DNA of 63,972 bases, counting the filler. It is 5 parts of 5 records of this genome, joined end to end, with 100 filler letters (N's around TTAATTAATTAA, not from the genome) between each part and the next. Parts side by side here need not be neighbours in the genome. Positions count along the whole stretch, not along the records: positions 1 to 22,517 come from SRR31147125_2688; 4 more parts are not named here. One strand, 5' to 3'. The translations under genes and the position numbers were made by a program. Below are positions 1 to 63,972 of the stretch, one piece after another; the stretch's first letter is position 1; every line of letters begins with the position of its first letter. The notes under the pieces are model-generated. The model was not told the DNA's origin. It saw only the letters and a program-made list of their open reading frames with translations, and searched no databases.

Positions 1-20
1 AAAAAAAGGATTTGATTTAA

Positions 21-566
21 GTGGAAGAAATACTTCAAGATGCTTCTAAGGTTATTCAAGAAGGATTAAACTCAATCGTTGAACATCCTAGTGTCGTACT
101 ACTCAATATCATTGTTTTTCTTGTGATGTTGGTTATTGTACGTACATTTTTATGGGACAAAGTCACACGTTTTTTAGATTTAAGACAACAAGCGCTTACT
201 GAAGAATTTGATCGCGCTAGAGAAGAAAGATCTCATGCCCAAACACTTCAACAACAAGCAGTGTCTGATTATGAAAAAATGAAAAAAGAAACAGAAGAGT
301 TAAAATCTAAATTAACACAAGAAGCCTATAAACAACAAGATAAACTCATAGAAGATGCTAAAAAAGAAGCAAAACATCGTTTAGAGCAAGTTGAAAAAGA
401 TATTGCTTATGAAATTGCTCAAGCAAACGAAGACATTAAACAATCGATTAAAGAGATTGCTTTTAGTGCTGCAGAAAAAATTGTAAAAAGAGAAATTGAT
501 CAAGAACGTCATGAAGATATCATCGATGAAATTATTTCAGATAGGGATGAATTAAATCATGAATAA
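21..566 (+). CDS. atpF: F0F1 ATP synthase subunit b
   Basis: N-terminal TM helix then long charged coiled coil ending AAEKIVKREID; directly upstream of atpH/atpA. Confidence 0.92.
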   Translation: MEEILQDASKVIQEGLNSIVEHPSVVLLNIIVFLVMLVIVRTFLWDKVTRFLDLRQQALTEEFDRAREERSHAQTLQQQAVSDYEKMKKETEELKSKLTQEAYKQQDKLIEDAKKEAKHRLEQVEKDIAYEIAQANEDIKQSIKEIAFSAAEKIVKREIDQERHEDIIDEIISDRDELNHE

Positions 567-1065
567 TTATGCGAAAGCGTTAATGGAAATTGCTGAAAAA
601 GACCATATGATTGATGAAATATCATATCAATTTGATGAACTTAATGAAGTCATTAAATCCAATAAATCATGGATTAAAATGATGAGTTCACCCATGCTAT
701 CTGATGAACAAAAATCAGCTTATATCGATCAACTTGGACTTTCTAAATATTTATCATATATGCTTAAAACACTCGCGCATGGCAATCAAATGACATCTTT
801 TGATGACATTTATCCAGCATGGGTACGTATGATACGTGAAAAAAATAATATTGCACATATAAATGTCTATACGGTTAATCCGTTATCAAACGAGCAAATA
901 GACAGACTTACAAAAAGATTAAAGCCAAGATTTAAAAATCAAACCATAGAAATTCATGTCAAAGTTAGAGAAAATATGATTGGTGGATTAAGAATTGTTT
1001 ATGAAGGACAATCACTTGATCAATCAATTGCAAGAGAACTTGATGAATTATTTATGACAATATAG
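559..1065 (+). CDS. atpH: ATP synthase subunit delta
   Basis: NYAKAL start, MIGGLRI...LDQSI C-terminal motif, operon position. Confidence 0.9.
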   Translation: MNNYAKALMEIAEKDHMIDEISYQFDELNEVIKSNKSWIKMMSSPMLSDEQKSAYIDQLGLSKYLSYMLKTLAHGNQMTSFDDIYPAWVRMIREKNNIAHINVYTVNPLSNEQIDRLTKRLKPRFKNQTIEIHVKVRENMIGGLRIVYEGQSLDQSIARELDELFMTI

Positions 1066-2586
1066 GTGGTGAAAACATTGGCGAATATTAAAATTAAAGC
1101 GATGACAGAAGTCATTAAAAAACAAATCGAATCATTTGAAAAAGATGTTAAATTAGAAAATATTGGGAAAGTTTTATCTGTAGGTGATGGTATTGCTATC
1201 GTCTATGGTGTTGGCCAAGCGATGCTTGGGGAATTATTAGAATTTCCTCATGGTGTTAAAGGACTTGTTTTTAACTTAGAAGAAGATCAAGTAGGGGTAA
1301 TTCTACTTGGTGAAACTGATAAGATTAAAGAAGGCGACATGGTTAAAACAACTAAAAGAATTTTCGAAGTACCAGTAGGCGAAGCACTACTTGGTAGAGT
1401 TGTTAATCCTTTAGGTGAACCTATTGATGGACTTGGTTCAATCGATACGAAAGATAGACTTCCAGTGGAACGAAAAGCACGTGGTGTTATGGCCCGTGGT
1501 AGCGTTAATGAATCAATGGAAACAGGTATTAAAGTTATTGATGCATTAGTACCTATTGGTCGAGGACAAAGAGAATTAATTATTGGTGACAGACAGACAG
1601 GTAAAACAACACTTGCAGTTGACTCTATTATCAACCAAAAGGGGAAAGATGTTATTTGCGTTTATGTCGCAATCGGACAAAAAGAATCAAGTGTATCAGC
1701 ACTTGTTAAATTATTAGATCAACAAGGTGCCCTTGATTATACTATCGTTGTAACAGCTGGTGCATCTAAAGAAGGTACACTACTTTACTTAGCACCATTT
1801 GCTGGTGTAACCATGGCAGAATATTTCATGGAAAAAGGTAAAGATGTCTTAGTAATCTATGATGATTTATCTAAACATGCGGTGGCATATCGCGAATTAT
1901 CATTATTACTTCGAAGACCTCCAGGACGTGAAGCATATCCAGGTGATGTTTTCTACCTTCATTCAAGATTGCTTGAACGTGCTGCTAAATTAAATAAAGA
2001 ACTAGGTGGCGGTTCAATTACTGCACTACCTATTATTGAAACAAAAGCAGGCGATATTTCAGCATATATTCCAACAAATGTTATCTCAATTACAGATGGT
2101 CAAATATTCTTAGAAACTGAATTATTTTATTCAGGTGTAAGACCAGCGATCAATGCCGGTCTATCTGTATCACGTGTTGGTGGTGCCGCACAATGGAAAG
2201 CGATGAAAAAAGTTGCTGGTACATTAAGAATTAACTTAGCTAATTATCGTGAATTAGAATCATTTGCACAATTTGGATCAGACTTAGACCAAAGTGCTAA
2301 ACGCCGATTAGAACGTGGTAGAAAAACTGTAGAAATCTTAAAACAAGATGTTCATGAACTCATTGAAATGCCTACACAGATTACAACAATCTATGCACTT
2401 GCAAATGGTTTTATGGATGATTTAAATTTAGAACAAGTCATTAAATTACAAAATGAAATTACACAAGGTTTAACGATGAATGACTTAGGTAAAAAGATTA
2501 AAAAACATCTTGTTGAAACAAAAACGTTACCTGATAAAAATGATTTAGAAACATTTATTAGATCTCTTAAGAAGGTTATAAGATGA
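1066..2586 (+). CDS. atpA: ATP synthase subunit alpha
   Basis: GDRQTGKT P-loop, [22 protein letters not shown]; true start may be TTG at 1078. Confidence 0.99.
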
Positions 2587-3422
2587 GTTTAAAAGATATT
2601 AAAATGAGAATGGAAGCAATCAAAAAGACAGCAACCATTACACAAGCTATGAATAATATCGCACTATCTAAACTAAAAAGATCAACACAAATGTCAGAAA
2701 AAACAGCTTTGTTTTCTAATAAACTTCGCCATATTATAGAATATGCAAATAAAAATATGGATGGTACATCAAGATATTGTGATAATCTCGATATCGATAC
2801 GAAACTTTATGTGATTGTGACAGCTGATCGCGGTTTATGTGGCGGTTATCATAATCAGTTATTTAAAGCTTTTCTTGCAGAGACTAAAGACTTAAATAAA
2901 AGTGATTATCAAGTATTAGTCATTGGTAAAAAAGGATATTATTTTGCAAAGAAAAATGATTTGCCTTTAATTAATCAAGAAATTATATATCACCGTGATG
3001 ATCTTGTGACGATGAATATTAGAGATTATGGACAAATGATTAAAAATGCATTTAAAGATGAACTTGTTGATGAAGTGATTGTTTATCATAATCATTATGT
3101 CAATACAGCCACTCAAGAAGTGAAACGTCAAACGATTTTACCATTAAGTATTAATGAAGATGAAATACAAAGTCAATATATTTATGATTCCAGTCCAGAA
3201 ACAGTAATGGATAGAACCATGAGTATATATATAGAAGCAAAAATGTTTGAAGCATTAGCAGATGCAAAACTTAGTGAACATGCATCAAGAATGCTTGCGA
3301 TGAAAAATGCTACTGATAATGCAAATCAAATTGTTGACCGCTTGCATATGCAATACCATAGAGCAAGACAACAAGAAATCACATCTGAACTGATTGACGT
3401 CGTCAATGGTTCAAATGTTTAG
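2583..3422 (+). CDS. atpG: ATP synthase subunit gamma
   Basis: [37 protein letters not shown]. Confidence 0.98.
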
Positions 3423-5209
<1,787 letters not shown>

Positions 5210-5220
5210 AAGGTGATGAA

Positions 5221-5436
5221 ATGATTGAACAATTTATTTATTTTATTTCAATTGTCGGTTTTTTTATGATTGCATTAAGAATTGTTGGTGCATTGCATAT
5301 TGAAAACAAGTTTGAAAAGTATAAAATTTGGGAAATCAAAGCAGCATACTTTTTATTATCACTAATCATTGCACATAATTTAGCAGAAATTATGGTTAGA
5401 TTTTCAAATTTATTTTCAGAAGTCTTAGGAGTATAG
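5221..5436 (+). CDS. DUF1146 (YwzB-like) small membrane protein
   Basis: 71 aa, two hydrophobic helices, usual position after atpC. Confidence 0.7.
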   Translation: MIEQFIYFISIVGFFMIALRIVGALHIENKFEKYKIWEIKAAYFLLSLIIAHNLAEIMVRFSNLFSEVLGV

Positions 5437-5459
5437 CGCGTATGCTATACTCTTTTTTT
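5428..5459 (+). terminator. Rho-independent terminator of the atp operon
   Basis: GGAGTATAGC/GCTATACTCT stem followed by T run. Confidence 0.8.
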
Positions 5460-5472
5460 ATAAAAAAAGTAC

Positions 5473-6074
5473 CTAATTAATAGGTACGTATATAAAAGTA
5501 TTATCAATCTTTTTAACAGTTATTAAATGTTTAATATCATCAATAAATGATAAATCGCTATGCTCTAGATAAATATCATAGGTCACATGGTCTAAAAAGG
5601 TTTTATGAGAGATTTGATGAGCATCAATAAGTTGATCGATATGATTAATTAATGTATATGGGAAAGTTATTTGATAACCATACATTTCTTTTTTGTCATC
5701 AGTTGTGCGAGTTTGATCACTTCTGCAGTAGATTTAGCATATGCTCTAACCAAACCACCAGCCCCAAGTTTAATACCACCGAAATATCTGATAACGACAC
5801 ATAAAGTATAAGTTAGCTTGTGATGGTCCATCACATCTAAAATAGGAGGGCCTGCTGTGCCTTTAGGTTCTCCATCATCTTGATAGATTGCCCAATTTCT
5901 TTGATCGCCCAGGGTTGCAGCATAGCAGTAATGTGTTGCTTTAGCATACTTTTTTTTAGCATCACTTAAACAAGATGAAATGTCATCTTTTGTTTTTATC
6001 GGATATAGCATCGCAATAAAATCGGATTTATTGATGGTTATTTTATGTTCATAAATTTTATTTATTTCATACAT
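5473..6074 (-). CDS. yigZ: YigZ/IMPACT family protein, split by a probable sequencing frameshift near 5685
   Basis: KSDFIA, ATHYCYA, DDGEPKGTAG, RYFGGIKLGAGGLVRAY; C-terminal part continues in ORF 5473-5685 after an A run. Confidence 0.88.
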
Positions 6075-6161
6075 GTAGATTCACCGATTAAATTATATCA
6101 TATACTACAATGTTATGGTATTTTTTGATATAATATGATTAAACTCTAAAAGGAGAAATTT

Positions 6162-7013
6162 ATGGGTAAAACATTAGTTGTAGACACATCAACTGGAGGA
6201 TTAGATTATTATCCTTTCCATCATGATATAGAAGTACTTAGAATAAAAATATTTTTAAACGATAAAGGTTATTTAGATGGCACTGAAATGCGTGCTGATG
6301 AGTTTTATCAAAAATTAAAGGATCATCCTGATTTAATTCCAAAAACATCACAACCCTCAATCGGAGAAGTGATTGAATACTTTGAAAAGAAATATGAAGA
6401 AGGATATGATCAAATATATGTAACAACAATATCCGGACAATTATCTGGGACATATAATGCAATTTGTCTCGCTGCTGAAGAATTAAAAGATAAGATGAAT
6501 ATTCATGTGTTTGATACATATACAGTATGTTTTTCAGAAGGATTATTTGCACTTGAAGCATCAAGACTTATTAAAGAAGGAAAAACATTTGAAGAAATTG
6601 ATCATGTGCTTGAAGAAATGAAAAAAAATAATACCATTTTCTTTGCAGTTGATTCACTTGCATACTTAGTTAAAAATGGTAGATTATCAGGAGCTGCAGG
6701 ATTTGTTGGTAAATTATTAAAAATTAAACCAATATTACAAGTTCAATCAACAGGACAAATTGTATCTATTGAAAAAATTAGAAATACAAAAGTTGCATTA
6801 TCATCTATTGCAGATAAAATATTAGCTTATACAAATGGTAGACCATACGATGCATATATTTTATACACAGGTAATCCTAAATTAAAAGAACATTTTAAAG
6901 CAACCATTAAAGAAAAACTTCAATTAGATAATTTATATGAAGCACCATCTACACCAGTTGTAGGTGCACATGTTGGACCAGATGTTGTTGGTATAGGTGT
7001 GTTTATCAAATAA
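6162..7013 (+). CDS. degV: DegV/FakB fatty-acid-binding protein
   Basis: PKTSQPS, ISGQLSGTY, LVKNGRLS, LKIKPIL, VGAHVGP. Confidence 0.95.
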   Translation: MGKTLVVDTSTGGLDYYPFHHDIEVLRIKIFLNDKGYLDGTEMRADEFYQKLKDHPDLIPKTSQPSIGEVIEYFEKKYEEGYDQIYVTTISGQLSGTYNAICLAAEELKDKMNIHVFDTYTVCFSEGLFALEASRLIKEGKTFEEIDHVLEEMKKNNTIFFAVDSLAYLVKNGRLSGAAGFVGKLLKIKPILQVQSTGQIVSIEKIRNTKVALSSIADKILAYTNGRPYDAYILYTGNPKLKEHFKATIKEKLQLDNLYEAPSTPVVGAHVGPDVVGIGVFIK

Positions 7014-7016
7014 AGC

Positions 7017-7041
7017 AAAAGGAACCTTGACGGTTCCTTTT
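7017..7041. terminator. Bidirectional intrinsic terminator
   Basis: AAAAGGAACC-ttgac-GGTTCCTTTT between convergent genes. Confidence 0.8.
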
Positions 7042-7067
7042 ATTTTGATTAATTGATTTAATACTTA

Positions 7068-9128
7068 TCAAGCAATAGATAATGCATAAACAGCAGTATT
7101 TGCTAACGTTATGAGCGTAAATAAGCATGTGGTAAAGAATACTGAAGTCCAAACATTACCAGTTTTTTGAGATAGTCTTCTCATTAATATACCAGCAACT
7201 GATAATGTAGGTACTAATCCAACAGCTAAAATTCCACTTAATGAGAAAGAAGGATATGCTGCAACACCAGTTGCATATAACGTTCCATATTGATAAATTA
7301 AAAATAAGACGACAGGACCAGCTAGAAGTAGCGCAGCTAAAACATCTGCTTTCCAGCCTTTCATACCTTTAGTATTTACAAAGACAGTGACAGATGCAGC
7401 TAAGTAATAAATAAAGAATAAAGGTATGTATTTAAGTGCTGCAACAAATTGACGACTATTAAATATTTGAATAGCATATGTATAGAATCTAAAGTCAGTA
7501 AGGAATATCCATCCAACAATTGCAACAAATAATAAAACGATGGTTGTCATAGAAACAGCAATCAATAAACTTGATCCTAATTGTTTCAATGAGACTTTTA
7601 ATCCATAAGGATTAGAAATGTCTTGATGAACATTTAATAATGGTGTAACGATAAGCACTGAAAGAATAATTAAAAACGCACTACCAATTGCCCAATATAC
7701 AATAGTATTAATTGAAGGTGCACTCCAATAAGTGACGTTTGAAATAATTTGAGTGTTTGTCAAAAACCATCTAAAAGCTAATGCGATGACAATGATTGCT
7801 CCGCCATGGAAAGTAGTTTTTTGAGCATGTTTAACGCTGTTTTCAGCTTCTTTATTTATTGCTATTAACCAAGTTGCAATGAGTATAATGACAACCGCAG
7901 CAATTAAATAATACATAGCAGTCGCTAGATTAGCAAGATCAGCTGAACGATCCATCAATCTCGTCAAGAAGAAAACACTTAATAAAATAGATAATATAAT
8001 TGAAACCATCTTAATACCTTTTTTCTCAGGTGATAGCTTCACTTCATTTTCTTCTAAAGCAACATCATTTGCATAAACTTTTTTAAATACCGGTAAATTA
8101 GAAATTAAAGCAAACAATGGAAAAAACATCATAAATAATGATATAAGTCCAAGACCAGTAAATGCTTCTTTTAACCACCAAACTTGTGTTGTTGAACCTG
8201 TTTTAATGTCTAAAGTATCAAGATCATCAAGACCATATAGGTCTAATTGATAGGTAAATGCTTCTTCAAAGAATTCAACCATGTTACGACCAGATTCTAG
8301 TGACCATGTGTTTTGAGGATGTGTTTCATCAGGTGTATAAATAACCCTTTGACCACCATCATAATTATAGAATACACCAGCATCTGCTTCACCAGCTGCT
8401 GTTCTTCCTAAAAATGCAAGGCCAACTGCATCTTCTGTGTAGTCTTTATAATAGACTGAGCCTTCTTGAGTGTCTGAATTATCAAAAAAGAATTGATCAT
8501 AATGTGCTGCAATGACACCACTTGATCTAGATTTAAAATAAGTTTCAGGATCAGGTGTGAATACATATCTAAAATCAGCACCAACGGCTAGAGATGCTGC
8601 AATCATTCTATAACCAGATGTAGCATATTGTATTTCATCAAAAATAACAGCATATTCAGATGAATAACCACCCATTGAATGACCACTTACCCCTATCATT
8701 GCATTACCAGCATCATCTTTTAACACATAATCTTGGTCATACATATAGGTAACAGCATCATAAACTGCATTAACATAAAAACTAAAAGCAGCAGCTGTTT
8801 CCCATGATGAATCACCATGATCATACATATCAAAAGCTAATACAACATACCCACGTCTAGATAATTCAATTGCGCCGATTTCTTGCATTTCAGCATTATT
8901 GAGATATCCATGAGTCAAAATAACTGTTGGTGCAGGATTATCTGCATCGACACCTCTTGGGGTATATAGATAACCAGATAATTCACCGTTTTCTGTTTCA
9001 AATGAAATCTTATCCACCTTTACACTAAAAAATGAGTTTTGGACTAATGATGCGCCTAAACTAAATACAAGTGCAGTGATGACTAAGATAACTAGCCACT
9101 TAAGTGACTTAGACATATTTTTAAACAT
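7068..9128 (-). CDS. Membrane-embedded alpha/beta-hydrolase (serine esterase/lipase fold plus polytopic C-terminal domain)
   Basis: N-terminal TM, HGY oxyanion loop, GHSMGG nucleophile elbow, candidate Asp (YDQFF) and His (ETHP), then many hydrophobic segments. Confidence 0.85.
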   Translation of the reverse strand: MFKNMSKSLKWLVILVITALVFSLGASLVQNSFFSVKVDKISFETENGELSGYLYTPRGVDADNPAPTVILTHGYLNNAEMQEIGAIELSRRGYVVLAFDMYDHGDSSWETAAAFSFYVNAVYDAVTYMYDQDYVLKDDAGNAMIGVSGHSMGGYSSEYAVIFDEIQYATSGYRMIAASLAVGADFRYVFTPDPETYFKSRSSGVIAAHYDQFFFDNSDTQEGSVYYKDYTEDAVGLAFLGRTAAGEADAGVFYNYDGGQRVIYTPDETHPQNTWSLESGRNMVEFFEEAFTYQLDLYGLDDLDTLDIKTGSTTQVWWLKEAFTGLGLISLFMMFFPLFALISNLPVFKKVYANDVALEENEVKLSPEKKGIKMVSIILSILLSVFFLTRLMDRSADLANLATAMYYLIAAVVIILIATWLIAINKEAENSVKHAQKTTFHGGAIIVIALAFRWFLTNTQIISNVTYWSAPSINTIVYWAIGSAFLIILSVLIVTPLLNVHQDISNPYGLKVSLKQLGSSLLIAVSMTTIVLLFVAIVGWIFLTDFRFYTYAIQIFNSRQFVAALKYIPLFFIYYLAASVTVFVNTKGMKGWKADVLAALLLAGPVVLFLIYQYGTLYATGVAAYPSFSLSGILAVGLVPTLSVAGILMRRLSQKTGNVWTSVFFTTCLFTLITLANTAVYALSIA

Positions 9129-9160
9129 ATTTTTCTCCCTTCATATGTTTTAACAAATTA

Positions 9161-9227
9161 AAATAAAAAACGAAACAAAAACAATATATGTTTTTTTGCT
9201 TCGCTCGAATTCTCTAGCATTTAAGTT
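9161..9227 (-). promoter_or_regulatory. GlpP-type leader attenuator upstream of the hydrolase
   Basis: Minus strand AACTTAA-atgct-AGAGAattcGAG running into terminator GAGCGAAGCAAAAA/TTTTTGTTTCGTTT + T tract. Confidence 0.65.
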
Positions 9228-9237
9228 TTCCATTTTT

Positions 9238-9266
9238 ATGTTATCACTAAACATATTTATTGTCAA
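9238..9266 (-). promoter_or_regulatory. Sigma-70 promoter for the hydrolase
   Basis: TTGACA-17 nt-TAACAT with extended TG on the minus strand. Confidence 0.75.
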
Positions 9267-9296
9267 TTATAGAAGATCATTTAATTAATAGATATA

Positions 9297-9325
9297 TTGA
9301 CAAATGTATATTTATCTAGTAAAAT
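9297..9325 (+). promoter_or_regulatory. Sigma-70 promoter for glpP
   Basis: TTGACA-17 nt-TAAAAT. Confidence 0.8.
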
Positions 9326-9333
9326 CTAATTAT

Positions 9334-9403
9334 AAGTTAAGCACTGCAAGAGTAAAGAGCGCGATATGTCATGGGTAGTATTTTTGACGTCGCGTTTTAT
9401 TTT
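9334..9403 (+). promoter_or_regulatory. GlpP-type leader attenuator upstream of glpP
   Basis: AAGTTAA-gcactgca-AGAGtaaaGAG overlapping stem GAGCGCGAT..GTCA/TGAC GTCGCGTTT + T-rich tail. Confidence 0.65.
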
Positions 9404-9417
9404 GAAAGGGGCTTCAT

Positions 9418-9957
9418 ATGTTTTTCAACCAAAAAATATTACCCGCTATACCTAATCATCAAGCATTAAAAAAATTCATTGAATCGAATTACACATATGG
9501 TATATTAATGGGTTTTCAATTAGCACAATTACCTTTACTTATTGAAAAATGCCATGAAGCAAATAAAAAAGTGCTTGTTCATTCCGAATTAATCAAAGGA
9601 TTGTCTCATGATGAGTTTGGTGCAATATTTCTAATTCAAACACTCAAAGTAGATGGTTTAATCTCAAGTAAACCAAAGGTCATAGAAGTGTGTAAAAAAA
9701 GACATGTTATTGGTATATTTAGATTTTTCTTAAAAGATTCAATATCATTATCGCAATCTATTGCTATTGCCAATAAAATAGAACCTGTGTTTTTAGAAGT
9801 CCTACCAGCACATGCAACAGATATTTTATCCACCATTAAAGAACAAGTTAGAGCTGATATTTTAATGGGTGGGCTCATACAAAATATAGCACAAATTAAA
9901 AAATGTATAGATGCTGGTGCTATAGCAGTAACTGTTTCAAACCCTGATTTATGGTAA
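9418..9957 (+). CDS. glpP: Glycerol-3-phosphate-responsive antiterminator
   Basis: VHSELIKGL, DGLISSK, RFFLKDS, EVLP, MGGLI, GAIAVTVSNPDLW. Confidence 0.95.
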   Translation: MFFNQKILPAIPNHQALKKFIESNYTYGILMGFQLAQLPLLIEKCHEANKKVLVHSELIKGLSHDEFGAIFLIQTLKVDGLISSKPKVIEVCKKRHVIGIFRFFLKDSISLSQSIAIANKIEPVFLEVLPAHATDILSTIKEQVRADILMGGLIQNIAQIKKCIDAGAIAVTVSNPDLW

Positions 9958-9958
9958 C

Positions 9959-10020
9959 AAGTTAATCAAACATACAGAGATAAGAGAGAAAAACAATTTA
10001 ATTGTTTTTCTCTTTGTTTA
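9959..10020 (+). promoter_or_regulatory. GlpP-type attenuator upstream of the G3P dehydrogenase genes
   Basis: AAGTTAA...AGAGATAAGAGAG overlapping perfect stem AGAGAAAAACAAT/ATTGTTTTTCTCT; same architecture as the B. subtilis glpD leader as recalled. Confidence 0.8.
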
Positions 10021-10039
10021 TATTTAAGAAGGAGTTTAT

Positions 10040-11503
10040 ATGGATAAACAAACAAAAGTATATGATTATATCATCATTGGTTCTGGTATTATTGGTTCAA
10101 TGATAGCAAGAGAACTTAGTCAATATGATGTTAAAACAATCATACTAGAAAAAGAAAATGATATTGCAAATATCCAAACAAGTGCAAATAGTGCAATCAT
10201 TCATTCAGGACATGACCCAAAACCACATACATTAAAAGCTAAACTTTGTGTCGAGGGTAATCAATTATATGATGAACTTGAAAAAACAATGCACATTCCA
10301 CTTAGACGTACTGGAGCATTTGTTGTCGCTAGAAATCAAGAGGAACTGACATCGATTCATGATCTTGCTAAACGTGCAAAAATGAATGGTGTACCTTCTT
10401 TTGAATTGCTGGATCAAAAAGAGATTCAAAAACAAGAACCACACCTTTCTAAAGATATTATAGGTGCACTATCTCTGCCAACAACAAAAGTAACATTTCC
10501 CTGGGAGGTTGCTATTAAAGCATGCCATGTAGCCATTAACCATGGTGTAGCATTGAAACTAAATGCTGAAGTTACAAATATAGAGTATGAAGATTATATA
10601 TTTCATATAGAAATCAATCATGATGAGTGGTTATATGCTAAAAATGTAGTCAATGCAACAGGTGTTAAATCTGAAATCGTTACATCCTTTTTAGAAGTAC
10701 CACATTTTAAGGTTACGCCTAGACGAGGTGAATATTTTGTTCTTGATCGTGTTGTTGATGGTATGTTTGAACATGTTATTTATCCTGTACCTTCTAAAAA
10801 AGGAAAAGGTGTATTAATTACTCCTCAAACACATGGCAATATTTTATTAGGACCTACGAGTGATTTAACATCTGATGATAGACCATATACGACTAAAGAT
10901 GGATTAGCATATATTAAAACACATGTTAATGATATGTGTGATCATATACCATATCATCGCATCATTAGGTCCTTTACTGGTGTAAGAGCAAGCATCGACC
11001 AAGATGATTTTGTGATTGAATCATCAAAAAATTATAAACATTTTTATCAAGTAGCGGGTATTGATTCTCCAGGGTTAACTGCTGCACCAGCAATTGCGAA
11101 ATACTTGGTTCAAAAGATTATTAAAATGGATGCACCTAAGAAGAAAGATATAGATATGTCATTAAAACCATCGATTGTTTTAAAAGATTTAGCTATAAAA
11201 GAACAACAAGCATTATATGATAAAAATCACAAGTATGGACATATTGTTTGCCAGTGTGAACAAGTGAGTGAACAAGAGATTATTGATGCTATAGTTTCAC
11301 CTGTAGGAAGCCATACAATCAAAGGTGTTAAAAAGCGTTGTCGTGCAGGTGCAGGTACATGCCAAGGTAGTTATTGTCAATCTCATGTACTACGGATTAT
11401 TGCTAGAGAAACAAATAAAGATTTAAAAGATATTTGTTATGATCAAGTAGGAACACCAATACTTGCATCACCTACAAAGGAGAATGATAATCATGACTTA
11501 TGA
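10040..11503 (+). CDS. FAD-dependent glycerol-3-phosphate dehydrogenase/oxidase with C-terminal BFD-like [2Fe-2S] domain
   Basis: GSGIIG, TSANSAIIHSG, PRRGEY, IDSPGLTAAPAIA, CQCE...RAGAGTCQGSYC; follows glpP. Confidence 0.9.
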   Translation: MDKQTKVYDYIIIGSGIIGSMIARELSQYDVKTIILEKENDIANIQTSANSAIIHSGHDPKPHTLKAKLCVEGNQLYDELEKTMHIPLRRTGAFVVARNQEELTSIHDLAKRAKMNGVPSFELLDQKEIQKQEPHLSKDIIGALSLPTTKVTFPWEVAIKACHVAINHGVALKLNAEVTNIEYEDYIFHIEINHDEWLYAKNVVNATGVKSEIVTSFLEVPHFKVTPRRGEYFVLDRVVDGMFEHVIYPVPSKKGKGVLITPQTHGNILLGPTSDLTSDDRPYTTKDGLAYIKTHVNDMCDHIPYHRIIRSFTGVRASIDQDDFVIESSKNYKHFYQVAGIDSPGLTAAPAIAKYLVQKIIKMDAPKKKDIDMSLKPSIVLKDLAIKEQQALYDKNHKYGHIVCQCEQVSEQEIIDAIVSPVGSHTIKGVKKRCRAGAGTCQGSYCQSHVLRIIARETNKDLKDICYDQVGTPILASPTKENDNHDL

Positions 11504-12746
11504 TGTGATCATAATTGGTGGCGGTGCTGCAGGACTTGCAGCAGTTAATGCACTTAAAGATAAAGGACTAAAAGTCGGATTAATTGAACGATCAGAGCGT
11601 TTAGGTGGCATTCTTAATCAATGCATTCATCATGGTTTTGGTCTTCATGTTTTTAAAGAGATGTTAACAGGACCAGAATTTGCACAAAAACTTATTGATG
11701 AAATGAATGATTCAAACACTGATGTAAAACTAAACACTTCAGTTGTTGATATTAAAAAAGAAGATAATTTTATTATCAAATCTGCAAGTGAGCAAGATGG
11801 AATTTATCAAATATATGCAAAATCTATCATATTGACCAGTGGATGTTTTGAAAGGTCTAGAGGAGCAATTTCTATACCAGGAACAAGACCTCATGGTATT
11901 ATGACTGCTGGTCTTGCTCAAAAATATTTAAACATTGATGGTTATTTAGTTGGTAAAAAGGTGTTTATATTAGGTAGTGGTGATATTGGTTTAATTATGG
12001 CAAGACGCATGACATTAGAAGGTGCGAAAGTTTTAGGAGTAGCAGAAATGATGCCACATTCTAATGGTTTAAATAGAAATATTGTACAATGTCTTCATGA
12101 TTTTGATATACCATTATATCTATCACACACAGTGATTGATATTAAAGGAGAAAAAAGCTTAGAATCTGTGACGATTGCAAAGTTAGATGCATCATTTAAT
12201 CCTATTAAAGGTAGTGAAAAAACATTTGATGTAGATACATTGTTATTATCAGTGGGTCTTATTCCTGATATAAAAGTTTTATCATCTATAGACCCAGTTT
12301 ATGATAAAAAAACAAAAAGCATTCAAGTCGATCAAAATTATGAGTCAACTGTTGAAGGATTATTTGCATGTGGGAATGCACTACATGTGCATGATTTAGT
12401 CGATGATGTTGTATTAGAAGCTAGACGTGCAGCACATGCAGTAGAAGTATATTTAAATCAGATTCAAAAAGAAAAAACATATCAAGATATTTATCATCAT
12501 GATCAAATTGCATATACGATGCCTCAACATTTATCATCACATGGATATAGCCAAGATCAATTAAGCATTTTATTTAGAACAAAAAAGAAGTATGAAAAAG
12601 TAATATTTATAGTTATGCAAGAAGATCATGAAATATATCATAAAACACATCAGTTTGTTCATCCATCTGAGATGAATAAAATTAAAATTGATGTAAGCCA
12701 AATAGATTTAAACAAATCTATATATATAGACATAAAAGAGGTATAA
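11493..12746 (+). CDS. NAD(P)/FAD-dependent oxidoreductase (partner of G3P dehydrogenase)
   Basis: GGGAAG, LGGILNQCIHHGFG, GSGDIGLIMARR, CGNALHVHDLVD; RBS supports start at 11493. Confidence 0.88.
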   Translation: MTYDVIIIGGGAAGLAAVNALKDKGLKVGLIERSERLGGILNQCIHHGFGLHVFKEMLTGPEFAQKLIDEMNDSNTDVKLNTSVVDIKKEDNFIIKSASEQDGIYQIYAKSIILTSGCFERSRGAISIPGTRPHGIMTAGLAQKYLNIDGYLVGKKVFILGSGDIGLIMARRMTLEGAKVLGVAEMMPHSNGLNRNIVQCLHDFDIPLYLSHTVIDIKGEKSLESVTIAKLDASFNPIKGSEKTFDVDTLLLSVGLIPDIKVLSSIDPVYDKKTKSIQVDQNYESTVEGLFACGNALHVHDLVDDVVLEARRAAHAVEVYLNQIQKEKTYQDIYHHDQIAYTMPQHLSSHGYSQDQLSILFRTKKKYEKVIFIVMQEDHEIYHKTHQFVHPSEMNKIKIDVSQIDLNKSIYIDIKEV

Positions 12747-12748
12747 TT

Positions 12749-13093
12749 ATGGAAAAAGATATGATTTGTATTATGTGTCCTAAAGGATGTCATTTACACA
12801 TTGATAATCATAAACAAGTATCTGGCAATTTTTGTCCTAGAGGGAAAAAATATGCATTAGAAGAAATAACAAATCCTAAAAGAGTGCTTACCAGTACAGT
12901 AAAAACTATATTTAAAGATCAACCAAGACTATCTGTAAAATCTAAAGAAGCGATACCTAAAGCACTCATATTTGAGGCTATGCATGCTTTAAACCATGTG
13001 ACTGTATCGAAACATGTCCATATAGGAGATGTCGTGGTGCATGATTTATGCCATACAGGTGTTGATTTAATTGCAACAAAAAATATTACATAA
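12749..13093 (+). CDS. DUF1667 CxxC metal-binding protein
   Basis: CIMCPKGC, GNFCPRG, PKRVLTSTV; usual third gene of this cluster. Confidence 0.88.
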   Translation: MEKDMICIMCPKGCHLHIDNHKQVSGNFCPRGKKYALEEITNPKRVLTSTVKTIFKDQPRLSVKSKEAIPKALIFEAMHALNHVTVSKHVHIGDVVVHDLCHTGVDLIATKNIT

Positions 13094-13101
13094 AAAAATC
13101 A

Positions 13102-13881
13102 TCATTTTTTGATGATTTTTTTTCTAGAGATTGTTTTCTTATGTTTTATCTTTTCAATTTTCTCAAGATTAATAAAAACTTTTTCTATGGCAGTATTTAA
13201 ATCTTTTTCATTAGACATTAATTTAATACTCATTTTAATGATTTTTTCTTCAAACAAGACAAGACTTAAATAAAGAAGAAATAAAATAATAGTTGCAAAA
13301 AACCAAATTTCAAATAAAGCGCTATGTCTATAAATGATAATCATTGTCATAGATCCTATCCAAATAACAGATAACCATATACTAATAATCGCTCTAAGAC
13401 GTGGGTTTTCATTTGATATCCAAAGTGAAAATGGAATAAGTGCGAGTGTATAAAAGAGTGCAAGCAAAACTGAAGATGCAACATGTAAGTAGTGAAGTAC
13501 AGGTAGTGTATCTTTTAAAGCAGGTAAAACACCAGTTGCAACTAAAAAGAAGGTAGCAAGGTATAAAAATGTATACGTTCGTTTATTACCATAATTCTCG
13601 AGTCTTAATAATGCGAGAAAACCTAATTCAATTGCAATTCCACATATAATGGACCACACAATAAATAAGATACGATAATTAAAAAAATTTCCAATATTGC
13701 TTAATGTATAATGAAAAGGATTTTCAAGTGTTCCAAATATAAAAGTAAAGACAAGTGCAAGTATTAACATGCTCATCACACTTGTCCTTGTTTTTCTTTG
13801 TTGTGTTAATTCTTTTTGTATATCATATAAATTCTTTTTTTCCAACTCTTGTATTATTTGTTCATAATCTAGCTCAATCAT
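13102..13881 (-). CDS. DUF998-like polytopic membrane protein
   Basis: About six hydrophobic helices, YTLSNIG and LHYLHV motifs. Confidence 0.6.
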   Translation of the reverse strand: MIELDYEQIIQELEKKNLYDIQKELTQQRKTRTSVMSMLILALVFTFIFGTLENPFHYTLSNIGNFFNYRILFIVWSIICGIAIELGFLALLRLENYGNKRTYTFLYLATFFLVATGVLPALKDTLPVLHYLHVASSVLLALFYTLALIPFSLWISNENPRLRAIISIWLSVIWIGSMTMIIIYRHSALFEIWFFATIILFLLYLSLVLFEEKIIKMSIKLMSNEKDLNTAIEKVFINLEKIEKIKHKKTISRKKIIKK

Positions 13882-13956
13882 TACATCACCCCAAGTATAA
13901 TCAAATTATACACGAAATAACATCAAGATTTCAATGATATTGAGGTTTTTAGATAT

Positions 13957-15669
13957 TTATAATTGATCATGAAAAGTTGCATGACGGTAATTTTGAATCA
14001 AAGAAGTGAAGACATGTGACCAAGATTTCTTTTTTGTAAATAGCAATGCATTTTTCTTTAGCATTTGATACTTATCTTTATCAAGCATTAAATCCATAAT
14101 TTTATTTGTGATCGCATCAACATCATCTACAGGACATAAATAACCATTGTATCCTGAAATAATATTTTCTTTCACACCGCCAGCATTAACACCGATAACA
14201 GGCAGTCCAGAAGACATGGCTTCTAATACAACATTCCCTAGAGTTTCGCTTGGTGAAGGGAAAACAAATAAATCAGAAGATGCATAAATCTCTTTTAATT
14301 CTTGTTGAGTTTTATAACCTGTAAATGTTATTGAGGGATGACTTTTAGTTTTTAACTCATTTAAATAGGGGCCATCTCCTGCAATAATTAATTCAACAGG
14401 AAAAGATTCTTTAATGAGTTTATGATAGACATGAATGAGTGTATCAATATGCTTTTCTTTAGAAACTCTACCCACATATAACAATAAAAACGTTTCATTA
14501 GATGCAAGTTTTGCTCTAAGAGTTTGATTGTAATGTTTAGGAGAGAAGAGCTCTTGTTCGATACCTCTACCAAATATAGATACATGTTTAAAGCCTTGAC
14601 TTTCTAATAGATGTTTTGTTTCGTGACTTGGCGTAAATGTCATTTGACTTTTATTATGAAAATGTCTGAAATATGACCAAGCTATCGGCTTTAAAAATGA
14701 AAGTTTATAGTAAGGTAGATATTGTACAAAATTTGTTGAAAAGTTAGTCACATATGGAATAGAACGTTTTTTAGCGTAAGTTGCTCCAAAATGACCCATT
14801 GAGAATTCTGTCATATGATGAATAATTGTAGGTTTAAATTCATCTAATACACGATATATTTTTTTCTTGAATAACTTTGGTAATGCAATCACCGTATCTT
14901 TATAAAAGAATAAGCGAATACCAGGTACTCTATGAATAGACATATGTGGTTCAACTTTAACATAATTATCTTTATATTTTGGAGAGACTAATAAATAGGG
15001 GATGTGATGAAAATCAAGAAATTTTAGGTACTGATATAAAGTGTTTGAAACTCCGTTGATTTGTGGATAAAATGTATCTGTGAAAATTGCAATTCTTGGG
15101 GGTTGTTCTAGTTTTCTTGATTCTATGACATACATTTTTTTGTATGTAAAAATAAGAAGGTCACAAACTCTTTTAATGAGTAACAATGCATCTTCTAAAT
15201 CACGTTTAGGATCTGGAAGCTGATGTTGGTGAGAAAGATAGAAGTCATTTAAATCATCTTTAATCGTTTCATATGACTGAATGTATTTTACATGATAAGA
15301 AATATGTTTGGTCAGAATTTTTTGTTGTTCTATTTTATATTCATAAAGTAGATGTTCAGCAATGTTTTTTTTGATGTAGATAGGATTTGCATGATATGTA
15401 CATGCATAATCAGCTAAATAATGGGTGATGATACCAAGTTTAAATCCAAAAGCTTCGCGATGATGTTTTTTACTTAGAAGTTCTTCGATCAAGCTTATTA
15501 AAAAATCTAGTGAATCTGGTATGTTGTGCGCATGCGTCTTATAATATTTATTAAAATCAGGTGCCGCACTTCCTTTAATAAATTGTGTTCTAGAAATTAA
15601 GTCATGATCATCAGGTAAAAGTTCGTCATAAATCATTCTTGAAATTTTGTGATGTGTAGGTGTTAACAT
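13957..15669 (-). CDS. Fusion of Zn-dependent phospholipase C-like domain and GT4 glycosyltransferase
   Basis: N-half: THH, GSAAPD, GIITHYLADYACTYH, HLLYE; C-half: IAIFTDTFYPQINGV, GRGI..ELFSP, VGRVSKEK, FPSPSETLGNVVLEAMSSGLPV; one continuous frame. Confidence 0.85.
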   Translation of the reverse strand: MLTPTHHKISRMIYDELLPDDHDLISRTQFIKGSAAPDFNKYYKTHAHNIPDSLDFLISLIEELLSKKHHREAFGFKLGIITHYLADYACTYHANPIYIKKNIAEHLLYEYKIEQQKILTKHISYHVKYIQSYETIKDDLNDFYLSHQHQLPDPKRDLEDALLLIKRVCDLLIFTYKKMYVIESRKLEQPPRIAIFTDTFYPQINGVSNTLYQYLKFLDFHHIPYLLVSPKYKDNYVKVEPHMSIHRVPGIRLFFYKDTVIALPKLFKKKIYRVLDEFKPTIIHHMTEFSMGHFGATYAKKRSIPYVTNFSTNFVQYLPYYKLSFLKPIAWSYFRHFHNKSQMTFTPSHETKHLLESQGFKHVSIFGRGIEQELFSPKHYNQTLRAKLASNETFLLLYVGRVSKEKHIDTLIHVYHKLIKESFPVELIIAGDGPYLNELKTKSHPSITFTGYKTQQELKEIYASSDLFVFPSPSETLGNVVLEAMSSGLPVIGVNAGGVKENIISGYNGYLCPVDDVDAITNKIMDLMLDKDKYQMLKKNALLFTKKKSWSHVFTSLIQNYRHATFHDQL

Positions 15670-15851
15670 AAAACCCTCCATAATACGCTATACCTATATT
15701 TTAAATCTCTATATAAGCCACCAACATATCTTTACAAAAGATATACACATATATAACATAACTACATTAAAAACAATAAAAAACAAACATTAGCGGTGTT
15801 TTTACACTATCAATACATATTAATAATTGGTATAATATGACTGGTGATAGA

Positions 15852-17000
15852 ATGAGAACATTAGAAAATGCTAAAATGGTATTAAAAATATTAAAAAAAC
15901 ATGGTTATGAAGCATATATCGTCGGCGGGGCTGTTAGAGATCACATCTTAAAGATGCCTTTAACAGATATCGATATTACGACAAATGCAAAACCTTATCA
16001 AGTCGGTAAGATTTTTAACATGAAACCTACGGGACTTAAATATGGGACTGTTACAGTTCTATTTAGAGATGAAAAATTTGAAATAACGACTTATCGATTA
16101 GATGGTCCCTATGAAGATGATAGACATCCTGATCGTGTGACATTTGCAGAAACTGTAGAAGAAGACGTGATTAGGCGTGATTTTACGATTAATGGTTTAC
16201 TAATGGATGAAAATATGGAAATATTTGATCACGTAGACGGAAAAAAAGATATAGACGCGAAGTTTATTCGAGCAATCGGAGATCCTTATTTAAGATTTAG
16301 TGAAGATGCACTACGTATGTTAAGAGCTATCTATTTTCAGTCGAAGCTAGGTTTTCAAATTACAAAAGAAACAAGAGATGCGATGTTTGATTTAAAAGAT
16401 CGCTTAAAAAATGTGGCTATGGAACGCATCCTAGCAGAACTTATTAAAATACTTAAAGGTAAACACTTGAAAAAAGCATTAAAAACAATGGTTACAACAG
16501 GTATTCACGAAGTGTTGCCTGGACTAGACAAGGGTATCGCATTTATTGCAAATCAAGATGAAATGCCATTTGTTGATGTATTTTTTACGATGTGCTTTAC
16601 GCTTAACCGTGGTATTGTGCCATCGAAATGGAAGTTTTCTAATAAGCAAAAACATCGTTATTTAACAGCAGCAAAACTTGCCAATACTAAAACAAAATTT
16701 GATGCAGTAGACTTATATACGTATGGTATTGATTTATGTTTACTTGCTGCACGTGTTAATTATATGTTAAAAAGAGAAAGACTTATCCAAAATGAACTAT
16801 TGACATTGTATGATCAACTGCCTATTCAAAGTGAGTTGGATTTAAAATTAAAGCCATATGAAATGATGGATATGCTCAATAAAAAAGCTGGTGCTTGGCT
16901 AAAAGAAATTCAACATAAAATGGTACTTGCTATTTTAAATGGACAGTTAGAAAATAATAAAGAAGATCTTAAAGATTTCTTATTAAAAGAAATGAATTGA
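15852..17000 (+). CDS. cca: CCA tRNA nucleotidyltransferase
   Basis: VGGAVRD, DIDITT, RRDFTING, EDALRMLRA. Confidence 0.95.
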   Translation: MRTLENAKMVLKILKKHGYEAYIVGGAVRDHILKMPLTDIDITTNAKPYQVGKIFNMKPTGLKYGTVTVLFRDEKFEITTYRLDGPYEDDRHPDRVTFAETVEEDVIRRDFTINGLLMDENMEIFDHVDGKKDIDAKFIRAIGDPYLRFSEDALRMLRAIYFQSKLGFQITKETRDAMFDLKDRLKNVAMERILAELIKILKGKHLKKALKTMVTTGIHEVLPGLDKGIAFIANQDEMPFVDVFFTMCFTLNRGIVPSKWKFSNKQKHRYLTAAKLANTKTKFDAVDLYTYGIDLCLLAARVNYMLKRERLIQNELLTLYDQLPIQSELDLKLKPYEMMDMLNKKAGAWLKEIQHKMVLAILNGQLENNKEDLKDFLLKEMN

Positions 17001-17008
17001 GGGATAAC

Positions 17009-17932
17009 ATGACACTAAAAGAAAACAAACTATACGAAATTATCGGTAAAATCGAGAGTATTAATCAAGGGGCACATTTTTGTAACACAACAGTGTTAAC
17101 TGAGGATAGTGAACATATAAATATAAAGTTAGAAGTTGAACAATTAGATGAAATATCTTTAGGTAAAATATTTAAGTTTGATGCTGAAGCTGTTGTTAAA
17201 ACAGAAGATGATTTGGTATTAAAATGTAGAAAAATTACGCCTATAGAACTATGTGTATCATCGGATGAATTATCAAGATTATTAGATTTCTACTATGTTT
17301 ATGCACCATTGTCTTTAAAAGAGATTAAACAAGGTGTTGAATCTTTTTTAAATCAAATTAATAATCACATATTGAAAGAAATCACCCAAGACATCTATGG
17401 GCGTATGGAAAAAAAATTTTATATGCACCCAGCAGCAACTAAATTCCATCATGCATATGTTGGTGGATTAAGTTACCATACATTTACGATGTTAAAACTC
17501 ATTGATGGATTTTTAAATGTTTATCCTTACTTAAATAAAGATCTATTATATGCAGCAACGATTTTACACGACATGGCTAAAATCGATGAAATAAGTGGTG
17601 TTGATGGAGAGTATACAAAAGAAGGATTATTAATGGGCCATTTAGTGATGGAATCGATAGAAATTGATCGGGTTGCACAAACCTTAGGTTATCAAGATAC
17701 AGAAGAAGTACTGATGCTTAAACATATGATTATTTCTCATCATGGACAGATGCATTATGGCTCACCAAAAAAACCACAAATAGGTGAAGCATTACTCTTA
17801 TGGTTTATTGATACAATAGATTCAAAATTTACCGTCTTAGGGGAAACATTAGATCAAACAGCTGATGGTACGTTTACGCAAATGATTGGTGTACTTGACC
17901 GTATGAGATTTTATAAACATAAAGTAAAATAG
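17009..17932 (+). CDS. yhaM: 3'-5' exoribonuclease YhaM-like HD protein
   Basis: PAATKFHHAYVGGL..H, LHD, HMIISHHG, GSPKKP, ID..DSK. Confidence 0.88.
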   Translation: MTLKENKLYEIIGKIESINQGAHFCNTTVLTEDSEHINIKLEVEQLDEISLGKIFKFDAEAVVKTEDDLVLKCRKITPIELCVSSDELSRLLDFYYVYAPLSLKEIKQGVESFLNQINNHILKEITQDIYGRMEKKFYMHPAATKFHHAYVGGLSYHTFTMLKLIDGFLNVYPYLNKDLLYAATILHDMAKIDEISGVDGEYTKEGLLMGHLVMESIEIDRVAQTLGYQDTEEVLMLKHMIISHHGQMHYGSPKKPQIGEALLLWFIDTIDSKFTVLGETLDQTADGTFTQMIGVLDRMRFYKHKVK

Positions 17933-18777
17933 TATCTTTTTTAATATTGTTTTTAAAAAGATATGATGATGTGATGGCCTGACTTAAAACCAGTCAGTAA
18001 ATATGGGTTATATAAAAAATCCATAAAAAACAATATCTCAATTTATACTATACTCTATAAAACGGACGCATTAAAAAATGGCCATCCGTATTATAGAGTT
18101 ATTTTTATAATAAAATCTAAGATAAAAATATTTAAAAATTCAAAAAAGAACGAAGAGAAATTACCGGTTATTTAAAAATAAAGATGTTAAAATTGATATT
18201 GATGATTTAACCATTTTATCTCTCATCAAAATTAATAACTATGTGGATTATGATATAACTATAGGAATGACATTAGAATCACTATTGGATACAGTGTAGA
18301 ATGCATATGTAAACTAAACGGTGTATTATGGAATATATTTCTAAAATATTGAGATGAAATGGTATTGTAATATGTCACTTGATGCAAGTGGAATTGATAA
18401 TCAATATGTAATATTAATGATTTTCCAGTTCACCAAATAGATAAAAGCCAACTAAATAAACCTTAAATAAACTAAGAAAATGTAGTTATGCACTGTGATT
18501 TTTATATATAAATTTCACTATATGTAAGCATTTTCCTTTTATTTTTTATATGTAATAATATATAAAAAACTATTTTCTAATAACTAATATATTAATTAAA
18601 AGTCTTTATTATTAAGGTATAATGATGTTTTAACTATGGATTAACATATAAAAATCTAATGTAATTTTATAAAACAAAAAGACCGGTGTATAATGTACAT
18701 ATAAAAATCTAAGATTTATGAAAACTAATATGTTTTTTAGTTTACATAATTTAGTATAATGAAAGTGGTGAAACATA

Positions 18778-19596
18778 ATGAATGAATTTGATCAGTTATT
18801 TTTAGCGAATTTTGAAGAATTGTCATTAGAAGAATGTGGACGAGAAAGATGTCAGCCAGGTAAAATAGTAGATTTCGATATAAAAGACTATCATTTATTT
18901 CACTATGTATTATTTGGTCAAGGTACATTTATATTTGATGGAAAGATTTATCATTTAAAAAAGGGAGATATTTTTTATATACCTCCTCAACATACTGCAA
19001 AGTATTTTCCTTCATTTAAAGACCCTTGGATGTATACATGGATAGGTTTTAAAGGAATTAGAAGTGATTTGTATCTTAAACGTGTAGGTCTTAGCAAAAA
19101 AAGTCCAATATTTAATGACCGTAAACATTTATTGCTTAAACCATTATTTAATGAATTAATGGATAAATACAATAGTGCAAGATATTTAAATATTGAAACA
19201 TTAGCTGTATTTATGAATATTATATATAAAATGATGACATATGATCATAAGATTGATTTGCTGATTACTCCTAAGCAAGCACATATTAGAACTGCAAAGC
19301 AATTCATAGAAAACAACTTTCAATTTAATATAAGAATTACTGATATTGCTGATGCACTATCAATTAGTTCTAATTATTTGGCAAATATATTTAAAGAAGA
19401 GCTAGGATATTCTCCAAAACAGTTTTTGACAGAATATCGTATCCTAAAAGCATGTCAATTGTTATTAAATAGAGATATGCTTATTAAAGATATTGCCAAA
19501 CGAGTCGGATATAGCAATCCATTACATTTTTCTGCTGAGTTTAAACGTATTAAAAATGTGTCACCAAAAATGTATCGCGAACAAAACAGATTGTAG
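18778..19596 (+). CDS. AraC family regulator (MsmR-like)
   Basis: Cupin sensor domain (HYVLFGQG, PWMYTWIGF) plus double HTH (IAKRVGYSNPLHFS). Confidence 0.93.
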   Translation: MNEFDQLFLANFEELSLEECGRERCQPGKIVDFDIKDYHLFHYVLFGQGTFIFDGKIYHLKKGDIFYIPPQHTAKYFPSFKDPWMYTWIGFKGIRSDLYLKRVGLSKKSPIFNDRKHLLLKPLFNELMDKYNSARYLNIETLAVFMNIIYKMMTYDHKIDLLITPKQAHIRTAKQFIENNFQFNIRITDIADALSISSNYLANIFKEELGYSPKQFLTEYRILKACQLLLNRDMLIKDIAKRVGYSNPLHFSAEFKRIKNVSPKMYREQNRL

Positions 19597-19605
19597 GAGA
19601 AAAAA

Positions 19606-21645
19606 ATGAAAAAAATTTCAATATTAAGTGTTTTTGTATTGATGTCACTATTGTTGTTTTCATGTAATAAGGAATATGTAGATTACATGGATACATTTGA
19701 TGGATATGAAGAAACAATAGGGAGTTTATCAAATAATGAATCACTATCAGATTTAGTAAATATATATGGGGATACAACTGCAACAAATGTTCAAATATTA
19801 CCAGTTGAACATAGCGACGATTACATTATAGGTGTTGATGTATCATCTGTTATTGCTGTTGAAGAAGCGGGGGGGATATATTATAATGACCAGGGTCAAG
19901 AACAAGATGTTTTTGAAATATTTAAAGATTATGGCGTTAATTATGTGAGAATTAGACTTTGGAATGAACCTTATACTGAAACTGGTGATTATTATGGTGG
20001 TGGAAATAATGATATCGAAACCGCAATTAAAATTGCAAAACGTGCTGCAAGAGTTGGAATGAGAATTGCTTTAGACTTTCACTATAGTGATTTCTGGGCA
20101 GATCCTTCAAAGCAAGCAGTACCAAGAGCTTGGGCAGATCATGATTATGATCAATTGGTTGATGACATTTATGATTATACATATGATACTTTACTTAGAT
20201 TTGAAGAGGAAGGCGTTAGACCTCACATGGTTCAAATTGGCAATGAAATCAATAATGGTTTTGTTTGGCCGGAAGGTGCAATGTCAAAAGGATCATCAAA
20301 AGTTGCAGGACTTATTCAATCTGGAATTGAAGCAGTTGATGAAGTTTCAACAGAGATTATAAAGGTGGTTCATTTGGCTGAAGGAGCATCATTATCATCA
20401 GTTTCTTATTTTTTTAATAAACTTATTGAAAATGATGTGACAAACTTTGATGTTATTGGATTATCATATTATTCATTTTGGCATGGTTCAATGGCGGAAT
20501 TTGAAGAAACACTTCAGGCACTAGATGAACAATTTGATTATGATATAGCAGTGATGGAATATTCTTATGGATTTACTGATTTATCAACTGAAAATGCCAG
20601 TAATATCTATAATTCAGAATTAGAAGCAGCAGGTGGTTATAAAACTTCAATGCAAGGACAAGCGAGTTATATAAGAGATGTGAATTATGCGGTCGCTTCT
20701 ATTGATTCAGGCATAGGAAGCTTTTATTGGGAACCAGCATGGCTCCCGGTTTCTGGTGCTGGCTGGGCTGAAGAAGGTGCAAGAGACTATTTGATTGACC
20801 AAGGTGATGATGTATCTTCACTTGGTCAAGTATCATGGGCAAATCAAGCATTATTTAGCTATTCAGGTAAAGTGCTACCTTCTATGAAAGCATTTAGAGA
20901 TATGCGTACATCAACATACAATAACGAAAGCATTGTAGAGTATACTTCGGAATTTAACGCAGTTGTTAACCTAGCAACTAATGATGGATTGCCAAACTAT
21001 ACTTATGCAAAAACATCACTCGATAGAGTCACTAAAGTTGCAGTCACATGGAATCAAGTGGATATAGCTGCTATGACAGGTGAAGGTTCATATATCATTC
21101 ATGGGACTATTGAAAGTGCTGGTACAACCTATGATGTTGTGTGTTATGTTACAGCGTATGTTAATTACATTATTAATCCAAGCTTTGAAGACAATATTGT
21201 CACATCTGATATTAATGATTTTTCAAAAATAGAAGCTTGGCATGTTACAACAGACATGACTGGGTCGGTTAAGGTTGAAAGCAAAAATCCCAGAAAAGAA
21301 AATAATGATGGAAGTAATAATGTTAATATTTGGTCATCATCTGCTTATTCATTTAGAATGTATCAAACAGTCACTTTAGAAGCAGGTACTTATCAATTGA
21401 GCGTTTGGGCAAGAAGCGCTACGGATAATGCAGGATTTCCAACTGTAGAATTAATTGTAGAGCAAGATGGCACAATGCTAGAAACATCTGCAATTACTTA
21501 TGGTACTTCATGGTCTACATGGGTAGAAACTATATTAGTATTTACTGTGACTGAATCAAAAACAATTATAGTAGGAATTGAAGGCACCGGCGAAGCATCA
21601 AGTTGGGCACATTTTGATGACTTTGCATTACAAATTGTTGAATAA
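19606..21645 (+). CDS. GH53 endo-beta-1,4-galactanase lipoprotein with Ig-like and CBM-like C-terminal domains
   Basis: Lipobox LLFSC; GVNYVRIRLWNEP, DFHYSDFWADP, VQIGNE, FYWEPAW. Confidence 0.93.
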   Translation: MKKISILSVFVLMSLLLFSCNKEYVDYMDTFDGYEETIGSLSNNESLSDLVNIYGDTTATNVQILPVEHSDDYIIGVDVSSVIAVEEAGGIYYNDQGQEQDVFEIFKDYGVNYVRIRLWNEPYTETGDYYGGGNNDIETAIKIAKRAARVGMRIALDFHYSDFWADPSKQAVPRAWADHDYDQLVDDIYDYTYDTLLRFEEEGVRPHMVQIGNEINNGFVWPEGAMSKGSSKVAGLIQSGIEAVDEVSTEIIKVVHLAEGASLSSVSYFFNKLIENDVTNFDVIGLSYYSFWHGSMAEFEETLQALDEQFDYDIAVMEYSYGFTDLSTENASNIYNSELEAAGGYKTSMQGQASYIRDVNYAVASIDSGIGSFYWEPAWLPVSGAGWAEEGARDYLIDQGDDVSSLGQVSWANQALFSYSGKVLPSMKAFRDMRTSTYNNESIVEYTSEFNAVVNLATNDGLPNYTYAKTSLDRVTKVAVTWNQVDIAAMTGEGSYIIHGTIESAGTTYDVVCYVTAYVNYIINPSFEDNIVTSDINDFSKIEAWHVTTDMTGSVKVESKNPRKENNDGSNNVNIWSSSAYSFRMYQTVTLEAGTYQLSVWARSATDNAGFPTVELIVEQDGTMLETSAITYGTSWSTWVETILVFTVTESKTIIVGIEGTGEASSWAHFDDFALQIVE

Positions 21646-21662
21646 CATCATAAGAGGTAACT

Positions 21663-22517
21663 ATGAGAAAAATAACAAGCATGAACTTCGATTGGAGATT
21701 TGCACCCAAAAAAGATAGTATGATTTTATCAGATTATGATGAATCAAAAATGACACTAATTAATATTCCACATTCAAATGTTGAGTTACCTTTTAGTAAT
21801 TTTAATGAAAGCTTATACCAGTTTGAATCTGTATATAGAAAGCATTTTGTATTAGATAAGGTAAATAGTCATCATTATTTTATTAAATTTTATGGTGTTA
21901 GTGTGAAAACAACTGTCATGATAAATGGTATTGTTGTAGGTACACATATGGGTGGATATACACCATTTAAATTTGAAATAACTAAAGCAGTTAATGATGG
22001 TGAAAATTTAATAGTTGTAATAGTAGATTCTAAAGAAAATATCAATATACCCCCTTTTGGAAAAACAGTAGATTACTTAACTTATGGTGGTATTTATAGA
22101 GAAATCGAACTTATAGAAACAAAGAATAGTTATATCGAAGATATTAAATTAAAAGCAGAAGGTTTATTAGACAATCAACCTCAATTATTAATTGAATTAG
22201 ATCATGTTAATGGTCATAAAGTCAAAATTGATATTAAAGAAAAGAATAAGATTGTAACGTCAAAATCTTTTGATATAAATGATACGCTACTAATTGAGTA
22301 TCCATTTAAATTATGGAGTCTTGATATCCCAAATATGTACGATATCATCATTACACTTGATCACAGTGATCAAATGATTATTCCTTATGGTTTTAGAGTA
22401 AGTGAGTTTAGGAAAAATGGTTTCTATTTAAATGGAGAACGTGTTAAAATCATTGGACAAAATAGACATCAGATTTATCCGTATGTAGGATATGCAATGC
22501 CTAAAAATGTAGAAAAA
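21663..22517 (+). CDS. GH2 beta-galactosidase, truncated at the contig end
   Basis: GGYTPF, DYLTYGGIYRE, GFYLNG, NRHQIYPYVGYAMP. Confidence 0.92.
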
Positions 22518-22617
22518 NNNNNNNNNNNNNNNNNNNNNNNNNNNNNNNNNNNNNNNNNNNNTTAATTAATTAANNNNNNNNNNNNNNNNNNNNNNNNNNN
22601 NNNNNNNNNNNNNNNNN
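22518..22617. other. Artificial contig spacer
   Basis: N run with central TTAATTAATTAA (stops in all six frames). Confidence 0.99.
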
Positions 22618-22841
22618 ATAATATTATTACTCAACAAGCCCTTATATCTATTGTTAATCTATCTAAACATCGCATTTTGCATAAAGAATAAACTGTTAAA
22701 AAAACTGCAAGATTATATAGGTAAGGAAATATAGTACAGAAAAGCGCAAAGATAAATAAGTATTGCTGCAAAAATGTATAGTATAATAATTTTAGAACTA
22801 AATATTAATTAATTTATAAGGAAAGAAGGAAAAAGAGAAAT

Positions 22842-24674
22842 TTGTTTAAAAAGATAAAAATAAAATTTAAAAATCGGATTAAATCTCTTAATAATACGGT
22901 GAAGCATACTATTTCTTTTAGGCTGCTTCTTACCCATATAGGAGTTTCCTTAATTCCTATTATAGTAATGGGTGTATTGTTTTATCTAATTTCTTTTTAT
23001 ATTATTCAGCAAAAAGTTTGTGAATCGACGATTGATAAACTATCAAAAGTAAGCAGTATGGTGGATATAAAGGTGGAAAACGTAGCCAGGTATATGAAAC
23101 TTTTCAGATCACATTACGAAATTAACAAAATCCTTCAGAAGGAATTTTCAAAGTATGAATATGATGATGTTTCAAAAGTAATTGATTCTTTTGAAGAGTT
23201 GCTGAATGCTAATCCATCTATAAAATCATTATTACTTACAACTAATACAGGGCATCTGTACAGAAGCGGAGAATATAGTTGGTTTGACTATAATCTTGAA
23301 GCGAAAAAAAGCCTGCAGTATCTAAATGAAACCGGCGAATCATATTACGATATGGGTATACGCGAGAGGAAGAATTATATGATTGGAGGCCGCAAAATAA
23401 TATCATTTTCTTTAGCTCTTACAAATTATTTAAATATGGATGATCTGGGTGTACTATTTGTGGATATTTCCCCTGAGGAGATGTTTGATTTTGTATACGA
23501 AAATCAATCGGGGAAGGGTATTGTAGTTCTTGATAAAAACGGAAATATAATTATAAACTCAGATAAATCCACGGATTCTAAAACTTTGTATGAAAGTTTT
23601 GATAAAACATTAATTAGCAGCGAAAGCTTGGGAACCTATATGCGTGAAATCAACGGTGAAACAAGCTATATTGTATTTTATAAATCGGAAGTAACAGGAT
23701 GGACTTATATAGAATATAATCCTGTAAGTGTTATCAGTTCAGAGATGTCCATTTACGGAAATATAATCATCTTTGTTATTATATCAATTATATTTATTGT
23801 GTTCAGTGTATCAAACTATATATCACATAAAATATCAAAACCAATCCAAACTCTTACTGGATTAATGATGCAAGTGGAAAAAGGTAATTTTGATGTTAGT
23901 GCGAATATCAGACAAAATGATGAGATTGGTCGGCTTGGCGATGGATTTAATTCTATGGTGAAAAGGCTTAACACCTTAATTAAGCGTATTTACCAGCAGG
24001 AACAAAAAAAGAAGGAAGTCGAAATTGAAGTGCTGCAATCGCAGATAAATCCTCATTTTTTATACAATACACTAAATTCAATCAAATGGATGGCGATATT
24101 ACATGGAGTAGATAGTATAAGTGAAATGATTTCATCACTTATTCAGCTTTTAAAACTCAGTCTAGGGAAATACGGGACTATGATTGAACTGCAACAGGAA
24201 TTAACAATGCTTCAGCAGTATGTAAATATTTTGAATGTTCGTTTTAACAACGGGATTTCCTTCAAATACGATATTCCTGAATATTTAAAAAAAGCAAAAA
24301 TACCTAGATTGCTATTACAACCTCTGGTTGAGAATTCTATAATCCATGGATTTGAACCTGACAACATCCAAGGGGAAATAACAATTTCATGCACAAAAAA
24401 AGAAGGTGACTTAACTATTACCGTTAAAGACAATGGAAAAGGCATCCGCAATGTAGATTTGGAGGAATTAAATAACGGAAAATCTTATACTCGACAAAGC
24501 TTGAATAACATAGGAATTAAAAATATTGATGAAAGAATAAAGCTATACTATGGCAAATCATACTGCCTGAAAATAGAAAGCATTGAAAACGAAGGGACTC
24601 TAGCAGTGATAACCATACCTTACTATACAGGGGAAAATGACCATGATGCCCATGGAAGGAGAAACGATGATTAA
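22842..24674 (+). CDS. YesM-like sensor histidine kinase
   Basis: Two TMs, Cache/HAMP, LQSQINPHFLYNTLNSI, LQPLVENSIIHG, DNGKG. Confidence 0.95.
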   Translation: MFKKIKIKFKNRIKSLNNTVKHTISFRLLLTHIGVSLIPIIVMGVLFYLISFYIIQQKVCESTIDKLSKVSSMVDIKVENVARYMKLFRSHYEINKILQKEFSKYEYDDVSKVIDSFEELLNANPSIKSLLLTTNTGHLYRSGEYSWFDYNLEAKKSLQYLNETGESYYDMGIRERKNYMIGGRKIISFSLALTNYLNMDDLGVLFVDISPEEMFDFVYENQSGKGIVVLDKNGNIIINSDKSTDSKTLYESFDKTLISSESLGTYMREINGETSYIVFYKSEVTGWTYIEYNPVSVISSEMSIYGNIIIFVIISIIFIVFSVSNYISHKISKPIQTLTGLMMQVEKGNFDVSANIRQNDEIGRLGDGFNSMVKRLNTLIKRIYQQEQKKKEVEIEVLQSQINPHFLYNTLNSIKWMAILHGVDSISEMISSLIQLLKLSLGKYGTMIELQQELTMLQQYVNILNVRFNNGISFKYDIPEYLKKAKIPRLLLQPLVENSIIHGFEPDNIQGEITISCTKKEGDLTITVKDNGKGIRNVDLEELNNGKSYTRQSLNNIGIKNIDERIKLYYGKSYCLKIESIENEGTLAVITIPYYTGENDHDAHGRRNDD

Positions 24675-26277
24675 AGTGATTATAGCTGAGGATGAACTAT
24701 TAGTAAGATTAGGTCTCGTTTCATCCATAGATTGGAATGCTCACGGATATGAGCTGGTAGGAGAGGCTTCAAATGGGATAGATGCATGGAATCTATGCAT
24801 AAAATATAAGCCTGATTTAATAATAACAGATATAAAAATGCCGCAGATGAATGGTTTGGAATTTATTAAAAAAATAAGAGATAACAACATAGAAACAAAA
24901 GTGATTATAATCAGCTGCTATGAAGATTTCAAGTATGCTCGTCAGGCTGTTGATTTAGGTGTTGAGAAATATATTTTAAAATCCGATATTACACCTCCAA
25001 GGATGACTGATATACTTTTGGAACTAAAACAAAAGTATTGGGGCATCAGCAAAAATTTGCCTGATAAAAGAAGTAGTTACGATTATGAACGGTATGGATT
25101 TTTGGAAGATGTAATATTGGGAAACATCAAAACTATGGAGGAAATCCAAATAGGAGCCGAAGAATACAGCATTGATATTCCTAAAAACAATTTTTATGTT
25201 ATGTTAGCACAAATAGATATGCATGAAAAGAATTTAGATGTGCACAACAAAAAACAATTGCTGGTAAATACGGCAAAAGGATTACTTTCAAATTGTATAG
25301 AAAGATTTGGCACCGGACAAGCTTTTATAAGATCTCAATATCAGATTGTTATGATACTGGGCTTCCCCCAGAATAGAAGCGTAAAAGCTACAAGAAGAAG
25401 ACTGGACGAATTTGTACAATTTAGCAGAGAATCAATTAAAAGGTGTCTTGGATTGACTCTGACAATAGGAGTAAGTAATCTTTACCAAGAAATTGAGCAG
25501 ATTAATTCTGCCTATCATGAAGCTTTTCAAGCATATGAAATGCATTTTATTTTAGGCAACGATAGAAATATATTTTATGATTCTTTGGTATCGCTCAATA
25601 AAGAATATGAGCTTCCCGAAGTAGATATATATTTTAATAGAATACTAGATGATATTAACAGAAATAACGAAAACGATATTAACGAAGTATTTAATGAATT
25701 GGTGCAGATATTCAAAAACAGAAAATATACACACCACGATGCCAAACATTTTTTTACAAGGCTTGTATTTAGGTATTATGATAGAATGGATTTTAGTGGC
25801 TGGGAAAAAGCAAACAAAATAAGTAATGAAGAATCTCTATATGAGAAGATAGTAAAGATGGATACACTGGGGGAAGTTATTGATTATTTCCGAAGTCTAA
25901 CTTTCAAGATGCTTGATGAAATAAGAGATTCAAGAAAATTTGAAAAAAACTTAATTATAAGCAAAGCACAAAATTATATTGATGAAAATTATTATAAAGA
26001 AATTACTTTGGATATGATGTCAGATTATCTTAAAGTAAATAGCATATATTTCTGTAAGCTTTTCAGTCAGGTAACGGGGGATACGTTTATTGACTATATT
26101 ACAAAAATAAGAATCACAAAAGCGCAGCAGTACCTTTTGGATACGTCTTTAAGAATATATGAAATCTCTGATAAAATAGGTTATAACAGTCCGGAATATT
26201 TTTGTAGAGTATTTAAAAAATATATTGGAATGTCACCAAAGCATTATAGGGTGATGTCAAAGATCAAAGCTAAATAG
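24667..26277 (+). CDS. YesN-like response regulator (receiver + AraC HTH)
   Basis: IAEDE, ITDIKMP, C-terminal IGYNSPEYFCRVFKK. Confidence 0.95.
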   Translation: MIKVIIAEDELLVRLGLVSSIDWNAHGYELVGEASNGIDAWNLCIKYKPDLIITDIKMPQMNGLEFIKKIRDNNIETKVIIISCYEDFKYARQAVDLGVEKYILKSDITPPRMTDILLELKQKYWGISKNLPDKRSSYDYERYGFLEDVILGNIKTMEEIQIGAEEYSIDIPKNNFYVMLAQIDMHEKNLDVHNKKQLLVNTAKGLLSNCIERFGTGQAFIRSQYQIVMILGFPQNRSVKATRRRLDEFVQFSRESIKRCLGLTLTIGVSNLYQEIEQINSAYHEAFQAYEMHFILGNDRNIFYDSLVSLNKEYELPEVDIYFNRILDDINRNNENDINEVFNELVQIFKNRKYTHHDAKHFFTRLVFRYYDRMDFSGWEKANKISNEESLYEKIVKMDTLGEVIDYFRSLTFKMLDEIRDSRKFEKNLIISKAQNYIDENYYKEITLDMMSDYLKVNSIYFCKLFSQVTGDTFIDYITKIRITKAQQYLLDTSLRIYEISDKIGYNSPEYFCRVFKKYIGMSPKHYRVMSKIKAK

Positions 26278-26290
26278 TACAGACTATGAC

Positions 26291-26389
26291 AAAAAAGTGC
26301 TTAAAAACGAGAATAAAGTATCAATGGAAGTAAAAATGTATAGAAATATGCCTAATAAGTTCAATTAATAATAAGGTTCTTCCTATAAT
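26291..26389 (+). promoter_or_regulatory. Activator-dependent promoter with phased direct repeats
   Basis: A-rich-GT repeats with GT at 26297, 26318, 26338 and 26359; TATAAT at 26384. Confidence 0.55.
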
Positions 26390-26439
26390 ATTAAGGAATA
26401 ATCACTGAATAGTGAGATACAATTATGAAGGAGGATCAA

Positions 26440-27798
26440 ATGAAATTACTTAAGAAAAGCTTGATAATTATTATTTCGTTGTTTATGGTATTAACCATTT
26501 TTGCGGGATGTAATAGTGATTCTTCAAGCAAAGAAAATGAAAATGAAGTGACAGATAAGACTTCTGATACTACAGAGGAATCAGAAACAAATGAAGGAAA
26601 TTCAGAACCAATAGTATTGCGTGTTTATGCATGGGATAATGAATATGCACTTCAGGCTGTAGCTGAGGCATTTAATGAACAGAATACTGATATACAGGTG
26701 GAATTGGTTTTACCTGGCTGGGAAGATTACCAGGATACTCTTTTCACATCACTTGCAGGTAAAGAAAATATTGATGTATACTTTATACGTCTAAATGAAG
26801 TATTTTCTACTTATGTAAGCAAAGGTCTTGTATATCCTTTGGATGATTTACTTGCTGAAAAAGATATCGATATTGATATTTACGGCGGTTATGTAAATCA
26901 ACTTCAAGTCGATGGAAAAACATATGCAATGCCATACCGCGGATCGGGCTTTTACCTTTTCTATAATAAAGACCTATTTGATGCTGCAGGCGTCGATTAT
27001 CCTGACGGAACTTATACATGGGAAGACTATAGAGAAGTGGCATCACAGCTTACAAGCGGTTCAGGTCAAGACAAAGTATACGGCTCTTTCTATGAGCCTT
27101 CAATGTATATACTTCCAATCCTTTCAGCTATGCAAGCAGGAGTTGATATAGTTACTGATGACTATAATACTGAAATAAATGATGAAAAAGTAAAAGAAGC
27201 TCTTGAATATTATAAGGCATTAACTCATGAAGATGAATCACAGCCTACACTTGCAGAAATAAAAGCTACAAGCATTGCTACATCTTCAGCTTTTATTCCT
27301 CAAAAAGTAGCTATGATAATGGCCGGAGATTGGTTCCCAGGCAGACTAAACTCAGCAAAAGAAAGTGGAGATTTGACATTTGAATGGGGAATAACAAGGA
27401 TACCATGCGATGAAGATGACTATATAACTGCTGGTGTCGCTACAAAAGGATGTGTAGCTGGCGGAAGTGAAAACCCAGAAGCTGCATTTGAATTTCTAAG
27501 CTTTGTATGTACAGAAGAAGGTCAAAAAATAATTGCAGCAGCAGGAAGTAAGCCTGCGTTGCTTGACCAAGAAGCTATTGACATCTTTTCTGAAAGCATG
27601 GGATTTGACCAAGAAACAAAAGAAGTATTCTTCGAATCAGTAAATGTAGTTAATGAACCACTAAATATGGGTGCTGCTTATGCTAAGCAAATCATTAATG
27701 AAGAGTTAACACTATATTTCACTGATGCACAAGATATAGATGAAACAATGACGAATCTGTATGAACGTTTGGATGAGGAACTGTCAGAACTAAGATAA
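26440..27798 (+). CDS. Sugar ABC transporter solute-binding lipoprotein
   Basis: Lipobox FAGC, YAMPY, LFYNKDLFDAAGV, TWED. Confidence 0.93.
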   Translation: MKLLKKSLIIIISLFMVLTIFAGCNSDSSSKENENEVTDKTSDTTEESETNEGNSEPIVLRVYAWDNEYALQAVAEAFNEQNTDIQVELVLPGWEDYQDTLFTSLAGKENIDVYFIRLNEVFSTYVSKGLVYPLDDLLAEKDIDIDIYGGYVNQLQVDGKTYAMPYRGSGFYLFYNKDLFDAAGVDYPDGTYTWEDYREVASQLTSGSGQDKVYGSFYEPSMYILPILSAMQAGVDIVTDDYNTEINDEKVKEALEYYKALTHEDESQPTLAEIKATSIATSSAFIPQKVAMIMAGDWFPGRLNSAKESGDLTFEWGITRIPCDEDDYITAGVATKGCVAGGSENPEAAFEFLSFVCTEEGQKIIAAAGSKPALLDQEAIDIFSESMGFDQETKEVFFESVNVVNEPLNMGAAYAKQIINEELTLYFTDAQDIDETMTNLYERLDEELSELR

Positions 27799-27823
27799 AA
27801 TACAGTTTATTCCTCAATGGGTT

Positions 27824-27852
27824 GGATAAGGGGGCAATATGCTCTCTTATCC
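27824..27852 (+). other. Intercistronic hairpin after the SBP gene (mRNA stabiliser or partial terminator)
   Basis: GGATAAGGGGGCA/TGCTCTCTTATCC. Confidence 0.6.
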
Positions 27853-27890
27853 TTATAATTTAATCATTTTTATTTGGAGAATACCTGATT

Positions 27891-28778
27891 ATGAAAAATA
27901 AAATAAGTAAAAAGCAAAGAAGGACAAATATTACTGGTCTGTTGTTTATAATGCCAAATCTATTGGGCTTTCTAATCTTTATTGCACTTCCTTTGATATT
28001 TTCTTTCTTTTTAAGCTTTAATGAATGGGATGCTATAACCGATCTTAAATTTGTTGGGTTGGACAACTATATAGAATTATTTAATGATAAAGGTTTTGGT
28101 ATATCCCTTTTTAACACGTGCTATTATACTTTGGTAAGTGTACCGCTAACTTTGATTTTCGGGCTTGCTTTAGCTGTAGCACTTAACACAAAACTGAAAT
28201 TATCAAAACTTTACCAAACAATATTTTTTATGCCGCATATTGTTTCAATGGTTGCAGCTGCAGTTGTTTTTCTAGCTATCTATCACCCCACAATGGGACC
28301 GATAAATATGCTTTTAAGCAGCTTGGGAGTTGAAGAACTACCACTGTGGACGGCCGATGTAAACTGGGCTATGCCAAGCATAATTGTAATGTCTGTATGG
28401 AAAAATGCAGGTTACTATATGGTGATTTACTATGCTGCGCTTCAGAATATTCCCCGATCACTATATGAAGCAGCTGAAATAGACGGAGCGGGCTCAGTAA
28501 GAAAGTTTTTCAAAATTACCTTGCCAATGTTATCGCCTACAATGTTTTTTGCATCAATAATTGCAGTAATAGGTTCGTTTAAAGTCTTTGACCAAGTCTT
28601 TCTCTTAACTGACGGAGGAATGGGACGCGCAACAAATGTCCTCGTATATTACATTTACAAAAACAGTTTCAGTTACTATAAATTCGGATATGCATCCGCT
28701 GCTGCATATGTACTATTCTTCATTATTTTAGTGCTGACAATTATACAATACAAAATGCAGAATAAAGCACAGATATAA
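27891..28778 (+). CDS. Carbohydrate ABC permease
   Basis: EAA motif LYEAAEIDGAG. Confidence 0.95.
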   Translation: MKNKISKKQRRTNITGLLFIMPNLLGFLIFIALPLIFSFFLSFNEWDAITDLKFVGLDNYIELFNDKGFGISLFNTCYYTLVSVPLTLIFGLALAVALNTKLKLSKLYQTIFFMPHIVSMVAAAVVFLAIYHPTMGPINMLLSSLGVEELPLWTADVNWAMPSIIVMSVWKNAGYYMVIYYAALQNIPRSLYEAAEIDGAGSVRKFFKITLPMLSPTMFFASIIAVIGSFKVFDQVFLLTDGGMGRATNVLVYYIYKNSFSYYKFGYASAAAYVLFFIILVLTIIQYKMQNKAQI

Positions 28779-28798
28779 CGCCGAAGGAAGGAAAAATT

Positions 28799-29665
28799 TT
28801 GATGAATATATCTATTAAAACAAAAAAATGGAATCGTTCTATAAAAGAGATTATCTTTAGAACAATGCTGAACGCAGTTCTATTGACACTAGCGTTTTTA
28901 GCGTTGTTCCCATTTATATGGATGCTTAGCAGCTCGTTAAAAGCTGAAACAGCTATGTATGATTTCCCTATAAAATGGATACCTGAAGATATTAAATGGG
29001 ATAATTATGTTGAAGTATTTGTTAGAGCAAATTTCTTGCAATACTATTGGAACTCTATAAAAATATCATCTCTTGTTACGCTGGGGCAAGTTGTAACAAG
29101 TGTCTTAGCTGGATATTCTTTTGCAAAAATTAATTTTAGAGGTAGGGATAAAATATTTGTTGCATATTTGGGAACCATGATGGTTCCATTTCAGGTTATA
29201 ATGATACCTCAATTCATATTGTTCAAATACCTTGGATTGCTTAATCATCCGCATTTGGCGCTTATCTTGCCTGGTATATTTTCTGCATTCGGTACGTTTA
29301 TGATGCGCCAGTTTTTCCTTGGAGTGCCAGATGAACTTTCACAGGCTGCAAGGATTGATGGGTGTAACGAAGTTGGAATACTTGCTAGAATATTTTTGCC
29401 GCTATCAAAGCCTGCTATGGCCAGCTTGGCTATATTTACATTTAGTTGGCATTGGAATGATTTTCTTGCTCCATTAATATATGTAAAGGATTCGGCGAAA
29501 AAGACAATACCGATTGGATTATCATCTTTCCAGGCTGAGAATGTAACTTTGTATACTCTGATAATGGCTGGAGCAATTATTTCAATTGTACCTGTTATAA
29601 TTGCATATTTATTTGCACAGAAAAGCCTTGTGGAAGGAATTGCAACATCAGGACTAAAAGGATAG
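28799..29665 (+). CDS. Carbohydrate ABC permease
   Basis: ELSQAARIDGC, WNDFLAPL. Confidence 0.95.
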   Translation: MMNISIKTKKWNRSIKEIIFRTMLNAVLLTLAFLALFPFIWMLSSSLKAETAMYDFPIKWIPEDIKWDNYVEVFVRANFLQYYWNSIKISSLVTLGQVVTSVLAGYSFAKINFRGRDKIFVAYLGTMMVPFQVIMIPQFILFKYLGLLNHPHLALILPGIFSAFGTFMMRQFFLGVPDELSQAARIDGCNEVGILARIFLPLSKPAMASLAIFTFSWHWNDFLAPLIYVKDSAKKTIPIGLSSFQAENVTLYTLIMAGAIISIVPVIIAYLFAQKSLVEGIATSGLKG

Positions 29666-29682
29666 ATATTTATGCTAAAAAA

Positions 29683-31077
29683 ATGAATAGTTTAAATGCT
29701 AGAGATGTAGAAAAATGGCTAGCCAGACATAAACAAAGCATAGTTGAAGATATAAAAAGGCTAGTTGCATGTGACAGTGTTTACTCAAATCCTGAAAAAA
29801 ATATGCCTTTTGGAAAAGGATGCTATAATGCTTTGACTTTATATCTTTCAATAGCTGAAAAAATGGGATTTGAAACAGAGAATCACCAAGGATATTGTGG
29901 TTCCATATTTTACGGGCAGGGCAAGAAAACACTTGGTTTGGTAACGCACTTGGATGTTGTTGAGCCTGGTGAGGGATGGAATTATAATCCTTTTGCAGCC
30001 ACTATACTTGGAGATTATATAGTTGGCAGAGGCTCTCAGGATAATAAAGGTGCTGCTATAGGGGCTCTCTACGCCATGAAATTCTATAATGATAATAAAA
30101 TTTTAATGGATTACAGGATGCAGCTAATAGCAGGATGTAATGAAGAAAGCGGTATGAAAGATATTGAGTATTTTCTAAAATATAATACCCCTCCTGATTT
30201 TTCTTTGGTTACTGACTGCGGCTTCCCTGTGTGCTGCGGTGAAAAGGGGCACATTGTGATGGAAATGAGTCTTGATATTGAAAAAAATTATATCAATTGC
30301 CTTGAAGGAGGCACTGCAGTTAATACCGTAGCTGACAAATGCAAAATAGAACTATTTCCAGATAAAATAAATCCCAAGGAACTACCGAAACCAGATGATA
30401 AGATTATTCTATCATATACACGGGATATATTAGAGCTCAAAGGAAAAGGTAAATCTGCACACGCCTCTATACCTTTAAAAGGTGAAAATGCTATAGCAAA
30501 CCTTTTTAAATATCTGAACGGGCTAAAGGGTATAGATAATAGTCTGCATGAAATCTTTAACTTAATTTATCTGATTACTGCTGATAATACAGGTAAGGTG
30601 CTTGGAATTGAATTATCGGATAACGAATCCGGAAGTTTGACAGTTTCTGCTGGCATTATCTCATTTGACAAAGGAAAGATAAAAATAGGAATGGATGTAA
30701 GATACCCTGTTACAAAGAATGGTGAAGAAATAATAAATAAGCTTCATAAGTTTAGTTTAGAAAAAGGTGTGCATATTGAAGTTATTGAGGATAGTCCTCC
30801 ATATTATTTAGATAAAGAAGATAAAAAGATTAAATATCTTACAAAAGCATTCAATGACCTTACTAATGATAAAAAAGAGCCTTATACCATCGGCGGCGGA
30901 ACACATGCAAGAGTTATGCCGAATGCGGTAGGATATGGTATGGCTATGCCAAATACAAAAAATATCTTTGAAGATGGCAGAGGATTATATCATCAGCCGG
31001 ACGAAGCTCTGCATATTCCATCTCTTATAGAAGGCATAAAGGTATATATTATGGCGATATTTGGACTTGAAATTTAA
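29683..31077 (+). CDS. M20 family metallo-dipeptidase (PepV/Sapep-like)
   Basis: HLDVV, GRGSQDNKG, NEESG, GKSAHAS, GGGTHAR, HQPDE. Confidence 0.92.
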   Translation: MNSLNARDVEKWLARHKQSIVEDIKRLVACDSVYSNPEKNMPFGKGCYNALTLYLSIAEKMGFETENHQGYCGSIFYGQGKKTLGLVTHLDVVEPGEGWNYNPFAATILGDYIVGRGSQDNKGAAIGALYAMKFYNDNKILMDYRMQLIAGCNEESGMKDIEYFLKYNTPPDFSLVTDCGFPVCCGEKGHIVMEMSLDIEKNYINCLEGGTAVNTVADKCKIELFPDKINPKELPKPDDKIILSYTRDILELKGKGKSAHASIPLKGENAIANLFKYLNGLKGIDNSLHEIFNLIYLITADNTGKVLGIELSDNESGSLTVSAGIISFDKGKIKIGMDVRYPVTKNGEEIINKLHKFSLEKGVHIEVIEDSPPYYLDKEDKKIKYLTKAFNDLTNDKKEPYTIGGGTHARVMPNAVGYGMAMPNTKNIFEDGRGLYHQPDEALHIPSLIEGIKVYIMAIFGLEI

Positions 31078-31094
31078 ATATACAAGGAGAGAAT

Positions 31095-32165
31095 ATGAAA
31101 CATAAAATGCAGTCTTTAGTAGCGTGGAGCAAGGATAAATACAGTTTGGAAACTATTGATGTGCCTCGTGCTGGGGAAGGTGAAATAATAATCAAAGTGG
31201 AAGCGTGCGGAATCTGTGCTGGTGACGCAAAGGCTTGGAAAGGCGCACCGAGGTTTTGGGGTGACGCAAATGTTAAGGCATATGTAGAACCACCTGCTAC
31301 ACCAGGGCATGAATTTATCGGAACAATCACAGAACTCGGTAAGGGAGTGGATAGCAGCTTTAAGATAGGCGATAGAGTGACAAGCGAGCAAATCGTGCCT
31401 TGCGGACAATGCGAATACTGCAAAACCGGCAGATACTCTGTATGCAAAAAACATGATGTATATGGATTTAAAAATTATTTAAACGGAGGAATGGCTGAAT
31501 ATATGAAGCTTCCCAAAGGCTCAATAAATTATAAAGTGCCTAAAGATATGCCTGTAGAAAAAGCTGTGCTAATAGAGCCATATTCTTGCTCAAAGCATTG
31601 TATAGATAGAGCCGATATTGGAGAAGACGATGTAGTGGTATTAGCAGGTGCAGGAACACTAGGATTAGGTATGGTAGGAGCAGCAAAGCTTAAGAATCCT
31701 AAAAAGCTTATAGTATTGGATTTGAAAAACGAACGTCTAAAAAAAGCAAAAAAATTTGGGGCGGATTTAATATTAAACCCCAAAACGGACAATGTATGGG
31801 AAACTGTGATGAAGGAAACAAACGGATATGGCTGTGATATCTATATTGAAGCAACTGGGCATCCATCTAGTATAGAGCAGGGATTAATGCTGTTAAGAAA
31901 TCAGGGCACTTTTGTGGAGTTTAGCGTATTTAAGAATAAAGCACTCATCGATTGGAGCATAATCGGAGACGGAAAAGAGCTGACGATAAAGGGCTCGAGT
32001 TTAAGCCCAAACTGCTATGAAGAAGTTATAGAATGTATAGGTGACGGCAGGCTTCCTACAAACGGTGTAGTTACACACAGTTTTAAGCTTGAAGATTGGG
32101 AAAAAGCGTTTGAATTTGCTGAAACTGGGGCAGACGAAGCTATTAAAGTAATTATAAAAATATAA
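31095..32165 (+). CDS. Zn-dependent polyol dehydrogenase (erythritol/L-threitol dehydrogenase-like)
   Basis: CGICAGD, GHEF, CGQCEYCKTGRYSVC, GAGTLG, FVEFSVF..DWSIIGD.KEL. Confidence 0.85.
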   Translation: MKHKMQSLVAWSKDKYSLETIDVPRAGEGEIIIKVEACGICAGDAKAWKGAPRFWGDANVKAYVEPPATPGHEFIGTITELGKGVDSSFKIGDRVTSEQIVPCGQCEYCKTGRYSVCKKHDVYGFKNYLNGGMAEYMKLPKGSINYKVPKDMPVEKAVLIEPYSCSKHCIDRADIGEDDVVVLAGAGTLGLGMVGAAKLKNPKKLIVLDLKNERLKKAKKFGADLILNPKTDNVWETVMKETNGYGCDIYIEATGHPSSIEQGLMLLRNQGTFVEFSVFKNKALIDWSIIGDGKELTIKGSSLSPNCYEEVIECIGDGRLPTNGVVTHSFKLEDWEKAFEFAETGADEAIKVIIKI

Positions 32166-32371
32166 GCTGGATTGCATTTTTTGATTAACTGAAATAGATT
32201 AGATGCAATAAATATCAAAAAATGCATTTCCAAAGCAAAGAGCAGTGATAAAAAATCACTGCCTTCTCATTTTGTTTTATACTATATGCATCGCTTGTGA
32301 TAATAACAATGACTTAGCATTTTTACCCCATCTATTTTCCCATTCAGGGACTGTTGAAAAATAGAATTTTT

Positions 32372-32471
32372 NNNNNNNNNNNNNNNNNNNNNNNNNNNNN
32401 NNNNNNNNNNNNNNNTTAATTAATTAANNNNNNNNNNNNNNNNNNNNNNNNNNNNNNNNNNNNNNNNNNNN
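32372..32471. other. Artificial contig spacer
   Basis: N run with TTAATTAATTAA. Confidence 0.99.
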
Positions 32472-32473
32472 TT

Positions 32474-33610
32474 TTCAAGTCTATTTATCGGCCAAATGCG
32501 TCATCTGGTCGAAGTAGAAAAAAGAATTCACCTGCTAAACCCGCCAGGACGGGTCCACAAAAAGCCGATCCAAAGAAAACGGATCAAAAGAAAACGAATA
32601 AAAAAGGCGGTGGCTTTTCAGTCTTAGGACTTGTTGCCAGTGGATTTAATATATTTCAGCCTATTAATGTCAGTTATAGTAATCGTACGAATTTGTCAAC
32701 TTATGGTATTGCAGGCATGCCGAGTACCGGATTCCAGTTTGGCTGGAGTGATAGCCTCGGTGTACCATTAGAGTCTTCGGATACGGGATCCGGAAGTGTC
32801 AGCACAAGCAGACCAACATCCAGTGAAAATACAACTTTTAGTGCTTCCACAGGATTAGCGATAAGCCGGAATGTTAAACTGAATCTGAAATACGATCAGA
32901 GCAATTCACTGAACTCCAGCGCCCAAACCACGGGTCAGCGCTCAAAGAGCTGGCTATTGTTAAGTGATGGTAAGGGTTTTCTTTTCCCGGGTTGGACGTT
33001 TAATGTGAGCGGTCTGGAGAAATTATCCTTTTTAAAAACTTATGTGCAGCGAATTACATTTGAGCATGGCCATAGCGGTCGATTTAATGAAACCTTTGAT
33101 GTGGAAAATACCATTGAAAATGTAACCCGTGAAGACAGAGATTCACAATACCGACCTCTTATTGGCGTGATGTTAGCCATGAAAAATGGTATCTCTATGA
33201 ATGTTCGATATAATCAAACAGAAAAAATTTCTTTGAGTAAAGGTTTTGGTGTTGGTGCCACGCGGAACATGACATCAGAGTTGTCTTTTTCCGGAAAATA
33301 TTCAAAAAGAGGTAATTTCAGGATTCCTGTGTGGCCTTTTAATAATATGAAATTAAAAAATAATGTGGATATAAGCCTCACTTTTAGTATGAGCGAAAAT
33401 ACTACAGAAAAAAACAAGAGTGAGGGCGAATTTGAGGTGACAGGAGAAACCAGCAAGTGGTATGTCAAGCCAAACATGACATACAGTTTTAGTGACCGTG
33501 TGAGTGGTGGTGCCCATTTTGAAATTGGTAAAATACATAATAAATTAACGGGTGACACCTCATATAAGGAATTGGGAATCGATGTGCGCATACAGATTCG
33601 TGGTAATTAG
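32474..33610 (+). CDS. sprA: SprA/Sov-like outer-membrane translocon, C-terminal fragment (open at contig start)
   Basis: Frame open from the contig edge; amphipathic beta strands, FPGW..SGLEK, Q(Y)RPLIGV, YSFSDRVSGG, terminal strand LGIDVRIQI. Confidence 0.7.
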   Translation, partial: FKSIYRPNASSGRSRKKNSPAKPARTGPQKADPKKTDQKKTNKKGGGFSVLGLVASGFNIFQPINVSYSNRTNLSTYGIAGMPSTGFQFGWSDSLGVPLESSDTGSGSVSTSRPTSSENTTFSASTGLAISRNVKLNLKYDQSNSLNSSAQTTGQRSKSWLLLSDGKGFLFPGWTFNVSGLEKLSFLKTYVQRITFEHGHSGRFNETFDVENTIENVTREDRDSQYRPLIGVMLAMKNGISMNVRYNQTEKISLSKGFGVGATRNMTSELSFSGKYSKRGNFRIPVWPFNNMKLKNNVDISLTFSMSENTTEKNKSEGEFEVTGETSKWYVKPNMTYSFSDRVSGGAHFEIGKIHNKLTGDTSYKELGIDVRIQIRGN

Positions 33611-33721
33611 ATCTCTCTTACCATCCCAGGGTAATATTTTTTCCAAAAAATCTATCAAGCTGAAAAATAAAAAGAAAAACATTTCCAATTATTATTGATT
33701 TGAGGATGTTCAGAGGTTAAC

Positions 33722-34639
33722 GTGAAATTAACAAAAATATGGCTTACTGTCCTGTTTAATATGGTTATGTGCCTGCTATTGACAGGGTGTGATACCCAGG
33801 CCAAACCTGTTTTTGATGGCAACAAAGCTTTTAGCTATTTGCAAAAACAGTGTGATTTTGGCCCACGTGTTCCGGGAAGTACAGGTCATGCAAAATGTCG
33901 TGATTATCTGGTTGAAACGCTTAGCATGTTTGCAGACAATGTATCAACACAACCATTCATGTTTACGTTTTCTCCGCCTGTAACACGAGTCAATGCGACT
34001 AATATAATTGCAAATTTTCAACCGAACCTTGGTAAAAGAATTTTACTTTGTGCTCATTGGGATACGCGACCCTGGGCAGATATGGATGCCAATTCTCAAA
34101 ATCATACGAAACCCATTTTAGGTGCAAATGATGGCGGTTCCGGTGTCGCCGTATTATTAGAGGTGGCGCGGCTATTACACGAGCAAAAACCTCAGGTTGG
34201 CGTGGATATTATCCTGTTTGATGGTGAAGACGCAGGGCATAGCGGCCAGGAACGGAGTTACGCAAAAGGTTCTGCTGCCTTTGCAAAAACTGTGGATCCG
34301 GCCTACAGGCCTGTTTTTGGTATTTTGCTGGATATGATTGGGGACGCAGATCTAAATATCTATATGGAAGGATATTCACAGATGTACGCGCCTCATATCG
34401 TTGAAAAGGTATGGTTAAAGGCCGCTGAACTGGGTATTCATGAAATGATTCCGCAAGTGAAATACAGTATGTTTGATGATCATGTTCCTTTATTGGAAGC
34501 AGGTATCCCCTGTATCGATATAATCGATTTCGATTATCCATACTGGCATACAATTGAAGATACGCCAGACAAATGCAGCGCCGAAAGTCTGGGAAAAATA
34601 GGCAAACTTTTAGTGGCGATAATATATGATGAAAAATGA
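33722..34639 (+). CDS. M28 family lipoprotein, glutaminyl cyclase-like
   Basis: Lipobox LTGC; FGPRVPGS, CAHWDTRPWAD, GANDGGSG, FDGED, LDMIG, DDH, WHT. Confidence 0.85.
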   Translation: MKLTKIWLTVLFNMVMCLLLTGCDTQAKPVFDGNKAFSYLQKQCDFGPRVPGSTGHAKCRDYLVETLSMFADNVSTQPFMFTFSPPVTRVNATNIIANFQPNLGKRILLCAHWDTRPWADMDANSQNHTKPILGANDGGSGVAVLLEVARLLHEQKPQVGVDIILFDGEDAGHSGQERSYAKGSAAFAKTVDPAYRPVFGILLDMIGDADLNIYMEGYSQMYAPHIVEKVWLKAAELGIHEMIPQVKYSMFDDHVPLLEAGIPCIDIIDFDYPYWHTIEDTPDKCSAESLGKIGKLLVAIIYDEK

Positions 34640-35501
34640 TAGAAAAGAATGGTTAGGTGTAAGAGTTTTTGTTACACCGGAAACATCCGAGCTTGTGAGT
34701 GCTTTTTTATTTGATGCTGGTGCTCAGGGTGTTGAGGACAAGAACGAGGTTTTGGAAGCTTTTTTTCTGCCTGATACCGTAGAAAAGACGATCGAGCGGC
34801 CATTAAAAATGTACCTGAATTCTCTTGAAGAAATGGGATTGGAAACCTTTCCTGAAAAAGTGATATTTTATCGCATTGCAGAGAGGGATTGGAATAGCGA
34901 GTGGAAGAAAATATATCATCCCCTTCGAATCAGCGACAAGATTATGATTAAACCAAGCTGGGAGAAAGTTCCAAAGGATGCTCCCGAGTGTGTTGTTGAG
35001 ATTGACCCGGAAATGGCCTTTGGTACCGGTACTCATGAAACAACAAAACTGACATTGCAGCTTTTAGAAAAGAATCTAAAGGGTGGAGAAAAGGTCCTTG
35101 ATGTCGGAACAGGTACAGGCATTTTATCCATTGCTGCTGCAAAACTGGGAGCTGAACAGATTATTGCCTTTGATATAGACCCGCTTGCTACTGAAACAGC
35201 TCAAAGAAACATCGAGATTAACAAGGTGGATAATATCGATATATTTACCGGAACCCTGGATGCTGTTACCGGAACACACTTTGATATTATTGTGGCAAAT
35301 GTTAACCGAACACAGATTATAAAACTTTTACCCGATATGGTGAAAATGCTTGGAAAATCCTCAAAATTGATTTTATCCGGAATTATGGATAAAGAGGAGG
35401 ATATGTTAAAAGAAGCAATTCGAATAAATAAACTCACAGAGAATGTTATGCTGGCTGAGGGTGAGTGGATTGCCTTTGAGGTTACTCGCCCTGTAATTTG
35501 A
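34626..35501 (+). CDS. prmA: Ribosomal protein L11 methyltransferase
   Basis: DWNSEWK, IDPEMAFGTGTHETT, LDVGTGTGILSI, ILSGI. Confidence 0.96.
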   Translation: MMKNDRKEWLGVRVFVTPETSELVSAFLFDAGAQGVEDKNEVLEAFFLPDTVEKTIERPLKMYLNSLEEMGLETFPEKVIFYRIAERDWNSEWKKIYHPLRISDKIMIKPSWEKVPKDAPECVVEIDPEMAFGTGTHETTKLTLQLLEKNLKGGEKVLDVGTGTGILSIAAAKLGAEQIIAFDIDPLATETAQRNIEINKVDNIDIFTGTLDAVTGTHFDIIVANVNRTQIIKLLPDMVKMLGKSSKLILSGIMDKEEDMLKEAIRINKLTENVMLAEGEWIAFEVTRPVI

Positions 35502-35598
35502 TAAAAATAGATAATTAAAGAAAAATTATTAGTGTAAATCAATAATTTTAATGCTTCATCCCCATTGACCCTGCCGAAAGATCTGTTTTTGAATTTCT

Positions 35599-35682
35599 AA
35601 CCACGGAACACACAGAATACACAGAACACACAGAAATATTTTTTTAAATAATTTTTTAGTGCATTCGGTGTGTTCTGTGGTT
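35599..35682. repeat. Palindromic element built from 9-bp tandem units
   Basis: AACCACGGAACACACAGAATACAC... versus ...GTGCATTCGGTGTGTTCTGTGGTT (24-bp arms, 3 mismatches). Confidence 0.8.
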
Positions 35683-35857
35683 TTATAAAGTTAGTGTATA
35701 TGCCCTAATAGGAAATAACGTGACTTTAGTCAATGTTAAAAAGATGATACAAATAATTCTTTTTTATGCATCATTGTAAAGGCCGGTTTCACCAATCCAA
35801 TCCTTGCAAATTATTATGTTCTCTGGTATGAATTTGAACAAAGAAAGGATAATAAAA

Positions 35858-38800
35858 ATGAATGTAAAATTGAAAAAAGAGTCTTTATTTATCCTCCTGT
35901 TTTTTTTATTGTGCTTTTCCTCCTTTTCAATCAGTAGTGAAGCGGAAATAAACGTAAATATACCCGATATAATCACTAGTAAAATTAAAAACACAACAAA
36001 TCCAGCCGAACTTTCCAAAGTGGCGCAACCGCTTGATAATCTATCCACCTATAACCAGCACACTCTTGAGAAACTAATAAAACAGTTTTTAATGAACGAA
36101 AAGATCGAGGCAGAAATTCTGAAAAAAAGCAAGCCTGAAAAACTGGTACCTCTGTTTTTGTCTCAACTGAACAAATTAGCTATGAAACAGGAGGGACGTT
36201 CAAGCCTGAACAAGATATTCAATCAAAAAAGATTGGCGAAAAGTGCTGGCGAGAGTGGTGGTATCAGTGGAACGCTGAGTGTTGAGGCCGGAGCTGCTCT
36301 TGATAAAGAAGTTAGGGTTTTAGCCTTTGATGAATATGGCTATTTTGCCGGAGATGCGTTAGCGAGCACAGGAGATGGCTTTTACCTTATTAGCGGGTTA
36401 AAGGGAGGATCCTACTATGTTGTGACCTGGAGTCGTTCTTATGTGGATGAGATCTATGATAATGTTCAGGCTCCCCTGTCATCATTGGAATCCTGGCGGG
36501 ATGCCACCAAAGTTATCGTACCTGAAAATACCATTGTGGATAATATCGATTTTGAACTACGGACCGGCGCTCTGGTAAAGGGAACTATTTTTCAGCAAGA
36601 TGGAACTCCCCTGTCAAATCAATGGATCGATTTTACTGTATCAAGTGCCTCGGAACGTGACGTCCTTTTTGAGCAGGTGGATAGCACGTCTGTAGATGGT
36701 CAATATGAATTAATGGTACCAACGATTGGTGATATTAAAATATCGGTCAGTGTGGGTGAATTTCAGCAAACCTGGTATCCGGATCAGGTCAGTTGGTTCA
36801 AGGCAGGGGCCATTACTGTTACGGATTATACCGATACCATTATGGACATTAATTTCACTTTACAGACGGATGATGTTATCGTGGAATCTGGAAGCATTAG
36901 TGGTTCCATATCCATACCCGGTCTTTTTCCGCCGCTACTGGGAATAGCAGCCGCTTTTAATGTGGAAGATACATCATTAGCTCAAATTGGTCTCGGTTTA
37001 TTGGGAAGTTATACGATTGAAGACCTGCCAGCAGGTAACTATTTTATATTTGCAAATGATATAGCAGGCAATTTATTGGGTCTCTCTAACTATCATGGTG
37101 AGTTTTATCCAGGTTTTCAGTCCATCTCTGGTGCTGAACCTCTCCAGGTTGTTCCCGGCACTATTATAGAAGATATAGACTTTACTCTGGATCCGGGTGG
37201 GGCTATTTCCGGAAAAATTGTCAATGAGAATGGTGTACCACTTGATTCACTGTTGGTTATTGCCATTAATCCGGATTTGCTTGAAGATTCAAGTGAACCT
37301 ATGGTAACTCGCATCAATCTTGGCGGTGCTTTTACAGATACGGAGGGAATGTATACCATGGATGGTATGCCGCAAGGCACCTATCTTGTTCGCACACTAT
37401 CTGATCTGCCGGACGAAGTGGTGGCCGCCCTTGAAGATATTTTAACCTCTATTGGCGTAACGTTAGACAAACATGCTGGTAAGGTTGTGGATGAATATTA
37501 TGGTGGCGTTTATAATTTATTCAAAGTTGAAGATGCGACCCGAATCGAGGTCGTTGTGCCTGATGAAACAGCCGGGATAAATTTTAACTTGTCTCAACCC
37601 GGATTTTTCTCCGGCACAATCAGAGATGCTGTTTCCGGGGAATCTGTCTCAGATGTTATTTTAGCTGCGCTTGGAGCAGAATCCGGATATCCCTATTTAC
37701 CTCTTGGATCAGTTGAAGACGATGGCACGTTCCGAATAGGTCCCTTACCGTTGATGGACTACAAGTTGGTGGTTTTGCCGGATTTGGAAGAGGGAATGTA
37801 TTTAACCGAATTTTTTGACGGTGAGACAGATTTTAGCAATGCCCGGGTTTTGAATTTAGATTCAAGTGACAGTTCCGGTATAGAAATTACCCTGGATCAT
37901 GGTGGTATTATTCAAGGATTTGTTCTTTCGCCGGATAATACACCCGTCGGCACTGATATAATTGACGGATTTCCGGTCATTGCTTATGATGCTGAAACCG
38001 GCATGTTGGGTAGTTATGATTATGTTCAGTTTAGCGGTGGTTACCGGATAAACAATCTTTATCCTGGTAATTATAAGGTTTTGGCATTACCAGGTTCGGA
38101 CATCTATGCTGCGACGTATTATGGCGGTGCAGCAGATTTTGCAGGCAGCAGTGAGATCTCTCTTGATTTTGGCCAGACTGTTGAGGCACCCATCACTCTG
38201 GATAACACAACAGGAAGTATTTCAGGTCATGTTTATCATGCTATCACCAATAATCCTTTACCCGGAGTGGCCGTCATTGCCTACGACAAATCCGGGCATC
38301 CGGTTGGACTGGGGATGACAGATGTAAGATTGTTCAATGGCGGTATAGATGAGCCACAGGGATTTTATACTATTGGCGGATTACGACCTGGTGACTATTA
38401 TATCAGAACGATAGCACTGAGTATGCTCGTTTCTCTTTTGGATGATGCGGCTGGCTTGCTTGAATTGACAGAAGATCTTGATTTATTGGAATTAATTGGT
38501 GGCGGGCTTGGACAATTCGCGTTTAGTTTAGCCCTATTTCAGGATCTTTGGTATATGGATTCACCGGCCGCACTTGATTTTGATCTCAATGACTTTTTAC
38601 TCAGATTTAGCAGTTATGGCTTACCGGATGAGAGAGATAATTCCTTATTACCCATCCATGTACCTCTGCCTTTTTATCAAATGGTGCCTCAGGATGCTAT
38701 GATGGTGAGTGTCTCTGAGGGAGCAGTGACAACCGATAAAGATTTTTATTTAGCACCCGGAGATGTGGATGATATTTTTGTGGATGTAGAATCTCCCGCC

Positions 38801-39100
38801 AATAAAGAAGCCGTGCTACCAACAGAATTTACGGTCCGTCAGAACTATCCGAATCCGTTTAATCCAAGTACGGAAATTTCATTCAGCATTCCTCGGGTAG
38901 CGCGTGTTGATGTCAGTATATTTGACGTACTTGGTCGCCACATCAAAACAGTGCGTTCAGGAATGCTATCTGCCGGTTTTCAGAGGGTTGTATGGCAGGG
39001 TGATAATGAAAAAGGCCAATTAGTACCCGGTGGACTCTATTTCGCTAAAATTCAAATGGAAGCGCAATCCAAAATGATCAAGATGTTACTCATAAAATAA
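35858..39100 (+). CDS. Large secreted protein with repeated beta-sandwich (carboxypeptidase-regulatory-like) domains and T9SS-A/FlgD-Ig C-terminal domain
   Basis: Signal peptide; repeats of ISG..GxYxIxxLxxGxY..E(F/Y)Y..IDFxL; C-terminal QNYPNPFNPST...WQG...GLYF...KMLLIK. Confidence 0.85.
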   Translation: MNVKLKKESLFILLFFLLCFSSFSISSEAEINVNIPDIITSKIKNTTNPAELSKVAQPLDNLSTYNQHTLEKLIKQFLMNEKIEAEILKKSKPEKLVPLFLSQLNKLAMKQEGRSSLNKIFNQKRLAKSAGESGGISGTLSVEAGAALDKEVRVLAFDEYGYFAGDALASTGDGFYLISGLKGGSYYVVTWSRSYVDEIYDNVQAPLSSLESWRDATKVIVPENTIVDNIDFELRTGALVKGTIFQQDGTPLSNQWIDFTVSSASERDVLFEQVDSTSVDGQYELMVPTIGDIKISVSVGEFQQTWYPDQVSWFKAGAITVTDYTDTIMDINFTLQTDDVIVESGSISGSISIPGLFPPLLGIAAAFNVEDTSLAQIGLGLLGSYTIEDLPAGNYFIFANDIAGNLLGLSNYHGEFYPGFQSISGAEPLQVVPGTIIEDIDFTLDPGGAISGKIVNENGVPLDSLLVIAINPDLLEDSSEPMVTRINLGGAFTDTEGMYTMDGMPQGTYLVRTLSDLPDEVVAALEDILTSIGVTLDKHAGKVVDEYYGGVYNLFKVEDATRIEVVVPDETAGINFNLSQPGFFSGTIRDAVSGESVSDVILAALGAESGYPYLPLGSVEDDGTFRIGPLPLMDYKLVVLPDLEEGMYLTEFFDGETDFSNARVLNLDSSDSSGIEITLDHGGIIQGFVLSPDNTPVGTDIIDGFPVIAYDAETGMLGSYDYVQFSGGYRINNLYPGNYKVLALPGSDIYAATYYGGAADFAGSSEISLDFGQTVEAPITLDNTTGSISGHVYHAITNNPLPGVAVIAYDKSGHPVGLGMTDVRLFNGGIDEPQGFYTIGGLRPGDYYIRTIALSMLVSLLDDAAGLLELTEDLDLLELIGGGLGQFAFSLALFQDLWYMDSPAALDFDLNDFLLRFSSYGLPDERDNSLLPIHVPLPFYQMVPQDAMMVSVSEGAVTTDKDFYLAPGDVDDIFVDVESPANKEAVLPTEFTVRQNYPNPFNPSTEISFSIPRVARVDVSIFDVLGRHIKTVRSGMLSAGFQRVVWQGDNEKGQLVPGGLYFAKIQMEAQSKMIKMLLIK

Positions 39101-39131
39101 TAATGCCCAATTACTAATTTGGAAATGTATG

Positions 39132-39167
39132 AATAAGGCCGGTATATTTATCTACCGGCCTTTATTT
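39132..39167 (+). terminator. Intrinsic terminator
   Basis: AAGGCCGGTA/TACCGGCCTT followed by TATTT. Confidence 0.75.
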
Positions 39168-39294
39168 CAACGATTGATTAAAGATGAGATAAAATAAGTG
39201 GCATGTTATCTACCAGGGAGCCTTATTTATATTTACGCTTGAACAGTTAACACAATGGTATCATAAATATGAGAGAAAAACAACCTACTGCCCC

Positions 39295-39439
39295 TGGATT
39301 CTCGATACGAGCATTCAGGAATGACACATTTTTAGTTTGAACGTGCTGGTTTACCTCGTACCACAACTCGCTTTTCAACAAAAGTGATTCACCGCCAACG
39401 AGACACATGTCATTTTCGCATGATTTTAGCGGGAATCCA
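39295..39439. repeat. Inverted pair of degenerate GTCATTCCCG...CGGGAATCCA REP-like repeats
   Basis: 39295-39326 reverse complement TGTCATTCCTGAATGCTCGTATCGAGAATCCA; 39408-39439 TGTCATTTTCGCATGATTTTAGCGGGAATCCA. Confidence 0.7.
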
Positions 39440-40132
39440 TTGCAGTGTCTCATAAAAATTCTTACAACTTTACTCGGTCCTGATACCGGAAATTATAGTC
39501 CAACAGTTGTAACAGAACTATTCTTGAATGAAAAATGGGATTGATGGCTTTGTCGTAAAGTCTTAAAAATATTTTTAGTGATATCCATTTATCTGCTCAT
39601 TACACAATTGAGTATAGCAACATATTGATTCTTGAGATGATGTTTACCCATAACCAATCAACTTGTGATAAAATAGAGTAATATGCTCATTTACTGTTCT
39701 AATGTTTAGGCCATTTATTTTTAATGCCAGTTCTAAACAACGAATCTTGATATAATCTCAAATCTATACGAATTATATAAATGTTATATATAATTTTATG
39801 CAAAACGGTTCCTCAACCGGTATGATATATAAAGTGGTTAGGTATTTAGCATTGAAACAAGTTGTAAATGATAAACAGCTTTACTCGTAACGTGGCTTGC
39901 TCATCACTGAACTAACTTTTAATTTCAAGCCAGGGGACAATTTTATCAGAACTACTAGCGGATGATAATATTTAAAAAACGTGATGACTAGAAACAATAT
40001 GATATTTGTAAAAAAGATTGATTACGTAGATCTATCCGGGCAATAATGTCAAGAATTATCTTGACTATTATATAAAAAATATTAGATTTAAGTCAATATG
40101 CATTTATTAACCCTTCGTTTGGAGGTTGGGAA

Positions 40133-41290
40133 ATGAAAATTTACAAGCCACTATCCCTGTTGATTATCGTCTTGTTTGTTTTCAGTAGTGGTCGTGCTGC
40201 TGTCATTAATGGTGGGAAAGGCCTGCCTCATACAAAGGCAGCCTGGACTCAGGAATCCGGCCGACTGACTGTCATGGCAAATACAAGTTTTTGGGGTAAA
40301 GTTGCTCAACGAACATCAGCAACAACGAATATTGAATCAGCTGTCACAATTTGGGATGTACAGGGTCTGATTAGTGTCAACTATGGCCTTGGAAAGCATT
40401 TCAGTCTCGATGTCACACCTATATTTTACCAGGATGTTAATCAGGGCTCTTCTGATGAATATCCATGGGATACTCATATTGGACTGAAAATAGGCTCTTA
40501 TGGTTCAAAGGCGAGTTCATTAATGTATGGCCTGGAGCTCATTTCACGCTTCCCGACCGGTGAACGGCATAATGTCATTTATAATGACTATACAGCCGGG
40601 ACAGTCGAGTGGGGATTTACCGGCTTATTGAGCTATGCATTAGATCCATTGTATCCTGAAGATTCCTTTAATCTGCACGTCAATTTAGGTTATAGAAACC
40701 ATAATGACGTTGGTGAAGAATTGATTAATCCGGTATCAGGCGGGCCATATGCCAACGAAGTTGAAGTTCTGCAGCCAAGTCAGCAGGCAAATTATGCGAT
40801 TGGATTTACCATCCCGACTGAAAGCTTTGATTATGGTTTTGAAATGTTTGGAAATTTGTGGATCCAAAAGCCCCCACGGACTGCCGCAAGTCGTGAAAAT
40901 TATTTATTCATGAACGCAAGTGTGAAATACAAAGCTCAACGCTGGTTTGATTTCATCGTATCCGGAGAATATCGTCTGACATCTGATAATGATGAAACCC
41001 TTGGGCCACGGCGTGCAATAACAGGACTGCCAAATTATGGCACCTGGCGCATTAATGCCGGAGCCAGATTTACTCTTTTACCAACATCGGTTTTCCGCAC
41101 ATCAGAGCGTGATATACTGATGCAAAAGGCTCAAAGCAGACGCGAATTGTTTGAACAAATTATAAAGGAACGTCGTGAAACCGAATCGGCTGAAGAGGAG
41201 TTGGAGCGAATAAAGGACGAACGACGCAAAGCTGAAAAGGAACTTGAAAGATTACGACAAATTCTGGAAGGCAAGGGAGAAGGTCAGTAG
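40133..41290 (+). CDS. Hypothetical outer-membrane beta-barrel protein with C-terminal coiled coil
   Basis: Signal peptide, alternating aromatic beta strands, E/R-rich helical tail; RBS GGAGG. Confidence 0.7.
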   Translation: MKIYKPLSLLIIVLFVFSSGRAAVINGGKGLPHTKAAWTQESGRLTVMANTSFWGKVAQRTSATTNIESAVTIWDVQGLISVNYGLGKHFSLDVTPIFYQDVNQGSSDEYPWDTHIGLKIGSYGSKASSLMYGLELISRFPTGERHNVIYNDYTAGTVEWGFTGLLSYALDPLYPEDSFNLHVNLGYRNHNDVGEELINPVSGGPYANEVEVLQPSQQANYAIGFTIPTESFDYGFEMFGNLWIQKPPRTAASRENYLFMNASVKYKAQRWFDFIVSGEYRLTSDNDETLGPRRAITGLPNYGTWRINAGARFTLLPTSVFRTSERDILMQKAQSRRELFEQIIKERRETESAEEELERIKDERRKAEKELERLRQILEGKGEGQ

Positions 41291-41324
41291 AATTACCCGA
41301 TATATTATAATGACGAATAAATTT

Positions 41325-41359
41325 AAAAAACCTCGCTTTACAAATAGCGGGGTTTTTTT
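41325..41359 (+). terminator. Intrinsic terminator
   Basis: AAAAAACCTCGCT/AGCGGGGTTTTTTT. Confidence 0.8.
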
Positions 41360-41499
41360 ATGGGTATAAACTACTCTGCGCACGTGCAATTATTTTGCAA
41401 AACAAAATTTCTTGCTCTTTAATAAATTTATATATATTTTAGTATCAAATTATTGTACAGCATCTTTTAACTTAAATAAAAACAACAAAAAGGGAGATT

Positions 41500-42363
41500 A
41501 TGGTTGACGGCATTTTAACAGCTATAGTGACTCCATTCAAAAATGGTGAGATCGATTGGCCTGCCTTATCCGGGCTTGTAGACAGGCAGATAAATGCAGG
41601 TGTTTCCGGATTAATCGTCAGTGGTACGACAGGAGAATCTCCTACATTATCAAAAGATGAAAAAAAACAGCTTGTAAATTTTGTCGTAAAGCAGGCAGCT
41701 GGAAAAATAGCGATTATCGCTGGTACCGGTAATAATAACACAGCAGAAACGATTCAATTGAGTCAATGGGCTGCTGAAGTGGGTGTGGATGGTTTATTGT
41801 TGGTGGTTCCGTATTATAATAAACCAACCCAGGAAGGACTTTATCAACACTTTGCAGCCGTGGCTGATGCTGTGAAACCTATGCCGATTTTTCTCTACAA
41901 TGTTCCAGGGCGCACGGTTGCTGATTTGTTGCCGGAAACAGTAGCCCGTTTGGCGCAAAGGGAAAATATCACTCACGTAAAGGAAGCAACAGGCCTTATG
42001 AATCGGGTTGAAGAGATCGTAAAACTCGCACCTCATCTGACCGTTCTTTCCGGGGATGATAAAACATTTTTTTCGGGCCTGGAATACGGATTTAAAGGTA
42101 TTATTTCTGTTGCCTCCAATATTTTTCCGGAAAAGATGCTGGAAATTTATTCAGCTTACACATCAGGCGATGTGGCAAAAGCGACCGCTTTGAATGAAAA
42201 AATGAAACCATTTTACGAATTTATATTCTGTGAGCCAAATCCCGTACCTGTCAAAGCCATTGCAGCTCATTTGGGTTGGATTCAAAATGAATTACGTCTT
42301 CCTCTGGTACCTTTATCTGCTGAAAATAGTAAAAAAATAGTCCCTCTGCTCAATAGCCTTTAA
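41500..42363 (+). CDS. dapA: 4-hydroxy-tetrahydrodipicolinate synthase
   Basis: GTTGESPTL, PYYNKPTQEG, YNVPGRT, KEA, SGDD, EPNPVPVK. Confidence 0.95.
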   Translation: MVDGILTAIVTPFKNGEIDWPALSGLVDRQINAGVSGLIVSGTTGESPTLSKDEKKQLVNFVVKQAAGKIAIIAGTGNNNTAETIQLSQWAAEVGVDGLLLVVPYYNKPTQEGLYQHFAAVADAVKPMPIFLYNVPGRTVADLLPETVARLAQRENITHVKEATGLMNRVEEIVKLAPHLTVLSGDDKTFFSGLEYGFKGIISVASNIFPEKMLEIYSAYTSGDVAKATALNEKMKPFYEFIFCEPNPVPVKAIAAHLGWIQNELRLPLVPLSAENSKKIVPLLNSL

Positions 42364-42371
42364 AAATACTT

Positions 42372-43856
42372 TTGAATTCTGGAATTATGCCCATACTTGC
42401 AAATCTATTGAATGGCGTTGGGGCTGTCTCGTTTAACGGTTCTCTGGAAAATTCTGTGAAGAACATTCAGGTTGATTCCTCACGGATAGAGGCAGGTGAC
42501 TTGTTTATAGCCATTCGTGGTGTAAATAACGATGGTCACTCATTTATTTCTCATGCAATAAAGAGGGGCGCCCGAGCTGTTTGTCTGGAGAATAAAAGTT
42601 TTCTGTTAGAAAATAGTGATGTTATTCAAATCGTTGTAAAAGATACCCGCTCAGCCCTGGCGATAATTGCCTCCAATTTCTATTCCAATCCTGCTTCAAA
42701 ACTGGATCTCATTGGAATAACAGGTACAAATGGGAAAACCACGACTTCACTGCTTATAAAATCCATTCTTGAAGAAAATGGTCAAAAATCCGGACTTTTA
42801 GGAACTCTTGCTTACAAGATTGGGCAGGAAACGCTTGGAAAAGGATTAACCACTCCCGCTCCACTGAAACTTTATGCGTTATTTAACAAAATGGTTTATA
42901 AAGGTGTCAATCGTTGTGTCATGGAGGTCTCCAGTCACAGTCTAAAGCAGGATCGGGTTAAAGGTCTCACTTTTAACTGTGCGGTTTTTACCAATATTAC
43001 ACAAGATCATTTAGATTATCATAAGAATTTTCACGATTATTTTGAGTCAAAGGCAAAACTGTTTTCTCAGCTCTCAGTAAAGAATAGTTGTGCTGTTCTG
43101 AATAAAGATGATTCCTATTTTTCCCGTTTGGTGGATAACAATAACGCTGTAAAGATACTCAGTTACTCTCTCAAGGATCCAAACGCTGATATCTATGCTC
43201 ATGATATCTCATATGATTCATCCTTTACATGTTTCAACGTCTTGACACCCGTTGGAAGGTTTAATATAAAAACAAAACTCTCAGGTAATTATAATATTGA
43301 GAATATACTGGCAGCGGTTGGAGTTGGGATCTATAACGGTATAGGTACGAACATCATATCAAAAGGCATTGAACAGGTTACAAGCATTGATGGTCGCCTG
43401 GAATCTTTAAATTTTGGGCAAAAATTTAAGGTGATGATTGATTTTGCTCATACGCCTGATGCCCTGCAAAATGTATTAAAGATTCTTAATCAAAATAAAA
43501 TCGGTCGAATCATTACAGTGTTCGGTTGTGGTGGCAACCGTGACAGATCAAAACGTCCGCTAATGGGTAAGGTGGCAACCGATCTATCCTTTTATACCAT
43601 TGTGACCTCTGATAATCCCCGTGATGAAGAACCAGAGGTTATTATAGATGAGATCGTGGTTGGCATTGATAAAAAGAACAACTGGAAAAAAATAATAGAA
43701 CGAAGCAAGGCCATTGAATATGCCCTATCCATGGCACGCCCGGATGATACGGTGCTGATTGCCGGTAAGGGGCATGAACAGTATCAGGAGATCAAAGGGA
43801 TGCGTTATCCTTTTGATGATAGGGAGCACGTTCGTAACTATTTTGGACATAGATGA
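42372..43856 (+). CDS. murE: UDP-MurNAc-dipeptide:meso-DAP ligase
   Basis: GTNGKTT, MEVSSH, DHLDYH, DFAHTPD, DNPR (DAP-type), AGKGHE. Confidence 0.96.
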   Translation: MNSGIMPILANLLNGVGAVSFNGSLENSVKNIQVDSSRIEAGDLFIAIRGVNNDGHSFISHAIKRGARAVCLENKSFLLENSDVIQIVVKDTRSALAIIASNFYSNPASKLDLIGITGTNGKTTTSLLIKSILEENGQKSGLLGTLAYKIGQETLGKGLTTPAPLKLYALFNKMVYKGVNRCVMEVSSHSLKQDRVKGLTFNCAVFTNITQDHLDYHKNFHDYFESKAKLFSQLSVKNSCAVLNKDDSYFSRLVDNNNAVKILSYSLKDPNADIYAHDISYDSSFTCFNVLTPVGRFNIKTKLSGNYNIENILAAVGVGIYNGIGTNIISKGIEQVTSIDGRLESLNFGQKFKVMIDFAHTPDALQNVLKILNQNKIGRIITVFGCGGNRDRSKRPLMGKVATDLSFYTIVTSDNPRDEEPEVIIDEIVVGIDKKNNWKKIIERSKAIEYALSMARPDDTVLIAGKGHEQYQEIKGMRYPFDDREHVRNYFGHR

Positions 43857-45223
43857 CCAGACTTTTAAAAAACAGTAACACTCGAGTTGTCGTATTAGGG
43901 ATGGGCTTAAGCGGGATGAGTGTAGCCACATTATTGAAACGACAGAACTATGATGTGTTTGTTTCTGATGTCAAAAAAAAGCACCTGTTAGAGGATGCCA
44001 TTACGAAACTCGAACGTCATCATATTGACTACGAAACAGGAGGCCATACATTAGAGAAAATATCCCGGGCCGATTTTATTGTTATCAGTCCAGGTGTGCC
44101 TCCTGAAAACGAGGCTGTGAAATTTGCCACGAAAAAGGAGATCCCGATTTATAGTGAAATTGAGGTCGCTTCCTGGTTCTGTAAGGCAAAAATGATAGGT
44201 ATAACAGGATCTAATGGTAAAACGACTACCACATCTTTAACCGGGAATCTTGTCAAGACTCAATTTACCACTACTTTTGTGGGAGGGAATATTGGTGTGC
44301 CTTTTTCAGATGTAGCCGACCAGTTAAAAGAAGATGATTTTACCGTATTGGAATTGTCCAGTTTTCAGCTGGAAAGAATACATTCTTTTCGGCCACATAT
44401 TGCGGTTTTGTTGAACTTTTCACCGGATCATTTAGATCACCATAAAAACTATCAGGCTTATAAGAATGCCAAACTGAGAATTTGTGAAAACCAGGATTCT
44501 GATGATATTTTAATTTACAATGCCGATGATGAGGATATCGTGAATTCCCTGAACAATGTTAGTGCCCGTAGAGTGGCGTATAGTATGGATGCCAGCAAGA
44601 ATACAACCTTGTTTGTAAAATCCGATCATATATATTATCGCACAGAAAAAGATGTCACTGAAATAATACCTGTAGCGGATTTAAAAATAAGAGGTGATCA
44701 TAACTATCAAAATGCGTCTGCGGCAGCGGCTGTTGCGATCTGTGCGGAAATTCCGCTTGACCTGATAAGAACAACTTTATCTCAATTTTATCCTCTCGAA
44801 CATCGACTGGAATTTGTAGGAAAATATAATGGAATTGAATTTTATAATGATTCAAAAGCAACAAATACAGACGCGGTACAAAAAGCATTGATGAGTTTTG
44901 AAAATCCCATTATATTACTTGTTGGCGGACATTTGAAGGAATCTGATTTGTCAATCCTTGTTGATTTAGTGGAGAAAAAAGTCAAACATGTGTGTCTTTT
45001 TGGTGAAAATCGTAAAGAGATATATAAAGGATTAATGCTGGATAGAAAGGGTAATGGCTCATTCTTCAAAGATATGGAATCGGCTTTCCAATTTGCTGTG
45101 AATCTGGCTGATGCTGGTGATGTTGTTCTTTTATCGCCAATGTGTGCTTCGTTTGATCAATATGAAAATTTTAAACAACGAGGAAAGCACTTTAAAAAAT
45201 TAGTAGCGGATTATCACGCATGA
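43853..45223 (+). CDS. murD: UDP-MurNAc-L-Ala:D-Glu ligase
   Basis: SPGV, GSNGKTTT, ELSSFQL, NDSKATN, SPMCASFDQ. Confidence 0.96.
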   Translation: MTRLLKNSNTRVVVLGMGLSGMSVATLLKRQNYDVFVSDVKKKHLLEDAITKLERHHIDYETGGHTLEKISRADFIVISPGVPPENEAVKFATKKEIPIYSEIEVASWFCKAKMIGITGSNGKTTTTSLTGNLVKTQFTTTFVGGNIGVPFSDVADQLKEDDFTVLELSSFQLERIHSFRPHIAVLLNFSPDHLDHHKNYQAYKNAKLRICENQDSDDILIYNADDEDIVNSLNNVSARRVAYSMDASKNTTLFVKSDHIYYRTEKDVTEIIPVADLKIRGDHNYQNASAAAAVAICAEIPLDLIRTTLSQFYPLEHRLEFVGKYNGIEFYNDSKATNTDAVQKALMSFENPIILLVGGHLKESDLSILVDLVEKKVKHVCLFGENRKEIYKGLMLDRKGNGSFFKDMESAFQFAVNLADAGDVVLLSPMCASFDQYENFKQRGKHFKKLVADYHA

Positions 45224-45317
45224 CCACATTATGCGAACCCAATACAAAGGGCTTGAGGTTCTGCAAATTGTCATTGTATTGTACTAAAAGCTGTTTTAAT
45301 TTTATTGTTTATTTAAT

Positions 45318-46549
45318 ATGGAATTTTATAATATGAAAACTCGATCTGGTTCTGAAGAAAAACGTCTTACCATTGTACAAAAATACGGTGGTAGTTCACT
45401 TGCCAATCCTGACTATATTAACCGGGTTGCCCGGAATATCGTTAAGAAAAAGGAAGAAGGTGTCGATCTGGTTGTGGTTGTATCGGCTATGGGCAAAACA
45501 ACGGATGAGTTTATTCGGCTTGCCCATGCGGTAAATCCAAATCCGGATCGTCGGGAATTGGATATGCTGTTGTCAGTTGGGGAGAGAATGTCAATTTCAC
45601 TTGTCGCTTTAGCTATCAATTCAATCGGAAAATACAATGCTATCAGTTTTACGGGTAGCCAAATTGGTATTATCACAGATACCAATCATACACAAGCCAG
45701 GATATTAGAGGTAAAAGGGCATCGATTGCGGGAAGCTTTAAAAGAGGATAAAATTGTTGTTGTTGCCGGCTTTCAGGGTGTATCTGTCAATAAGGAAATT
45801 ACGACTCTTGGCCGGGGGGATCTGATACAACGGCAGTGGCTTTGGCTGCGGCTCTGGATGCGGATTACTGCGAAATCATGTCAGATGTTGATGGTATTTA
45901 TTCTGCAGATCCCAACAAAATATCTACGGCTCAACGTATTGACCGAATACATTATGACCAGGCACTTGAAATGGCTTCTGCCGGTGCAAAGATGCTTCAT
46001 AGTGATTCTGTAGATTTTGCAAAACGTCACAATGTAAAACTGTCCCTTGGATCCTCTTTTACCGGGCATGTTGGGACCATTGTAACAGATGAAGAAATGA
46101 ATTCTGATTGTGTCACCGGAGTTGTTGTTGATCCAAATATTGTGATTTTGCGTTTTTCCACACCGGAAGAAAAAGGGTTATCTTTGCCCCATTCTTTATC
46201 AAAAGCGCAAATCCGAATAAAAATATGGCAATGTGTGCGAGGTTTGGGGATAATAGGTGTTTCACAAAACGATGTCACTTTAGCGCAGAGACATTTAAAA
46301 GAAATTACTGAAAGCCTGGTCATTCAGGAAGAGTGGGCCTTGTTATCCATTATTGGCACAGGTGTGGGATTAGGCAGCCACTCTGCAGAGGAGGTTTTCT
46401 TTGCTTTGCAGCGCCTTAACATTCATTTTGATGTAGTGCTTTCAGGTGAGTTGTACCTTAAGATCCTAGTTCCGGCCGAGATGGCGGATCAGGCTTGTGA
46501 AGAGCTTCATAACGTTTTTATAACGGAACAAGAAAAAAATAGCAATTAA
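45318..46549 (+). CDS. lysC: Aspartate kinase, probable sequencing frameshift at G run ~45814-45819
   Basis: QKYGGSS, VVSAMG, AGFQG, TTLGRG|GSD restored by one extra [12 protein letters not shown] in second ORF. Confidence 0.92.
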
Positions 46550-46615
46550 GGTTTATTTGTGCTAATTTATGCAAATAGATAAAGTTATCACTTTAGGATC
46601 AAACGATATAATATT

Positions 46616-47899
46616 ATGGAAAAATTTGTTATTGATGGTGGTAAACAGCTAAAGGGAAGCGTAAGGGTTTCAGGAAATAAAAATGAAGCATTACCCGCAT
46701 TGGCCGCTTGCCTGATGACAGACAAACCTGTGATTTTAAGGAATGTTCCACGCATTGGTGATGTCGTCTCGATGTTGGAAATTATGAGTGAATTAGGTGC
46801 AGATATTCGGGAAATGTCCAAAAATGACCTGGAAATTTGCTGTGAAAATATAAAACATGCCGAACTGGATTCCCAAAAATGCAAAACTCTCAGGGCTGCT
46901 ATTCTTTTAGCCGGTCCTTTGCTGACGAGATTTGATCGTGTTGTATTACCTCCTCCGGGTGGTGATGTGATCGGGCGAAGAAGATTAGATGCACATTTTA
47001 TGGCCTTTGGAAAGCTGGGAGCGACGGTAACCGGTGATGAGAACAATTATATTTTTGAGAAAAAAGAACTCTATGGCCAGGATATATTTCTTGAGGAACA
47101 ATCTGTCACGGCGACAGAGAACGCGTTAATGGCGGCAGTGTTGGCCCGGGGCCGTACTGTACTTCGAAATGCCGCCTGTGAACCCCATGTTGCCGGATTG
47201 GCAAAAATGCTTGTTTCAATGGGAGCAAAGATCCAGGGAATTGGCACAAATATCCTGCAGATTGAGGGAGTCGAAGAACTATCCGGAACAGATCACACCA
47301 TAGGCGCTGATTTTCTGGAAGTTGGTAGTTATATTGTCATTGCAGCTGTTACGAATTCGGAAATTACCATCGAAAATGTGGATCCGGATGATTTATGCGT
47401 GATGAGGTCAACATTTCATAAATTAGGGATCAGGTTTGATATTCAAAAAGATAAAGTGCTTGTCCCTGCCGGACAAAAATTGGAAATTCAACCTGATTTT
47501 GCCGGCGATGTGCCCAAGATAGATGACGGAACCTGGCCGGCTTTTCCAACGGATTTGATGAGTATTATTATTGTCGCAGCTACCCAGGCTAGCGGGACTG
47601 TATTGATTTTTGAAAAAATGTATGATGGACGTATGTTTTTCGTCGATTATCTTATATCTATGGGAGCACGAATCGTATTGTGTGATCCTCATCGTGCCGT
47701 CGTGGTTGGTCCTTCACAGTTATTCGGATCACAAATGCAAAGCCCGGATATTCGTGCCGGCATGGCTTTAATTATTGCAGCACTTTGTGCCAAAGGTACA
47801 AGTACTATTTATAATATAAAACAAATTGACAGAGGTTATGAAAATTTGGAAGGGAAACTTCAGGGACTGGGTGCTAATATTCAACGGGTTATAGAGTAG
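46616..47899 (+). CDS. murA: UDP-GlcNAc enolpyruvyl transferase (Asp-type active site)
   Basis: GNKN, PGGDVIGRR, SVTATEN, EPHV, FPTD, DIRAG, IDRGYE. Confidence 0.96.
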   Translation: MEKFVIDGGKQLKGSVRVSGNKNEALPALAACLMTDKPVILRNVPRIGDVVSMLEIMSELGADIREMSKNDLEICCENIKHAELDSQKCKTLRAAILLAGPLLTRFDRVVLPPPGGDVIGRRRLDAHFMAFGKLGATVTGDENNYIFEKKELYGQDIFLEEQSVTATENALMAAVLARGRTVLRNAACEPHVAGLAKMLVSMGAKIQGIGTNILQIEGVEELSGTDHTIGADFLEVGSYIVIAAVTNSEITIENVDPDDLCVMRSTFHKLGIRFDIQKDKVLVPAGQKLEIQPDFAGDVPKIDDGTWPAFPTDLMSIIIVAATQASGTVLIFEKMYDGRMFFVDYLISMGARIVLCDPHRAVVVGPSQLFGSQMQSPDIRAGMALIIAALCAKGTSTIYNIKQIDRGYENLEGKLQGLGANIQRVIE

Positions 47900-47904
47900 G
47901 ATAG

Positions 47905-48815
47905 GTGTTACAAGATATGGTTTTTAATTTTCCAAAACACGTTCAGGTTTACGAGAATATTCCTTTAGAGAGATATACAAGCATACGAATTGGTGGAAAA
48001 GCACAATATGTTGCAGAAGTGTATAGTCAGGATGATCTAATCGAAATTTATCAGTTTTGTCGTCAACAACATATTCGGTTCCTGACACTTGGTCATGGTA
48101 CCAATGTATTTTTCTCGCAAAAGGGATTCCCGGGGCTTGTTGCTGTCCTTAAATTCGAAAAAATTGAGAACTGTGGTGATAGCCTTGTGCGAGTTGATGC
48201 TGGGGCGCCTTTGTCCGCTTTGAATCGATATTGTCTGGAAAATTCCTCGCAGGATTTGAATTTTCGTCCGGAATTCCAGGTACCGTTGGCGGGGCCATAT
48301 ATGGCAATGCAGGTGCCTATGGGAAAAACGTGGGACAGCATTTGGAAAGAGCGAAAATAATATTATCGGATGGTTCCATCATACAGGTGACAAGAGAATA
48401 TTTTGAATTTGCCTATAGGTATTCAAGGTTAAAAAGAGATCCCGCTATTATTTTGGAAGCAGAATTTCTGTTCCAACCGGGAAAATATCAGGTCATAAAC
48501 GAAAAAAGAGAAGGTATACTGGAGTTACGGCGTAAAAAATTACCTTCAAAAGATGTACCAACCGCGGGTTCCTATTTTAAAAATATAAAGGATGATTTAG
48601 GAAATCCCATTGCTGCGGCAAAATATTTGGATGCTATTGGTAGTAAAGAAACAAGCGTTGGGGACGCAGGTGTGCACCAGAAGCATGCTAATATTTTTTT
48701 TAACAAGGGACATGCAACGGCAGATCATGTTTTGCAGTTAGAGGATATTTTAAGAGATCGGGTTTTAGATCAATTCGGAATCTGTCTCGAACGGGAGGTT
48801 ATGTATATTGAATAG
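47905..48815 (+). CDS. murB: UDP-N-acetylenolpyruvoylglucosamine reductase, probable sequencing frameshift near 48245
   Basis: IRIGGKA, LGHGTN, GIPGTVGGA.YGNAGAYG, AGSYFKN, KHAN, LEREV. Confidence 0.93.
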
Positions 48816-48870
48816 GGGTATCAACTCTTTTTATCTCAACTAATTATTTCAAAATATTGTTATACAAAAT

Positions 48871-48901
48871 AAAAAAGCCCGGAAAAATTATCCGGGCTTT
48901 T
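48871..48901. terminator. Bidirectional intrinsic terminator
   Basis: AAAAAAGCCCGGA/TCCGGGCTTTT. Confidence 0.85.
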
Positions 48902-48906
48902 GGTTT

Positions 48907-49135
48907 AAATCCAGGTCTCACGAAATGAAAATTCAGAGTTCACCGATGTAGTGCCAAGTAGTCTGCTCATGATGTAGGTTCAAAGATGTCAAAGCATTGG
49001 TGAACTCTGATAAATCGGTAATCCATTTTACCAATTTTAATGCCAATGCTATGTGTGCTATTCTCAAGATCCCGGGACAATACCCGGGAAGATGCCTGAC
49101 CTAAGATGCTTTACAATCTCGTGTGTTTTGGATTT
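48907..49135. other. Nested inverted-repeat element (candidate ncRNA or MITE)
   Basis: Imperfect terminal arms, internal 16-bp stem 48933-48948/48995-49010, CCCGGG hairpin 49071-49088. Confidence 0.45.
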
Positions 49136-49534
49136 ATATGATAAGAATCAGCTCTCTCATCCAATTTCACTTATACCCTATACAACAATTGTGCCTTTTA
49201 TTTAAATACAGGGGCACATTATCGTTGAACAGGATTCCATTTTGATAATCACGAAAAATAAAAGAAAAGGCCCTGATTTTGACGTTGTAAATGGATAAAA
49301 AACAAAAGAAATGAATGCCTGCAAGCTTGAGGAAAATGATTTTAATGATAATTATCAGTATGTAAAATAGTTGAAAAAAAAATAATAAAAATTAAAGCTG
49401 ATTGGAGAAAATGTAAAAGTTTTGATATAATTGCATGACACTCGTCAATATTTGGTGTCATAATAATGATTATGTACAAATATAGTGCTCTGATCACCAG
49501 ATTTTATTTTAGACATGTAATTAACACATGTCCA

Positions 49535-49634
49535 NNNNNNNNNNNNNNNNNNNNNNNNNNNNNNNNNNNNNNNNNNNNTTAATTAATTAANNNNNNNNNN
49601 NNNNNNNNNNNNNNNNNNNNNNNNNNNNNNNNNN
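49535..49634. other. Artificial contig spacer
   Basis: N run with TTAATTAATTAA. Confidence 0.99.
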
Positions 49635-49635
49635 A

Positions 49636-50276
49636 AAGGGAGGAGAAGGTATATTGCTACCTTTTGGTGTTGATACTACCCTGTTCAAACCTCACCCTTC
49701 AGACTCCAAATATGAATGTGATGTTGCCTATATTGGTAATGATATAAAAGGAATTGAGCGCACCCAAAGATATCTTTTACCTGCACTCAAGTACAATTTC
49801 AATCTATATGGAAATTGGCAAAAATCAATCCTTTTAAAAGGTATTTATTTAAAGGATACTCAAATCTAGTTAACGATATCAAAGCATACATCATTTACAG
49901 AAAACGATTTTCCCAAATAAGCAAGGGCAAAATCCCTCAAGAAATGGTACCTGTTCTTTACTCCAATGCAAAAATAAACCTAAATTGCACCCACCAGGAT
50001 TCTGTTGATGGAGATGTCATTACGCTTCGATCTCTCGAAATTTTGGCATGCAAAGGATTCCTTATCTCAGATCGAGTGCCGATTGCAGAAAAGTTACTAT
50101 CCGATTGCATTGTTTTTACTCAAGGAGGAAACCTGCTTCAGGAGCAGATAGATTATTATTTGGAGAATCCTCAAGAGAGACTTTTATATGCAGAGGCAGG
50201 CTATGAGTATGTACATTCAAAAGCCTCCATCAAATCAAGAATGAATGAATTAATAGACTATCTAACTTCACTTTAG
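49636..50276 (+). CDS. CgeB-like glycosyltransferase, 5'-truncated, probable frameshift ~49820-49824
   Basis: LPFGVD, DVAYIGN, YSNAKINLN, RSLEILACKGFLISD. Confidence 0.8.
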
Positions 50277-50295
50277 ACGCAATAACACTCTGATA

Positions 50296-51651
50296 ATGAA
50301 AGTCATTTTCGCAAACCCACCCGTATTTCGTTATAAAAACAGATCACCACGGGGTGACAAACGAGTAAAAGTCGATTTAGCACTGAAAAAAATTATTCCA
50401 AGTGTCTATTTTTCTAAGCTATTAGCTTCAACAGGGATATGGAAAGGCTTTAGATATGGTGTTAGAGCTGGATCTCGTTGGCCATGGTCAATGAGCAGCC
50501 CCCATGGAGGACCACCTTTTCCCTTCATGATGGGATACTCAGCAGCTTTGCTTCATAAAAATGGATATGATATTGACATAGTAGATGCAGTAGTTCTGAA
50601 TATCTTTTCTTATACATTTTTCCTAAATATAGTTAGACATAAAAATCCAGATTTGGTAGTTCTTGAATGTTCAACACCAACGATCGATATAGATCTTTGG
50701 ATGGCTGAAGAGATCGCTTCTTTCTCCGAAGTAGCACTCGCCGGACCTCATCTCTTCAGCAAGTTAGACGATGTCAGAGCTACCACACCCTTTGTAAAAT
50801 TTTATCTACCTGGTGAATATATTTGTTCATCATTGGCGATGGTTGCCTCAGGTGTAGCAGGAGTTTATCAATCCAATATTGTAGAAGATCTCGATTCAAT
50901 CCCAAACCCGTATCGGTCTTTTGAGGGTGGAGCTAATTATTTCGATCCCACGATGCCCACAAAAAAACCCCAACTTCAAATTTATGGTTCAAAAGGTTGT
51001 CCTTTTAGATGTACCTTCTGTCTTTGGCCGCAGACAATGTACCAAGGAAGGGTTGCCCTTCGCCAGAGCGAATCTATTGCTATAGAGATTCGCGAAGCCG
51101 TGGCTTTGCATGGATATCAAAGTATCTTCTTTGATGACGACACCTTTAATGTCGGCACTGATCGAGTCTCCAAGATATGCGATGAACTAAAAGAAATCGG
51201 TTTACCATGGACCATGATGGGGCGACTTGATTGTTCCCCTATGTGGCTCTATGAGAAGATGGTTGATTGCGGATGTGTTGGAATGAGATTTGGTGTTGAA
51301 ACTTTCAACTTAGACGTATTGTCAAAAGTTAATAAAGGTATTGAAAGAACAGATTTCAAAAGCACACTAGAGAAAATTTCTAATAATTATCCCAATGTGA
51401 TGATTCATCTCACAATGATGAAAGATTTACCAGGACAATCTGACCAAGATCACGAAATGGACATGAAAATTATACACGATATGGGGTACTCTTTGACATC
51501 TAAACTTCGCAATTTCCAGCTTTCTGTCTGCTCGCCTTTTCCTGGAACTAAGATGTACGATGATTTAAAAAACGATTTTAGTGCTCAGCTTGATGATTTA
51601 TCTTCTTATGATGGTGGTCAATCGCAAACTGTAATGAAAAACATCAAATAA
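50296..51651 (+). CDS. Cobalamin-binding radical SAM enzyme (HpnJ-like)
   Basis: NPP, RAGSRWP, B12-binding region, SKGCPFRCTFC, FFDDDTF, FGVE, PFPGT. Confidence 0.88.
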   Translation: MKVIFANPPVFRYKNRSPRGDKRVKVDLALKKIIPSVYFSKLLASTGIWKGFRYGVRAGSRWPWSMSSPHGGPPFPFMMGYSAALLHKNGYDIDIVDAVVLNIFSYTFFLNIVRHKNPDLVVLECSTPTIDIDLWMAEEIASFSEVALAGPHLFSKLDDVRATTPFVKFYLPGEYICSSLAMVASGVAGVYQSNIVEDLDSIPNPYRSFEGGANYFDPTMPTKKPQLQIYGSKGCPFRCTFCLWPQTMYQGRVALRQSESIAIEIREAVALHGYQSIFFDDDTFNVGTDRVSKICDELKEIGLPWTMMGRLDCSPMWLYEKMVDCGCVGMRFGVETFNLDVLSKVNKGIERTDFKSTLEKISNNYPNVMIHLTMMKDLPGQSDQDHEMDMKIIHDMGYSLTSKLRNFQLSVCSPFPGTKMYDDLKNDFSAQLDDLSSYDGGQSQTVMKNIK

Positions 51652-51663
51652 ATTATAAAGCTT

Positions 51664-52544
51664 ATGAATGATGTGAAGAACATTGCTATTATTGGAGGAG
51701 ATGGTTTTATTGGCGGGCACCTATTTCAGCATTTAAATGGATTGCAAAATTTTGCTGTTTGTAAAACACATTTCCATAGAAAAAGAGCCCATTCTACTTT
51801 TCTTGATGTGACTAACACTAAATTGCTTGAATCATTTTTAGTTAACCACGACAATCATAACATAATACTTTTAAGTGCCCTTAAAGATGTAAAACAATGC
51901 GAGATTGACCCTGACGAGACATTCAAATTAAATACCCAACCAATCAAAGATATCATATCCATTATTCGAGATAATAATCTATACTGTCCATTATTATATT
52001 TTTCATCAGACTATGTCTTTAGGGGTGATAGAGGTAATTATTGTGATCACGATAAGCCCGACCCCACTACTTGTTATGGAAGAACAAAATACTGGGCAGA
52101 AGAAGCTTTGCAAGCATCGGACATCGATTATAAAATCCTTCGCCCGTCTGCGGTGATGGGACGAGGCGGAGTTTTTTTGAGTGGTTACTAAATTCTTTGA
52201 GGACAACAGATGAAATTAAAATGTTCTCAAATGTTTATTTTTCTCCTACCCCAATCAATTTGTTGAGCATATTCATTGAAAATATTATTTATGATTACGA
52301 TATAATTAGTGACAAAATTATTCATCTAGTTGGGGCAAAAAGAATGAGCCGATTTGATTTCGGCCTCTTCTTAAATTCATTATACAATCAGAGAGCTAGA
52401 ATATATCCAGAATTATTTGAACCTAATCAGGGCTACTTTCAGAATGATCTTTCACTTATTCCATCAAATATTTTAAGAAAATATTCAAAACATTCTTACG
52501 AAGAATACTTTAAGGATATTTACGATGCTAATACAAATTATTAA
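51664..52544 (+). CDS. RmlD-like NDP-keto-sugar reductase, probable frameshift at T run ~52172-52178
   Basis: GGDGFIG, SSDYVF, YGRTK; continues with FSPTP in second ORF. Confidence 0.85.
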
Positions 52545-52896
52545 GCCATACTTTTCTCATAAAGATGATCGAGGAAACATTACTGGCCTGATCAATCAGG
52601 GACGATGGGAAGAGGCCAATTTAATCAAATCTGAAGCTGGCTCAGTTCGTGGAAATCATTTTCACGAAGATACCGATGAGGTTTTTATAGTTCTTGAGGG
52701 GAAAATAGATGTCACAGTTTATCATTCTAGCAACCCATCAGACATCGAGACATATAAATTCTTCGAAGGCGACATTTTTTGGGTCCCGAAAAATATTGTG
52801 CATACCTTTATCATAGTTGAAAGTGCAAAGTGGATTAATCTTCTCTCAAAGAAAATGGATAGTAATTCTCAAGATATTAAATATCATACTAGATGA
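52525..52896 (+). CDS. Cupin, NDP-sugar isomerase/epimerase-like (FdtA/RmlC-type)
   Basis: DDRG, VRGNHFH..TDEVF, PKNIVH. Confidence 0.75.
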   Translation: MLIQIIKPYFSHKDDRGNITGLINQGRWEEANLIKSEAGSVRGNHFHEDTDEVFIVLEGKIDVTVYHSSNPSDIETYKFFEGDIFWVPKNIVHTFIIVESAKWINLLSKKMDSNSQDIKYHTR

Positions 52897-52999
52897 ATTT
52901 TCTATCGATGCTATCATTACCAAACTATTTCAGTATCCACTACCATTCTCTAAATATTTCAAAATGACATTATATATTTTTAAATACTTAAACTAACCT

Positions 53000-53989
53000 G
53001 TGGGCTCACTAACTAAGGAAAATGATTTAAATTATAAGGATTGCAGTCTTTTTAATACTCCAATCCTATTTCTCATTTTCAATCGTCCCGATAGCGTCCA
53101 ACGTGTGTTTGAAACAATTCGCGCAGCGCGACCATCACGGTTATATATCGCCGCAGACGGGCCTCGAGATGATAGTGATGATGATCCGCAGAAAATTAAG
53201 GATGCTAGATTTATAGCAACACAAGTAGTTTGGCCCTGCGAAGTCAAAACTCTTTTCCGTGATAGAAACTTGGGGTGTAAAGAAGCTGTAAGCAGTGCAA
53301 TCACATGGTTTTTCGAGCATGAGGAACAGGGAATCATTCTCGAAGATGACTGCCTGCCGCACCCCGATTTTTTCTCGTTCTGTGAATCATTGCTTGAATA
53401 TTACCAAGAAAACGAGCGGGTAATGGTCATTACGGGAAACAATTTTCAGAATGGGAGACGGCATGGAGACGCCTCCTACTACTTCTCCAAATACAACCAT
53501 TGCTGGGGTTGGGCGACCTGGCGTAGAGCCTGGAAATACTATGAAGGTGATATACCATTCTGGCCATCCTGGAAAACAACAAGAAATTGGCGACAAGTAT
53601 GCCCCAGATTGACGGAGAGAATGTACTGGCAACGCGTTTTGAATTGTGTCTGTAATAACGAAATTGACACATGGGATTATCCCTGGACTGCAAGTGTCTG
53701 GTACAATGGAGGTCTCACCGCTACGCCAAATGTAAACTTGGTAAGTAATATCGGATTTGGTGAAAGTGCTACTCATACCAAGTCGAAATCTGGAACCAAT
53801 GCTTCTCTCCCCTCAATGTCAATCGGCGATTTGAAGCACCCTGAGACTGTTAGCCACAATCTGGACGCTGATCGATATGTATTCGACCACCATTTCGGCG
53901 GAAAGCGAATGCGCTTTCCGCATTTGCTGCTCTATGGTCCAGCAAGAATAGTAATTAAAATCGTGAAATCTGCATTGACTATATTCTAA
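53000..53989 (+). CDS. GT-A glycosyltransferase (HlpA-like)
   Basis: PILFLIFNRP, ADGPR, ILEDDC, WGWATWRRAW, NIGFG. Confidence 0.88.
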   Translation: MGSLTKENDLNYKDCSLFNTPILFLIFNRPDSVQRVFETIRAARPSRLYIAADGPRDDSDDDPQKIKDARFIATQVVWPCEVKTLFRDRNLGCKEAVSSAITWFFEHEEQGIILEDDCLPHPDFFSFCESLLEYYQENERVMVITGNNFQNGRRHGDASYYFSKYNHCWGWATWRRAWKYYEGDIPFWPSWKTTRNWRQVCPRLTERMYWQRVLNCVCNNEIDTWDYPWTASVWYNGGLTATPNVNLVSNIGFGESATHTKSKSGTNASLPSMSIGDLKHPETVSHNLDADRYVFDHHFGGKRMRFPHLLLYGPARIVIKIVKSALTIF

Positions 53990-54209
53990 ATTGGAAAACT
54001 CTTTTATAATATCTGGGGAGTCAAAGTACCCCAAGTCGATATCGACCAAACATTCGAGACTTATTTCTTCTCTCTACCTTAAGTTCCTCCTGACCTAGAA
54101 TGGATATGAAGTGAAATGGATAGAGTTTAGCAATTTCATGGATTGGGCAACAAGAAGGCTATTAAAGATTAGTCAAAAATAATTATCGAGAACATAATAG
54201 CACACTATT

Positions 54210-55138
54210 TTGAACAGCATAATTGACAGAAAAATTGAAGCCCATTTATTGAGAACTCTTCTTTCAGAGAAAATTTCTCAGAAGTGGAAAGAGAAATTAT
54301 CAATTGATGTTGGATTTTCATTTCGCAATTTGGGAAAAATACATCATTGGAAATGCCCTATATCTGGACTTGAATGGTATACTCCCAAGAACGCTGCTGG
54401 TGAGCCTCAACTCTATGAGCAACTAGAAAAAATCGATTGGTACTACATGGCTGATAAATGGGAGTTTACTCAGGCACTCAGGTATCTGAAAAAAGACAGC
54501 AATGTACTCGAAATCGGTTCTGGGTCTGGACACTTTCTTCAAATCGCCCAAAAGTCTGGAATAAAAGCTTCTGGGGTAGAGCTGAACCAAGAAGCTGCTG
54601 ATAAAACGCGTTCATTGGGATTTGACATATACACTAATGACTTAAATCATCTTTCTGAGACCTTATCATTTCAATTCGATGCTATCTGCGCTTTTCAAGT
54701 GCTGGAGCATGTACCTGAACCATTAGAATTCATAACTAATTGTTTAAGATTATTAAAACCAAAAGGCAAGCTAATCCTTTCTGTGCCAGATTCTACTTTC
54801 ATGCGAAAGGTAGACCCAGATAATCTAGAACTTACAGATCAGCCCCCCATCACATGTCCCATTGGAAGAAAGAAGTATTCGAAGCGCTTGAGAATGTTCT
54901 TCCTTTACGGATTTATGCAATTTTGAGGGAGCCATTACAACCTTACCATGTGAGGTGGTATGTTACTGCAAGGGCGCGCAATACATGGAAACACTATCTA
55001 CCGTACGACAAGACCAACCTATATCGCTACCTGTTTAATCATTTCTCAACTTATCCGGCCCAACTGCTAATTAAAATATTTTTATTAAATTCGATTCCAG
55101 GGCACACCTTGTTTACTGTACTAGAGCTTAAAGAATGA
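54210..55138 (+). CDS. Class I SAM methyltransferase, probable frameshift at C run ~54843-54848
   Basis: LEIGSGSG, FQVLEHV, DQPPHH-MSHW restored by one extra C. Confidence 0.85.
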
Positions 55139-56376
55139 GAGTCCTCCACCTCAGCCAATCGGATATCTCAGGTGGCGCAGCCCGTGCCGCTTATCGGATT
55201 CATCACAGTCTTATCGACCATGGCACAGATTCATTAATGATGGTCGATGATGCTCAAACTGGTGACTGGTCTGTGCACGCACCCGCGAATAACTGGCAAC
55301 TGTCGAAAACTATGTTCAAACGGGTCATAGGCAATCTGTTCACCAGGCGGTTGAAAAACAAAAGCCACGCTTATCATTCCGCGGCTATCCTGCCCTCCAA
55401 CTGGTCTAAGTGCCTTGCCGATAGAAACAATGCTGTTATAAATCTTCACTGGATCAATAAGGAAATGATTTCCATCGCCGATCTTGGAAAAATACGTGGT
55501 CCTCTTGTTTGGACCTTGCACGATATGTGGGCCTTCTGCGGGGCCGAACATTATGCGGAAAACAGCCGTTGGATGGATGGTTATAAAAAAAACAACCGAC
55601 CACCTCAAGAAAGTGGCTTTGATCTCAATCGTTTTACCTGGCAGCGAAAAATCAAGCACTGGAAGCACCCCTTTCAAATCGTCACTCCCAGTAAATGGCT
55701 TGCAGATTGCGTAAGAAAGAGTGCTTTGATGAATGATTGGCCGGTTCAGGTAATTCCAAATGCTTTAGATACGAATGTTTGGAAACCAGTCGAACAATCA
55801 CTCGCGCGTGAGTTGCTGAACCTCCCGCAAAATTCTCCTCTTCTGCTTTTTGGGGCTCTTGAAGGAACTAGCGACCCACGCAAAGGGTTCGATCTACTGA
55901 GAAAAACCCTAGGCCATCTGCGTGGCAACCTGCCTGGCCTGGAGTTGGCCGTTTTTGGGCAACGGGCACCACAGTCCTACCCCAATCTCGGATTTCCTGT
56001 GCACTTTCTGGGCCACCTTTATGATGAAGTGAGTTTGTGTCTGCTTTACAATGCTACAGATGTCATGGTTGTACCCTCCCGCCAGGACAACCTGCCGCAA
56101 ACAGGGACTGAAGCACAAACGTGTGGTTGTCCCGTTGTCGCGTTTGATACGTGTGGCTTGCCAGATGTTGTCTCTCATCTACAAACGGGCTATTTAGCGA
56201 AGCCTTTCGATACCAAGGATTTGGCCTATGGCATTACCTGGGTCCTGGAAAACGAAGAGCGCCGCATGGAATTATCAAGAGCTGCTCGTAAAAGAGCGTT
56301 GAAATCATGGACACCAGAAGTAGTAGTGCCTCAATATCTAGAGGTCTATCGCCGAGCTATTGATCAGCAAATGTAA
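55135..56376 (+). CDS. GT4 glycosyltransferase (WcaC-like)
   Basis: GGAARAA, WTLHDMW, PRKG, PSRQDNLP..EAQTCG.PVV. Confidence 0.92.
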   Translation: MRVLHLSQSDISGGAARAAYRIHHSLIDHGTDSLMMVDDAQTGDWSVHAPANNWQLSKTMFKRVIGNLFTRRLKNKSHAYHSAAILPSNWSKCLADRNNAVINLHWINKEMISIADLGKIRGPLVWTLHDMWAFCGAEHYAENSRWMDGYKKNNRPPQESGFDLNRFTWQRKIKHWKHPFQIVTPSKWLADCVRKSALMNDWPVQVIPNALDTNVWKPVEQSLARELLNLPQNSPLLLFGALEGTSDPRKGFDLLRKTLGHLRGNLPGLELAVFGQRAPQSYPNLGFPVHFLGHLYDEVSLCLLYNATDVMVVPSRQDNLPQTGTEAQTCGCPVVAFDTCGLPDVVSHLQTGYLAKPFDTKDLAYGITWVLENEERRMELSRAARKRALKSWTPEVVVPQYLEVYRRAIDQQM

Positions 56377-56531
56377 ACAAAAGTGGCATTTCGAATGTCC
56401 ACAATTGACCTCATTTTAATATAAATCTATTTCCTATATTTTTTAAATAATTATACATAAGGCAACTCGATGTAATAAAGGAGTTTTAGTATATTTATTC
56501 TCATATATCTAGATATTTAAATTATGAAGGA

Positions 56532-56726
56532 ATGCCAATGTCTGACAACTTTCACGAAAAGAGCTACCAAAAGCATTATGAACACTACAGACAGTTCAGT
56601 GATTATGGTGAAAGACAAAAACATGCTAAAACGTGGCTTGAATCGGACACAGTAAATTCATGGCGTCATCAGCGTATGTATAGAGTGCTTGATCCCATTA
56701 TTTATAGTGGGTTCCTTGAAAAATAA
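56532..56726 (+). pseudogene. N-terminal fragment of a probable methyltransferase, cut near the contig end
   Basis: Good RBS and coding-like TVNSWRHQRMY; stops 7 nt before the gap. Confidence 0.45.
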
Positions 56727-56733
56727 CCTTTGA

Positions 56734-56833
56734 NNNNNNNNNNNNNNNNNNNNNNNNNNNNNNNNNNNNNNNNNNNNTTAATTAATTAANNNNNNNNNNN
56801 NNNNNNNNNNNNNNNNNNNNNNNNNNNNNNNNN
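56734..56833. other. Artificial contig spacer
   Basis: N run with TTAATTAATTAA. Confidence 0.99.
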
Positions 56834-57154
56834 TTTAAAGGAAATTTCAAGTATATAGGAGGTAATGAAGATTTTGATGTAAAATCGAAACAGTGGGGTT
56901 TAGGTGGAGGATTTGAAAATCATTATAAAATGGCAGAAAACCTGAATCTTGTTCTTGCTTTCGGACTTGACTATTATTTCTCAAGTATCTTGAAAGGGCA
57001 CGATACATCTTATGGTCCAAGAGATGATAATGTCAATCCAAGAAACGACAATCAGAATAACAATACACCCTTTACATATAAAGATGCTAACAAAGCAATT
57101 AATCAACCTAAACTTTCGCCGAGAGCAATGATTGGTATCAGTTTCAAATTATGA
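56834..57154 (+). CDS. C-terminal fragment of an outer-membrane protein
   Basis: Frame open from contig edge; ends in beta-signal-like MIGISFKL. Confidence 0.65.
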   Translation, partial: FKGNFKYIGGNEDFDVKSKQWGLGGGFENHYKMAENLNLVLAFGLDYYFSSILKGHDTSYGPRDDNVNPRNDNQNNNTPFTYKDANKAINQPKLSPRAMIGISFKL

Positions 57155-57309
57155 AACTTAACATATCATACTGTTGATTCGATAAAAGAAAAGCCTGTTT
57201 GTTTATGAGGTTTATAACAGTTCAGCCCTTTTTTGCTTAAATTTGCGGATCGCTTAAAACATTTTCAGGTTGAATTGTTTTATTACCAATTACCTTTAAA
57301 CAAAAAACT

Positions 57310-57975
57310 ATGGTTGACAAACTTTCTGATCCTATTGGTCGATTAATGGGACTTCGATACAAATCTCATCCTTGGCATGGTGTTCACATTGGCAAAGATG
57401 CCCCTCAAAGACTTACTGCATTTATTGAGGTAGTACCTACTGACACTGTAAAGTATGAAATTGATAAAGACAGCGGATACCTTCGTTTGGATCGCCCTCA
57501 AAAATACTCGAATGTAGTACCTGCACTTTATGGTTTTATTCCTCAAACATTCTGTGGAGACGAGATTGCTGATTTCTGCATGCAAAAAACCGGAAAGAAA
57601 AGCATCAAAGGAGACGCCGATCCTCTTGATATTTGTGTGCTCACAGAAAAAGATATTACCCACGGTGATATCCTCGTTTATGCTCGTCCAATTGGAGGTT
57701 TCAGAATGATAGATGGCAACGAAGCAGATGATAAGATTATCGCTGTGTTAAGTAACGATGTTGTTTATGAAGGCTATAAAGATGTTAGTGACCTGCCACC
57801 TGTAGTCGTAGAGCGCTTAAAACACTATTTTCTAACTTACAAAGATATGCCTGGCAGAGATAAGGATACAGAAATTACACATACTTATGGAGTTGAAGAA
57901 GCACAACAAGTTATCAAACACTCTATAGTAGACTACCAAAAACGTTTTGACAACTTAGGCAAGTTACTTTATTAA
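57310..57975 (+). CDS. ppa: Inorganic pyrophosphatase (family I)
   Basis: HPWHG, KYEIDK, YGFIPQT, DADPLD, DGNEADDK. Confidence 0.95.
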   Translation: MVDKLSDPIGRLMGLRYKSHPWHGVHIGKDAPQRLTAFIEVVPTDTVKYEIDKDSGYLRLDRPQKYSNVVPALYGFIPQTFCGDEIADFCMQKTGKKSIKGDADPLDICVLTEKDITHGDILVYARPIGGFRMIDGNEADDKIIAVLSNDVVYEGYKDVSDLPPVVVERLKHYFLTYKDMPGRDKDTEITHTYGVEEAQQVIKHSIVDYQKRFDNLGKLLY

Positions 57976-58117
57976 ACAAGTTTGCTTAAGCTATTTTTTT
58001 AACAGAAATATGAAGGAGTGTTTTAATGAAACATTCCTTCTTCTGTTTTTGACATGTTGTACATACCTGGTTCGTTTCTAAGTTTTTTGCTAGTTTTATT
58101 CAGCTAAACTTAAAATT

Positions 58118-58906
58118 ATGAAACGATTTATCTTCTTGTCTTTCTTAACACTCTTTGCCTGCTTTTCATTCGCACAGGAATCTCTTGATTTGTACCTTCT
58201 TATAGGGCAATCAAATATGGCTGGCAGAGGTGTTATTGAATCTCAGGATACAGTTTCGTTTAAAAATGTACTTGCGCTAACTAAAGATTTAAAATGGAGA
58301 CCTGCCCAAGATCCGATTCATTTTGACAAGAAGATTGCAGGTGTTGGTTTGGGTCGTTCTTTTGGCATTGAGATGCAACGAATAAATCCAAACGCTACAA
58401 TTGGTCTTATTCCTTGTGCAGTAGGAGGATCTCCTATTGATAGCTGGAGTCCGGGAGTTTTATTTAAAGATACTAATACTTATCCATGGGATGATATGGT
58501 GAAACGATTAGAGTTTGCACTTAAGTATGGAGAGCTAAAGGGAATATTGTGGCATCAAGGCGAATCGGATACAAATCTGGAATTGGCTCCTCATTATGGA
58601 CAAAAATTTAAGCAACTTGTTTCACGATTAAGAACGTTATCTGGAAACCCGGAAGTTCCAATTGTTGCAGGAGAAATGGTTCGCCAATTTCAATCGTACA
58701 ATGGCATAAAGTTTAAAGATGAAGTCGTTTATCCTAAAATGGTGATGACAGCAATTAAAATAATTTCAAAAAAAGATGAGTACATCGAGCTTGTTAGTAG
58801 TAAGGGATTATCCGATAAGGGCGATGAAATTCACTTTAATTCCGAGTCCTATCGTGAACTGGGGAAAAGATATGCAAAATCCATGCAGAAACTATTGAAA
58901 AAATAA
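58118..58906 (+). CDS. SASA/CE6-like carbohydrate acetylesterase
   Basis: Signal peptide, GQSNMAG, HQGESD, DEIH. Confidence 0.9.
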   Translation: MKRFIFLSFLTLFACFSFAQESLDLYLLIGQSNMAGRGVIESQDTVSFKNVLALTKDLKWRPAQDPIHFDKKIAGVGLGRSFGIEMQRINPNATIGLIPCAVGGSPIDSWSPGVLFKDTNTYPWDDMVKRLEFALKYGELKGILWHQGESDTNLELAPHYGQKFKQLVSRLRTLSGNPEVPIVAGEMVRQFQSYNGIKFKDEVVYPKMVMTAIKIISKKDEYIELVSSKGLSDKGDEIHFNSESYRELGKRYAKSMQKLLKK

Positions 58907-58935
58907 AGCCCTGCTTTTTATACAGGGCAAATATC

Positions 58936-59640
58936 TTAGAAACTGTAAACGTCTCCACCGCTTGATTCATGCACATCTTTATAAGTAGGATTTCCTTTGT
59001 ATCGAACATCTCCACCACTGCTCGCATTTGCTTTTAAACTTTCGGTTACATGTACCGATGCATCTGAACCACTGGAAACTTTTACCTCACAATTCTTACT
59101 TACTAAATCTCTTGCATCAATATCACTCCCACTAGATGCTTTTGCTTGAAAATGAACCACTTCACCAGACAATTCAGCATCTGATCCACTGCTGGTTTGT
59201 AACCAAATTTTGTCTGCTTTCAAGTCTTCCAATTTAATATCTGATCCACTACTTACATCAAGTTTTAGATCCTTCAAATCAAATCCATTTTCAGAATATA
59301 CATCTGATCCTGCTGAGGCATTTATGGACTCTAAATCGTCAAAAGTAACAAATGCCTGTCGAGATTTATTCCACTGCCAGTTCATGTTTCTTTCAAGATA
59401 GATATGCAAAACTCCATCCTTTACTTTTGTAACAATCTCATCAATAATTTCCTGATCAGCTTTAATTTCAACTTGCTCAGAATTAGACTGCGTTAGGTAA
59501 AGATCTATTCCACTGCTAACTTTAATTGCACTAAATTCGGGAACATTACGAACCTGGCTATCCGACTTTTTTGATAATGCCTGTGCTCCAAAACAAAACA
59601 GCATTGCAAGAGATAATGTAACTAGTTTAATTGTTTTCAT
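58936..59640 (-). CDS. DUF2807 (head GIN) beta-helix protein
   Basis: Signal peptide, repeated xSSGSD turns, YKGNP. Confidence 0.9.
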   Translation of the reverse strand: MKTIKLVTLSLAMLFCFGAQALSKKSDSQVRNVPEFSAIKVSSGIDLYLTQSNSEQVEIKADQEIIDEIVTKVKDGVLHIYLERNMNWQWNKSRQAFVTFDDLESINASAGSDVYSENGFDLKDLKLDVSSGSDIKLEDLKADKIWLQTSSGSDAELSGEVVHFQAKASSGSDIDARDLVSKNCEVKVSSGSDASVHVTESLKANASSGGDVRYKGNPTYKDVHESSGGDVYSF

Positions 59641-59666
59641 GCTTGTTATTTTAACATATTAAAATT

Positions 59667-60389
59667 CTATCGTGATATAATCTGACCACCTGAAGATTTA
59701 TCAATATGAGTAACTTCTGGCTTTCCATAATAGTAAATATGCCCACCACTTGATGCCTCCCCATCGAGGCTTTCTGTTACTGTGAAAGTAATGTGTGCAC
59801 CGCTTGAAACATCAGCATCAGCTTTTTTAGTGGTTAACTTTTGTGCTTTAATATGCGCTCCGGAAGAAGCTTTAAATGTTGCTTTCTCACTTTTCCCTTC
59901 AATAGAAATATGTGCTCCGGAGGAGCTTTTAGAACTTAACCGGGAAGAGTTTATCTCCATTCTTTGATGGCTGCCTGATGATGCTGATAATGCTAATGAC
60001 TTTGATCTTAAAACATTGTCGGTATAAACATGTGACCCAGAACTAGATTCTACAGTTTCTATCTCTAAATAATGAACGAAAACCTTTTTTGATTTTGCTT
60101 TTCGAATTTGTTCATCAGTATAAATTTTCAATTCATTACCTGAAACTTCAGTTCGAATAGATTGAAAAAGATTGTTGTCGGCCTCCACTACAACATACTC
60201 TTTATCATCGGCTATAAGATGAACCTCAAGACCATGAGAAGCTTTAACGGCAGTAAAATCATTGACTTTTCGGGTTTCGCGTTCTACATCACCATTGCCT
60301 TTAACTGATGGTCCAATGAAGATACAAGATGTTGCAAAGAATATTAATGATAAAAAGGAAAGGAAAAAAGTGACTGATTTTTTATTCAT
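59667..60389 (-). CDS. DUF2807 (head GIN) lipoprotein
   Basis: Lipobox ATSC, KGNG, repeated SSGxH, YYGKP. Confidence 0.9.
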   Translation of the reverse strand: MNKKSVTFFLSFLSLIFFATSCIFIGPSVKGNGDVERETRKVNDFTAVKASHGLEVHLIADDKEYVVVEADNNLFQSIRTEVSGNELKIYTDEQIRKAKSKKVFVHYLEIETVESSSGSHVYTDNVLRSKSLALSASSGSHQRMEINSSRLSSKSSSGAHISIEGKSEKATFKASSGAHIKAQKLTTKKADADVSSGAHITFTVTESLDGEASSGGHIYYYGKPEVTHIDKSSGGQIISR

Positions 60390-60411
60390 AACGGGTTTCT
60401 TTATAAATTAT

Positions 60412-60437
60412 GACGCATGATTTTGATTTTCGTTGCA
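60412..60437 (-). promoter_or_regulatory. ECF sigma-type promoter
   Basis: TGCAAC-16 nt-CGTC upstream of the DUF2807 pair. Confidence 0.6.
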
Positions 60438-60522
60438 TAATTTACTCCATTCTAATAAATCAATCCTCCATTTTTCGTTGAACACTGGCATATTGTCGGT
60501 AAGTATCCAAAATCTATTGCAT

Positions 60523-60549
60523 AAAAAAGCCAGGATTTCTCCCGGCTTT
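60523..60549 (-). terminator. Intrinsic terminator after the Spy-like gene
   Basis: AAAGCCGGGA-gaaa-TCCTGGC-TTTTTT on the minus strand. Confidence 0.8.
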
Positions 60550-60581
60550 CAGTCATGAAATAAGAAAACGTTACTACTCAC

Positions 60582-61046
60582 TCAATCTTTGATATCTTTT
60601 CCTTTGTCAACATGATGATTTCTTCCATTTCTGGATTTTTTAAAATCAGACATTCTAAGCTTCTGTTCTTCTGTTAAATGAGATGACATTTCAACTCGAC
60701 CTTTAGCATTTATTTTCTCAAGCTTGGTTTTAAGCTCTCCCATTTTATCAATGCTTGCATAAATTTTACTAAGCTCAGGTTTCTCTGCAGTCATTAATGT
60801 TTGATGATGAGCCCTTAGTTCCCGAAGTTCGTCACGAATTGCTTTTGACTCTTTCATGCTTCCCATTCGAATCTCTTCAAAAATTTCTTTCTGATCTTCT
60901 GTTAGCATTTTTTCATGCATCATTCCGTGTTGACCTTTTTCTCGATACTCACCTCTGTTTCTTTTTTCGGGATTATTTGCTTGAGACAAATTAAAGTTCA
61001 AAATAAAAATGAGGGATAGTCCAATTGAGATAATAAATTGTTTCAT
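60582..61046 (-). CDS. Spy/CpxP family periplasmic chaperone
   Basis: Signal peptide, two LTxxQ motifs (LTEDQ, LTEEQ). Confidence 0.88.
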   Translation of the reverse strand: MKQFIISIGLSLIFILNFNLSQANNPEKRNRGEYREKGQHGMMHEKMLTEDQKEIFEEIRMGSMKESKAIRDELRELRAHHQTLMTAEKPELSKIYASIDKMGELKTKLEKINAKGRVEMSSHLTEEQKLRMSDFKKSRNGRNHHVDKGKDIKD

Positions 61047-61076
61047 TGCTTCTAATTTTTAAATGAATATTTCCCC

Positions 61077-61104
61077 TTTGACTTACAGCTATAAATAGGG
61101 TTTA
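61077..61104 (-). promoter_or_regulatory. ECF sigma-type promoter
   Basis: TAAACC-16 nt-GTCAAA upstream of the Spy-like gene. Confidence 0.5.
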
Positions 61105-61134
61105 ATGTGAGATGATAATTTCACAATATTTAAC

Positions 61135-61310
61135 AACTCACTCCTAGTCAGGCACATCCGAACCCACTTTTTCATCTAAGACTTTTTAAGCGATTAATAC
61201 TTTGAATTAAATCCATTCACTAAGTTTTCCCAAAGCATAGATTAAAGCTTTGTAACTGCAAATGTGGCAGCAGCTCCCAATTTCCTATTTTAATTGCCTG
61301 AAGAATAGTC
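61135..61310 (-). ncRNA. Candidate structured ncRNA of unknown family
   Basis: Closing helix TCAGGCA/TGCCTGA extendable with G-U pairs on the minus strand, internal hairpins, no ORF. Confidence 0.3.
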
Positions 61311-61494
61311 TGAATCTTCACACAAAACAGTAAATATGTAAAATGAGAGCAGGAAAGCTCAAATTATTTGACAAAAAGCATACGGTATTTATTAATTATT
61401 ACGTTTTTCAGATGTTGTATTTTATTTTTTATTAAATTTAACAAGCCGTTATTAAGGCTATAATTCACACACTGGGCGCTAAATAACTTATATC

Positions 61495-62007
61495 TTGATT
61501 ATGCAAAACAATAAAAACCCATTGATTTTTGTAGTTGAAGACAATCATGTTTATAACAAATTGGTTGTCAGCTTCCTGAAAACCAATAAGTTTACAAATG
61601 TAGAGGCTTTCTATACTGGAGAGGAAGCTATTGCTGCAATGGACAAACAACCGCGAATTGTTATTCAGGATTATCTGTTGGAGGGGATGAATGGAATAGA
61701 GGTTCTAAAGAGATCGAAGAAAGTAGTTCCTGATGTTGAGTTCATTTTCCTTTCTGGACAAGATAGTATTGACATTGCCATTAACACCATGAAATATGGT
61801 GCTTATGACTATATCGTTAAAGATCAAATGGCTTTGAAGAAAATGGTAAACAAAATCAACAAAATTTTATCAGTTACACAACTACAAAAGAGCAATAAAC
61901 GTTACAAAGCAGGTGTGGTTCTGTTTTTTGCCGCTTTGATCCTATTTATTTTGGCTATAATTACTGTAGCAATTATGTACCCGAATACATTTGGATTAGG
62001 AAACTAA
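61495..62007 (+). CDS. Receiver-only response regulator with C-terminal TM helix
   Basis: VVEDN, IQDYLL, FLSGQ, GAYDYIVK, hydrophobic tail. Confidence 0.88.
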   Translation: MIMQNNKNPLIFVVEDNHVYNKLVVSFLKTNKFTNVEAFYTGEEAIAAMDKQPRIVIQDYLLEGMNGIEVLKRSKKVVPDVEFIFLSGQDSIDIAINTMKYGAYDYIVKDQMALKKMVNKINKILSVTQLQKSNKRYKAGVVLFFAALILFILAIITVAIMYPNTFGLGN

Positions 62008-63742
62008 TTATTAATTACCATATCAGGAAAAACCCGGTTCTTATGACCGGGTTTTTTTATGTGGCTCATTGATATAATTTTTCCAGGAGAAAAGGTCATA
62101 CTATACACCTCTGGATCTTTAATTAGTTTTTTTGCTTTTGAAATCCCCTTGTCATTTACAATAGCTGAGCGAATAGCTCCTTTTTGAAAATAATATCGGG
62201 TAATAATCTCATCGGTTAGCATATCCGATATCTCTTCTTTGAATTGATCCAAATCTTTATCAAGCTCATGACTAATTTTTACTTTTAAGCTTTCAAATTG
62301 TTCTTCAGCTAAAGCATAATAGCGTTCTTTCTTGGCAGTTTCTAACAATTCTTCAAAAAGCTTTTCAGTTGCCGATTCGTAACTAAAATCTCTGGACTTC
62401 ACGAATTCTTTAAACGATTCAAAAATTTCAGGAGTGATTTTAAATTCTTCAGGAGAAGCAATTGTTTCATTATCATTTGCAAACTGAGTAGCAAAATCAA
62501 AAAACATAAAATCACGAACCAAATGAATACTAAAACTGCTTAATATATCAAGATCAATTTTAACATCTGGTACTATTCCTCCACCATCGTAAACCTTGCG
62601 CCCTTTTTTTGTTGTAAACTCAGTAATTAACGAATCGGGGATTGCTCCAACGCTACCGTCATCATTCCGATTTGAATAATCCAATGCTTGAATGCAACGT
62701 CCACTTGGAATATAATATTTTGCAGTTGTAACTTTTAGCTGCGTGTTATAACTCAGCTCACGAGTGGTTTGAACAAGACCTTTCCCAAAAGTTCGGGATC
62801 CAACAATTACTGCCCTGTCAAGATCCTGGAGAGCTCCTGCTACAATTTCGGATGCTGAAGCCGAGCTACGATTTACAATAACAGCAATTGGCATTATGGT
62901 ATCAATAGGCTCTTCTGTTGCTTTATAAACTTTATCCCACTGTTTAACCTTGCCACGGGTACTTACAATTTCTTCTCCTTTTGAAACAAACAAATTAGCT
63001 ATTTTCACGGCTTCAATTAGTAAGCCTCCAGGATTAGAGCGCAAGTCCAGAACCAACGATTTCGCCTTCTTTTGCTCTTTCAATTCCACAAAAGCCTTTT
63101 TAACCTCATCGCTACAGTTGGTTGTGAAATTCGACAATCGAATATAAGCAGTTTCATCATCTAGCATTCCGTAATAAGGAACAGCATCAATATGAATTTT
63201 CTCGCGTACAATATCAAAGTTGCGGGTTTTCTTTTCTCCGGGGCGTTGTATTTTTATTTTAACAACCTTATTGGCTGGTCCTTTCAGAAGACTACTAACA
63301 TCTTCAGTATCCATTTCTATGGTCTCTTTTTCAGAAACCTCTAATATAACATCTCCGGCTTTTAATCCAGCTTTGTGGGCCGGAAAACCTTCGTATGGTT
63401 CTGCTACAACAACTTGCTTATCGTGCTTACTAATTAAAGCTCCAATTCCTGCATATTCACCTGTAGTCATGAACTTAAAATCCTCAATATCTGACTCCGG
63501 AATGTAATTGGTATAAGGGTCAAGAGATTGAAGCATTTCATCAATGCTGGTTTTAACTAAATCTGTTGCATCAACATCATCAACGTAAAAAAGGTTAAGC
63601 TCCCTAAAAGGGTATAATAAATATCCAGGTTCTTATCAATTAAAAAAAGCTTTTCATCACGGTTGAGTGCTGTAAATATTACTGAAATTAGCAGTAGCCC
63701 ACTTAATATAACTCCGATTCTAATTTTCTTATTTATTTTCAT
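62004..63742 (-). CDS. S41A C-terminal processing protease, probable frameshift ~63606-63609
   Basis: LDPYT, PDZ GIGA, DLRSNPGG, SASASEIVAG, FGKGLVQ, GIVPD; YYTLF-RELNLFYVD restored by one extra T. Confidence 0.93.
62028..62058. terminator. Bidirectional terminator-like hairpin
   Basis: AAAAACCCGGTT/GACCGGGTTTTTTT. Confidence 0.7.
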
Positions 63743-63972
63743 GAATCCATTTTTTAACACAAACAACAAAAGTAATAAAGCTGTTGACTAATTGAACAAT
63801 TCTTTCACCCTCTATTAGTTAATTATTCTTAATTGGCATTACACCTGAATTTTCTTTTCTTTGTTTCCATCACTAAAAGAATGATCATGGGAGCATTGAG
63901 CATCTTTAAAAAATACAGCCGTACGTTTTGGGCATCAAATACCATTGAACTTTTTGAACGATGGGCATGGTA

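Follow-up and report, generated by a model that had tools for sequence, protein, structure and literature searches.

The approximately 9.5-kb stretch described here lies within a 64-kb window (the whole stretch of DNA that was analyzed) and is best explained as a mosaic of two unrelated gene sets, a reading that we consider probable as a whole. One set, at roughly positions 7068 to 13093, would be a glycerol-catabolic (glp) module comprising glpP, a three-gene FngABC-type glycerol-3-phosphate (G3P) oxidoreductase, and a gene for a membrane hydrolase, here called Hyd. The other would consist of backbone lipid genes (DegV, a DUF998-like membrane protein, and a Zn-PLC-GT4 fusion) that flank the module. 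We separate two gene sets, rather than one lipid-recycling system, because the evidence from synteny, from the leaders, and from genome G191 splits the locus. All eight genes named in the first-pass annotation were recovered where it had placed them by ORF calls and family matches (Table 1), and they are contiguous. However, they are not co-oriented, occupying both strands in at least five transcription units: Hyd and DegV are convergent, Hyd and glpP divergent, and FngC and the DUF998-like gene convergent.

Table 1. Features of the locus (positions in the window)
Feature	Position	Strand	Evidence or remarks
DegV-family fatty-acid-binding protein	6162..7013	+	PF02645, 254.6 bits; TIGR00762, 268.7 bits (cut-off 99.7)
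Bidirectional terminator-like hairpin	7017..7041	both	10-11 pairs, then T runs; between convergent DegV and Hyd
Hyd, 686 aa	7068-9128	-	Weak alpha/beta-hydrolase Pfam matches, residues 51-230
Hyd promoter-like site and leader	9160..9266	-	Promoter scan and fold; promoter-like site 9266..9238
Hyd leader: two-box motif	9194-9228	-	AGAG-N-GAGCG
Hyd leader: hairpin	~9172-9202	-	With U run
glpP promoter-like site and leader	9297..9405	+	TTGACA-17-TAAAAT; AAGTTAA / AGAG / GAGCG motif
glpP leader terminator-like hairpin	~9357-9397	+	Then U run
GlpP, G3P-responsive antiterminator	9418..9957	+	PF04309, 159.8 bits (cut-off 27); full-length, 1-173 of 173
fngA leader	9957..10025	+	AAGTTAAT / AGAG / GAGAG motif overlaps 5' arm of terminator hairpin
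fngA leader terminator hairpin	9983-10015	+	15 pairs, then T run; fold z-score -2.83
FngA-like FAD-dependent G3P-oxidizing subunit	10040..11503	+	DAO PF01266, 215.7 bits; BFD-like [2Fe-2S] PF04324, 40 bits
FngB-like FAD/NAD(P)-binding oxidoreductase subunit	11463..12746	+	Pyr_redox_2 PF07992, 96.3 bits; start codon uncertain
FngC-like DUF1667 subunit	12749..13093	+	PF07892, 110.3 bits
Polytopic membrane protein, "DUF998-like"	13102..13881	-	DUF998, 18.4 bits (below cut-off 30)
Zn-PLC-like domain fused to GT4, cytoplasmic	13957..15681	-	Zn_dep_PLPC, 51.2 bits (cut-off 26.8); PF00534, 128.6 bits

By architecture only, the three-gene enzyme is assigned to the FngABC type and would convert G3P to DHAP. 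FngABC is a ferredoxin- and NAD-dependent G3P oxidoreductase (Schut, Poole, and Adams 2026; PMC13689815) that was shown experimentally in Pyrococcus furiosus. The passages of that paper on the subunits define FngC by DUF1667 and give the gene order PF2005-PF2007, which is also that of fngABC in the window. The likeness, one of architecture, lies in adjacent genes for an FAD G3P dehydrogenase, an FAD oxidoreductase, and a DUF1667 protein; the nearest solved structure to the FngA-like subunit is L-alpha-glycerophosphate oxidase (4x9m, E = 2e-45). According to the same passages, the organisms that they name carry glpK within their FngABC operon, and glpK (cluster 1) shares loci with fngABC in Hyd relatives, although these passages mention no GlpP, esterase, or lipase neighbor.

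Antitermination by GlpP has its reference in the Bacillus subtilis glp regulon (glpP, glpFK, glpD, glpTQ), for which the relevant part of PMC9604022 describes leaders close to the promoter in which a putative binding motif and an intrinsic terminator precede catabolic genes. The window shares these leaders and the GlpP protein (PF04309) but differs in its FngABC-type dehydrogenase instead of GlpD, in a glpP with its own leader, and in the absence of glpK, glpF, glpT, and glpQ. The leaders of hyd, glpP, and fngA each fold as a hairpin followed by a U run, and a regular expression for motif plus terminator found only these three sites in the whole window. Among relatives, the core motif occurred in 23 of 60 Hyd leaders versus 6 of 321 leaders belonging to other genes. 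A profile built from glpP, fngA, and glpD leaders, without any Hyd leader (R1), gave 19 nontraining matches over 1.33 Mb, namely 10 Hyd leaders, 8 other glp leaders, and 1 elsewhere, and matched the window's glpP (9332-9363, E = 0.0078) and fngA (9957-9991, E = 0.0014) leaders. Against the window's own Hyd leader R1 gave no match at E ≤ 10, and a profile from the relatives' Hyd leaders (R2), whose sole significant match in the window was the Hyd leader (E = 7.6e-4), scored the fngA leader no better than E = 2.9; both results count against the best explanation. The proposed tie between this Hyd leader and those of glpP and fngA rests on the short two-box pattern and on close relatives. No GlpP-type leader was detected before DegV, the DUF998-like gene, or PLC-GT4 with the regular expression, R1, or R2 over the window.

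Synteny was evaluated in 80 loci around relatives of Hyd, with a Hyd ORF called in 74 and neighbors counted within 6 kb. A glp gene lay within this distance in 36 of the 74, in several gene orders (22/44 where at least 5 kb was available on both sides of Hyd), and directly adjoined Hyd in 31 (glpK in 18, making it the commonest direct neighbor, and glpP in 14). At least five distinct orders were found across several taxonomic orders and Thermotogota: hyd divergent from glpP-fngABC, glpP-fngABC-glpK-hyd, hyd-glpK, glpP-hyd-glpK-glpD in Bacillaceae and Planococcaceae, and hyd-glpK-fngA in Fervidobacterium. In B. subtilis the slot between glpP and glpK belongs to glpF; the order glpP-X-glpK-glpD is kept in the Bacillaceae and Planococcaceae relatives, with the Hyd membrane esterase in place of glpF. 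In the remaining 38 loci no glp gene lies this close, which counts against the best explanation, and the three relatives L001 to L003 (Hyd 76 to 78% identical) are among them. In a 201-genome class sample, 6 of the 7 genomes that matched Hyd strongly also had GlpP, versus 18 of 193 others (Fisher p = 1e-5, phylogeny ignored), and in three genomes (G007, G075, and G165) both are present yet unlinked. The grouping of the hydrolase with GlpP and the G3P dehydrogenase, already proposed in the first-pass annotation, is upheld because synteny, co-occurrence, and the common leader architecture agree.

Hyd itself consists of an N-terminal membrane helix, an alpha/beta-hydrolase domain, and a C-terminal ten-helix membrane domain, the C-terminal 370 residues being covered by no family in a Pfam scan. 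Candidate catalytic residues are Ser151 (in GHSMGG), Asp211, and His270, whose columns are invariant in 21 aligned sequences. AF2 models reached pLDDT values of 83.3 and 86.9, although the catalytic His loop (residues 269-271) stayed below 50, which counts against the best explanation. Among solved structures the ectodomain matched carboxylesterases/esterases and lipases at Z 18-20, and the charge count is consistent with an N terminus inside and a hydrolase domain outside the cell. The C-domain is strongly conserved among relatives, and in 60 long relatives it was preceded by an N-terminal alpha/beta-hydrolase Pfam match in 45, by none in 15, and by another domain in 0. Its best structural matches, SpdC (Z 10.0, rmsd 4.2, 208 residues aligned) and Rce1 (Z 8.4), are weak for helical bundles, and Foldseek with this domain gave no match at E ≤ 0.001. 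The SagB-SpdC complex (PDB 6u0o) likewise joins an extracytoplasmic hydrolase to a multihelix membrane domain, SpdC being a CPBP/Abi-type polytopic scaffold. However, Hyd has both parts fused in one chain, its hydrolase is a predicted serine esterase whereas SagB is a glucosaminidase, and the match lies under the level safe for helical bundles. On the best reading, Hyd belongs to the GlpP regulon as a membrane-integrated serine esterase that faces outward and would supply or admit glycerol.

The flanking genes behave differently. In the related genome G191 the order is HD-cca, PLC-GT4, three genes, DUF998-like, DegV, UPF0029, and atp, without the glp module; in the whole genome Hyd gave no match, and GlpP none above the cut-off of its family. 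Because G191 keeps their order without Hyd, GlpP, or the module, DegV, the DUF998-like gene, and PLC-GT4 are best explained as lineage backbone genes; they would also lie outside GlpP control. DegV scored under the cut-off of the FakB1 equivalog (178.9 versus 350 bits). The membrane protein called DUF998-like is indeed a polytopic gene product, 67% identical to its counterparts in both L041 and G191, but the label is weak. The PLC-GT4 fusion is real, with Pfam matches for both domains and 42 fused homologues among the 120 matches listed; it is of interest in its own right and separate from the glp module. Its gene adjoins cca, its probable true start is Met5 (at 15669), and in 20 sequences H10, D42, H52, H87, D91, H97, H110, and E114 of the PLC domain and E479 and E487 of the GT4 domain are invariant. 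PlcP is a calcineurin-type metallophosphoesterase, whereas the window domain is Zn_dep_PLPC (PF00882), and here the two predicted activities appear fused in one cytoplasmic protein. For PLC-GT4 only, the parallel with PlcP-Agt, a phospholipase C and glycosyltransferase pair that remodels lipids under phosphate stress according to the part of PMC4796936 concerned, is that a putative diacylglycerol (DAG)-making phosphodiesterase is paired with a putative DAG-glycosylating glycosyltransferase.

The reported lack of glpK, glpF, glpT, and glpQ holds within the window, as a statement about the window and not the whole genome: FGGY, MIP, and GDPD families matched 0 of the 61 ORFs scanned (15 + 36 + 10), and tblastn queries with relatives' proteins (two glpK, one GlpD) gave no match to it. 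The second half of the window is foreign-looking, which limits the reading of this absence. The junction of FngC and the DUF998-like gene without glpK is spanned by contigs of two other studies. Lacking glpK, the window does not encode the conversion of glycerol to G3P, a point against the best explanation. All five related genomes tested for glpK were positive, and G001 carries a second glpK approximately 7 kb from a MIP gene and away from the module; a glpK elsewhere in the window's organism is therefore likely. With glpK in 27 of 80 Hyd loci, the view of the locus as lipid-fed rather than glycerol-fed is not supported.

We thus favor, with somewhat better than even confidence, a GlpP-controlled glycerol-catabolic module with Hyd, set between backbone genes. 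By analogy with B. subtilis, G3P-bound GlpP would read through the terminators in the hyd, glpP, and fngA leaders. Hyd would be anchored by its N-terminal helix and ten-helix domain, with the serine-esterase domain on the outer face, and, judging from context alone, would most likely split glycerol esters at the membrane surface, candidate substrates being mono-/diacylglycerol-type lipids or other acyl-glycerols. GlpK would then phosphorylate the freed glycerol, and the resulting G3P may both feed FngABC and induce more Hyd in a feed-forward loop.

Among the alternatives, the least unlikely is that Hyd is a glycerol entry route, alone or coupled to hydrolysis, in which the ten-helix domain conducts glycerol and functionally replaces GlpF. 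The position of Hyd in the glpF slot in L070, L073, and L076, in genomes of which none of the three has a MIP gene, speaks for this, as do the absence of MIP from all 5 Hyd-positive genomes versus its presence in 56 of 96 others in a 101-genome family sample (Fisher p = 0.015, phylogeny ignored), the lack of a recurrent glpF cluster in the 80 Hyd loci, and a highly conserved C-domain with no functional assignment. However, of 15 Hyd-positive genomes screened for MIP, 7 carry it, and the nearest syntenic relative, G001, is one of them. The fold of the C-domain does not resemble a channel (its weak best matches are scaffolds or intramembrane enzymes), and its occurrence with hydrolases only would suit a role in substrate access or anchoring. 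Glycerol, moreover, passes membranes without a carrier. Rather less probable is that Hyd acts on the cell's own membrane lipids, recycling glycerol from turnover lysolipids or acylglycerols instead of harvesting external esters. The membrane-embedded build with its scaffold-like domain and the commonness of Hyd in wall-less Acholeplasmatales and Izemoplasmatales would suit such a role, and the passages of PMC13689815 on P. furiosus propose glycerol from lipid turnover as a substrate in that organism, which lacks GlpF. Against it, the catalytic domain lies outside the cell by charge count, and the predicted glycerol-type induction together with TGTAAGCGCTTA stretches, presumably cre-like and putative catabolite-repression sites, suggests nutrient acquisition.

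The system originally proposed, one GlpP-controlled unit that dismantles glycerolipids so that acyl chains reach DegV, the dehydrogenase receives glycerophosphate, and DAG becomes glycolipid by way of PLC-GT4, now appears very improbable. Its parts all have to do with lipids and lie side by side both in the window and in L041, the nearest syntenic relative, the PLC-like Zn ligands and GT4 glutamates are invariant, and the G191 neighborhood also gathers lipid hydrolases (an Abhydrolase_3 esterase and a GDSL lipase, between PLC-GT4 and DUF998-like). However, besides the divided transcription, the missing GlpP-type leaders, and the G191 arrangement, the usual Hyd partner is glpK and not a G3P-forming enzyme, and the flanking genes seldom accompany Hyd: L041 is the sole locus of 80 with the DUF998-like gene and the PLC domain beside Hyd, and DegV falls within the Hyd locus in 3 of 80 and adjoins it only in L041. 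Hardly credible, and strongly disfavored, is an accidental Hyd-glp linkage with Hyd unrelated to glycerol. The loci without a nearby glp gene and the most distant Clostridia homologues, mostly without glp linkage, would agree with it, but direct adjacency in so many loci and gene orders, the unlinked co-occurrence with GlpP, and the leader motif common to Hyd and other glp genes all argue against it.

In the literature we found no description of a membrane esterase within a GlpP glycerol regulon. Under the module reading that we prefer, Hyd is a previously unremarked membrane-embedded esterase, predicted to be switched on by the G3P sensor GlpP.

The eight ORFs reported for this region by the first-pass annotation were all recovered and are listed below. 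The genes are distributed over both strands: the DegV and Hyd genes converge on a bidirectional terminator (Hyd being a membrane-embedded hydrolase and hyd its gene), hyd and glpP are oriented away from each other on either side of a spacer of 290 bp, and the DUF1667 and DUF998-like genes converge with their stops 8 bases apart, so that the region comprises at least five transcription units. Beside it, a UPF0029/DUF1949 (YigZ-like) gene (5473-6074, minus strand) is broken up into two ORFs that overlap. Behind position 5688, the contigs of three other runs each have an additional T; the window therefore contains a 1-nt indel in this gene, which is due to an assembly error or to a frameshift specific to the strain. 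A galactan/galactoside utilization cluster (18778-29665) follows the region, with an AraC regulator, a GH53, a GH2 fragment, a sensor kinase with an AraC-type response regulator and a sugar ABC transporter.

Genes of the hyd-glpP region, with positions along the window and the basis of each assignment
Feature	Position	Strand	Basis
DegV	6162-7013	+	Family match
Hyd, 686 aa	7068-9128	-	Weak alpha/beta-hydrolase matches near N-terminus; last 370 residues without Pfam family
GlpP	9418-9957	+	Family match
DAO/BFD flavoprotein (FngA-like)	10040-11503	+	PF01266 + PF04324
Pyr_redox_2 protein (FngB-like)	11463-12746	+	PF07992
DUF1667 protein (FngC-like)	12749-13093	+	PF07892
DUF998-like membrane protein	13102-13881	-	Subthreshold DUF998 match only
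Zn_dep_PLPC fused to GT4	13957-15681	-	Pfam matches

These genes had been read together as one lipid-scavenging system. The part of this interpretation that tied the hydrolase to GlpP and the dehydrogenase held, on the evidence of synteny, co-occurrence and leader sequences, while DegV and the PLC-GT4 fusion fell outside the system. GlpP matches PF04309 over its full length (profile positions 1 to 173 of 173; 159.8 bits against a cut-off of 27). In the available part of PMC13689815, FngABC is described as a glycerol-3-phosphate (G3P) oxidoreductase that depends on ferredoxin and NAD and was purified from Pyrococcus furiosus, with DUF1667 defining FngC and with glpK in the FngABC operon of the organisms named; the three dehydrogenase genes of the window, in the order fngA, fngB, fngC, show the same subunit scheme as far as that text describes it. 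Judged by domain architecture, the window enzyme is a predicted member of the FngABC type and may share its ferredoxin-dependent, electron-bifurcating reduction of NAD+ by G3P. The nearest solved relative of FngA was the L-alpha-glycerophosphate oxidase 4x9m (E value of 2e-45), and the matches of the three subunits to solved structures, at the thresholds applied, did not include an Fng chain.

A word-indexed protein search returned 464 relatives of Hyd, with identities of 55 to 78% across Acholeplasmataceae and Izemoplasmatales and of about 40% in Erysipelotrichales, Fusibacter, Planococcaceae, Bacillaceae, Clostridia and a Fervidobacterium. From at least 455 matches in a species-representative genome collection we drew 80 Hyd loci, one per species genome, and clustered the neighboring genes. 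The commonest neighbor families were glycerol kinase (27 loci), GlpP (26), the dehydrogenase subunits (23, 20 and 19) and GlpD (6). Among the 74 loci with a called Hyd ORF, a glp gene was found within 6 kb of Hyd in 36 and immediately adjacent to it in 31, the most frequent immediate neighbor being glpK (18 loci); where at least 5 kb was available on each side, 22 of 44 loci had a glp gene. The order varies by lineage, with hyd divergent from glpP-fngABC(-glpK) in Acholeplasmataceae, glpP-fngABC-glpK-hyd in Izemoplasmatales, hyd-glpK in Erysipelotrichaceae, hyd-glpK-fngA in the Fervidobacterium and glpP-hyd-glpK-glpD in Bacillaceae and Planococcaceae. The last is the glp order of Bacillus subtilis with Hyd in the place of glpF. 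Neither MIP, GDPD nor G3P permease formed a recurrent family among the neighbor clusters found in at least 3 of the 80 loci.

Co-occurrence pointed in the same direction as synteny. In a 201-genome class sample, seven genomes had a strong Hyd match and six of these had GlpP over the cut-off, against 18 of the 193 other scored genomes (Fisher p = 1e-5, uncorrected for phylogeny). In three of the six (G007, G075 and G165) the two genes lie about 95 to 140 kb apart, and the association therefore outlives the loss of linkage. These patterns make Hyd, a conserved predicted membrane esterase, a candidate member of the GlpP regulon that often occupies the position of glpF. No description of this hydrolase family in a glp operon was found in the literature searched, the coverage of which excluded subscription journals.

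Several other features were seen at Hyd loci. A calcineurin-like metallophosphoesterase gene lies directly upstream of Hyd in Erysipelotrichaceae (loci L052, L054 and L058; e.g., L054:8969-9799), 13 of the 80 loci have a short-chain dehydrogenase (SDR) gene no more than 6 kb from Hyd, and a heliorhodopsin gene (PF18761, 315 bits) is located about 1.4 kb downstream of Hyd in a locus from an Acholeplasmataceae metagenome-assembled genome (L001, 13502-14293). In the closest syntenic relative of the window, genome G001 (locus L041), the Hyd gene is broken into residues 1-121 and 119-686 (C1:537454-539507; L041 10001-12060); the same genome carries a second, more distant Hyd paralogue at C1:350754-352685.

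The leaders gave a third line of evidence. The spacers 5' of hyd, glpP and fngA all fold into a hairpin with a U run behind it. In each of them AAGTTAA (AACTTAA in the case of hyd) is followed by AGAG and next by GAG(C/A)G, the last of which overlaps the hairpin's 5' arm. In a regex scan, the motifs and a terminator coincided at these three sites only along the 64-kb window, with no such site before DegV or PLC-GT4, and Rfam returned two subthreshold chance matches and nothing else over positions 5900 to 16000. The core motif was present in the relatives' leaders of Hyd (23 of 60), glpP (8 of 22), fngA (7 of 11) and glpD (2 of 5) against 6 of 321 leaders of other genes (p = 1e-15). A leader profile trained on 19 glpP, fngA and glpD leaders of relatives, with Hyd leaders excluded (R1), had significant matches in the window at the fngA leader (E value of 0.0014) and the glpP leader (0.0078) and at no other site. 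Over the 80 loci it produced 36 matches, sorted by their coordinates against the ORF maps of the loci; 17 were training sequences, and the remaining 19 fell in Hyd leaders (10), other glp leaders (8) and elsewhere (1). The Hyd leader of the window was missed by R1, in part for a technical reason, since the MAFFT alignment misplaces the AGAG box in some rows. It was recognized by the regex and by a second profile (R2) trained on 21 Hyd leaders of relatives, of which it was the single significant match in the window (E value of 7.6e-4). The three window leaders, each with the motif ahead of an intrinsic terminator and each located before a gene of the glp module, fit predicted GlpP-dependent antitermination leaders, at which GlpP would bind the RNA when G3P is present and suppress termination. 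Many Hyd leaders also carry TGTAAGCGCTTA between the first two boxes, which we take to resemble the cre consensus. In many Izemoplasmatales-type Hyd leaders (L004, L006, L012, L014, L015, L018 to L024 and L029), the stretch from the terminator to the ribosome-binding site contains a near-palindromic, AT-rich element (TTATATAA ... TTATATAAAA) that is absent from the Hyd leader of the window.

DegV, the DUF998-like protein and PLC-GT4 had been proposed as members of the same system, a proposal that their distribution does not support. They are rarely found at Hyd loci: DegV was present in 3 of 80 and adjacent to Hyd only in L041, the single locus with the DUF998-like gene and a PLC domain near Hyd. 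In that locus, glpK and an ISL3 transposase fragment lie between fngC and the DUF998-like gene. They are also conserved without Hyd in another relative, G191, where the order is HD, cca, PLC-GT4, Abhydrolase_3, HD_5, GDSL lipase, DUF998-like, DegV, UPF0029, CotH and atp, with identities to the window of 55 to 96%; in the 201-genome sample G191 had no Hyd match and no GlpP match over the cut-off. The G191 order without the module, together with the single association in L041, thus indicates that the glp module (hyd, glpP and fngABC) occupies a variable slot between backbone genes. Where the window has this module, G191 has an Abhydrolase_3 esterase, an HD_5 protein and a GDSL lipase (L083 11649-14367), and the slot seems to collect ester and lipid hydrolases. 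DegV and PLC-GT4 should accordingly not carry a GlpP-regulated annotation. DegV itself matches TIGR00762 (268.7 bits against a cut-off of 99.7); as a FakB1 equivalog (NF038249) it was rejected, with 178.9 bits against a cut-off of 350. As for the DUF998-like gene, a membrane protein is indeed encoded, but the label is not borne out (PF06197, 18.4 bits against a gathering cut-off of 30), and its G191 orthologue had no Pfam match at an E value of ≤0.001.

The PLC-GT4 protein is separate from and unconnected to the GlpP/glp module. Both of its parts scored over the cut-offs (PF00882 with 51.2 bits against 26.8 for the Zn-PLC-like domain; PF13439 with 68.6 and PF00534 with 128.6 bits for the GT4 glycosyltransferase), and the fusion recurred in 42 of the 120 homologues listed. 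The PLC domain was found in 2 genomes of a 121-genome order sample with a single-protein query, a figure that reflects low query sensitivity and not rarity, given those 42 fused homologues. In 20 aligned fused homologues, which begin at Met5 of the window protein, H10, D42, H52, H87, D91, H97, H110 and E114 of the PLC-like domain are invariant, presumably corresponding to the metal ligands of solved bacterial enzymes. Also invariant are E479 and E487 of the GT4 part; GT4 glycosyltransferases have two conserved glutamates eight residues apart. No signal peptide was apparent by inspection, and a phmmer search of the PLC-like domain against the PDB gave no PLC chain, only chance rows. The GT4 part was rejected as an alpha-monoglucosyl-diacylglycerol synthase (NF049988, 92.8 bits against an equivalog cut-off of 400), and its best NCBIfam match, a GlcNAc-phosphatidylglycerol synthase model, reached 131.7 bits against a cut-off of 480. 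From the sequence it is a fair hypothesis that the protein provides a one-protein route from phospholipid via diacylglycerol to glycolipid, for which PlcP-Agt, in the accessible text describing it, would be the closest analogue.

The AF2 model of Hyd was confident (pLDDT of 83.3) and consists of an N-terminal helix (8-30), an alpha/beta-hydrolase domain (about 36-300) and ten more membrane helices (317-678). Ser151 (in GHSMGG), Asp211 and His270 were invariant in 21 sequences, and the strand order of the model suggests that D211 and H270 are triad members. Hyd thus presents the fold, the nucleophile elbow G-x-S-x-G and the acid and histidine in the order of an alpha/beta-hydrolase serine esterase. 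In fold comparison, the ectodomain resembled feruloyl, PET and monoacylglycerol-type esterases (Z of 18 to 20), with a best sequence-level match of only 7e-6 in E value, and the Protein Atlas cluster names of a stored homologue (P0042) were generic ("alpha/beta hydrolase" and "PET hydrolase-like"). The distribution of lysine and arginine is compatible with an N-in topology and the esterase outside; with this topology, the membrane domain's conserved TDFR hairpin would share that outer face.

Fold searches with full-length Hyd picked up the esterase domain alone. Folded by itself, the C-domain gave a pLDDT of 86.9 and had nothing in Foldseek at an E value of ≤0.001 (SpdC appeared at 0.55). The only domain-covering matches of a wide aligner were SpdC (Z of 10.0, 208 residues) and Rce1 (Z of 8.4, 203 residues), values below the level safe for helical bundles. 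CPBP/Abi intramembrane proteases have conserved catalytic Glu-Glu and His motifs, and an assignment to them by motif was rejected, as the invariant columns of 29 C-domains (Q6, W8, K11, E12, W170, G200, D236, F237, R238 and others) include neither a His nor a Glu pair. A MIP/GlpF identity was likewise rejected, residues 310-686 having no Pfam match (PF00230 absent); neither the best 50 VIA rows nor the Foldseek rows listed contained a MIP chain, a missing fold match being weak evidence. The membrane domain had 887 representative clusters at an E value of ≤0.001. Among 60 long relatives of the C-domain (of 150 listed), 45 had an N-terminal alpha/beta-hydrolase match, 15 had none and 0 had another domain, so that the two parts of Hyd form an obligate pair. 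This pairing fits a membrane domain that serves as a scaffold or in substrate access better than it fits a stand-alone channel.

The occupation of the glpF slot raises the question of whether Hyd replaces GlpF. A MIP gene was present in 7 of 15 Hyd-positive genomes tested and absent from 8, including all three tested isolates with glpP-hyd-glpK-glpD. Of 101 genomes sampled from the family to which G004 belongs, 56 had a MIP gene, and none of the 5 Hyd-positive genomes was among them (Fisher p of 0.015, uncorrected, and the five Hyd-positive genomes may be one clade). For a replacement of GlpF this is suggestive only. In a more specific proposal, the outward-facing esterase and the SpdC-like ten-helix membrane domain of the single chain would capture acyl-glycerols at the surface of the membrane; Hyd would be a novel type of nutrient-capture protein that cleaves them, passes the glycerol through the membrane to GlpK and replaces the aquaglyceroporin GlpF in glp operons of many Bacillota, which we consider improbable in this full form.

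The first-pass annotation had also described a lipid-fed rather than glycerol-fed regulon, on a stretch without glpK, glpF or glpQ. The absence was confirmed: none of the 61 ORFs scanned in the window encodes a glycerol kinase, a MIP channel or a glycerophosphodiesterase, and tblastn with GlpK and GlpD of relatives gave no match. Contigs of two other studies bridge the fngC/DUF998-like junction without glpK, so that its absence at the fngC end is real. This does not imply absence from the organism. The lipid-fed reading was not supported by the comparison with relatives, where glpK is the commonest immediate neighbor of Hyd and was over the cut-off in 5 of 5 related genomes; in G001, a second glpK is located some 7 kb away from a MIP gene. 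The stretch lacking glpK is also shorter than it looks, because the window from about 32 kb onward appears foreign to its first half. There (about 32000-63972) the GC content climbs from about 0.30 to about 0.40, and the peptidoglycan genes murE, murD, murA and murB are found. MurB_C was detected in 0 of 5 related genomes, PrmA had no orthologue in G001 or G191, and a pyrophosphatase was only 40% identical, compared to 75 to 96% for genes of the first half. The second half may reflect a chimeric join or a large island of foreign DNA. An aspartate kinase-like gene and murB (45318-46549 and 47905-48815) are each split here into two overlapping ORFs by a frameshift and are either pseudogenes or carry indel errors.

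The available text of PMC9604022 lists five GlpP target genes in B. subtilis. With Hyd, the textbook glp regulon of Gram-positive bacteria gains a sixth, widespread candidate member, and a large uncharacterized two-domain protein family gains its first functional context. If Hyd harvests ester glycerol, lipid or ester degradation would be coupled directly to G3P-sensed induction, and, if true, this would offer a testable answer to how the glycerol pathway is fed in MIP-less Bacilli and in the wall-less Acholeplasmatales and Izemoplasmatales.
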